Part shown: in pieces, positions 1 to 23,775 of the stretch
Position numbering within the stretch: the stretch's first letter is position 1
How the letters are laid out: every line of letters begins with the position of its first letter
From: a virus
Lineage: Duplodnaviria; Heunggongvirae; Uroviricota; Caudoviricetes
Direction: 5' to 3' (one strand)
DNA: 23,775 bases
Virus record (IMG/VR): IMGVR_UViG_2541047805_000001
The notes under the pieces: model-generated
What the model was told of the DNA's origin: nothing
Database searches by the model: none
What the model saw: the letters and a program-made list of their open reading frames with translations, nothing else
Made by a program: the position numbers and the translations under genes

Positions 1-1314
1 CTATTTGATAAATATTAAATTAATTTTCATTGCTTCGTTATGGGGCATGGTTGGGGCAAACTCGCTTAACTGTGTATTTAACAAAGCTACCTGTGCATTA
101 TTGTTTTCAGACATCCATTTTCCGTATACCTGAAATACCATTTGCGCATCTGCATGGCCCATCTGGTTTGCTATAAATGCCGGGTTAGCACCAGCTGTCA
201 GCGACCAGCAGGCATAAGTATGTCTCGACTGATATGATTTTCGATGGCGGAGTCCGGCACGTTTTATCGCTGCGTCCCACATCTGCCTTATTGAGTCAAC
301 GGTAAAATGGTCACCATAATTTTTTACTCTCGCTGACACTTCAGGTTGAAAAACAAAGGTGCATTTTTGTTTTTCTGTTCTGCCATACTCTCTGAGGTGA
401 ACATCAATGATATGCTCTTTGCTCAGTCTCGTTAATGTCATCTGACTCCGGAGAGCGTCGATTGCTGGCTTAATAAGATGAATGACCCGATTGGTTCCCG
501 CCTGTGTTTTTGGTACCGTGAAACGGTCTTTTGCTAAATTTCTCCTGATCATCATTGTTCCATTTTTCAGATCTATGTCCTCCCATCCAAGTGCACACAG
601 CTCACCAGGGCGAACTCCAGTATAAACAGAAACACACCATAAATTTTTTGCTTGCTGATTTCTGCACGCATCGATAAGACGGATAAATTCTTCCCGCGAA
701 AGAGGATCCGGAATGGTTCTTGATTCCTTTAATGGCGAGATCCCCTTAAACGGATTATCTGCCAGGTAACCGTTATCAACACCAAACTGGAACACGGCGT
801 TAAGATTTGTCATGTAATTATTTACAGTTACAGCCGATCTCCCTGGTTGTGTAACAATATAGTTACTTTTGGGGATCTGGTATCCAGTCAGTAACTCTTT
901 ACGAACCTCCAGTAATTTTTCTTTATTAATCGATGAGGCAAGATTTTTTTCACCGATTATGCTCAGGATATTTTTGATGACGGCACGGTATGTGTTGAGT
1001 GATGTTTTGGCGACTTCAGTTTCTTTCAGTGCCAGAAATTTTTCAGCCAGTTCTTTTATGGTTAAATCTTGTCGGGCCTCACCAAATTTTTCCAGATTGC
1101 GTGAGGAGGGAAACTGTTTTGCATAGTCGAAAACACCAGTTTTTATTGCGTAACAAACAGAGGAGCGTAGTTCACCTGCAACGCGCCTGTTTTTTGCTGT
1201 GTCAGGAACCCCCAGATTTTCCCTGACTCTTACGTCTTTATAAACAAACCAGATACGTAATTTCCCTCCATGGTTTTCCACGCCTGTCGGATATTTCATT
1301 TCAACTTCTCTCAT
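1..1314 (-). CDS. intQ: Phage integrase, tyrosine recombinase (lambda Int family), apparently full length (437 aa)
   Basis: Complete ORF with stop at window positions 1-3. C-terminal catalytic region has the R...HxxR...Y signature (HTYACWSLTAGANP...VFQVYGKWM). Sits at the prophage end next to an excisionase-like gene. Symbol assigned by Qin synteny; the K-12 copy is recalled to be a pseudogene. Confidence 0.85.
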   Translation of the reverse strand: MREVEMKYPTGVENHGGKLRIWFVYKDVRVRENLGVPDTAKNRRVAGELRSSVCYAIKTGVFDYAKQFPSSRNLEKFGEARQDLTIKELAEKFLALKETEVAKTSLNTYRAVIKNILSIIGEKNLASSINKEKLLEVRKELLTGYQIPKSNYIVTQPGRSAVTVNNYMTNLNAVFQFGVDNGYLADNPFKGISPLKESRTIPDPLSREEFIRLIDACRNQQAKNLWCVSVYTGVRPGELCALGWEDIDLKNGTMMIRRNLAKDRFTVPKTQAGTNRVIHLIKPAIDALRSQMTLTRLSKEHIIDVHLREYGRTEKQKCTFVFQPEVSARVKNYGDHFTVDSIRQMWDAAIKRAGLRHRKSYQSRHTYACWSLTAGANPAFIANQMGHADAQMVFQVYGKWMSENNNAQVALLNTQLSEFAPTMPHNEAMKINLIFIK

Positions 1315-1333
1315 TAGTTAGTGTGGCTTTTAG

Positions 1334-1585
1334 TCAAGTAAGATGACGTCTTGGTCTCGCTGATGCCTGGCGCTCAATCCAGCGATCAATTTCTTCCAGG
1401 TTGTAAAAGCATGGACTGTTATCCCATGGCATACCGTCATGAGCGACATGCTTATATTCCCTTCCTTCCATAAACGATTTTTCCCGGGCCTTTTTTAACG
1501 TACCTTTTTTTATTCCTTTCAGCGCAATTAACTGCTCTTCGGATACCCATTTGCCGGGAGAGACAATCATGATTACTTCGCTCAT
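1334..1585 (-). CDS. Excisionase-like small DNA-binding protein (Xis)
   Basis: 83-aa ORF immediately upstream of int on the same strand. Contains a GREYK segment resembling the lambda Xis winged-helix region (GREYLFHE). Start may be the internal Met (MIVSPGKW). Confidence 0.65.
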   Translation of the reverse strand: MSEVIMIVSPGKWVSEEQLIALKGIKKGTLKKAREKSFMEGREYKHVAHDGMPWDNSPCFYNLEEIDRWIERQASARPRRHLT

Positions 1586-1657
1586 CGATTTCTTTATCTC
1601 TTACATCAGACGAGCGCCGGTTGCAGAATACCAGTCACAACCGGCGACAGTTGAACA

Positions 1658-4129
1658 TTAAGAATCAGCCTGACTCGGGATCAGTTTTTGCCAGATAACT
1701 GAAACGTATTTTGCCTGGTAACGGGCGTCATCAAGTGCATTATGGCGCTCACCTTCGAATGGAATAGCCGTTCTGGCATCGAAGTCTATGGCTTTCCCCA
1801 GCTCAACGATTGTGCGTACATCGCGATCGTTGTAGTAACGCCACGGGCAGGGGATCCCCTGCCGTTCGTATGAACGGCGCAAAATCGTGTTGTCGAAGTT
1901 GGCTCCATTTCCCCAAACCTGAACAAAAAATTCACCGGAGTTTTCGTCGATAAATTCTCGCAATTGTAACAGTGCATCATCTAACGGGATTTCATCGGTC
2001 ATAATGGCAGATTGCGCTTCGCGTGATTGCTTAAGCCACCATTTAATGGTGTCCCGATCAATGACTCCGCCAGCAGTTTCCAGATCGATAGTCTTACTAA
2101 ATTCCGGTCCCATATCTCCGGTTTGCGGATCGAAAAATATTGCACCTATTGAGATGATCGGGGCATCAGGATTTTTTCCCATGGTTTCAAGGTCGATCAT
2201 TAGATGGTCACACGTCCTGCTGGTGGATGTGATTTCGTGATGACCGTTCACCTTAATTGGGTGATCTGCCGTCTCGCCAGTTTCATTATCGCTATTGTGA
2301 TGCTGATTGCCGCCAGTGTTCTCCTTGTGTGGATGTTCAGCGCCTTCCATTTCCTCCGGATCATCTTCCTGAACTTCAACCTGATACTCTTCATCGAATG
2401 TTTCTTGGTATGTTGCGTCGCCCATCACCGCGCCACAATCAGGGCAGTTGCCGCCGCCGGTCTGACCGCAGGCGGTGCAGACTTTTTCCACTTCCTGTTG
2501 CGCTACTGGTTCAGGCTGTTTCGTTTCTGGCTCGTTTTGTAACGCATTTGGACTGTTTTGTTCCGCTTTTTGGTAGTTCCGTTCCGATTCATGCTGGTTC
2601 TGGTTCACAGAATCGCGGGTCTGGAGCCCCTTAACCCATTTCGGATCATTCGGGTCACTAATCCCTTCAACAAATTCACCACGTGATGCAGCAAGCAACT
2701 TATCGGCGTCAGGCTGGCTGATATTGGCTGCCTGCATAATTTTGTTTACTTCGTCAGCGGTAACTTTTATCGGCTCTGGTTGTTCTGAATCTTCAGCGGT
2801 ATCTACATTTTGCGGTAAGCCCGTGTATGTGCCATTTTTTCGGGCAAAATATTCTTCTTTTGTGATTTCAGTGGCGCCAGCAGCCAGTGCCTTATCCAGA
2901 CCAGAGAGTTTGTTTGCGCGACCGTATTTTTCTCCGTCCTTATCTGCGAAGAGGAAATAGAACGGCCCCTCACGCTCTACAGATGGTTCAGCTTCCGGCG
3001 CGGTTTCATTTTTTGGGATATCAGATACCTCAGTTTCCACTGCATCAGTTTGTGTTTCTGATGACTGGAGAACATCAACAGTGCCCAGGTCTGTTTCTTC
3101 ATTCTCAAACACGCCCTTTGTCGTCAGGTATTCGCAGATATATTTGTTCAGTGCTACGGGATCTTTGTGAATGTCGATCGGACGCTCACGGACAAGGCCA
3201 AAAATAGTTTGGCGGTCGTAGCGAAGGGCATCAGGCTGTTTGCGCATTGATGCCGAGATACGCTTCCAGTCTTCGCGGTCGTTGTCGATAACTTCTTTTT
3301 TTGCCCAGCGATGGATGCTGCCGTCAATGTTTCCGGCATCCACATCACTAGGCCAGAGAGCGTAGGCCAGTTCGTCATCCAGTGTTTTCCATGTCTGCTT
3401 GTATTCGCGATGAATGGCAGCAATGACCGGGCTGATTTTTCCTGTTGAATTTTCAGTGTACTGTTGATTGGCTCTGGCGCGGGCGAGATCAACAACAGAC
3501 GTGTATTTTCCGGTTTCCTTGCGTTCACCTTCGCGACGTTTTTTCCAGATGCGCATCTCTGCCTGAATTTCGGGCCATTTAGCACCAGGAATACATTTAT
3601 GCTTAACCCACCCAATGGCGTGCAACTTAAGCTCCGGATACATGGCGTTAACTTCTGGCATTTTCATCAACGCTTCAACGATATGTCCGTCGAATGTTGC
3701 CATGTCTTCCTGCAACAATTCCTGTGCGCTAATAACCATATCAACGGTGATGTTTTCACATGTGTCGAACTTAACCATGACAGCGTTCTGTACTTCAGGG
3801 GCCAGCTTGTCAAAAGTGACGTTCATCGGATCGGATTCAGTCTCAACCGGGACAAAAGAAGCAGACTCCTCATCCCAGCGGTTTTCCTGCATATATTCAG
3901 CATCCCATGAATCGAGGGCAGGGCGGGGTATGCCAGGTTTATCCTCGCAGACAATAAATTTATAAGCGCAGTCCTGAGCAGCCGGATAATGTTCCAGGAA
4001 TTGCCAGTGAAATTTTGCTCGAGCACGGCGTTCGTCGCCAGCTTCAATGGCTGTGGCTACAGCCACAGCGCCTTCTTCCCTTGTTGCCAGTTCGTCAGGA
4101 ATAGCGGCGCAAATAAAGACTTTACTCAT
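1658..4129 (-). CDS. Large phage exonuclease annotated in databases as exodeoxyribonuclease VIII-like; C-terminal DEDDh (DnaQ-like) 3'-5' exonuclease domain
   Basis: ORF runs 1658..4165 with a TTG at 4165; ATG at 4129 (MSKVFICAA) has a GAGG about 9 nt upstream. C-terminus carries DnaQ-like motifs (HLMIDLETMG; HNALDDARYQ). Central acidic low-complexity region and a CxxC-x8-CxxC zinc ribbon (CTACGQTGGGNCPDCG). Occupies the position of the K-12 ydfE pseudogene. Confidence 0.8.
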   Translation of the reverse strand: MSKVFICAAIPDELATREEGAVAVATAIEAGDERRARAKFHWQFLEHYPAAQDCAYKFIVCEDKPGIPRPALDSWDAEYMQENRWDEESASFVPVETESDPMNVTFDKLAPEVQNAVMVKFDTCENITVDMVISAQELLQEDMATFDGHIVEALMKMPEVNAMYPELKLHAIGWVKHKCIPGAKWPEIQAEMRIWKKRREGERKETGKYTSVVDLARARANQQYTENSTGKISPVIAAIHREYKQTWKTLDDELAYALWPSDVDAGNIDGSIHRWAKKEVIDNDREDWKRISASMRKQPDALRYDRQTIFGLVRERPIDIHKDPVALNKYICEYLTTKGVFENEETDLGTVDVLQSSETQTDAVETEVSDIPKNETAPEAEPSVEREGPFYFLFADKDGEKYGRANKLSGLDKALAAGATEITKEEYFARKNGTYTGLPQNVDTAEDSEQPEPIKVTADEVNKIMQAANISQPDADKLLAASRGEFVEGISDPNDPKWVKGLQTRDSVNQNQHESERNYQKAEQNSPNALQNEPETKQPEPVAQQEVEKVCTACGQTGGGNCPDCGAVMGDATYQETFDEEYQVEVQEDDPEEMEGAEHPHKENTGGNQHHNSDNETGETADHPIKVNGHHEITSTSRTCDHLMIDLETMGKNPDAPIISIGAIFFDPQTGDMGPEFSKTIDLETAGGVIDRDTIKWWLKQSREAQSAIMTDEIPLDDALLQLREFIDENSGEFFVQVWGNGANFDNTILRRSYERQGIPCPWRYYNDRDVRTIVELGKAIDFDARTAIPFEGERHNALDDARYQAKYVSVIWQKLIPSQADS

Positions 4130-4221
4130 TTGTTTTAACCTCATGACAGATTTAAGGATGAACAAATCCCTGCCATTGCTGGCATATAAGAATGAAACCG
4201 GATATTTATTACGGAACTGTT

Positions 4222-4413
4222 TTAAAGACCTGCCGGGATTTCGATATTATCCTGGTGAATAACTTTATCGACCGGGTAACAGTTACCGGGAATTTTCTGT
4301 TCGGTTGCTGCAGTCATACACTCCTGCATTGTCCTGTGAACACTGACTGCAATATCAACTGGCTCTCCGGAAACAAGAAAAACTGTCAGAACAAGCACAA
4401 ATGCTGAATTCAT
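4222..4413 (-). CDS. ydfD: YdfD, small membrane lysis protein (63 aa)
   Basis: MNSAFVLVLTVFLVSGEP... has an N-terminal hydrophobic segment. Start overlaps dicB stop by 4 nt (translational coupling). Length and sequence match recalled Qin YdfD. Confidence 0.75.
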   Translation of the reverse strand: MNSAFVLVLTVFLVSGEPVDIAVSVHRTMQECMTAATEQKIPGNCYPVDKVIHQDNIEIPAGL

Positions 4414-4598
4414 TGTGCACATCCTTTTGGCATCAGACGTAAACGAGCCAGCATTGAAACAATGCATATTTTATTTAATAGCTCCCGTTCTTGTTTTCTC
4501 TTGTTAATGGCATCTTCAGTAAATACTGGGTTACTGATAGTGACACCAATTTCAAAACAACCTTCAGACGTATTAACGTTTGGTAATAACGTTTTCAT
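4410..4598 (-). CDS. dicB: DicB cell-division inhibitor (62 aa)
   Basis: MKTLLPNVNTSEGCFEIGVTISNPVFTEDAINKRKQERELLNKICIVSMLARLRLMPKGCAQ matches recalled DicB. Lies downstream of DicF in the operon. Confidence 0.85.
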   Translation of the reverse strand: MKTLLPNVNTSEGCFEIGVTISNPVFTEDAINKRKQERELLNKICIVSMLARLRLMPKGCAQ

Positions 4599-4767
4599 TA
4601 TCGCGTCCTCAACAATGAATTTTGTGATGCAGTGCCTGGTGCCTCCAGGTGACGTTAACCAGTTAACAATTAACGCCGGATACAGAGAATCCACCCATAA
4701 CACTGTTTTTGGTTTTAACTGTTCCGCGTGCGCTCAGCCGCATTCACCACATCACAAAATTCACTTT

Positions 4768-4825
4768 AAAAAGGGCGGCAGAGCAGTCACGGAGTAAAAC
4801 TGATACCGCCAAACGTCACCAGAAA
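4768..4825 (-). ncRNA. dicF: DicF small regulatory RNA (ftsZ-targeting), with its intrinsic terminator
   Basis: Minus-strand sequence UUUCUGGUGACGUUUGGCGGUAUCAGUUUUACUCCGUGACUGCUCUGCCGCCCUUUUU matches recalled DicF, including the GC-rich hairpin and U-run. Ends are approximate because DicF is processed from the operon transcript. Confidence 0.8.
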
Positions 4826-5165
4826 ATTGATAACAGAGGGCGTTGCAGCGGGGTTGTCACTTAAGCGTATGGTCAACCTGACAACCCGGTGTCCTCAACG
4901 GGGAAGGAATAACCCCGCCATACTTACCGCCGCGCCATTTCGCGGGTTGCCACAACCGGAAGCGCACGGTCGACGAAAATTTAACGACAGGCTATCTATG
5001 AACCAGCTACCTCGCCGTGCGCTTTCGCGTTATGGTCTGACTTTTCAGGGAAATATCCTTTCAGTAAACTGTCAGTTCCGGATGCGCACCCGTGTCCGGC
5101 GCACGCACTCCACCTCACCCGTGGAGAACTCCTTAATTACTAACCTTAGCTTTGTTGATTAGCTA

Positions 5166-5384
5166 CTAACGCGGGTATGTAATCATTCTGGCAATGCTTA
5201 ATGCCGCTGCTTTTTCCAGATTGGTGATATCCTGCTCCAGAGCGGACAGATTTTCAGCCTGCTTAGCCCTGGCTTCATTAGCCCATTTCAGATCCTGCGC
5301 TGCATTAATTTTCTGGCGCATCCACTCATAAAGTTCATCATCGGTATAGTCTGGCGCGATGATGACGGGTTCTCGTTTCTGCAT
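5166..5384 (-). CDS. ydfC: YdfC small protein (72 aa)
   Basis: 72-aa ORF MQKREPVIIAPDYTDDELYEWMRQ... at the expected position in the dicB operon. Confidence 0.7.
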   Translation of the reverse strand: MQKREPVIIAPDYTDDELYEWMRQKINAAQDLKWANEARAKQAENLSALEQDITNLEKAAALSIARMITYPR

Positions 5385-5413
5385 ACTGATTCCTCGCGGT
5401 GCTGTTTCGCTTA

Positions 5414-5542
5414 TCAGCCGTTAGATTTTGCCGAACTGGAAAGCGCCTGTTTAAACTCACTGAAGCTGAGAGCTTCTTCGCCTTCGGCAAGGCCTTCGAA
5501 GTATTCTTCGTAAGCCTTTTCCATGATTGTGTCGAAATCCAT
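5414..5542 (-). CDS. ydfB: YdfB small acidic protein (42 aa)
   Basis: Hand-translated from the minus strand: MDFDTIMEKAYEEYFEGLAEGEEALSFSEFKQALSSSAKSNG (42 aa). Start lies 2 nt after the ydfA stop. Below the ORF-track size cutoff. Confidence 0.6.
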   Translation of the reverse strand: MDFDTIMEKAYEEYFEGLAEGEEALSFSEFKQALSSSAKSNG

Positions 5543-5543
5543 A

Positions 5544-5699
5544 TCACTCACCTGAGTTTCTTTCCAGCCAGCGACGGGCACCATTTTCGGTTTTAAACGT
5601 TTTGCTTTTGGTATACGTCATTGCGGTGAACGTGCCGTCCTGGTTTGGAAACACGCCGTACACCAGAGATTCGTTGTTGCCAAGATCGATAGTATCCAT
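5544..5699 (-). CDS. ydfA: YdfA small protein (51 aa)
   Basis: Internal start of ORF 5544..5777 gives MDTIDLGNNESLVYGVFPNQDGTFTAMTYTKSKTFKTENGARRWLERNSGE (51 aa). First gene of the dicB operon, downstream of dicA. Confidence 0.65.
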   Translation of the reverse strand: MDTIDLGNNESLVYGVFPNQDGTFTAMTYTKSKTFKTENGARRWLERNSGE

Positions 5700-5779
5700 G
5701 CTGACCTCATTTCCCCTTAACGCTGGGGTAGCGGAACTGTTTGCTGAGAACACCGTGCGGTGTGTTGATGCAAACAAGA

Positions 5780-5831
5780 TTAGCCATGACTAACATATCG
5801 GTCAAGTGATTTTGTATGCTATAGCTAACAT
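5780..5831 (-). promoter_or_regulatory. Putative operator/promoter region of the dicB operon
   Basis: TTAGCCATGACTAACA (5780-5795) and TAGCTAACA (5822-5830) share the ATGACTAACA / GCTAACA core with the palindromes in the dicA-dicC intergenic region. Lies between dicA 3' end and ydfA start. Confidence 0.4.
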
Positions 5832-5865
5832 AATTGATGTGGTAAAAGATAACTCATTGATGATG

Positions 5866-6273
5866 TTATCTTTTATTTGTCCGCTGACGGGCTTTTAGTA
5901 ATTCTTCAAAGAGTTTATTGAAGTTTTTTACTCGAGCTCGCATTTCGGCGAGCTGGGTATCCTGTTCTGATTCTGGCAGTGCATTAAACAGCTCAAGGAG
6001 CTCTAGTTCTTTGGGGGATAAGGCAACTGGCTTCTCAACAGGTGGTGTTGGTTGCTTGTCTTCATCGCCAAATAGAATCCATGTTGGTGAGCATTGCAAT
6101 ACTTTGCTGAGGGCAAAAAGGTTCTTCCCTGTAGGTTCACTATCACCCCGTTCCCATTGTGATACAGACACATGGGAGATTTTCAGGGCTTTAGCAAGAG
6201 ACCTTTGGGTGTGTTTGAGGTTTTTCCGACGATACCTGATGCGTTCGCCGATAGTTAAATTTTTTGTTTCCAT
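5866..6273 (-). CDS. dicA: DicA, HTH (XRE-family) repressor (135 aa)
   Basis: METKNLTIGERIRYRRKNLKHTQRSLAKALKISHVSVSQWERG... has an N-terminal HTH. Divergent from dicC. Matches recalled DicA. Confidence 0.9.
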   Translation of the reverse strand: METKNLTIGERIRYRRKNLKHTQRSLAKALKISHVSVSQWERGDSEPTGKNLFALSKVLQCSPTWILFGDEDKQPTPPVEKPVALSPKELELLELFNALPESEQDTQLAEMRARVKNFNKLFEELLKARQRTNKR

Positions 6274-6356
6274 AGTTAGCTAATGCTAAATCGTATTGAC
6301 TATGTTTTTGTTAACATCTATCTTGTTAGTTATGACTAACAATAAAGGTGTTTTAA
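6274..6356. promoter_or_regulatory. dicA/dicC divergent promoter-operator region
   Basis: 83-bp intergenic region with perfect palindrome TTAGCTAA (6275-6288 context) and inverted repeat TGTTAGTtatgACTAACA (6324-6341). TTGACT-like -35 at 6295-6300. Confidence 0.55.
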
Positions 6357-6587
6357 ATGCTTAAAACTGACGCTCTTTTGTATTTCGGTTCAAAAACAAA
6401 ACTTGCACAAGCAGCAGGTATTCGTTTGGCTTCGCTTTATAGCTGGAAAGGGGATTTAGTTCCCGAAGGTCGCGCGATGCGTCTACAGGAGGCATCTGGC
6501 GGGGAGCTTCAGTATGATCCCAAAGTTTATGATGAATATCGTAAGACGAAGCGGGCGGGGCGGTTGAACAATGAAAATCACTCCTGA
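6357..6587 (+). CDS. dicC: DicC, Cro-like regulator (76 aa)
   Basis: MLKTDALLYFGSKTKLAQAAGIRLASLYSWKGDL..., 76 aa, divergent from dicA. Matches recalled DicC. Confidence 0.85.
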   Translation: MLKTDALLYFGSKTKLAQAAGIRLASLYSWKGDLVPEGRAMRLQEASGGELQYDPKVYDEYRKTKRAGRLNNENHS

Positions 6588-6972
6588 ACAGGCTCGTGAG
6601 GCTCTGGATGCCTGGATATGTCGACCAGGAATGACACAGGAGCAGGCGACGATATTAATCACTGAAGCATTCTGGGCTTTGAAAGAGCGCCCGAACATCG
6701 ATGTTCAGCGTGTCACATATGAAGGTGGCGCGATTGATCAGCGAGCGCTTGGCGTTAATCGAGTGAAGATATTTGAACGCTGGAAGGCTATCGACACCAG
6801 GGATAAGCGTGAAAAGTTCACGGCGCTAGTGCCTGCAATTATGGAGGCTAAAGACACTGGGCATCGAGCCAATCCATGCCAACAGCCCGCAGGCAAAAGG
6901 GCGGGTAGAGCGCGCCAATCAGACACTACAGGACAGGCTGGTCAAAGAAATGCGGCTTCAGAATATCAGTGA
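6571..6972 (+). CDS. ydfX: YdfX-like ORF whose 3' part runs out of frame into a transposase remnant
   Basis: Start overlaps the dicC stop. N-terminal ~95 aa look protein-like. After about 6860 the frame is an out-of-frame read of the transposase fragment. Confidence 0.35.
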   Translation: MKITPEQAREALDAWICRPGMTQEQATILITEAFWALKERPNIDVQRVTYEGGAIDQRALGVNRVKIFERWKAIDTRDKREKFTALVPAIMEAKDTGHRANPCQQPAGKRAGRARQSDTTGQAGQRNAASEYQ

Positions 6973-7492
6973 TATTGAAACAGCAAATGCATGGTTGCCG
7001 ACCTTTATTGAAGCCTATAACAACCGGTTCGCTACGTCGCCTCGTACTACTGATAATGCTCATCTTGATGTGCACCATTCTGAAGAGGAACTGGGTTATA
7101 TCTTCAGCCTACAGGCGAAGCGCGTTCTGTCTAAAAATCTCACTTTCCAGTACAAAAGCAGTGCGTTTCAGGTACGCAGTGAGGGCCGGGGATATCGACT
7201 TAGGCATTCGGTTGTTACTGTATGCGAGAACTTTGACGGTGAAATTAACGTTCTGTATGACGGGAAAGCGCTGGGCTGGGAAAAGTATGTTGATGGCCCG
7301 GAGCCTATACCACTGGATGATGAAAAGAGTGTCCATGAACGAGTGGATAATGCCCGTATTGATTTACGCTCAAAATACTATGTTAAACCTAAAGCTGACC
7401 ATCCCTGGCTTACGCGCCGAACGCAAAGTCATCAGCAAGTTAAGCCCCCGAAGTTACCTAAAAAGAAGCCTGATCCCGATAAAAAAGATTGA
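6860..7492 (+). pseudogene. C-terminal fragment of a DDE (rve-type) transposase/integrase; equivalent of K-12 intK/ydfW
   Basis: Frame-2 translation from about 6860 reads GIEPIHANSPQAKGRVERANQTLQDRLVKEMRL..., a conserved DDE-transposase motif. No N-terminal part or start codon. ORF 6950..7492 is the tail of this frame. Confidence 0.6.
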
Positions 7493-7887
7493 AACCAAGA
7501 TCGATTCGGTTGAGTGCATATCCATTCATAGGGTAGATTCTTAAGTCGCGTTTCTGGTGTTCATTTTCGGGTGGTTTGTTACTTGTTTTACCGGGGATAT
7601 GCCAGAAACGCGCTGAGTCAGTCTGGGCGGTGCGCGTAATGAGGCGTTATGGTAAATAGCCTATGCTAATGTCCGCTAAGAGCAAGAAGCGGAAGTTGGC
7701 AGTTTTGTGGACTGTCCCCACAAAAGTGACTACAGAAATAGTTGCAATTCATAATTGATCATGGGTTGTCAGTTAAACTCGTGGCGATTTAAATAGACTA
7801 ATTGGGAGTGCGTCCATTACTTATATCTTGTAATGTTAACTATCAGAAATGATACAAAGATAATATGTCTTTAAAGAAAAGGCTGAT

Positions 7888-7915
7888 GGCGAAAAGTGGC
7901 CCGATGAGGGCCACA
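7888..7915 (-). terminator. Rho-independent terminator downstream of flxA
   Basis: Palindrome GTGGCCCgatgaGGGCCAC (7897-7915) followed on the minus strand by a U-rich run, just past the flxA stop. Confidence 0.5.
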
Positions 7916-7928
7916 ATACGGCTGTCAC

Positions 7929-8261
7929 TTAGACGTAAATATCAATGGTGCCAGCGGTATTTGTATCGTCTTTTTTCTCTTCTTTTTTATCAGGCTGAAC
8001 TGTCGCGTCTTCATTCTTTTTCTCTGCCTGCTGCCTTAACAACTGCTCCAGTTGAGCCCAGAGGCTTTCAATTTGCTTCTGTACCAATGCAGCCATTTCT
8101 TTTTTCTGCTGTGTCGTCATCCCCTCTTCCGATGAGATTTTCCCAAGCTTTTCAGTCAGCACCTGAATTTGTCTTGTGATTTTGGCTATTTCTGATGTTC
8201 CTTCCGGGGCGGAGTTGTTTGAAATAACGGTTGAGGTATTTCCCTGAATTGTGACAGACAT
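7929..8261 (-). CDS. flxA: FlxA, FliA-regulated protein (110 aa)
   Basis: MSVTIQGNTSTVISNNSAPEGTSEIAKITRQIQVLTEKLGK... matches recalled FlxA. Has its own sigma-28 promoter upstream. Confidence 0.85.
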   Translation of the reverse strand: MSVTIQGNTSTVISNNSAPEGTSEIAKITRQIQVLTEKLGKISSEEGMTTQQKKEMAALVQKQIESLWAQLEQLLRQQAEKKNEDATVQPDKKEEKKDDTNTAGTIDIYV

Positions 8262-8284
8262 AGATTTCTCCTTTTAAAAAAGCA

Positions 8285-8311
8285 CTATCGGCATGCACAA
8301 AAAAATCTTTA
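8285..8311 (-). promoter_or_regulatory. Sigma-28 (FliA) class promoter of flxA
   Basis: Minus strand reads TAAAGATT-N11-GCCGATAG against the sigma-28 consensus TAAAGTTT-N11-GCCGATAA. Placed about 25-50 nt upstream of the flxA start with a GGAG RBS between. Confidence 0.7.
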
Positions 8312-8463
8312 ATCGTATTTCTTGTGTCATTAATTGTTTGATGTTCAGATTGTTTTCCTCGCGGGCTGGCGCGCCTCAGAAAGTAAAGCTTGTTGACAGG
8401 GGTAAACGTTCGGCAATAATTTTCTGCCGCATGCGGGTGTTGCATAAAACGTGTTACGTTCCT

Positions 8464-8769
8464 TTATCGACAGGTCAGGTCACCGCTCACCCGCCGACGA
8501 GAAAGCAACACTGACATGCTAAAGCAAAAAATAGATGAATAAGTTGAGTTGTGCATATGTAGCCTGACCGTCACAAAGTATATGGTGTCTGTACCAGTAA
8601 GATGATGGCCGGACTCTTTAAAAACGAGCTGACCTGCACAATACAGGATGGACTTAGCAATGGCTGCTCCTGGCACAAAGCGGACAGTGATCACCGTTCT
8701 TACGACTACTTTCTGACTTCCTTCGTGACTTGCCCTAAGCATGTTGTAGTGCGATACTTGTAATGACAT
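8464..8769 (-). CDS. ydfV: YdfV-like hypothetical protein (101 aa); coding status uncertain
   Basis: ORF length matches recalled K-12 ydfV. No convincing RBS, odd composition, and the 5' end overlaps the relBE promoter/operator. Confidence 0.35.
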   Translation of the reverse strand: MSLQVSHYNMLRASHEGSQKVVVRTVITVRFVPGAAIAKSILYCAGQLVFKESGHHLTGTDTIYFVTVRLHMHNSTYSSIFCFSMSVLLSRRRVSGDLTCR

Positions 8770-8782
8770 TTGTAATTACAAG
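8757..8782 (+). promoter_or_regulatory. relBE operator (relO) inverted repeat
   Basis: CTTGTAATgacatttgtaATTACAAG palindrome immediately upstream of the relB RBS (AGAGGTG). Confidence 0.6.
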
Positions 8783-8793
8783 AGGTGTAAGAC

Positions 8794-9033
8794 ATGGGTA
8801 GCATTAACCTGCGTATTGACGATGAACTTAAAGCGCGTTCTTACGCCGCGCTTGAAAAAATGGGTGTAACTCCTTCTGAAGCGCTTCGTCTCATGCTCGA
8901 GTATATCGCTGACAATGAACGCTTGCCGTTCAAACAGACACTCCTGAGTGATGAAGATGCTGAACTTGTGGAGATAGTGAAAGAACGGCTTCGTAATCCT
9001 AAGCCAGTACGTGTGACGCTGGATGAACTCTGA
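8794..9033 (+). CDS. relB: RelB antitoxin (79 aa)
   Basis: MGSINLRIDDELKARSYAALEKMGVTPSEALRLMLEYIADNERLPF... matches recalled RelB at all but one residue (A18, recalled V). Confidence 0.95.
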   Translation: MGSINLRIDDELKARSYAALEKMGVTPSEALRLMLEYIADNERLPFKQTLLSDEDAELVEIVKERLRNPKPVRVTLDEL

Positions 9034-9320
9034 TGGCGTATTTTCTGGATTTTGACGAGCGGGCACTAAAGGAATGGCGAAAGCTGGGCTCGACGGTACG
9101 TGAACAGTTGAAAAAGAAGCTGGTTGAAGTACTTGAGTCACCCCGGATTGAAGCAAACAAGCTCCGTGGTATGCCTGATTGTTACAAGATTAAGCTCCGG
9201 TCTTCAGGCTATCGCCTTGTATACCAGGTTATAGACGAGAAAGTTGTCGTTTTCGTGATTTCTGTTGGGAAAAGAGAACGCTCGGAAGTATATAGCGAGG
9301 CGGTCAAACGCATTCTCTGA
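9033..9320 (+). CDS. relE: RelE mRNA-interferase toxin (95 aa)
   Basis: MAYFLDFDERALKEWRKLGSTVREQLKKKLVEVLESPRIEANKLRGMPDCYKIKLRSSGYRLVYQVIDEKVVVFVISVGKRERSEVYSEAVKRIL. Start overlaps the relB stop. Confidence 0.95.
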   Translation: MAYFLDFDERALKEWRKLGSTVREQLKKKLVEVLESPRIEANKLRGMPDCYKIKLRSSGYRLVYQVIDEKVVVFVISVGKRERSEVYSEAVKRIL

Positions 9321-9391
9321 ACCAAAGCATGACATCTCTGTTTCGCACCGAAGGTGACACTTCTGCTTTGCGTTGACAGGAGAAGCAGGCT

Positions 9392-9547
9392 ATGAAGCAG
9401 CAAAAGGCGATGTTAATCGCCCTGATCGTCATCTGTTTAACCGTCATAGTGACGGCACTGGTAACGAGGAAAGACCTCTGCGAGGTACGAATCCGAACCG
9501 GCCAGACGGAGGTCGCTGTCTTCACAGCTTACGAACCTGAGGAGTAA
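9392..9547 (+). CDS. hokD: HokD (RelF) Hok-family membrane toxin (51 aa)
   Basis: Hand-translated MKQQKAMLIALIVICLTVIVTALVTRKDLCEVRIRTGQTEVAVFTAYEPEE. RBS AGGAGAAG at 9379-9386. Below the ORF-track cutoff. Confidence 0.85.
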   Translation: MKQQKAMLIALIVICLTVIVTALVTRKDLCEVRIRTGQTEVAVFTAYEPEE

Positions 9548-9615
9548 GAGACCCGGCGGGGGAGAAATCCCTCGCCACCTCTGATGTGGCAGGCATCCTC
9601 AACGCACCCGCACTT

Positions 9616-9645
9616 AACCCGCTTCGGCGGGTTTTTGTTTTTATT
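9616..9645 (+). terminator. Rho-independent terminator after relBE-hokD
   Basis: AACCCGCttcgGCGGGTT hairpin followed by TTTTGTTTTTATTTT. Confidence 0.7.
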
Positions 9646-9763
9646 TTCAACGCGTTTGAAGTTCTGGACGGTGCCGGAATAGAATCAAAAATACTTAAGT
9701 AGCGCGCAGGGATAAGAGGGATGGTCCCTTAAAGGGGAGAGCTAATTATCCGGAAGGATTCTG

Positions 9764-10015
9764 ATGATGAACATCGAAGAACTGCGTAAAATTTTTTGTG
9801 AAGATGGCCTCTATGCTGTGTGCGTTGAAAATGGAAATCTTGTTAGTCATTACCGCATTATGTGTTTGCGAAAGAATGGGGCTGCGTTAATTAATTTTGT
9901 GGATGCTCGGGTCACGGACGGATTTATCTTGCGCGAAGGTGAGTTTGTCACTTCATTACAGGCATTGAAAGAGATCGGAATAAAAGCTGGCTTTTCTGCT
10001 TTTTCAGGAGAATAA
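9764..10015 (+). CDS. rem: Rem (83 aa), function unknown
   Basis: MMNIEELRKIFCEDGLYAVCVENGNLVSHYRIMCLRKNGAALINFVDARV...; length and position match Qin rem. Confidence 0.75.
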   Translation: MMNIEELRKIFCEDGLYAVCVENGNLVSHYRIMCLRKNGAALINFVDARVTDGFILREGEFVTSLQALKEIGIKAGFSAFSGE

Positions 10016-10081
10016 ACTCATCTACAATCTTGCGCGGGGCTGAACTCCCGCTGAGTAACACCGTGCCACCGGAGAAAACCG

Positions 10082-10360
10082 ATGGCACGCAACGCAAAAT
10101 ATTACAATTCTGATAATTCGCCCGTTCTTGCCTGCACGCACGGGCGGTATTCTCACGCATTCAAGTCTGAATGGTTCCAGCACCCTCCATGCACTGCAGA
10201 ACAGGCCGAATGGCTGATTCATTCTTACCGCAGGCGCGGGTTCGAGGTTAAGAAAGCTCTCAGTCTCGACTATCGGCACTGGATAATCTCTGTCAGGCTG
10301 CCTTATTCCGAACGCCCACCACGTGCGTCCCGCACTTTCCAGCAACGGATCTGGAGGTAA
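10082..10360 (+). CDS. Candidate 92-aa ORF upstream of and translationally coupled to ydfU
   Basis: ATG preceded by GGAG with ~7-nt spacer. Stop TAA (10358-10360) lies inside the GGAGG RBS of ydfU. Region is GC-rich with ORFs on both strands, so this may be spurious. Confidence 0.3.
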   Translation: MARNAKYYNSDNSPVLACTHGRYSHAFKSEWFQHPPCTAEQAEWLIHSYRRRGFEVKKALSLDYRHWIISVRLPYSERPPRASRTFQQRIWR

Positions 10361-10361
10361 C

Positions 10362-11411
10362 GTGCGGGTATTACTTAGACCTGTTCTGGTGCCTGAGCTT
10401 GGGCTGGTGGTCCTTAAGCCGGGCCGTGAATCCATACAGATATTTCATAATCCTCGAGTGCTGGTGGAACCGGAACCAAAAAGCATGCGTAATCTGCCAT
10501 CCGGAGTCGTTCCTGCCGTTCGCCAGCCGCTGGCGGAAGACAAAACATTGCTGCCGTTTTTTAGTAACGAACGGGTGATTCGTGCTGCTGGCGGCGTTGG
10601 CGCATTGTCCGACTGGCTATTACGTCATGTTACATCCTGCCAGTGGCCTAATGGCGATTACCATCACACTGAAACAGTCATTCACCGTTATGGTACCGGC
10701 GCAATGGTGTTGTGCTGGCACTGCGACAACCAACTGCGTGACCAGACATCGGAATCACTGGAGCTGCTTGCTCAACAAAATCTGACAGCATGGGTGATTG
10801 ACGTCATCCGTCACGCAATAAGCGGTACGCAGGAGCGGGAATTATCTTTGGCTGAATTATCCTGGTGGGCGGTCTGCAATCAGGTGGTGGATGCACTACC
10901 TGAGGCTGTATCGCGTCGTTCGCTGGGATTACCAGCGGAAAAAATCTGCTCGGTGTACCGCGAAAGCGACATCGTACCGGGAGAGCAGACCGCCACCAGC
11001 ATATTGAAACAACGCACAAAAAATCTTGCACCGTTGCCTTACGCCCACCAGCAACAAAAATCACCACAGGAAAAGACGGTGGTAAGCATCACCGTTGATC
11101 CAGAGTCTCCGGAATCTTTCATGAAGCTGCCTAAACGTCGCCGCTGGGTTAAGGAGAAATACACACGTTGGGTTAAGACACAGCCGTGTGCTTGCTGCGG
11201 TATGCCAGCCGACGATCCGCATCATCTGATTGGTCACGGGCAGGGCGGAATGGGAACAAAAGCACATGATCTCTTTGTGTTGCCTTTGTGCAGAAAGCAT
11301 CACAACGAGCTGCATACGGATACAGTGGCATTTGAAGAGAAGTATGGCTCCCAACTGGAGCTGATATTTCGTTTTATCGATCGCGCGCTGGCAATTGGCG
11401 TACTGGCGTAA
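10362..11411 (+). CDS. ydfU: YdfU (DUF968-type, 349 aa) with C-terminal HNH-like zinc-finger nuclease motif
   Basis: GTG start at 10362 preceded by GGAGG gives 349 aa, matching recalled YdfU length. C-terminus has CACCGMPADDPHHLIGHG...LPLCRKHHNELH (Cys pairs plus HH...N...H). Confidence 0.75.
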   Translation: MRVLLRPVLVPELGLVVLKPGRESIQIFHNPRVLVEPEPKSMRNLPSGVVPAVRQPLAEDKTLLPFFSNERVIRAAGGVGALSDWLLRHVTSCQWPNGDYHHTETVIHRYGTGAMVLCWHCDNQLRDQTSESLELLAQQNLTAWVIDVIRHAISGTQERELSLAELSWWAVCNQVVDALPEAVSRRSLGLPAEKICSVYRESDIVPGEQTATSILKQRTKNLAPLPYAHQQQKSPQEKTVVSITVDPESPESFMKLPKRRRWVKEKYTRWVKTQPCACCGMPADDPHHLIGHGQGGMGTKAHDLFVLPLCRKHHNELHTDTVAFEEKYGSQLELIFRFIDRALAIGVLA

Positions 11412-11424
11412 GTGGAGAACGAGC

Positions 11425-12177
11425 ATGAACCTTGAAGCCTTACCAAAATATTACTCCCCAAAATCTCCAAAATTGAGCGATGACGCTCCAGCGACAGGCA
11501 CCGGTTGTTTAACAATTACGGATGTAATGGCAGCGCAGGGGATGGTGCAGTCGAAAGCACCACTTGGGTTGGCCTTATTTCTGGCAAAAGTTGGTGTTCA
11601 GGACCCTCAGTTTGCGATTGAAGGCCTGCTAAATTACGCGATGGCACTGGATAACCCGACATTGAACAAATTGAGTGAAGAAATCCGGTTACAGATTATT
11701 CCTTACCTCGTGAGTTTTGCCTTTGCTGATTACTCCAGGTCTGCGGCAAGTAAGGCTCGCTGTGAGCATTGTTCAGGTACGGGATTTTATAATGTATTGC
11801 GCGAAGTGGTGAAACACTACAGACGCGGGGAATCTGTAATCAAGGAAGAATGGGTGAAGGAACTATGTCAGCATTGCCATGGTAAGGGCGAAGCCAGCAC
11901 AGCGTGCAGAGGGTGTAAGGGTAAAGGGATTGTTCTGGATAAAAAAAGAACCCGGTTTCATGGCGTACCGGTATATAAGATTTGTGGGCGTTGTAATGGA
12001 AACCGGTTTAGTCGTTTACCGACCACGCTGGCACGACGTCATGTCCAGAAGCTGGTACCAGACCTGACCGATTATCAGTGGTATAAGGGGTATGCGGACG
12101 TCATTGGTAAACTGGTAACAAAGTGCTGGCAGGAAGAAGCATACGCGGAAGCGCAATTGAGGAAGGTGACGAGATAA
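11425..12177 (+). CDS. quuQ: Q-like late-gene antiterminator (250 aa)
   Basis: ATG at 11425 with GGAGAA upstream gives 250 aa. Several CxxC/HCH zinc-binding motifs (CEHCSGTG, CQHCHGKG, CRGCKGKG, CGRCNG). Followed by a promoter plus terminator pair as in lambda Q-pR'-tR'. Confidence 0.75.
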   Translation: MNLEALPKYYSPKSPKLSDDAPATGTGCLTITDVMAAQGMVQSKAPLGLALFLAKVGVQDPQFAIEGLLNYAMALDNPTLNKLSEEIRLQIIPYLVSFAFADYSRSAASKARCEHCSGTGFYNVLREVVKHYRRGESVIKEEWVKELCQHCHGKGEASTACRGCKGKGIVLDKKRTRFHGVPVYKICGRCNGNRFSRLPTTLARRHVQKLVPDLTDYQWYKGYADVIGKLVTKCWQEEAYAEAQLRKVTR

Positions 12178-12208
12178 ATGATTTTTGCTGAAGATGGCGA
12201 CATGATGT

Positions 12209-12237
12209 TTGCATTTTTCAAAAAATATGGATAAAAT
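12209..12237 (+). promoter_or_regulatory. pR'-like late promoter
   Basis: TTGCAT-N17-TAAAAT just downstream of quuQ and about 45 nt upstream of a strong terminator, the arrangement expected for Q-dependent antitermination. Confidence 0.5.
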
Positions 12238-12282
12238 TTTTTCAACGATGGGCTTTGTATACCCGACGTTAAGAAAAAGTAG

Positions 12283-12310
12283 AAAACCCGCTGATGAGCG
12301 GGTTTTGTGC
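12283..12310. terminator. Rho-independent terminator (tR'-like), probably bidirectional
   Basis: AAAACCCGCtgatgaGCGGGTTTT perfect hairpin flanked by A/T runs on both sides. Lies between quuQ (+) and the 3' end of cspF (-). Confidence 0.7.
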
Positions 12311-12598
12311 TTTAAATGGGGCAATGGTAATGTTGAATCTCATCCCGGGACTCATGTCTGTTAACTTATTATTTAGCTGGTGACTTGGTTATTTGCCTGA
12401 TGTTTAAAATGTTTTCTTCCAGTACAATGTCCCTAAACACAATGAGTCTGCTTATTATATTATTAGCAGAGCTATTACGGCCAAAGTACAGCATAAGCTT
12501 TTAAAGCCAATCAACCAGTCATCAAGACAGACGGGGTTATTCATAAAAACTCTCCATGTGTGATCCGATGGGGCCTGAAATTAAAGCTTTAATATAGC

Positions 12599-12811
12599 TC
12601 ATGAAAGGTAAACATTGGCAGCTGAAGGGCCACGCAGACCATTTATCCGGCAAAATTCCACGCGTAATCCGGTGGTAATTTCTTCTGCATCGCGGAGATT
12701 GAGCGCTGAAACATGAAGCTGGACATCGATACGACCATCGGATGGGGTGATAAGACCCTTGCCGCTTTTGCCGTCAAAGGTTTTGACAATTCCTGTCATT
12801 TTACGGGACAA
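12599..12811 (-). CDS. cspF: Cold-shock protein CspF (70 aa)
   Basis: [70 protein letters not shown]; CspA-family OB fold lacking the canonical RNP aromatic residues, as in CspF. Confidence 0.85.
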
Positions 12812-13111
12812 AAAAATTCCTTAATACTGATAACTTGGCGCACTATACACACGTTCCTGAAGAAAGCTATAGTTTTTTGATGGGGTTGAAGATGGCTGGA
12901 TGTCTAAAATAAACATTGCTTCATATGTTCAACTATGCGTTAATGATTGCGTCGGTTTGAAGAACAGACGATATACGAAGTAGTTTACTAAAGCAGTTCT
13001 CATTTCAGGTGTTATTCACTTATTCCTTCTTTGAGTCTCTCCAATTAAGTACGAAGTCGTTTCTGTTATGCAAACCATTTATGCCGAAAGGCTCAAGTTA
13101 AGGAATGTAGA

Positions 13112-13327
13112 ATGTCAAATAAAATGACTGGTTTAGTAAAATGGTTTAACGCTGATAAAGGTTTCGGCTTTATTTCTCCTGTTGATGGTAGTAAAGATGT
13201 GTTTGTGCATTTTTCTGCGATTCAGAATGATAATTATCGAACCTTATTTGAAGGTCAAAAGGTTACCTTCTCTATAGAGAGTGGTGCTAAAGGTCCTGCA
13301 GCAGCAAATGTCATCATTACTGATTAA
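13112..13327 (+). CDS. cspB: Cold-shock protein CspB (71 aa)
   Basis: [71 protein letters not shown], with RNP1/RNP2 motifs. Long 5' leader upstream. Confidence 0.9.
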
Positions 13328-13607
13328 AATTCATCGCTCGTCTGTATACGATAACGAAGAAGGCTGATGCCTGAGTAGAGATACGGACAGAGTAGTGAAT
13401 ATTGGATTTCTTTAATAAAAATTAAGGAGGTCCAATACATGAAACAATGGCCAGCATATTTGGCAAAATCTTAATCAGGAAAAGTATGCTAACCATTGTG
13501 GTGAAGTGCAGGTTTGCTGCATGAATAGTTTTACAGCAGAAGCTAACTGCTGGCATGGCAAAACAAAGTGCGTAAGTGGATGACTCCCACAAAAAGCACC
13601 ACAATCT

Positions 13608-13632
13608 CAAACCCGCTCAGGCGGGTTTTTTA
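13608..13632 (+). terminator. Rho-independent terminator downstream of cspB
   Basis: AACCCGCtcagGCGGGTT hairpin followed by TTTTTTATT. Confidence 0.65.
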
Positions 13633-13690
13633 TTATCTGCTTTAAATATATTATTAAAATATAAAAAATACTTGTTACTAATAAAATCAA

Positions 13691-13861
13691 TCAGGCTACA
13701 GCTTTAAGATTTGTCTGGAATACTTTGTTGCAATGAGGGCAGATCAAAAGGGCACCTTTTTGTACTCTTGAAAAACTGTGTTCTGACTCTTGGGTGCAGT
13801 TTGGGCAGGAACATTTAACGAGATAATTACGGCGTGATTTTGAGTCTTTACGTTCTGACAT
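13691..13861 (-). CDS. Small zinc-ribbon protein (56 aa)
   Basis: MSERKDSKSRRNYLVKCSCPNCTQESEHSFSRVQKGALLICPHCNKVFQTNLKAVA has a CxCPxC...CPHC motif. Start taken at the internal Met of ORF 13691..13912. May correspond to a small protein annotated in K-12 Qin, but I cannot confirm the name. Confidence 0.45.
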   Translation of the reverse strand: MSERKDSKSRRNYLVKCSCPNCTQESEHSFSRVQKGALLICPHCNKVFQTNLKAVA

Positions 13862-14080
13862 AGGCTTTTCCTGTATAAATGGCCGTATACAGTACACTAA
13901 ATATGAAAACATTTCTCGTATTATTATTTTATATATGACTTTCTTTCAAAATAATTACTCACATTTTTAATGTGTATGTTTCTTTAGCGCCGTTGAGAAC
14001 AGCGTGTGCTGTCAAAACTACCCCGTAGACTCCGATCTTTTCAAACATATTGCACCATCCGTGTACATCGGGGTGAGGAT

Positions 14081-14296
14081 ATGAAATCAATGGATAAGTT
14101 AACAACAGGTGTTGCCTATGGCACATCGGCGGGTAATGCTGGTTTCTGGGCATTGCAGTTACTCGATAAAGTAACTCCGTCACAGTGGGCTGCAATCGGT
14201 GTGCTGGGTAGCCTGGTTTTTGGCCTGCTGACGTATCTGACAAATCTTTATTTCAAGATTAAAGAAGACAGGCGTAAGGCTGCGAGAGGAGAGTAA
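14081..14296 (+). CDS. essQ: Phage-21-type pinholin, S21-like (71 aa) with dual-start motif
   Basis: [82 protein letters not shown]. Met1/Met4 dual start typical of S21 antiholin/holin. Confidence 0.85.
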
Positions 14297-14300
14297 TCCA

Positions 14301-14608
14301 ATGACTCAAGACTATGAACTGGTTGTGAAAGGAGTCCGTAATTTTGAGAATAAAGTTACGGTAACTGTAGCCTTACAGGACAAAGAACGCTTTGACGGTG
14401 AAATTTTTGACCTGGATGTCGCCATGGACCGTGTTGAAGGAGCTGCGCTGGAGTTTTATGAGGCAGCAGCCAGAAGGAGCGTCCGGCAAGTCTTCCTGGA
14501 AGTAGCAGAAAAATTGTCAGAAAAAGTTGAGTCTTATCTGCAGCATCAGTACTCCTTTAAGATTGAAAATCCTGCCAATAAGCACGAGCGTCCTCATCAT
14601 AAATATAT

Positions 14609-14612
<4 letters not shown>
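14301..14612 (+). CDS. ydfR: YdfR (103 aa), function unknown, inside the lysis cassette
   Basis: 103-aa ORF between holin and endolysin; start 4 nt after the essQ stop. Length and position match Qin ydfR. Confidence 0.7.
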
Positions 14613-15636
<1,024 letters not shown>

Positions 15637-15999
15637 GGTAATATTAAATCGGAACATTTACATCGCGGAATGTAAAATTTAAATAAAAAGGACTCTTCCA
15701 TGAGCCAAAATTCCTGAAATCTTAAGGGTAAGATAAAAGGTCTTAATCAGAATGACACGTTATTATTAATAAATAAAGCTATTCTTTCATTGCTGTGTTT
15801 TTCTTTACAAAAGTAATCCTTGCTATGGGTGGTTAATCATGCGTTAATGGTGTTCTGGTTTGTTACAAATTTATCTGAAGCAGTCATTGTTATAATTTTA
15901 TTATTTGTACCTCTTGAGATTTCCTTGTTGGTTTTTCTCTCTGATATTTTTTTTCGGACCATTCTGCCCAAGGGCTAATTTCTTCAAAAGGTAATAATT

Positions 16000-16212
16000 A
16001 TGTCTAACAAAATGACTGGTTTAGTGAAATGGTTTAACCCTGAAAAAGGTTTTGGTTTCATCACGCCGAAAGATGGCAGCAAAGATGTGTTTGTCCATTT
16101 CTCAGCAATTCAGAGCAACGATTTCAAAACATTAACTGAGAATCAGGAAGTTGAATTTGGTATTGAGAACGGACCTAAAGGTCCTGCCGCTGTTCATGTA
16201 GTGGCGCTTTGA
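16000..16212 (+). CDS. cspI: Cold-shock protein CspI (70 aa)
   Basis: [70 protein letters not shown]. Confidence 0.9.
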
Positions 16213-16414
16213 GGTAGACAATATTACAAACCATATTCACTTTAGATGCCCGTGTTGTCATGGTTCCCAGTATAGAACATCATCTTTTGATGTTTCTGAC
16301 ATGAATCCTTTCGGGGCAAAATGTATCTTTTGTAAATCAATGATGATTACATTTGATAATATTTCACAATACTTAAATGCCAGCCGTCTGTCGTTGGATT
16401 TAAAAAAGTGAAAA

Positions 16415-16440
16415 TGAAGGCTCCTTCGGGAGCTTTTTTG
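16415..16440 (+). terminator. Rho-independent terminator
   Basis: GGCTCCttcgGGAGC hairpin followed by TTTTTTG. Confidence 0.6.
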
Positions 16441-16558
16441 CTTGGTATCTATTCGATGGATACTCACATACTACGGTAACATCATGAAAAAAATCATAGT
16501 TTTTTTTAACTCTGAACCAGCAGTGGTAGTGCCAGCGATGACTGGAGTTAACACCATC

Positions 16559-16714
16559 ATGCGTGAATATCCAAATGGCGAAAAAACACACCTTACTGTA
16601 ATGGCCGCAGGGTTTCCATCTCTGACCGGAGATCATAAAGTCATTTATGTAGCCGCGGATCGACATGTTACTTCAGAAGAAATTCTGGAAGCAGCAATAA
16701 GGCTCTTGAGTTGA
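16559..16714 (+). CDS. ynfN: YnfN-like small protein (51 aa)
   Basis: MREYPNGEKTHLTVMAAGFPSLTGDHKVIYVAADRHVTSEEILEAAIRLLS (51 aa) matches the recalled YnfN length and its position between cspI and gnsB. Upstream in-frame starts exist (ATG 16484, TTG 16442); the true start is uncertain. Confidence 0.5.
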   Translation: MREYPNGEKTHLTVMAAGFPSLTGDHKVIYVAADRHVTSEEILEAAIRLLS

Positions 16715-16885
16715 TTTGATGCTATTGTATTGATAATTCAGGAAAATTCTCTTTGTCTGTTTGTGTAAAATTTAGACTATCGTATGTTGATTATTGCGAT
16801 GTTTCATCTTATCTTTTACACGTTTGCACCATATAATCGACTTACTGTGTAACTGGAAAGTCATAACAGACTAAAAGAGGAAATG

Positions 16886-17059
16886 ATGAATATTGAAAAC
16901 TTAAAAACAAAAGCAGAAGCAGATATTTCTGAATATATAACAAAAAAAATTATTGAACTTAAGAAAAAGACCGGGAAAGAAGTTACCAGTATTCAGTTTA
17001 CCGCACGGGAAAAAATGACGGGTCTTGAAAGCTATGATGTCAAGATTAATTTAATCTGA
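16886..17059 (+). CDS. gnsB: GnsB (57 aa), GnsA/GnsB family
   Basis: Hand-translated MNIENLKTKAEADISEYITKKIIELKKKTGKEVTSIQFTAREKMTGLESYDVKINLI. RBS AAAGAGGA. An alternative ATG lies one codon upstream (16883). Confidence 0.8.
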   Translation: MNIENLKTKAEADISEYITKKIIELKKKTGKEVTSIQFTAREKMTGLESYDVKINLI

Positions 17060-17085
17060 TGTATTCAATAATAAAATTTATCCAT

Positions 17086-17110
17086 AAACCTCGTTTTTAC
17101 GGGGTTTTGT
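17086..17110. terminator. Hairpin plus T-run between gnsB and ydfO
   Basis: AAACCTCGtttttaCGGGGTTTTGTT; could terminate either convergent gene. Confidence 0.45.
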
Positions 17111-17210
17111 TATATTTGAATGGTTCCGAATATCTAAATCACAATTGTTGATGGTTTTTATTAAACCAATGCAGTCCGGCTCAGGAGTGAGAGAAGCCGG
17201 ACGTTATGGT

Positions 17211-17621
17211 TTAGCGTGGTAAGATCTGTGTAGTTTTCTGGATGCTTTCAGTAAATAGTAATGAATTATCAAAGGTATAGTAATATCTTTTTTGTTCGTG
17301 GATATTTGTAACCCACCGAAAAACTCCTGCTTTAGCAAGGTTTCTTCTGTATTCCTGAAATGTGATCTCTCTGGATTTCAGCTTATTAGAGGTCGTTTCT
17401 ATAAGATGCCTATCCTTTGAAAATTTGACAGACACAATGTTTTTTAGGCCCTTTAATAACACTGTATTATCATTTTTTAATACAATATGAACATTCTCTG
17501 TGGCTAAATAGTAAATGTAATGTGAGACATTGTGACGTTTTAGCTCAGAATAAAACCATTGATAGTTTAAATCGTTTCGAACTTTATCAAATATTTGTTT
17601 AAAAATGACTACCTGATCCAT
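17211..17621 (-). CDS. ydfO: YdfO (DUF1398-like, 136 aa)
   Basis: ORF 17211..17636; the internal Met (MDQVVIFKQ...) gives 136 aa, matching recalled YdfO. Confidence 0.7.
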
Positions 17622-17678
17622 AGATAAACCTTCCATGTGATATGAGGGGGCGTAGTCTGCACGATTATCTAAATTGCT

Positions 17679-17912
17679 TCAATCTGGTCTGACCTGTTTT
17701 CTGAGCAATTCAGTAATGTCACTCTTTTCTTTGTTTGCTTCAGAAGAAACTCTTTTTTCTGAGCACAGTCTCCGGCGGCAGGCTTCAATGACCCAGGCTG
17801 AGAAATTCCCGGACCCTTTTTGCTCAAGAGCGATGTTAATTTGTTCAATCATTTGGTTAGGAAAGCGGATGTTGCGGGTTGTTGTTCTGCGGGTTCTGTT
17901 CTTCGTTGACAT
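17679..17912 (-). CDS. ynfO: YnfO (77 aa), function unknown
   Basis: MSTKNRTRRTTTRNIRFPNQMIEQINIALEQKGSGNFSAWVIEACRRRLCSEKRVSSEANKEKSDITELLRKQVRPD; basic N-terminus. Confidence 0.7.
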   Translation of the reverse strand: MSTKNRTRRTTTRNIRFPNQMIEQINIALEQKGSGNFSAWVIEACRRRLCSEKRVSSEANKEKSDITELLRKQVRPD

Positions 17913-18039
17913 GAGGTTGCCCCGTATTCAGTGTCGCTGATTTGTATTGTCTGAAGTTGTTTTTACGTTAAGTTGATGCAGATCAATTAATACGATACCT
18001 GCGTCATAATTGATTATTTGACGTGGTTTGATGGCCTCC

Positions 18040-18300
18040 ACGCACGTTGTGATATGTAGATGATAATCATTATCACTTTACGGGTCCTTTCCGGTGATCC
18101 GACAGGTTACGGGGCGGCGACCTCGCGGGTTTTCGCTATTTATGAAAATTTTCCGGTTTAAGGCATTTCCGTTCTTCTTCGTCGTAACTTAATGTTTTTA
18201 TTTAAAATACCCCCTGAAAAGAAAGGAAACGACAGGTGCTGAAAACGAGCTTTTTGGCCTCTGTCGTTTCCTTTCTCTGTTTTTGTCCGTGGAATGAACA
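18040..18300 (+). other. Lambda-type cos site (cosQ-cosN-cosB) immediately upstream of the Nu1 homolog
   Basis: ...GATCCGACAGGTTACG|GGGCGGCGACCTCGCGGGTTTTCGCTATTTATGAAAATTTTCCGGTTTAAGG... is near-identical to the joined right and left ends of phage lambda as I recall them. The 12-nt cohesive-end sequence GGGCGGCGACCT lies at 18110-18121. Confidence 0.8.
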
Positions 18301-18882
18301 ATGGAAGTCAACAAAAAGCAGCTGGCTGACATTTTCGGTGCGAGTATCCGTACCATTCAGAACTGGCAGGAACAGGGAATGCCCGTTCTGCGAGGCGGTG
18401 GCAAGGGTAATGAGGTGCTTTATGACTCTGCCGCCGTTATAAAATGGTATGCCGAAAGGGATGCTGAAATTGAGAACGAAAAGCTGCGCCGGGAGGTTGA
18501 AGAACTGCGGCAGGCCAGCGAGGCAGATCTCCAGCCAGGGACTATTGAGTACGAACGCCATCGACTTACGCGTGCGCAGGCCGACGCACAGGAACTGAAG
18601 AATGCCAGAGACTCCGCTGAAGTGGTGGAAACCGCATTCTGTACTTTCGTGCTGTCGCGGATCGCAGGTGAAATTGCCAGTATTCTCGACGGGATCCCCC
18701 TGTCGGTGCAGCGGCGTTTTCCGGAACTGGAAAACCGACATGTTGATTTCCTGAAACGGGATATCATCAAAGCCATGAACAAAGCAGCCGCGCTGGATGA
18801 ACTGATATTGGAGCGCTGCCAACGACTGGAGGGACTATTTCAGGTCCGTTGTCTGTTACTGATGGGATCACCGGGGCACTGA
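18301..18882 (+). CDS. nohQ: Terminase small subunit Nu1 homolog, C-terminally truncated and fused to unrelated sequence
   Basis: First ~170 aa ([77 protein letters not shown]...[10 protein letters not shown]) match my recollection of lambda Nu1 closely. The tail ([24 protein letters not shown]) is non-homologous read-through. Confidence 0.85.
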
Positions 18883-19895
18883 AGGGGAACGCCGATACCG
18901 CGACGAAACTTGCGGCAGCCCCAAAAATTAACGGTGTTAAGTTTGATGGCTCGGCGGATATTAACCTCACGCCGGAAAATATTGGTGCATTTGCCCGACG
19001 TTCGACGGGGGCTTATGCGGATTCGGATGGAGCCGTTCCCTGGAATGCCGAATCAGGCGCTTACAATGTCACCCGCTCTGGCAACAGCTATATTCTGGTT
19101 AACTTCTATACCGGAGTCGGAAGTTGCCGGACCTTGCAGATGAAGGCACATTACAGAAATGGAGGTCTGTTCTACCGTTCCTCAAGAGATGGCTATGGTT
19201 TTGAGGAAGACTGGGCAGAAGTTTATACCTCGAAAAATCTTCCACCAGAAAGCTACCCAGTCGGCGCACCAATCCCGTGGCCATCAGATACCGTTCCGTC
19301 TGGTTATGCCCTGATGCAGGGGCAGACTTTTGACAAATCTGCTTACCCGAAACTTGCAGCCGCTTATCCGTCAGGTGTGATCCCTGATATGCGTGGCTGG
19401 ACGATTAAGGGCAAACCTGCCAGTGGTCGGGCCGTATTGTCTCAGGAACAGGACGGCATTAAATCGCACACCCACAGCGCCAGCGTATCCAGTACGGATT
19501 TGGGGACGAAAACCACATCGTCGTTTGATTACGGCACTAAATCCACGAATAACACTGGTGCGCATACCCATAGTGTTAGCGGTACGGCTGCTTCAGCCGG
19601 TGCACATACCCATTCGATGACATTTGTTTCAGGTGGTTCCAGTGGTGCTCCGGGAAGTGGATCACCTGATTATTCTAAATACAGTGTTAACACTTCTTCT
19701 GCAGGCGCTCATACGCACTCTGTATCGGGTACTGCTGCAAGCGCAGGTGCACACGCACATACTGTCGGTATTGGTGCTCATACGCACTCCGTTGCGATTG
19801 GTTCACATGGACATACCATCACCGTTAACGCTGCTGGTAACGCGGAAAATACCGTCAAAAACATCGCATTTAACTATATTGTGAGGCTTGCGTAA
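18801..19895 (+). CDS. stfQ: Side tail fibre protein, C-terminal fragment (open frame from 18801; first TTG at 18849)
   Basis: Frame opens right at the Nu1 junction with no credible start. Contains repeated GAHTHS motifs typical of Stf-family fibres. Followed by a tail-fibre assembly gene. Confidence 0.75.
19555..19810 (+). repeat. Degenerate in-frame coding repeats (GAHTHS(V)[10 protein letters not shown] units) within stfQ
   Basis: Recurrent ggtgc(g/a)cat/cac acc/acg cat/cac agt/tcc units encoding the motif about six times. Confidence 0.6.
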
Positions 19896-20470
19896 TGGCA
19901 TTCAGAATGAGTGAACAACCACGGACCATAAAAATTTATAATCTGCTGGCCGGAACTAATGAATTTATTGGTGAAGGTGACGCATATATTCCGCCTCATA
20001 CAGGTCTGCCAGCAAACAGTACCGATATTGCACCGCCAGATATTCCGGCAGGCTTCGTGGCTGTTTTCAACAGTGATGAGGCATCGTGGCATCTCGTTGA
20101 AGATCATCGGGGTAAAACGGTTTATGACGTGGCTTCCGGCGACGCGTTATTTATTTCTGAACTCGGTCCGTTACCGGAAAATGTTACCTGGTTATCGCCG
20201 GAAGGGGAGTTTCAGAAGTGGAACGGCACAGCCTGGGTGAAAGATGCAGAAGCAGAAAAACTGTTCCGGATCCGAGAGGCGGAAGAAACAAAAAACAGCC
20301 TGATGCAGGTAGCCAGTGAGCATATTGCGCCACTTCAGGATGCTGTAGATCTGGAAATCGCAACGGAGGAAGAAACCTCATTGCTGGAAGCCTGGAAAAA
20401 GTATCGGGTGTTGCTGAACCGTGTTGATACGTCAACTGCACAGGATATTGAATGGCCAGCACTGCCGTAG
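19895..20470 (+). CDS. tfaQ: Tail fibre assembly protein (191 aa)
   Basis: Start overlaps the stfQ stop (TAATG). 191 aa, matching the Tfa family length and the position after stf. Confidence 0.8.
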
Positions 20471-20567
20471 GGTAAAACATATAAATTCTATAATTAGATG
20501 TATCTTTCCATTTACGGCAAGGAAGGGGGCTTGGAAGACGTAAAGCATCTCACACCGAGATTATTTT

Positions 20568-21158
20568 TTATATGTCAGGTGTCTGAAGTTTTGCTTTGGC
20601 TCTTAAAATGGTTTGCCGCGAGGTTTTGAATTCCCGGGCAATGGCACTTATACTTACACCTGACTTAATTCGTTCGAATACCACCTGTTTCTGTTCTTCA
20701 TTTAACACAGGTGGTCGACCAAAACGTTTCCCTGCGCCGCGGGCTCTTACTATCCCGGAATGAGTGCGTTCAAGTAAAAGGTCTCGTTCAAATTCAGCGA
20801 CTGCTGAAATTACGTGCATCATCATTTTTCCTGTTGGACTGGTCAGGTCAATGCCCCCCAATGCTAAGCAATGCACTCTGATACCTGTTTCGGTCAGTTG
20901 TTCCACTGTTTTCCTGATATCCATTGCATTACAACCAAGGCGATCCAGTTTTGTCACAATCAATTGATCACCACATTTCAGGCGAGCAAGCAACCGGTTA
21001 AAACCAGGACGCTCACTGGTTGCTGCTGAGCCGCTAATGTGTTCTTCGATTATTTGCTGAGGTTTGATTTTAAAACCTGCACTTTCGATTTCCCGGCGTT
21101 GATTTTCGGTGGTCTGATCCAGCGTTGATATCCGACAGTAAGCAAAAATTCGAGACAT
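20568..21158 (-). CDS. pinQ: Serine recombinase / DNA invertase, Pin-Hin-Gin family (196 aa)
   Basis: [20 protein letters not shown]... carries the N-terminal catalytic Ser motif and a C-terminal HTH ([17 protein letters not shown]). Confidence 0.9.
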
Positions 21159-21474
21159 AGTGAGACTCTATACGAAATTGGTGTTCATATCATAATGCAT
21201 CTCAGAAAATAATTTTGATTATTTTTGTGCATATTTGTATGTACACGTTCGAAAATAAACGAATGCGTATGCAACCCCGTAACTTTGGTGAGACCCAAAA
21301 TCGATTTTGTGAAAAATGGCTTTAACTCGGTTTGTTTTTCGAGTTCCGGGCGGACTCAAGGAAGAAGAATAGTGTTGCGTGTTATTTTAACCAGATTTCA
21401 AGTTGTTTGGTCGTGGAAAAGTGGAGCAAAATGTTGTTAAAGTGGAAAAATGATAAAAAAGTAAGTTTATTATA

Positions 21475-21708
21475 TTACATTTTACCATTTAAATTTTGGT
21501 TGTCTTTAAGAACTGATATCGCTGTTTGTAATAATTCTTTGTTATCCAGCCATGATTTTTTCTTTATGTTTCCTTCAATGTAATCAAGCAATGTTCTGGT
21601 ATTGATAGGTCTTCCCTGTTTTGCTACTTCCACTACAGCATCCCCTAGGATAATTCTTACTTCAGGAAGCTGCGCAGGGAACCACTTTAGGGTGTCTTTT
21701 GATTTCAT
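21475..21708 (-). CDS. ydfK: YdfK/YnaE-family small protein (77 aa), cold-shock-induced in K-12
   Basis: Internal Met of ORF 21475..21741 gives MKSKDTLKWFPAQLPEVRIILGDAVVEVAKQGRPINTRTLLDYIEGNIKKKSWLDNKELLQTAISVLKDNQNLNGKM (77 aa). Confidence 0.7.
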   Translation of the reverse strand: MKSKDTLKWFPAQLPEVRIILGDAVVEVAKQGRPINTRTLLDYIEGNIKKKSWLDNKELLQTAISVLKDNQNLNGKM

Positions 21709-22491
21709 GAAGATATTCCTTAAAATATTATTGATTTTCATTGCGATATTGTATGTCTGATTCAGGATATGTTGACTTATACATCGGTTTTGTCTGGGTT
21801 ATTGGATATGCCAATCCCTAATTTTATTAGGGCATGACTAAAAATGCTGAATATGATAAGGAGAGAAGTGATTATCAGTATGCTGTTCATATAGCCTCGA
21901 ATTAGTAATGTGTTATATATGATATAGTTGACAATTTTATCTTGGGTGTTCTTAAAGTTCGTAGATAAACATTGTCGTTTCAGGTATACAGGAATGCTAA
22001 CAGGTGGCGGCAAAAATCAGGCGGTTTATGGCGCAATCTGAAGTGGCAACTGCAAACTATCTTATGCAGAGACTCTACACGGATTGGGTTTAAAAGTATA
22101 CATAGATAACAGTTTTTATCTGAAGAAGAAAAATATCAAGGTGATATAGCCTATATGCCTTTGATGTGGAGGAATGAATGTGATGGGAGTGATGTATCTG
22201 AATAGTTGAAAAACCGCAGACACACCTTATGCAAGAACGTGCTGCGGTTGGCTGGTAAATTTTTCGATAGTGCGAGTATTGAATGATTTCCAGCCGTTAT
22301 TGATTTTACGCGTAAATCCATGAAAAAACTACTTATCTGTTGGGGAGTTTTTTGGGGCATATATGGGACAGAAATAGGCCCCAGATAGACACTGAGATCG
22401 AACTTAGGATGCTTTTAAAAAAATGCAACTATCTGAAAAAACCTAGAAAACGCCAAGGAAACCACAGGATGGGAAAAAACACCTGTGAATT

Positions 22492-23775
22492 ATGGATTTC
22501 CAGTTATATTCGCTCGGCGCAGCGTTAGTGTTTCATGAAATATTTTTTCCTGAATCATCAACGGCAATGGCGTTAATTCTGGCAATGGGAACCTACGGTG
22601 CAGGTTATGTGGCGCGTATTGTCGGAGCATTTATTTTCGGCAAAATGGGCGACAGAATAGGGCGTAAAAAAGTGCTCTTTATTACCATCACCATGATGGG
22701 GATCTGTACCACCTTAATTGGTGTGTTACCGACCTATGCACAGATTGGTGTTTTTGCACCCATCTTGCTGGTGACGTTGCGTATTATTCAGGGGTTGGGT
22801 GCAGGTGCGGAAATTTCCGGTGCCGGTACGATGCTGGCGGAATATGCGCCAAAAGGTAAGCGCGGAATTATCTCCTCATTTGTGGCTATGGGAACTAACT
22901 GCGGAACCTTGAGCGCAACGGCAATCTGGGCCTTTATGTTCTTCATTCTCAGTAAAGAGGAACTGCTGGCGTGGGGATGGCGTATACCGTTCCTGGCGAG
23001 CGTTGTCGTGATGGTCTTTGCTATCTGGTTGCGTATGAATCTGAAAGAAAGCCCGGTCTTTGAGAAGGTTAACGACAGTAACCAACCGACAGCAAAACCT
23101 GCACCTGCTGGTAGCATGTTCCAGAGCAAATCCTTCTGGCTGGCAACAGGGCTGCGTTTTGGTCAGGCGGGTAACTCCGGGTTAATTCAGACTTTCCTTG
23201 CAGGCTATTTAGTGCAGACGTTATTGTTTAACAAAGCAATTCCAACAGATGCATTGATGATCAGTTCGATTCTCGGCTTTATGACCATTCCGTTCCTTGG
23301 TTGGTTATCCGATAAAATTGGTCGCCGGATCCCGTATATTATTATGAATACCTCCGCGATTGTGCTGGCATGGCCAATGCTTTCTATCATTGTAGATAAA
23401 AGCTATGCCCCGAGCACCATTATGGTTGCACTGATTGTGATTCATAACTGTGCGGTGCTGGGATTATTTGCTCTGGAAAACATTACCATGGCAGAAATGT
23501 TCGGCTGTAAAAACCGCTTTACCCGGATGGCTATTTCTAAAGAAATTGGTGGTCTTATCGCTTCCGGTTTTGGTCCTATCCTGGCGGGTATTTTCTGCAC
23601 CATGACGGAATCCTGGTATCCGATCGCCATTATGATCATGGCATATTCAGTGATTGGTTTAATCTCTGCGCTGAAAATGCCAGAGGTGAAAGACCGTGAT
23701 TTAAGTGCGCTGGAAGACGCTGCGGAAGATCAACCGCGTGTTGTAAGAGCTGCGCAACCTTCCAGAAGTCTGTAA
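22492..23775 (+). CDS. ydfJ: MFS (metabolite:H+ symporter family) transporter, 5'-truncated by prophage insertion; host gene at the prophage boundary
   Basis: 427-aa ORF with multiple TM segments and MFS motifs (GKMGDRIGRKK; GWLSDKIGRR). The ORF begins within the first TM region, so it appears N-terminally truncated. Codon usage and GC differ from the adjacent AT-rich prophage end. Confidence 0.8.
   Translation: MDFQLYSLGAALVFHEIFFPESSTAMALILAMGTYGAGYVARIVGAFIFGKMGDRIGRKKVLFITITMMGICTTLIGVLPTYAQIGVFAPILLVTLRIIQGLGAGAEISGAGTMLAEYAPKGKRGIISSFVAMGTNCGTLSATAIWAFMFFILSKEELLAWGWRIPFLASVVVMVFAIWLRMNLKESPVFEKVNDSNQPTAKPAPAGSMFQSKSFWLATGLRFGQAGNSGLIQTFLAGYLVQTLLFNKAIPTDALMISSILGFMTIPFLGWLSDKIGRRIPYIIMNTSAIVLAWPMLSIIVDKSYAPSTIMVALIVIHNCAVLGLFALENITMAEMFGCKNRFTRMAISKEIGGLIASGFGPILAGIFCTMTESWYPIAIMIMAYSVIGLISALKMPEVKDRDLSALEDAAEDQPRVVRAAQPSRSL

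Follow-up and report, generated by a model that had tools for sequence, protein, structure and literature searches.

What do the small genes ydfA, ydfB and ydfC do at the head of an operon that goes on to encode inhibitors of bacterial growth? The question is raised by a 23,775-nucleotide stretch of tailed-phage DNA (IMG/VR record IMGVR_UViG_2541047805_000001; hereafter the window). A preliminary description, made from the letters of the sequence, listed ydfA, ydfB, ydfC, the DicF sRNA, DicB and YdfD at 4222-5699, counted the last three as distinct growth-inhibitory effectors and raised an antidote or modulator role for the small proteins. The ORF list and the translations gave the same gene set, and the dicBF span runs on the minus strand throughout, downstream of dicA (Table 1). 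Gene sizes, junctions and effector functions likewise agreed with the sequence and with PMC5069750, PMC6206680, PMC8835842, PMC10448788 and PMC11430063. One spacer base separates the stop codon of ydfA from the start codon of ydfB (TGAtATG; the ATG begins 2 nt past the last stop base), so translational coupling of the two genes is likely. dicB and ydfD share 4 nt (ATGA), and a Shine-Dalgarno-like GAGG/AGGA motif is located 6-9 nt 5' of every ORF. Every ORF has a match among the Pfam or PHROG families and evolves under purifying selection specific to its frame, which is beyond chance.

Table 1. Features of the dicBF operon and its surroundings in the window.
Feature	Position	Strand	Description and evidence
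int	about 19-1299		beyond xis; RefSeq annotation of a 99.4% identical genome
xis	about 1334-1585		beyond the exonuclease gene; RefSeq annotation of a 99.4% identical genome
exonuclease gene (ydfE equivalent)	1658..4165	-	intact; 823-835 aa by start codon; Pfam Rv2179c-like, E 2.5e-67
ydfD	4222-4413	-	63 aa, DUF1482; Pfam PF07358, E 3.9e-26
dicB	4410-4598	-	62 aa, division inhibitor; Pfam PF05358, E 1.9e-40
DicF-dicB structured leader	4599..4772	-	sub-threshold Rfam match, STnc100 at 34.4 bits (gathering score 47; E 2.5e-5)
DicF sRNA	4773-4824	-	52-53 nt; Rfam RF00039, 76.7 bits, E 1.3e-15
preF structured RNA domain	4831..4963	-	133 nt, directly 5' of DicF
long imperfect RNA duplex	4950..5035	-	fold energy -39.6 kcal/mol, z -3.78
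ydfC	5166-5384	-	72 aa; phrog_1744, E 1.6e-39
ydfB	5414-5542	-	42 aa, acidic; phrog_2061, E 1.3e-27
ydfA	5544-5699	-	51 aa, DUF1391; Pfam PF07151, E 1.7e-28; phrog_751
candidate dicBp promoter and DicA operators	5777..5831	-	pattern matches and sequence reading
dicA	5866-6273	-	135 aa, CI-like repressor; translation; Pfam HTH_3, E 1.3e-16, and Phage_CI_repr
palindromic operator-like site	6323..6342	.	dicA-dicC intergenic region
dicC	6357..6587	+	76 aa, Cro-like regulator, divergent from dicA; Pfam P22_Cro, E 1.7e-11

The locus is the dicBF operon known from textbooks, and its left arm is intact here. Over a 2.6-kb region, only 2 nucleotides differed from the K-12 (DH1) chromosome (99.9% identity), no amino acid differed in any product, and gene order and junctions were those of the K-12 Qin prophage (dicA-ydfABC-dicF-dicB-ydfD); the locus is therefore already known. 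The dicA product is identical to that of K-12 (pN/pS 0.09), and dicC is so named in the annotation of the DH1 record. In contrast, ydfE is cut by IS2 and the integrase is partial in K-12, whereas the exonuclease gene, xis and int are intact in the window, where the exonuclease gene continues the dicBF leftward operon. The operon, its three effectors and the unassigned function of ydfABC all belong to the literature already, and the preliminary description as written adds nothing new in this respect. Its statement that ydfA and ydfB have no assigned function holds equally in PMC5069750, PMC10448788 and PMC11430063, where ydfABC appear together. The active phage PhiR42_1 (host ECOR13) carries a 100% identical operon.

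The span belongs to a Qin-like lambdoid prophage and forms the promoter-proximal part of its early-left operon, which is of the lambda pL type. DicA is encoded upstream, and operator-like sites lie over a sigma-70-like promoter. The hexamers of this candidate dicBp, TTGACC (-35, 5800-5805) and TAATCT (-10, 5777-5782), were read from the sequence by eye and were not listed by a consensus promoter scan. Two operator-like sites before ydfA (5815-5831 and 5780-5796) match the pattern ATGTTAGYYATRGCWWA exactly, and the palindromic site between dicA and dicC matches it on both strands with 2 mismatches; the window holds 4 matches to the pattern, where 0.13 would be expected. Repression of dicBp by DicA is reported in PMC10448788. 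The repressor-controlled leftward layout resembles that of the lambda pL operon (N, ral, sieB, cIII, kil, gam/bet/exo, xis, int). In both, small accessory genes come first, followed by a small division inhibitor (Kil in lambda, DicB here) and then by the genes for recombination, excision and integration. Unlike lambda pL, dicBF has neither N nor nut, embeds the sRNA DicF and a structured RNA domain, and encodes an exonuclease of another family.

Since ydfABC lie where lambda has N and cIII, at least one of the small proteins might regulate the lysis-lysogeny decision or early transcription, for example by inhibiting a protease as CIII does, by helping an anti-repressor or by acting as an N-like antiterminator. 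Consistently, transcription gets to dicB only by reading through the DicF terminator (PMC5069750), and the operon has no evident N homologue. However, BLASTP and profile searches of YdfA, YdfB and YdfC against lambda N, Ral, CIII, Ea10, Kil, Gam, Bet, Exo, orf28, orf60a and orf63 gave nothing meaningful. All three proteins are acidic (pI 5.2, 4.05 and 5.0, respectively) and lack the arginine-rich motif of a lambda N-type antiterminator. Prophages without ydfABC still carry the downstream genes, and an anti-repressor is already known, namely Rem (PMC10448788). We regard a regulatory role of this kind as unlikely.

The small ORFs behave as protein-coding genes. The frame-specific pN/pS was 0.17 for ydfA, 0.26 for ydfB and 0.40 for ydfC, against 0.7-6.4 in the off-frames (6.4 and 1.5 for ydfA), and homologues down to 46-60% identity were found in the same syntenic slot. 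These results suggested that ydfA, ydfB and ydfC are genuine genes for small proteins and that purifying selection acts on them. The conservation analysis proposed in the preliminary description gave this outcome: the ORFs are conserved at the protein level, evolve under frame-specific purifying selection and belong to phage protein families. The preliminary description was to count as refuted if the ORFs were not conserved as proteins; because they are, it is not refuted on this ground.

We also considered whether the ORFs are translated spacers, in which ribosomes shield the transcript from Rho-dependent termination or decay while the peptides are of little importance. A shielded transcript would let DicF, dicB and the recombination genes be expressed. 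The long untranslated stretch after ydfC (341 nt to DicF) fits this explanation, as do the free swapping of the cassettes for unrelated ORFs and the dependence of ydfA transcript stability on processing by the enzymes RNase E and RNase III (PMC10448788). The frame-specific selection on all three ORFs argues against it, and so do the 11 invariant residues of YdfB across four genera and the conservation of the YdfA domain, with GNNE..DG..SKxFKT..GAxxW as its fixed signature, across 328 diverged clusters and within large proteins that are unrelated. Moreover, variants without any upstream ORF still have dicB and ydfD. It is highly improbable that the ORFs matter mainly as spacers.

The identity of the three effectors is clear. 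DicF matched its Rfam model over positions 1-52 of 52, well above the gathering score of 48, has the K-12 sequence and ends in a terminator hairpin followed by UUUUU; K-12 DicF represses ftsZ by pairing with the translation-initiation region of its mRNA (PMC5069750). DicB scored 136.8 bits against the Pfam cut-off of 27 and 132.8 bits against the cut-off of 100 for NCBIfam NF049927, and is known to block septation via MinC (PMC6206680, PMC11430063). YdfD scored 91.1 bits against the DUF1482 cut-off of 25 and has a hydrophobic N-terminus (mean hydropathy >2 over residues 1-16); it causes lysis and binds IspG (PMC8835842). The functions ascribed to the three effectors in the preliminary description therefore stand, but they do not act as equal, independent inhibitors within the operon. 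A chromosomal, Plac-driven operon that lacked dicF and dicB and still contained ydfABC and ydfD was non-toxic (PMC5069750), and co-expressed DicB blocks the lysis by YdfD (PMC8835842 and PMC11430063). Overproduced YdfD lyses dividing cells and DicB masks this lysis, so it is DicB, and to a lesser degree DicF, that makes the operon toxic on induction.

These observations bear directly on whether YdfA, YdfB and/or YdfC are antidotes or modulators of DicB, DicF or YdfD, in a multi-toxin module with its own antitoxins. The idea has a basis: ydfABC are co-transcribed with the effectors and promoter-proximal, and therefore would be made first; they are conserved, and they are small and acidic, as are many antitoxins and inhibitors. 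At loci anchored on a K-12-like ydfA, moreover, ydfABC usually accompany dicB and ydfD. However, an operon induced with all its genes in place, ydfABC among them, is extremely toxic and lethal, and toxicity is gone only without dicF and dicB (PMC5069750). The antagonism documented in print within the operon is that of DicB blocking lysis by YdfD; the two genes are always coupled, ydfD being present in 70/70 DicB-anchored loci. The dicBF operon shares with toxin-antitoxin modules the small adjacent genes that include growth inhibitors, as well as the translational coupling of dicB and ydfD and the suppression of YdfD lysis by DicB. It differs from them in that DicB, a toxic product in its own turn, works indirectly by halting the division on which lysis by YdfD depends, and in that ydfABC show neither neutralisation nor obligatory linkage.

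The distribution of the genes was followed in 70 DicB-anchored prophage loci, a sample biased towards close relatives of the query; in 5,426 complete E. coli genomes, 11,706 places were found in all. ydfA was present in 55 of these loci, ydfB in 43 and ydfC in 24, and 11 had none of the three, so an obligatory linkage between toxin and ydfA, ydfB or ydfC, as in toxin-antitoxin modules, was absent. Both dicA>dicB and dicA>DicF>dicB variants exist: among the deletion variants L093 and L095, dicA leads directly into dicB in the latter. Cassettes of unrelated ORFs replace the genes in L120 and L137, and in L167 the ydfA-B-C block lies 5' of KilR in place of DicB/YdfD. The Rac prophage is organised in a comparable way (racR > ydaG > ydaF > sieB > kilR): its DUF1391 protein YdaF, 86% identical to YdfA, is encoded near the repressor and 5' of a small division inhibitor, and Rac shares a counter-oriented sieB-type membrane gene with the Qin-like variant L120. 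The division inhibitor of Rac is, however, KilR rather than DicB; ydfD, ydfB and ydfC are missing, and YdaG is unrelated to YdfB. The antidote or modulator role raised in the preliminary description is thus not supported, in view of the lethality of the intact operon, of prophages that have dicB-ydfD without ydfC, ydfB or all three, and of ydfABC accompanying KilR. We consider such antidotes very unlikely, although ydfA, ydfB and ydfC may exert a weak modulatory effect.

It is more plausible that ydfA, ydfB and ydfC are exchangeable promoter-proximal accessory cassettes, in a position like that of lambda ral/sieB/cIII, and would not be toxin partners. The explanation that we find rather probable overall is a Qin-like early-left dicBF operon in which ydfABC are such cassettes, YdfA providing an early counter-defence function and YdfB and YdfC acting as inhibitors. 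This sharpens the open question: the antidote route is unlikely to pay off, and attention should turn to anti-defence by YdfA, to the partners of YdfB and YdfC and to the preF RNA. Two leads are new, namely the presence of DUF1391 inside DarA_N/ArdC-N polyvalent proteins and a covarying, pseudoknotted 133-nt preF that is absent from Rfam.

The first lead concerns YdfA, which matches Pfam DUF1391 over its full length (98.5 bits against 27.3). The domain has 328 representative clusters, and the columns of its signature, GNNE..G..DG..A.T..SK.FKT..GA..W, were conserved across 46 diverse domains. An AF2 model (pLDDT 78) predicted a three-stranded beta sheet with a C-terminal helix. We found DUF1391 fused to DarA_N in six proteins of 440-935 aa, to DarA_N and ddrB-ParB in one 1572-aa protein, and to ArdC-N and DUF3560 in two proteins; these multidomain proteins are rare metagenomic sequences. 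Polyvalent proteins of the DarA, DdrB and ArdC type, which belong to phages and conjugative elements (Iyer et al. 2017), thus carry the domain of YdfA as one module. They are early effectors delivered with DNA (PMC5512222, the main text of which does not name DUF1391). YdfA differs in being a stand-alone protein of 51 aa made from an early promoter, whereas polyvalent proteins are virion- or pilus-delivered giants. Because its 48-aa DUF1391 is a module of large DarA_N, ddrB-ParB and ArdC-N polyvalent proteins, YdfA would most likely have an early host-takeover or counter-defence function, e.g. restriction alleviation, an assignment drawn entirely from domain fusion. As polyvalent proteins mix many unrelated activities, the association points to an "early conflict effector" and not to "anti-restriction" as such.

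Other searches with YdfA were less informative. Foldseek against PDB and BFVD gave nothing better than E 0.08, the PADLOC defence models gave no meaningful match, and the hits in a plasmid collection were prophage-like or mis-assigned records only, with no conjugative leading-region context. A scan of GTDB genomes for DUF1391 with a narrower alignment yielded 18 loci, mostly in Escherichia and Shigella. A relationship with the cell-division modulator CedA was rejected: Pfam CedA matched 2/26 members only (E 0.073), the hhalign probability was 7-10% over 21-22 columns, and CedA was absent from the PDB sequence and fold matches listed. A 19-residue match to the lambda head-decoration protein gpD weakened from E 0.025 to 0.18 with a broader profile and was treated as chance; it probably explains the label "head-DNA stabilization protein D" on ydfA in PV340562. 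As an impression only, the beta3-alpha topology of YdfA resembles integrase-N or AP2-type DNA-binding domains.

YdfB, called acidic in the preliminary description, is indeed so, with 10 acidic and 3 basic residues, and looks like an acidic helical peptide. It had no match in a Pfam search; its homologues form 125 clusters, which come from Escherichia, Salmonella, Cronobacter and Citrobacter. YdfC has 114 homologue clusters. Its AF2 model (pLDDT 87.7) shows unstructured residues 1-14 and one long helix (residues 15-69), and its PDB matches are coiled-coil-like; against the sequences of solved structures, both YdfB and YdfC gave only noise and generic coiled coils. Selection on ydfC was modest (dN/dS 0.44-0.78 on the helix), and a sharp mosaic breakpoint lies at about codon 23. 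The conservation of the YdfC N-terminus is therefore partly due to a shared recombinant segment, which weakens it as evidence for strong selection. In YdfC, a constant N-terminal peptide seems to be joined to a coiled-coil helix that evolves fast, and the constant part may be a "hook" carried by a rapidly diversifying helix. Most simply, YdfB and YdfC would be small inhibitors that work by binding proteins and are directed at factors of the host or of competitors.

The second lead lies in the RNA. The untranslated stretch between ydfC and dicB (567 nt) is strongly structured (fold z -5.07), and RNase III and RNase E cut DicF RNAs of 190 nt and 53 nt from it. The 5' end of the 190-nt species depends on RNase III (PMC10448788), and the long imperfect duplex is plausibly the RNase III site that makes this end, the coordinates being mapped by inference. 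Directly 5' of DicF, preF folds into an outer stem, a pair of hairpins, a further long hairpin and a pseudoknot (GUAUGG/CCAUAC). In an alignment of 82 sequence variants, pairing held in 94.6% of cells, against 33-56% when the partners were slid, and compensatory double changes were seen at 6 pairs, whereas shuffled data gave 1.7 and none of 500 shuffles reached 6. The covariance model matched with 158.9 bits, and an Rfam search gave no family for preF.

preF also occurs in P1 and in phages with a different sRNA seed. It may have a function of its own as an RNA and might control the maturation of DicF or read-through of the DicF terminator into dicB. Homology to the HK022 put sites (putL/putR) was rejected, as a search of lambda and of the early region of HK022 with the covariance model gave no hit at E <= 1; a functional analogy with the put antiterminator RNA may nevertheless exist. 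Taken jointly, ydfABC would encode early counter-defence or host-takeover peptides, with YdfA as a stand-alone polyvalent module and YdfC bearing its hook, while preF would be a separately functional RNA; we offer this combined reading tentatively, as possible rather than probable. Downstream of DicF, the structured leader of dicB is kept in D6/P7-type phages.

The position given in the preliminary description agreed with ORF translation and with the Rfam match to DicF, which put these features on the minus strand. The two junctions it had noted were also read in the sequence: TGAtATG between the ydfA stop and the ydfB start, and a 4-nt overlap (ATGA) between dicB and ydfD. Every ORF of the operon is preceded by a Shine-Dalgarno-like motif. 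Only two bases in the 2.6-kb region, at 5017 and 6106, differ from the K-12 (DH1) chromosome, and every product of the region is identical to its K-12 counterpart, protein or RNA. The observation of a dicBF operon therefore holds, and the preliminary description correctly restates a locus known before.

Features of the dicBF region and related sites (window coordinates unless a comparison locus is named)
Feature	Position	Strand	Remarks
ydfD	4222-4413	minus	63 aa, translation
dicB	4410-4598	minus	62 aa, translation
DicF	4773-4824	minus	Rfam, 76.7 bits; gathering score 48
Structured RNA domain	4831-4963	minus	133 nt, directly 5' of DicF
Long imperfect duplex	4950-5035	minus	z -3.8
ydfC	5166-5384	minus	72 aa, translation
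ydfB	5414-5542	minus	42 aa, pI 4.05, translation
ydfA	5544-5699	minus	51 aa, translation
Operator-like sites	5780-5796; 5815-5831		pattern match
dicA	5866-6273	minus	upstream of ydfA, same strand as operon
Palindromic operator-like site	6323-6342		between dicA and dicC; pattern match
dicC	6357-6587	plus	divergent from dicA
Exonuclease	1658-4165	minus	intact; Rv2179c-like 3'-5' exonuclease domain at C-terminus
Two cspA-type leaders, IS009 RNA	12951-13343; 15854-16239; 20238-20436	plus	Rfam matches
DicF-like sRNA variants	L163 5990-6050; L166 5540-5600; L167 5470-5540		fetched prophage loci; GGCGG...CCGCC-UUUUU hairpin kept, seed differs

According to PMC5069750 and PMC10448788, DicF is cut from a polycistronic transcript by RNase III to a 190-nt species and by RNase E to a 53-nt species, and it represses ftsZ, xylR and pykA. 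DicB inhibits division via MinC, as stated in PMC6206680 and PMC11430063. Overproduced YdfD causes cell lysis and binds IspG (PMC8835842), and co-expression of DicB or SulA prevents this lysis (PMC8835842 and PMC11430063). The chromosomal operon driven from Plac is extremely toxic, and removing dicF together with dicB makes it non-toxic with ydfABC and ydfD still present (PMC5069750). The functions attributed to the three growth-inhibitory effectors were right, but calling all three growth-inhibitory needs a qualification, because within the operon the main effect is that of DicB, with a contribution from DicF, and the action of YdfD is masked.

The genes ydfA, ydfB and ydfC are labelled 'unknown function' in PMC5069750, PMC10448788 and PMC11430063. 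YdfA belongs to Pfam DUF1391 (E 1.7e-28). A Pfam search matched no family for YdfB or YdfC, and all three proteins match PHROG families (E 1e-27 to 1e-39). Homologue searches gave 290 clusters for YdfA in Escherichia, Shigella and Salmonella, 125 for YdfB in Escherichia, Salmonella, Cronobacter and Citrobacter, and 114 for YdfC in Escherichia only, down to 46% identity. The YdfB alignment has 11 invariant residues, and the core of YdfA is strongly conserved. Selection was measured on about 300 fetched loci: read in the annotated frame, ydfA had a pN/pS of 0.17, ydfB of 0.26 and ydfC of 0.40, versus 0.7-6.4 for the two off-frames. Among the known genes, dicA, dicB and ydfD gave 0.09, 0.41 and 0.36. 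Judged from the sequence comparisons, the three ORFs are real genes because of their family membership, homologues, conserved residues and frame-specific pN/pS, and the small ORFs proved to be conserved at the protein level.

A sharp mosaic recombination breakpoint lies in ydfC at about codon 23 (about 5316-5320), and the same one was found at about 4066-4070 in the comparison loci L163-L167. On its 5' side, comprising ydfA, ydfB and the first 22 ydfC codons, diverged prophage loci are 97-98% identical at the nucleotide level, versus only about 50-60% on its 3' side. The invariance of the N-terminal peptide of YdfC is therefore due in part to a recombinant segment that these loci share. Evolution of the C-terminal helix is fast (dN/dS 0.44-0.78). 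The frame stays open, with the junction in frame in several distinct allele types and a similar product size in most. The YdfC model consists of an unstructured N-terminal peptide and a single 55-residue helix (pLDDT 87.7), with only coiled-coil-like similarities in the PDB. YdfB is an acidic 42-aa peptide, predicted from its sequence to be helical. It can be proposed that YdfB and YdfC are small protein-binding inhibitors.

The small genes had been suggested as antidotes or modulators of the toxic products. We examined 70 DicB-anchored IMG/VR loci, each with at least 2.5 kb upstream. ydfD was present in all 70 and DicF in 59, while ydfA, ydfB and ydfC were found in 55, 43 and 24, respectively; 11 loci had neither DicF nor any of ydfABC. 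In one locus (L095) dicA leads directly into dicB, and in another (L093) the order is dicA, DicF, dicB. Replacements were also seen. L120 has a counter-oriented gene for a predicted membrane protein of 106 aa (4176-4496, minus), whose position is like that of sieB, in place of ydfC and the end of ydfB; in L137, ydfB and ydfC are swapped for an unrelated 125-aa ORF (3952-4329, plus). A 205-aa 'YdfB fusion' ORF (phrog_35040) probably arises by reading through on the strand antisense to the L120 membrane-protein gene. Conversely, the E. coli prophage locus L167 keeps the upstream ydfA-ydfB-ydfC block and the structured RNA domain without dicB and ydfD, and carries isrK, a C4 antisense RNA, a Phage_ASH/pRha anti-repressor-like gene and KilR (5765-6829) in place of DicF, dicB and ydfD. 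The Rac prophage has the order racR, ydaG, ydaF (DUF1391), sieB, kilR. The only tightly coupled pair is dicB-ydfD, with its 4-nt overlap and its joint presence in 70 of 70 loci, which agrees with the published epistasis of DicB over YdfD. Because the intact operon is lethal when induced (PMC5069750) and the small genes are unlinked to the toxins, an antidote or modulator role is unlikely.

The analysis yielded two by-products that are modest, testable leads: the occurrence of DUF1391 within polyvalent proteins, and a structured domain in the 5' part of the long DicF RNA. The AlphaFold model of YdfA has three beta strands and a helix (pLDDT 78), and no significant match came from fold and sequence searches against PDB, BFVD, PADLOC and the lambda pL proteins. 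Possible resemblances to CedA and, over 19 residues, to lambda gpD (E 0.025-0.18) failed on closer comparison. The ydfA ORF of Escherichia phage PhiR42_1 (PV340562.1, 6590-6799; 5947-6156 in the fetched locus L004) carries the label 'head-DNA stabilization protein D', which is probably an artefact, DUF1391 resembling gpD by chance.

A profile search of 1.84 billion representatives gave 328 DUF1391 clusters, which share the signature GNNE..G..DG..A.T..SK.FKT..GA..W. Of the best 150 matches, roughly one in ten is a long protein. Pfam scans of the long matches found DarA_N with DUF1391 in six proteins (440-935 aa), DarA_N, DUF1391 and ddrB-ParB in one (1572 aa), and ArdC-N, DUF1391 and DUF3560 in two. 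Domains of the DarA_N, ddrB-ParB and ArdC-N types are hallmarks of polyvalent proteins of phages and conjugative elements, which are delivered along with the DNA and act early as effectors of anti-restriction or host takeover (PMC5512222); DUF1391 is absent by name from the main text of that paper. These fusions hint that YdfA may be a stand-alone early counter-defence module. Lambda ral has a slot in the pL operon of the kind that YdfA occupies here.

The 567-nt untranslated stretch between ydfC and dicB folds far better than its shuffles (z -5.07). Its 133-nt domain is kept in many phages and prophages, often more strongly than DicF, including Stx2c phages, cdtI (immediately after cI) and P1, whose Pban leader contains it and bears the annotation 'dicF-like region'. 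The model tested on 22 diverse variants combines an outer stem with two hairpins, one long hairpin and a pseudoknot formed by GUAUGG and CCAUAC. Pairing was found in 94.6% of cells, versus 33-56% with the partners slid, and six pairs showed compensatory double changes, versus 1.7 in shuffles, of which none in 500 reached that number. The covariance model gave scores of 158.9 bits for the window, 149 for cdtI and 85 for P1, and had no hit in lambda or HK022, so the domain is not a homologue of put, the HK022 antiterminator RNA. Rfam has no family for it.

In extent, the domain coincides with the 5' portion of the 190-nt DicF species, for which RNase III makes the 5' end (PMC10448788); the long imperfect duplex is a plausible site for this cut. 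The 3' arm of the duplex, GGUUGUGG, overlaps the outer stem of the domain in its 5' strand, and can instead pair as that strand. The domain could serve as a scaffold for maturation, control read-through of the terminator or act as a riboregulator in its own right. At several loci the downstream sRNA has the DicF terminator hairpin with another 5' seed and does not reach the gathering score of Rfam DicF. This suggests that the seed has diversified among prophages. The DicF-dicB leader (4599-4772, minus) matches STnc100 at 34.4 bits, below the Rfam threshold of 47, and a related leader lies upstream of kilR in Rac (L177, about 4676-4954). This suggests a shared 5' UTR module before different division inhibitors.

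The window is a Qin prophage with a left arm more complete than that of K-12, where ydfE of Qin is truncated by IS2 and the integrase is partial. Here the exonuclease, xis and int are intact (1-4165, minus), and the dicBF operon is therefore a complete early-left operon of the lambda pL type, comprising repressor, promoter and operators, small genes, sRNA, division inhibitor, recombination, excision and integration. One operator pattern had 4 matches versus 0.13 expected by chance, and one operator-like site overlaps a promoter-like sequence, TTGACC-N17-TAATCT, whose hexamers were read by eye. PhiR42_1, from ECOR13, carries the same operon with 100% identity over 1478 nt, so the operon is not restricted to cryptic remnants.

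On the 3' side of dicC, a YdaT-like ORF appears truncated and is followed by ORFs resembling transposase fragments (6571-7544, plus); nearby annotations in the closest genomes include partial genes for YdaT and DUF977 as well as an ISNCY transposase. Farther right, Rfam matched two cspA-type thermoregulator leaders and an IS009 RNA (226.7 bits). The two leaders probably belong to cold-shock genes of Qin; the genome closest to the window has cspB and cspI among its annotated genes.

Follow-up and report, generated by a model that had tools for sequence, protein, structure and literature searches.

The closest described system is the dicA-dicC-dicB locus of the Qin (Kim) prophage of E. coli K-12, the subject of Bejar, Bouche and Bouche (1988), Yun et al. 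(2012) and Ragunathan et al. (2023). In this prophage, DicA represses dicC and also dicBp, the promoter ahead of ydfA, and acts at the operator Oc in vivo (PMC10448788, PMC3441716). Deletion of dicA raised dicBp activity 22-fold (PMC10448788), and a 10-fold fall in dicA mRNA was accompanied by a 3,700-fold rise in dicB mRNA (PMC3441716). DicA is relieved by the antirepressor Rem and not by RecA, with a 165-fold effect on dicBp; it contains no Ala-Gly bond, is not induced by mitomycin C, and its spontaneous switching is recA-independent (PMC10448788). A model of a single repressor acting on two promoters was already published by Bejar et al. (1988), a study to which both PMC10448788 and PMC3441716 refer. 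The DicA operator arrangement has been known since 1988, the concept is 35 years old, and its confirmation adds nothing new. In the published work that we found, the sites at dicBp were predicted only, and the Reg-Seq authors classed the DicA site for dicB as low-evidence, with the binding location unknown (PMC7567609). Our literature search, outside which the study of Bejar et al. (1988) fell, found no publication describing DicA bound at the dicBp region in vitro or by footprinting.

The stretch of DNA analysed here (23,775 nucleotides, referred to as the window) is a Qin-type cryptic prophage, and positions 5700-6360 are very probably its immunity switch. Positions 5400-6700 matched E. coli ATCC 8739 at 100% identity and K-12 strains at 99.9%; the locus is the same as that of Qin (99.9-100% identity), its Oc is identical to the tested operator, and no difference in kind was found. 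Some sequence match to 5400-6700 was present in about 3,800 of 5,426 complete genomes, most E. coli matches spanning positions 5700-5770 only, and this exact immunity type was found in about 750-840 of the 5,426. The dicA gene (5866-6273, minus strand), assigned by its ORF and by match to reference genomes, encodes a 135-aa repressor, and dicC (6357-6587, plus strand) encodes a 76-aa Cro-like regulator (Pfam P22_Cro, 1.7e-11). The two genes are divergent and separated by 83 bp, an arrangement shared by all related loci. The controlled dicBF operon (4410-5699, minus strand) comprises ydfA (5544-5699, ATG at 5699), ydfB, ydfC (5166-5384), the DicF RNA (4773-4824; Rfam DicF, 76.7 bits) and dicB, all read from the minus strand, the operon structure being taken from PMC10448788. 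The gene context given in the initial annotation (dicA, dicC and ydfA) was correct according to both ORFs and genome matches. The dicB gene is annotated at the equivalent position in a related locus (L003), and the ORF at 4410-4703 contains what we take to be the K-12 DicB sequence. A rem ORF (9764-10015, plus strand) is also present in the window.

Pfam searches assigned DicA to HTH families only (HTH_3, 1.3e-16; Phage_CI_repr, 7.5e-6), with no peptidase or autocleavage domain found in its 135 residues, and its N-terminal domain aligned over approximately 65 residues with the P22 C2 repressor structures 1adr and 2r1j (E = 8e-20). DicA stands outside the SOS-inducible CI/C2/LexA-type repressors, which combine an HTH domain with an S24 peptidase, and may belong with the non-cleavable prophage repressors that a small prophage-encoded antirepressor inactivates (Gifsy-type logic). 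The locus resembles P22 immC (C2, Cro, OR, OL) in the DNA-binding domain of the repressor, the P22_Cro-like DicC, the divergent genes and the placement of operators at both the rightward and the leftward early promoter. The Qin operators are 18 bp long with a 7-4-7 layout, as are those of P22. In contrast, C2 has 216 aa versus the 135 aa of DicA, which lacks the autocleavage domain, the P22 half-site sequence is unlike that of Qin, and P22 has three plus three operators, whereas Qin has a strong site flanked by a pair of weak ones on the right and only two sites on the left.

Lambda CI/Cro (OR1-3, OL1-3) is alike in that the repressor and a Cro-like antagonist use shared operators (probably so in Qin) at a divergent promoter pair and at a leftward early promoter. 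Further likenesses are the leaderless repressor mRNA (dicA: PMC4681348), activation by the repressor of its own gene (DicA: PMC3441716) and bistable behaviour (Qin: PMC10448788). However, operator length and sequence differ, and the lambda OL spacing is 24 bp, whereas the two left sites of Qin lie 35-36 bp apart and straddle the -35 element. The analogy with lambda OR/OL drawn in the initial annotation held for the logic of the switch but not for its induction, as the 135-aa DicA has no peptidase and RecA-dependent cleavage is replaced by the antirepressor Rem, urea or heat (PMC10448788). The Rac RacR/YdaS and other DicA-like modules (PPompW and Stx2a phages; Citrobacter, Enterobacter, Symbiopectobacterium and Rahnella prophages) share the gene order, the promoter and operator layout and the 135-aa class of repressor with a conserved C-terminal half. 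Their recognition-helix region and operator half-sites differ from those of Qin, and separate immunity groups were defined accordingly. The region displays three features of lambdoid immunity regions: a divergent repressor/cro-like pair, an HTH repressor with a Cro-like partner, and a second set of sites sharing the half-site at the leftward promoter.

Operators and promoters between dicA and dicC

The main DicA operator, Oc (6324-6341; TGTTAGTTATGACTAACA), is a perfect 18-bp palindrome (TGTTAGT-TATG-ACTAACA, 7-4-7) which spans the last base of the dicCp -10 element and the dicC transcription start. The PR-like dicCp (6296-6324, plus strand) is composed of TTGACT (6296-6301), a 17-nt spacer and TATCTT (6319-6324). 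It was the sole sigma-70-like match across 5100-6700 in a consensus scan, and its -35 element is kept in nearly all of the 13 immunity groups described below; Yun et al. marked the dicC -35/-10 and +1 beside Oc (PMC3441716). The reverse complement of Oc with one flanking base per side corresponds to the 20-nt TTGTTAGTCATAACTAACAA, the Oc that was tested in vivo by Yun et al. In that assay DicA acted on Oc, and a single A-to-C change abolished repression (Yun et al. 2012, PMC3441716). High-copy clones of the dicA-dicC intergenic region were viable only when Oc was mutated, because intact clones titrate DicA and release dicB (PMC3441716).

Two weaker sites are evenly placed beside Oc, with Om 25 bp from Oc and 25 bp from Oa; over the 14 outer positions of Oc, the right side scores 14/14 for Oc, 9/14 for Oa and 8/14 for Om. 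The middle site, Om (6299-6316; ACTATGTTTTTGTTAACA), lies in the dicCp spacer, where other immunity groups carry a half-site of their own directly adjoining the cro -35. Oa (6274-6291; AGTTAGCTAATGCTAAAT) adjoins the dicA ATG. Binding of DicA in vivo was reported absent by Yun et al. for Oa, and the same was reported for Om (PMC3441716). The likely dicAp -10 element, TAGCAT (6288-6283 on the minus strand), is included in Oa, and Oa also overlaps the start of the dicA mRNA. The dicA mRNA is leaderless, with a leader of less than 10 nt (PMC4681348), and the -10 element must therefore lie within Oa; a -10-like hexamer was found 8-9 nt upstream of the repressor ATG in most immunity groups. ChIP-seq of DicC has revealed binding on either side of dicA, with the motif TT(A/C/T)G...C(G/A/T)AA (PMC11430063), and the operator sites are probably common to DicA and the Cro-like DicC. 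When Oa was compared with DicC type versus repressor type, the two could not be separated, because the repressor and cro subfamilies co-vary phylogenetically.

Candidate operators at the dicB promoter

The sites downstream of dicA are two 18-bp imperfect palindromes, OL1 and OL2, read on the minus strand. OL1 (5813-5830; TGTTAGC-TATA-GCATACA, 10/14 to Oc) lies directly upstream of the predicted dicBp -35 element, while OL2 (5778-5795; TGTTAGT-CATG-GCTAATC, 11/14 to Oc) fills the predicted spacer and overlaps the -10; a repeat search identified the OL2 region as 14/16 identical to Oc. All the motifs quoted in the initial annotation were recovered at or next to the places it had given, TGTTAGTTATGACTAACA (6324-6341) as Oc, TTAGCTAA (6276-6283) in Oa, TTAGCCATGACTAACA (5780-5795) in OL2 and TAGCTAACA (5822-5830) in OL1. 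The predicted PL-like dicBp (5777-5805, minus strand) reads towards ydfA and is composed of TTGACC (5805-5800), a 17-nt spacer and TAATCT (5782-5777), with a start near 5769 inferred from sequence. This promoter fell below the threshold of the consensus scan, its -10 matching the consensus at 3/6 positions, and the layout of a -35 element, 17-18 nt and TAAATT/TAATCT recurs in other immunity groups. The left side comprises these two sites only, both with the exact TGTTAG half-site. A third left operator at 5759-5776 (TGTTTGCATCAACACACC, 9/14) was considered but discarded, as the TGTTTG in it is variable among Qin-group loci and the remainder belongs to the leader common to all immunity groups.

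This ydfA leader (5700-5769, minus strand), the stretch of the dicBF operon that is transcribed first from the predicted start, is nearly identical among heteroimmune prophages, the homology starting approximately at the predicted dicBp start. As a structured nut/put-like RNA, the leader gave no Rfam match, its folding energy was not better than that of shuffled sequences (z = 0.34), and RNAalifold found no compensatory pairs. On the other side of dicBp, a terminator-like hairpin (5843-5875, minus strand) with perfect 11-nt arms overlaps the dicA stop codon; its RNA fold has an energy of -11.4 kcal/mol (z = -7.4), and the stem is preserved in two related loci (L002 and L033) despite changes in both arms. 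The hairpin probably shields dicBp from dicA read-through.

The half-site search across the 23.8-kb window suggested in the initial annotation yielded four occurrences of the ACTAACA 7-mer against 2.6 expected, which was not significant, with three of the four within 5700-6360. The fourth (9841-9847) was rejected as an operator, being a lone half-site without a partner inside the rem coding sequence. TGTTAG was present at chance level, sites matching at least 10/14 of the outer positions of Oc numbered nine (8.6 expected), and 13% of random windows contained two such sites at 18-60 bp from each other. The pattern TTAG-N6-CTAA was found exactly three times in 23.8 kb (0.27 expected; 1 of 100 shuffles reached three), at 5780-5793, 6276-6289 and 6326-6339, all within the region; it was picked after the data had been seen, and it agrees with the independently published DicC ChIP-seq motif (PMC11430063). 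The window statistics are suggestive only and too weak alone to carry an operator claim. The sites are real on the basis of their position on promoters and their covariation across phages.

Comparison across DicA-like immunity groups

The comparative set consisted of 13 heteroimmune groups of DicA-like repressors, obtained from 27 loci. In some loci, automatic choice of the best palindrome within 100 nt of the repressor on its upstream side picked one that lay across the cro start codon, and the choice was therefore restricted to palindromes centred 57-59 nt upstream of the repressor ATG. This palindrome matched the region downstream of its own repressor with a mean of 11.3/14, compared to 9.3/14 for the regions of other groups, and none of 50,000 permuted pairings of the 13 groups reached the observed score. 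Shared 7-mers averaged 9.1 within the own locus versus 4.0 with others (0 of 20,000 permutations), and two control regions revealed no own-locus effect (permutation fractions of 0.25-0.96). The 13 groups are not phylogenetically independent; kinship of loci does not explain the likeness of two non-homologous regions within one locus.

The half-site differs between the groups, yet within a group the repressor/cro intergenic region shares it with the stretch downstream of the repressor gene. Half-sites present at both places were TGTTAGT (Qin), TGTTAGA/G (Rac-like), CCTTAGG (PPompW phages), ATTGAG, TGTTGAG and ATAAC. The second site, whose absence from related prophages the initial annotation had named as counter-evidence, was present in all 13 groups, its half-site changing in step with the first. 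The position and the group-specific left half-site of OL2 are conserved in the 13 groups, and an OL1-like site with the group-specific half-site occupies the same place in at least 10 of them and is perfectly palindromic in several. In 10/13 groups, the two downstream sites with the best match lie 34-36 bp apart and flank the -35 element. Within the seven loci of the Qin group, the outer TGTTAG/CTAACA of Oc is invariant while the central bases vary. As judged from these alignments, the conserved recognition core is TGTTAG-N6-CTAACA. The ACTAACA core proposed earlier was accordingly retained in its CTAACA part; its first A (position 7) varies within the Qin immunity group.

We considered it unlikely, on balance, that OL2 works alone in this Qin copy, with OL1 a decayed remnant and dicBp simply occluded by a single dimer, with no cooperativity. 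The Qin prophage is defective, and its OL1 looks degraded: the right half, GCATACA, has 4/7 matches, one of the mismatches falling where a mutation inactivates Oc, while in Rac-like, Citrobacter and Superficieibacter relatives the OL1 palindrome is perfect or nearly so. However, the OL1 left half (ATGTTAG) and the flanking A-tract are invariant in seven Qin-group loci despite differences elsewhere, 10/13 groups retain the 34-36 bp spacing, and the response of dicB mRNA to the loss of dicA mRNA is very steep (PMC3441716).

There is only a slim probability that the downstream sites are mainly sites of the Cro-like DicC, DicA repressing dicBp indirectly by keeping DicC or another factor off or by control of read-through. 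DicC was bound on both sides of dicA in ChIP-seq, with a core TTAG...CTAA matching both OL2 and Oa (PMC11430063), the literature found contains no report of direct DicA binding at dicBp, and Oa, which is like OL2 in its right half, was not bound by DicA in vivo (PMC3441716). Against this, plasmids bearing Oc titrate the factor that silences dicB (PMC3441716), and the left half-sites of OL1 and OL2 are the exact Oc half-site, TGTTAG, which tracks Oc across the immunity groups. Chance, or a by-product of AT-rich promoters without regulatory meaning, would fit the ACTAACA, TGTTAG and 10/14 counts and the frequency of close pairs in random windows, but is effectively refuted by the 13-group covariation test with its negative controls, by the published genetics (PMC10448788, PMC3441716) and by the different positions of the sites relative to the -35/-10 elements at the two promoters, for which reason shared promoter ancestry is no explanation either.

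A proposed model of the DicA switch

Direct control by DicA through Oc and the pair OL1/OL2, silencing dicC and ydfABC-dicF-dicB, is very likely the correct overall picture. DicA, a P22 C2-like helix-turn-helix repressor, would occupy, as a dimer, 18-bp sites that have TGTTAG-N6-CTAACA as their core. On Oc, over the -10/+1 of dicCp, it would block dicC transcription and stimulate the leaderless dicA transcript. On OL1 and OL2, which bracket the dicBp -35 element, OL1 lying 35 bp upstream of OL2 and OL2 lying in the spacer and overlapping the -10, it would exclude RNA polymerase and in this way silence ydfABC-dicF-dicB. We infer that this binding is direct. OL1 (10/14) and OL2 (11/14) score barely above Oa (9/14), which was reported unbound in vivo, and binding to a single site may therefore be weak. 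In each OL site a good half-site is paired with a poor one, so that two dimers probably have to bind cooperatively for the sites to be occupied. The Cro-like DicC most likely acts at these sites or at sites that overlap them, among them Oa on the dicA promoter, and would thereby shut off dicA. The claim that a single repressor controls both the dicA/dicC promoters and that of the growth-inhibitory operon is supported by genetics and covariation, except that one of the motifs cited for it, TTAGCTAA, belongs to Oa, which is reported not to be bound by DicA.

A more tentative extension, which we regard as rather improbable, is that OL1, OL2 and Oc, 546 bp away, form one cooperative unit in which DicA dimers are joined via the conserved C-terminal half, possibly looping out dicA; Oa would then be chiefly the dicA core promoter and a DicC-preferred site, not a DicA operator. 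If true, this arrangement would account for the very steep response, a 3,700-fold rise of dicB mRNA upon a 10-fold drop in dicA mRNA, and would make dicA autoregulation dependent on the left operators, as in the OL-OR octamerisation of lambda, with a much smaller, non-cleavable repressor than that of lambda. What the analysis adds to the established scheme is a prediction of the dicBp operators to the base, with OL1 and OL2 placed relative to the predicted -35/-10 elements and supported by the comparison of 13 immunity groups; in curated resources these operators are still listed without a location. The DicA-like family provides 13 or more natural variants of a single repressor scaffold that differ in specificity, each with its matched operators, and these may be of use in specificity studies or as orthogonal repressor/operator parts.

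Genes of the immunity region

The segment 5400-6700 matched E. coli ATCC 8739 with 100% identity and K-12 derivatives with 99.9%; in the latter, the equivalent stretch is annotated as dicA, dicC, ydfA and ydfB, and the ORFs of the window agreed with this. From the ORFs and the annotated matches, dicA was placed at 5866-6273 (− strand), dicC at 6357-6587 (+) and the ATG of ydfA at 5699 (−), while ydfC was assigned as an ORF at 5166-5384 (−). The candidate dicB ORF (4410-4703, −) contains what we take to be the DicB sequence, and dicB is annotated at the same position in L003, one of the collected DicA-like loci. DicF RNA was matched by Rfam at 4773-4824 (−). This is the Qin dicA/dicC/dicB locus itself, the immunity-like region of that cryptic prophage; DicA is a P22 C2-type HTH protein acting at the operator Oc.

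An 835-aa ORF without interruption (1658-4165, −) was found downstream of the dicB operon, at a position where K-12 presumably carries ydfE, insD and intQ fragments. The gene following dicC, in the 6571-7492 (+) stretch, belonged to the YdaT/YdfX family (weak Pfam YdaT_toxin match) and ran into unrelated sequence from approximately 6860, with an integrase/transposase-like ORF at 6950-7492 (+) beyond the break. Relatives carried a full ydaT-like gene and replication genes at the matching position, and the broken gene is consistent with a defective prophage. Elsewhere, Rfam matches at the gathering level (12951-13343, 15854-16239 and 20238-20436, +) corresponded to two cspA-type thermoregulator leaders and an IS009 RNA; the two leaders agree with the cspB, cspF and cspI genes that Qin presumably carries. 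An 83-aa ORF at 9764-10015 (+) lay where rem is expected; the antirepressor Rem has been reported to lift repression by DicA (PMC10448788).

Operator-like sites and promoters

All four motifs quoted in the initial annotation were found in the window. The perfect 7-4-7 palindrome TGTTAGTTATGACTAACA (Oc) was located at 6324-6341, and a repeat search placed TTAGCCATGACTAACA, identical to it at 14 of 16 positions, at 5780-5795; string searches located TAGCTAACA at 5822-5830 and TTAGCTAA at 6276-6283. The sites downstream of dicA resolved into two 18-mers on the minus strand, the direction of dicA and ydfA: OL1 (5830 down to 5813, TGTTAGC-TATA-GCATACA) and OL2 (5795 down to 5778, TGTTAGT-CATG-GCTAATC), matching Oc at 10 and 11 of its 14 outer positions, respectively. 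Shared sites barely exceeded chance within the window, with 4 ACTAACA (2.6 expected), 8 TGTTAG (10.3 expected) and 9 Oc-like 18-mers of at least 10/14 (8.6 expected), a close pair of which occurred in 13% of random windows. TTAG-N6-CTAA was found exactly three times, always inside the region (0.27 expected; three reached in 1/100 shuffles). The positions of the sites and their behaviour in relatives outweigh these counts. The fourth ACTAACA/TGTTAGT (9841-9847), considered as an operator, lies inside the 9764-10015 ORF without a partner half-site and was taken as a chance match.

On the right side, the sole consensus promoter match of the promoter scan was TTGACT (6296), 17 nt and TATCTT on the plus strand; as this dicC −10 ends at 6324, its final base is also the first of Oc, which extends over the start site. 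Two weaker sites, Om (6299-6316, 8/14) and Oa (6274-6291, 9/14, abutting the dicA ATG), were spaced from Oc in exact 25-bp steps. The 20-nt Oc cloned by Yun et al. 2012 (PMC3441716), which conferred DicA-dependent repression in vivo that was lost with one A-to-C change, is the reverse complement of 6323-6342. In the same study, DicA did not bind Om or Oa, and DicA at Oc activated dicA; TTAGCTAA, proposed as a DicA site, is present, within Oa, but falls where DicA is reported not to bind. The dicA and racR mRNAs have been reported as leaderless (Romero et al., PMC4681348), which places the dicA −10 inside Oa. In most of 13 immunity groups, a −10-like hexamer (TAGCAT, TAGAAT or TAAGAT) preceding the repressor ATG by 8-9 nt fits these reports; DicA-like modules as a family appear to express their repressors from leaderless mRNAs. 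DicC would shut off dicA from Oa, on the dicA −10 and start, as Cro does at lambda OR3.

On the left side, the minus strand carried, in order, OL1, AAATCAC, TTGACC (5805-5800), a 17-nt spacer and TAATCT (5782-5777). OL1 ended 7 bp from the −35, and OL2, starting 35 bp after the start of OL1, filled the spacer and overlapped the first five −10 bases. The predicted dicBp start lies near 5769, which would give a 70-nt ydfA leader. This promoter was below the threshold of the promoter scan, with a weak −10 (3/6), and was assigned because its layout is conserved in relatives and the literature places dicBp upstream of ydfA (PMC10448788). Between dicA and dicBp, a hairpin at 5843-5875 (−) with perfect 11-nt arms overlapped the dicA stop codon (−11.4 kcal/mol, z = −7.4) and was flanked by a 5' A-run and a 3' U-run, like a bidirectional terminator. 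Its inner stem was kept in loci L002 and L033 despite changes on both arms, and its probable role is to insulate dicBp from transcription of dicA.

The ydfA leader (5700-5770, −) was almost identical in prophages with a completely different repressor, cro and operators (equivalents in L001-L027). Most E. coli matches to 5700-5870 spanned only 5700-5770, which marks a mosaic joint at about the predicted dicBp start, and more distant loci kept a CACCG..CGGTG-type hairpin and the GTTCCGCT motif in the leader. The leader had no Rfam match, folded no better than shuffled sequences (z = 0.34) and showed no compensatory pairs in RNAalifold; a nut/put-like or protein-binding role is compatible with these results.

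Half-sites across immunity groups

DicA-like loci were drawn from E. coli genomes, phage records and other Enterobacterales, and their repressors were sorted by the first 60 residues into 13 groups, which share ancestry. Gene order was the same in all collected loci (DUF1391 or other small genes, a ~135-aa repressor and a divergent cro-like gene), and the C-terminal halves of six aligned repressors were highly conserved. The palindrome whose centre lies 57-59 nt before the repressor ATG varied by group, and its half-site recurred downstream of the repressor. In the Qin group, Oc (TGTTAGT...ACTAACA) was accompanied by OL1 (TGTTAGC...) and OL2 (TGTTAGT...). The corresponding Oc, OL1 and OL2 were TGTTAGAAAAGTCTAACA, TGTTAGACTAATCTAACA and TGTTAGGTTATTCTAAAT in the Rac-like group, CCTTAGGAAAATCTAAGG, GCTTAGGTTTTTCTACAC and TCTTAGGCTATTCTAAAT in PPompW/Stx2a phages, and ATTGAGAAAACTCAAT, ACTTGAGTTTTCTCATCA and TAATGAGAAAACTAAATT in a fourth E. 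coli group; TGTTGAG half-site types were found in Citrobacter braakii and Superficieibacter, and ATAAC types in locus L025. Across the 13 groups, with their shared ancestry, the best Oc match averaged 11.3/14 in a group's own downstream region versus 9.3/14 in those of other groups, and none of 50,000 permuted pairings reached the observed sum. Consistently, shared 7-mers numbered 9.1 for the own locus versus 4.0 for others (0/20,000 permutations). Two control regions of 200 nt each, one located further downstream and one within the repressor coding sequence, gave no own-locus excess, with permutation fractions of 0.25-0.96.

The two best downstream sites were 34-36 bp apart and bracketed a TTGnCn −35 in 10 of the 13 groups, the second overlapping a TAAATT/TAATCT −10. 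Absence of the second site from related prophages would have refuted the initial annotation; the site was present in the 13 groups, each time with the half-site of its own group. Since the operator lies within the spacer of the left promoter but beyond the −10 of the right one, the similarity of the two is not inherited promoter homology. In the seven loci of the Qin group, which are 89-100% identical, the outer TGTTAG and CTAA(CA) were invariant, whereas variation was seen at the six central bases and in the flanks, so that the recognition core comprises 6+6 bases around a variable centre. The operator palindromes described initially stand at both places; the core is this 6+6 arrangement rather than the 7-mer ACTAACA.

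The immunity region was also found, 99.8% identical over 1.3 kb, in a phage record (PV340562.1, 6446-7746; Escherichia phage PhiR42_1, 48.7 kb, E. coli ECOR13), where it is annotated as cI/Cro/cII; the Qin immunity type may still be used by a complete phage. Contigs bearing E. coli-type DicA loci occurred in metagenome-assembled genomes labelled Collinsella, Bacillota and Veillonella parvula (L011, L021 and L022). The L011 repressor was 99% identical to DicA, and that of L021 and L022 was the repressor of the fourth E. coli group; these contigs are most likely mis-binned Enterobacteriaceae DNA.

Control of dicB by DicA

Published genetics shows that the same factor pool controls dicB. A dicBp-lacZ fusion was derepressed 22-fold in a dicA deletion and not in a dicC deletion; its repression was relieved by the antirepressor Rem, there was no SOS induction, and bistable behaviour dependent on DicC was seen (Ragunathan et al. 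2023, PMC10448788, which also summarises Bejar et al. 1988 on this locus). High-copy clones of the intergenic region survived only if Oc was mutated, since they otherwise titrate DicA and so release dicB (Yun et al. 2012, PMC3441716). Mapped direct DicA binding at dicBp was not found in the literature covered, in which Bejar et al. 1988 was represented by later citations, and the Reg-Seq paper lists the DicA site for dicB as low-evidence with location unknown (PMC7567609). At the core promoter of dicB, the left sites repeat the half-sites specific to each group. RNA polymerase would be occluded by DicA dimers centred at approximately −17.5 (OL2) and −52.5 (OL1). In both left sites, an exact half-site is paired with a poor one; the right half of OL2 doubles as the −10 and is similar in all groups. 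For this reason binding is probably cooperative, which fits the steep response whereby 10-fold less dicA mRNA gave 3,700-fold more dicB mRNA (Yun et al. 2012, PMC3441716). From centre to centre (5787 to 6333), OL2 and Oc lie 546 bp apart, approximately 52.0 helical turns if each turn takes 10.5 bp; this distance is not kept in other groups, because the gap from the repressor stop to OL varies, so the integer value may be a coincidence.

The switch logic is that of lambda and P22 OR/OL, and P22 C2/Cro are closest in sequence to DicA/DicC. Unlike the SOS-cleavable repressors, DicA has no S24 domain (Pfam), and induction occurs by antirepressor, urea or heat (PMC10448788). The left operator set has two sites, not three, and the right set one strong site. 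The finding is correct and was already known; the proposal that a single repressor, DicA, controls the dicA/dicC promoters and that of the growth-inhibitory operon, analogous to lambda OR/OL, is supported by published genetics (PMC10448788, PMC3441716) together with the half-site comparison. What the analysis adds is a precise position for each predicted dicBp operator, backed by the comparison across groups, together with a catalogue of naturally occurring specificity variants.

Follow-up and report, generated by a model that had tools for sequence, protein, structure and literature searches.

The Qin cryptic prophage of Escherichia coli K-12 was reportedly defined in 1983 via lambda qin111 hybrids, and lambda terminase is said to have been found in 1992 to cut the K-12 chromosome at the cos of cryptic prophages, in the same work that named nohA and nohB. 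In K-12, intQ is inactive and the Qin prophage does not excise (PMC3105296). Another K-12 prophage, DLP12, lacks head and tail genes but has an intact lambda-type cosQ-cosN-R3-R2-R1 array beside a Nu1 homolog (nohD). Recombination events between lambda and DLP12 cluster beside cos, the recombinant-phage background is ~1e-6 to 1e-4 per phage, and the nu1 and lysis genes of DLP12 are functional in lambda (De Paepe et al., PMC3945230). A prophage cos can also be used by the terminase of an infecting phage of the same specificity, which starts there, packages the adjoining bacterial DNA and stalls, producing a tailless, inactive particle (Feiss et al. 2015, PMC4669245). Starting at a prophage cos reduces the yield of viable progeny, and the productive helper packaging of passive prophages requires both an upstream and a downstream cos, an arrangement provided by tandem prophages, whose two cos sites lie about one genome length apart (PMC4669245). 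PICIs are chromosomal, encode an integrase, carry lambda-like cosQ and cosN sequences and rely on the terminase and capsids of a helper; they lack the lambda cosB and have an R3-like site of their own, their Rpp protein binds the helper TerS and redirects packaging, and they are induced by lytic growth of the helper (PMC9026076).

The locus analyzed here lies in a stretch of DNA of 23,775 nt (the window, a term used below for the whole stretch at its full length). Its lambda-type cos is not new: it is that of the Qin cryptic prophage of E. coli, present here in the copy of another strain. The window resembles DLP12 in the arrangement of the cos sub-sites beside a Nu1 homolog and in the loss of head and tail genes. 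However, DLP12 is a distinct prophage with a different integration site and immunity; its nohD is full length and is followed by a fragment of A, and its cosB has other polymorphisms than that of the window, namely TG at bp 53-54 and A instead of T at bp 87 (lambda numbering). With PICIs the window shares the chromosomal location, the integrase, the cosQ and cosN sequences and the reliance on the terminase and capsids of a helper, but not the private R3-like site, the Rpp protein or the induction by a helper. PICIs replicate autonomously and are ~10-15 kb in length, and neither trait was seen in the window. As in the passive prophages, the cos of the window is a repressed chromosomal site of matching specificity, but it is a single one, the situation that leads to a stalled tailless particle.

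A Qin-type prophage inserted in ydfJ

The window was colinear with annotated prophages at the E. coli Qin locus (ydfJ, between rspB and ydfI), with identities of 99.4-99.97%; taken as a whole, it was 99.4-99.6% identical to such prophages in E. coli genomes. In these relatives the layout is rspB, a 5′ stub of ydfJ, attL, int and the rest of the prophage, attR, ydfJ′ and ydfI; the window ends in the 3′ portion of ydfJ. Its left part contains int, xis, exo, ydfD, dicB, DicF, ydfC/B/A, dicA, dicC and ydaT′, followed further on by flxA, relBE and hokD. From hokD onward the order is rem, ydfU, Q, cspF/B, the lysis genes, cspI, gnsB, ydfO, ynfO and cos, to the right of which lie nohA′, stf′, tfaQ, pinQ, ydfK, attR and ydfJ′. 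The gene set characteristic of Qin (dicB/DicF/dicA/dicC, relBE, hokD, cspB/F/I, ydfO, ynfO, nohA, tfaQ and pinQ) is present, and the DicF RNA and two cspA-type leaders were found with Rfam. The recombination genes and the attachment site contained in the window are the following:

1-1314, minus strand: int, intact ORF (Pfam Arm-DNA-bind_2 and Phage_integrase)
1334-1585, minus strand: xis, intact ORF (Pfam DUF1233 excisionase)
22490-22500, plus strand: attR core, TTATGGATTTC, where the 3′ portion of ydfJ begins; an identical core is found at the attP junction of phage PhiR42_1 (see below)

An initial annotation of this DNA, made from its letters alone, had described int and xis as intact. Both are indeed full ORFs with their Pfam domains, the last codon of int being altered. 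The position of the attL core, deduced from the relatives, is ~18-28 bp to the left of window position 1 and therefore outside the window. The element measures 22,518 bp (~22.5 kb) from core to core, which agrees with the earlier statement that a monomer does not reach the minimum length that lambda packages.

The Qin prophage of K-12 lies at the same locus, in ydfJ, has the same ydfO-ynfO-cos-nohA-stf′-tfaQ-pinQ order, and is 99.67% identical to the window over positions 13998-18807. Its cosQ and cosN are identical to those of the window, and its cosB has the same five changes relative to lambda. The two copies differ, however, in that the deletion in K-12 ends at Nu1 codon ~176 rather than at codon 169, and was an independent event. 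The window has kept a longer stf fragment than K-12 Qin, and its int, xis and exo are intact, while K-12 Qin shows two additional T-to-G changes in the vicinity of R1 and of the start of nohA.

The cos site and the adjacent Nu1 remnant

Window positions 17750-18807 could be aligned to lambda 48141-48502 plus 1-697 in a single alignment of 1059 columns, with 98.7% identity, 13 mismatches and one 1-bp gap. The joined lambda ends, GATCCGACAGGTTACG followed by GGGCGGCGACCTCGCGGGTTTTCGC, correspond to window positions 18096-18136; the junction between lambda 48502 and 1 falls between 18111 and 18112, within the 18100-18125 segment where the initial annotation had located it. The cosQ and cosB regions that it had reported nearby were also recognized, with these sub-sites:

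18082-18088, plus strand: GGGTCCT, the heptamer that we take to be cosQ; aligned with lambda 48473-48479, from which it differs neither in its letters nor in its distance to cosN
18110-18125, plus strand: cosN, formed by the 12-bp cohesive end GGGCGGCGACCT (18112-18123) plus 2 bp on each flank; 100% identity to lambda
18161-18176, plus strand: cosB R3 (lambda bp 50-65); motif at 18164-18175 with one mismatch, G54A, at 18165
18177-18215, no strand assigned: R3-R2 interval, with the IHF site I1 placed by homology; A73G (18184) and T102C (18213)
18216-18231, minus strand: cosB R2 (lambda bp 105-120), in the opposite orientation to R3 and R1; exact match at 18220-18231
18265-18280, plus strand: cosB R1 (lambda bp 155-170); exact match at 18265-18276

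Between window positions 17776 and 18164 (lambda 48167 to bp 53) there were zero differences from lambda, so that cosQ, cosN and the distance from cosN to R3 are identical in both. According to the 16-bp definition of cosN and its nick positions (PMC9026076), nicks are predicted between 18111 and 18112 in the top strand, and between 18123 and 18124 in the bottom strand; cosQ is required for the termination of packaging (PMC4669245).

The differences from lambda in cosB were G54A (18165), A73G (18184), T102C (18213), G134A (18245) and the loss of G138 (at 18249). The 'handful' of substitutions mentioned in the initial annotation thus corresponds to four substitutions and one 1-bp deletion. The order R3(+)-I1-R2(-)-R1(+) is kept and there is no indel between lambda bp 1 and bp 137. 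The alignment revealed neither changes at the nick sites nor the loss of any R site, the only change within an R site being that at bp 54 of R3. The R2-R1 spacer, which includes G134A, lacks 1 bp relative to reference lambda; this shorter spacer was present in all nine of the other sequences aligned, reference lambda being the outlier in having the extra G138. The other four cosB changes, G54A excepted, are common among deposited phages, and both A73G and T102C were found in Kati, PhiR34_1, 2H10, an Stx1 phage and PhiR42_1. A chance match to cos was rejected in view of the 1059 bp aligned at 98.7% identity and of the cosN 17-mer, which occurs a single time in the window with a chance expectation of 0.01. 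Only one cos was found in the 23.8 kb of the window. Judging from its sequence, this cos is complete, has the packaging specificity of lambda and should serve as a competent substrate for a terminase of lambda specificity.

The small terminase gene next to cos is incomplete:

18301-18882, plus strand: nohA-type Nu1 (small terminase) remnant, 193 aa; Pfam Phage_Nu1 over residues 1-164 (E=1e-100)

Residues 1-169 of this protein (NohA′) are those of lambda Nu1 except for L132I (168/169 identical), and only three nucleotides differ between nohA′ and lambda nu1. The last 12 of the 181 residues of Nu1 are replaced by 24 unrelated ones. The DNA-binding N-terminus is therefore kept, as initially proposed, but it is not the only part to survive, since 169 of the 181 residues remain. 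The C-terminal ~40 residues of TerS have been proposed to form the TerL-binding domain (PMC9026076). As the altered C-terminus of NohA′ falls within this segment, its proposed TerL-binding domain is damaged, probably to the detriment of that function. The window contains no remaining gene for the large terminase, the portal, the capsid or the tail shaft.

A complete phage closely related to the window

Escherichia phage PhiR42_1 (PV340562; 48,668 bp; listed host, ECOR13) has a complete Qin-type lambda-like genome. The identity between the window and PhiR42_1 was 99.96% over window positions 1-6850, which include int and xis, and 99.69% over positions 6849-18807; the immunity regions showed 2 mismatches in 6.85 kb. 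PhiR42_1 shares with the window the att core, the immunity region and all five cosB changes, including the rare A54. It differs from the window in two more T-to-G changes, near R1 and near the start of nohA, and in having the entire Qin gene order plus a replication region, with a gene annotated as replication protein O. It also has Nu1, A, W, B, C, D, E, FI, FII, Z, U, V, G, T, H, M, L, K, I, J, lom, stf and tfa. Relative to this phage, the window is short of ~25 kb.

The PhiR42_1 record is permuted across attP, in such a way that the sequence corresponding to the right arm of the window (21478-22500) is joined to that of the left arm (position 1 onward) via TTATGGATTTC. This indicates that an excised or encapsidated form of PhiR42_1 was sequenced. 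Given how little the int and xis of the window differ from their PhiR42_1 counterparts, it also suggests that the att/int system may be functional. A literature search found no paper describing PhiR42_1; from its deposition as a complete genome, its named host and its attP-permuted sequence, we infer it to be a viable phage. The Qin cosB allele, including G54A in R3, is thus carried, according to the deposited sequence, by a complete phage.

Two deletions separate the window from a complete phage

Comparison with PhiR42_1 and with the complete prophage of E. coli 14EC017 showed the window to correspond to a complete PhiR42_1-like phage minus two deletions. The deletion junctions, and the tail-fibre genes that follow the second of them, are located as follows:

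6849-6850, no strand assigned: junction of a 4.3-kb deletion, placed by comparison with PhiR42_1 and relatives
18804-18807, no strand assigned: junction of a ~21.0-kb deletion that starts at Nu1 codon 169 (lambda bp 697), ends at stf codon ~674 and shows a 4-bp microhomology (GATA)
18808-20470, plus strand: stf, C-terminal third only, up to 19895 and in a different frame from nohA′; intact tfa (19895-20470)

The 4.3-kb deletion took the part of ydaT coding for the C-terminus, the putative replication protein O gene, the DUF977 and methyltransferase genes and part of an ISNCY remnant; around 6849/6850, Pfam recognized only a Cro-like protein, a repressor and an N-terminal YdaT fragment. The ~21.0-kb deletion took A, every head gene, all those for the tail shaft and tip, and lom, along with the final 12 codons of Nu1 and two-thirds of stf. 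The absence of the large terminase subunit and of the head and tail-shaft genes, noted in the initial annotation, is therefore real, but not all tail genes have been lost, since the C-terminal third of stf and the intact tfa persist; Collar, Phage_fiber and Caudo_TAP domains were detected by Pfam in these tail-fibre remnants.

The junction of the ~21.0-kb deletion was present in none of 5,426 complete E. coli genomes, which points to a rare and presumably recent event. A 33-mer spanning it had no matches in IMG/VR (2.9 million viral contigs) or in the GTDB species representatives, although with such limited sampling its absence from virions or from other contexts is a weak negative. The 33-mer was found in two gut metagenome contigs, both of which match the window on the sides that they cover; one of them crosses attR into ydfJ. 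In one of the two contigs bp 54 is a G, as in lambda, which means that even copies sharing this deletion vary at that position. In other strains the deletions have independent endpoints, located within W (strain 789) or within A (strain P15-25), in addition to that of K-12 mentioned above.

The cos site was retained because cosN lies 697 bp to the left of the point where the ~21-kb deletion started, and the 99.7% identity to a complete phage implies that it has not had time to decay. On these grounds, its retention would call for no special explanation. As to selection on cos or nohA, the relatives differ by just 2-5 positions across cos, and nohA differs from lambda by three, numbers that are too small to be informative; furthermore, the relatives were retrieved with cos-containing queries, a biased sample that leaves the comparison powerless to exclude selection for cos retention.

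Probable fate of the retained cos and alternative explanations

The cos in the window is likely to be that of a ydfJ-inserted Qin-type lambdoid prophage, passively preserved in a recently degraded copy. The ancestor would have been a complete phage of ~48.7 kb resembling PhiR42_1. An illegitimate deletion of ~21 kb would have removed the segment between Nu1 codon 169 and mid-stf, and a second one, of 4.3 kb, the replication region. If a heteroimmune phage of lambda specificity were to grow in the cell, its TerS, together with IHF, could assemble on R3-I1-R2-R1, and its TerL would nick cosN at the two predicted positions, 18111/18112 and 18123/18124. The resulting double-strand end might recombine with the phage, which would generate hybrid phages bearing the Qin late region and cos. 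Alternatively, packaging might proceed rightward across nohA′, stf′, tfa, pinQ and attR and then enter ydfJ and host DNA; in the absence of a second cos in the remaining 5.7 kb of the window, the head would fill and the motor would stall, leaving a tailless, non-infectious particle. Considering that initiation at a prophage cos (PMC4669245) and recombination beside cos (PMC3945230) have both been published, the site is probably a passive relic that can still be cleaved, cos-stimulated recombination with lambdoid phages and occasional abortive packaging being the realistic outcomes. The sequence comparisons showed which cos sub-sites are present and that they are complete, how the deletions are laid out and how closely this copy is related to K-12 Qin and PhiR42_1; cleavage, recombination and abortive packaging at its cos are what we infer.

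Passive preservation of a cleavable site has to be weighed against the idea that G54A turned cos into an inert fossil by inactivating initiation at R3, the most critical TerS site. With R3 taken as bp 50-65, this change is internal to it, at a nucleotide that all three R sequences share, and it alters the CGTTTCC motif common to R3, R2 and R1. Mutations in R3 give the strongest phenotype and the distance between cosN and R3 is critical (PMC9026076), and among ~82 phage records with this cos only that of PhiR42_1 shows G54A. However, bp 54 is just outside the core contacted by TerS (bp 55-63) and is not one of the positions (bp 56, 58 and 59) at which packaging mutations are known (PMC9026076). 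Variation at bp 53-54 occurs in deposited phages (TG in 2H10 and in the Stx1 phage), PhiR42_1, a complete phage, has A54 together with the same cosB, and neither cosQ nor cosN, the pair sufficient for termination, is altered. Inactivation of the site is hence regarded as very unlikely. It could also be imagined that cos and NohA′ were both kept because they interfere with infecting phages, cos acting as a decoy for terminase and proheads and NohA′ poisoning the TerS complexes of the helper, loosely like the Rpp of PICIs. NohA′ indeed keeps residues 1-169 (DNA binding and self-association) almost unchanged and loses the extreme C-terminus alone; the NohA of K-12 was independently truncated ~7 codons further on; initiation at a prophage cos cuts viable progeny (PMC4669245), and Rpp proteins that bind TerS have been described (PMC9026076). 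Nevertheless, a single chromosomal cos would face hundreds of phage cos copies, so any decoy effect should be negligible. In addition, nohA is full length in other copies at the Qin locus, whether or not these have a fragment of terminase A, which means that the truncation is not conserved, and the three nucleotide differences between nohA′ and lambda nu1 are too few to test for selection. An interference function is accordingly considered very improbable.

The initial annotation had regarded the element as a candidate for helper-mediated cos packaging, like a satellite or cosmid. Spelled out further here, Int and Xis would excise a 22.5-kb circle and a helper of lambda specificity would package a head-to-tail dimer (45.0 kb, 93% of the length of lambda). 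There is an intact set of cos sub-sites, int and xis are complete ORFs almost the same as in the attP-permuted PhiR42_1 record, and lambda packages DNA of ~38-51 kb, a range in which a dimer of the 22,518-bp core-to-core unit would fall. The content of the window does not fit this proposal, however. A cosmid-like substrate has two cos sites in the same orientation 38-51 kb apart; the window has one, and no mechanism for making dimers is encoded. With the replication region deleted, no replication module of the satellite or PICI kind remains, so there is no route to concatemers and rolling-circle multimers would not be made. No device for redirecting packaging (an Rpp-type protein, a TerS of its own or a capsid-size factor) and no satellite-type, helper-sensing regulator was found in the window; there is only the Nu1 remnant, and cosB is helper-specific, not private. 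Rightward packaging would leave 18.1 of the 22.5 kb upstream of cos, and from the integrated element just 4.4 kb would enter the head. The immunity region is nearly identical to that of PhiR42_1, implying that the closest natural helper would meet repression when it infects. In the databases searched, the junction was seen neither in virions nor in more than one genomic context: it was absent from the IMG/VR contigs and present only in the two contigs matching the window, one of them chromosomal through attR. K-12 Qin does not excise, though its int is defective (PMC3105296). Mobilization by a helper is thus very improbable, and the satellite or cosmid interpretation is weak. The same applies, with even less credence, to the notion of an excisable Qin derivative moved occasionally by heteroimmune phages of lambda specificity as a 45-kb head-to-tail recombination dimer, a length close to ideal for filling a lambda head, or to the related one of NohA′ as a dominant-negative TerS.

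If dimer transfer did occur, half-length degraded lambdoid prophages would act as accidental cosmids able to spread relBE, hokD, dicB/DicF and csp genes. Packaging of such relics as dimers would be a minor added route of gene transfer, for which this analysis found no support. As a passive relic, the site adds little beyond bookkeeping, since the retention of cos in the cryptic prophages Qin and DLP12 of K-12 has long been known, as have its consequences, namely recombination with infecting lambdoid phages to give hybrids and the abortive initiation of packaging. Useful by-products of the analysis are the clean reconstruction of this Qin copy from a complete PhiR42_1-like phage via two deletions, the occurrence of the Qin cosB allele, with its rare G54A, in a complete phage, and the finding that it has, unlike K-12 Qin, intact int and xis genes.

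Deletion endpoints relative to cos

The inspection of Qin- and DLP12-type relics (DLP12 being another cryptic prophage of K-12) showed that all five deletions compared, those of the window and of loci L001, L004, L011 and L015, were independent and started to the right of cos. Two of them started in A, one in W and two in Nu1, at codon 169 and near codon 176. This arrangement is suggestive of cos retention, but the relics compared for their endpoints had been found with cos-containing queries, and the apparent pattern is therefore not interpretable.

Bp 54 (lambda numbering) in the cosB site R3 (window 18165) is A in the window, in K-12 Qin and in PhiR42_1, a complete Qin-type phage. A gut metagenome contig (L014) with the identical deletion junction has G instead; bp 54 is thus polymorphic within the deletion lineage, either by mutation or by gene conversion.

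Immediately to the left of cos lies ynfO (window 17679–17912, minus strand), a DUF3950 gene of the YlcI/YnfO family. Its lambda homolog is intact (64 codons; lambda 48109–48303, minus strand) and is missing from the NC_001416 annotation. The N-terminal 49 residues of the two proteins are identical, and their C-termini part at window 17750, where the lambda homology ends.

Comparison with complete and partial Qin relatives

PhiR42_1 (PV340562), from the phage collection, is a complete 'live Qin' phage of 48.7 kb, its record being permuted across attP. Its cargo includes relBE, hokD, dicA/dicC, csp genes and pinQ. No publication on this phage was found in the literature.

The stf fragment of the window is a mosaic (18808–19253 and 19583–19703). 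The segment 18804–19150 showed 100% identity to many E. coli prophage tail fibre genes, while identity of the fragment to strain 789, which carries a Qin-locus prophage, and to PhiR42_1 was only 85–96%. K-12 Qin gave no megablast match to the fragment before window 19254.

In the replication region, a 4.3-kb deletion (junction at window 6849–6850) joined ydaT, cut back to its first ∼93 codons, to a remnant ISNCY transposase; a SAM methyltransferase, DUF977 and a gene whose PhiR42_1 counterpart is annotated as replication protein O were lost. In P15-25, another strain with a Qin-locus prophage, the same region was hit by a different, smaller deletion.

Sequence comparison showed a run of four T at window 24–27, where strain 789, P15-25 and PhiR42_1 each have five. 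Read on the minus strand, the shorter run shifts the last int codon, and the protein ends in ...AMKINLIFIK* (at window 1–3) instead of ...AMKN*. The difference may be genuine and private to the window, or an error in sequencing the homopolymer; the altered end falls past the catalytic domain.

Structured RNAs

A search of the window for structured RNAs with Rfam identified the following:

4773–4824, minus strand, DicF sRNA, in the dicB-ydfC interval
12951–13343, plus strand, cspA-type thermoregulator leader, preceding cspB
15854–16239, plus strand, cspA-type thermoregulator leader, preceding cspI
20238–20436, plus strand, IS009 RNA, within tfaQ
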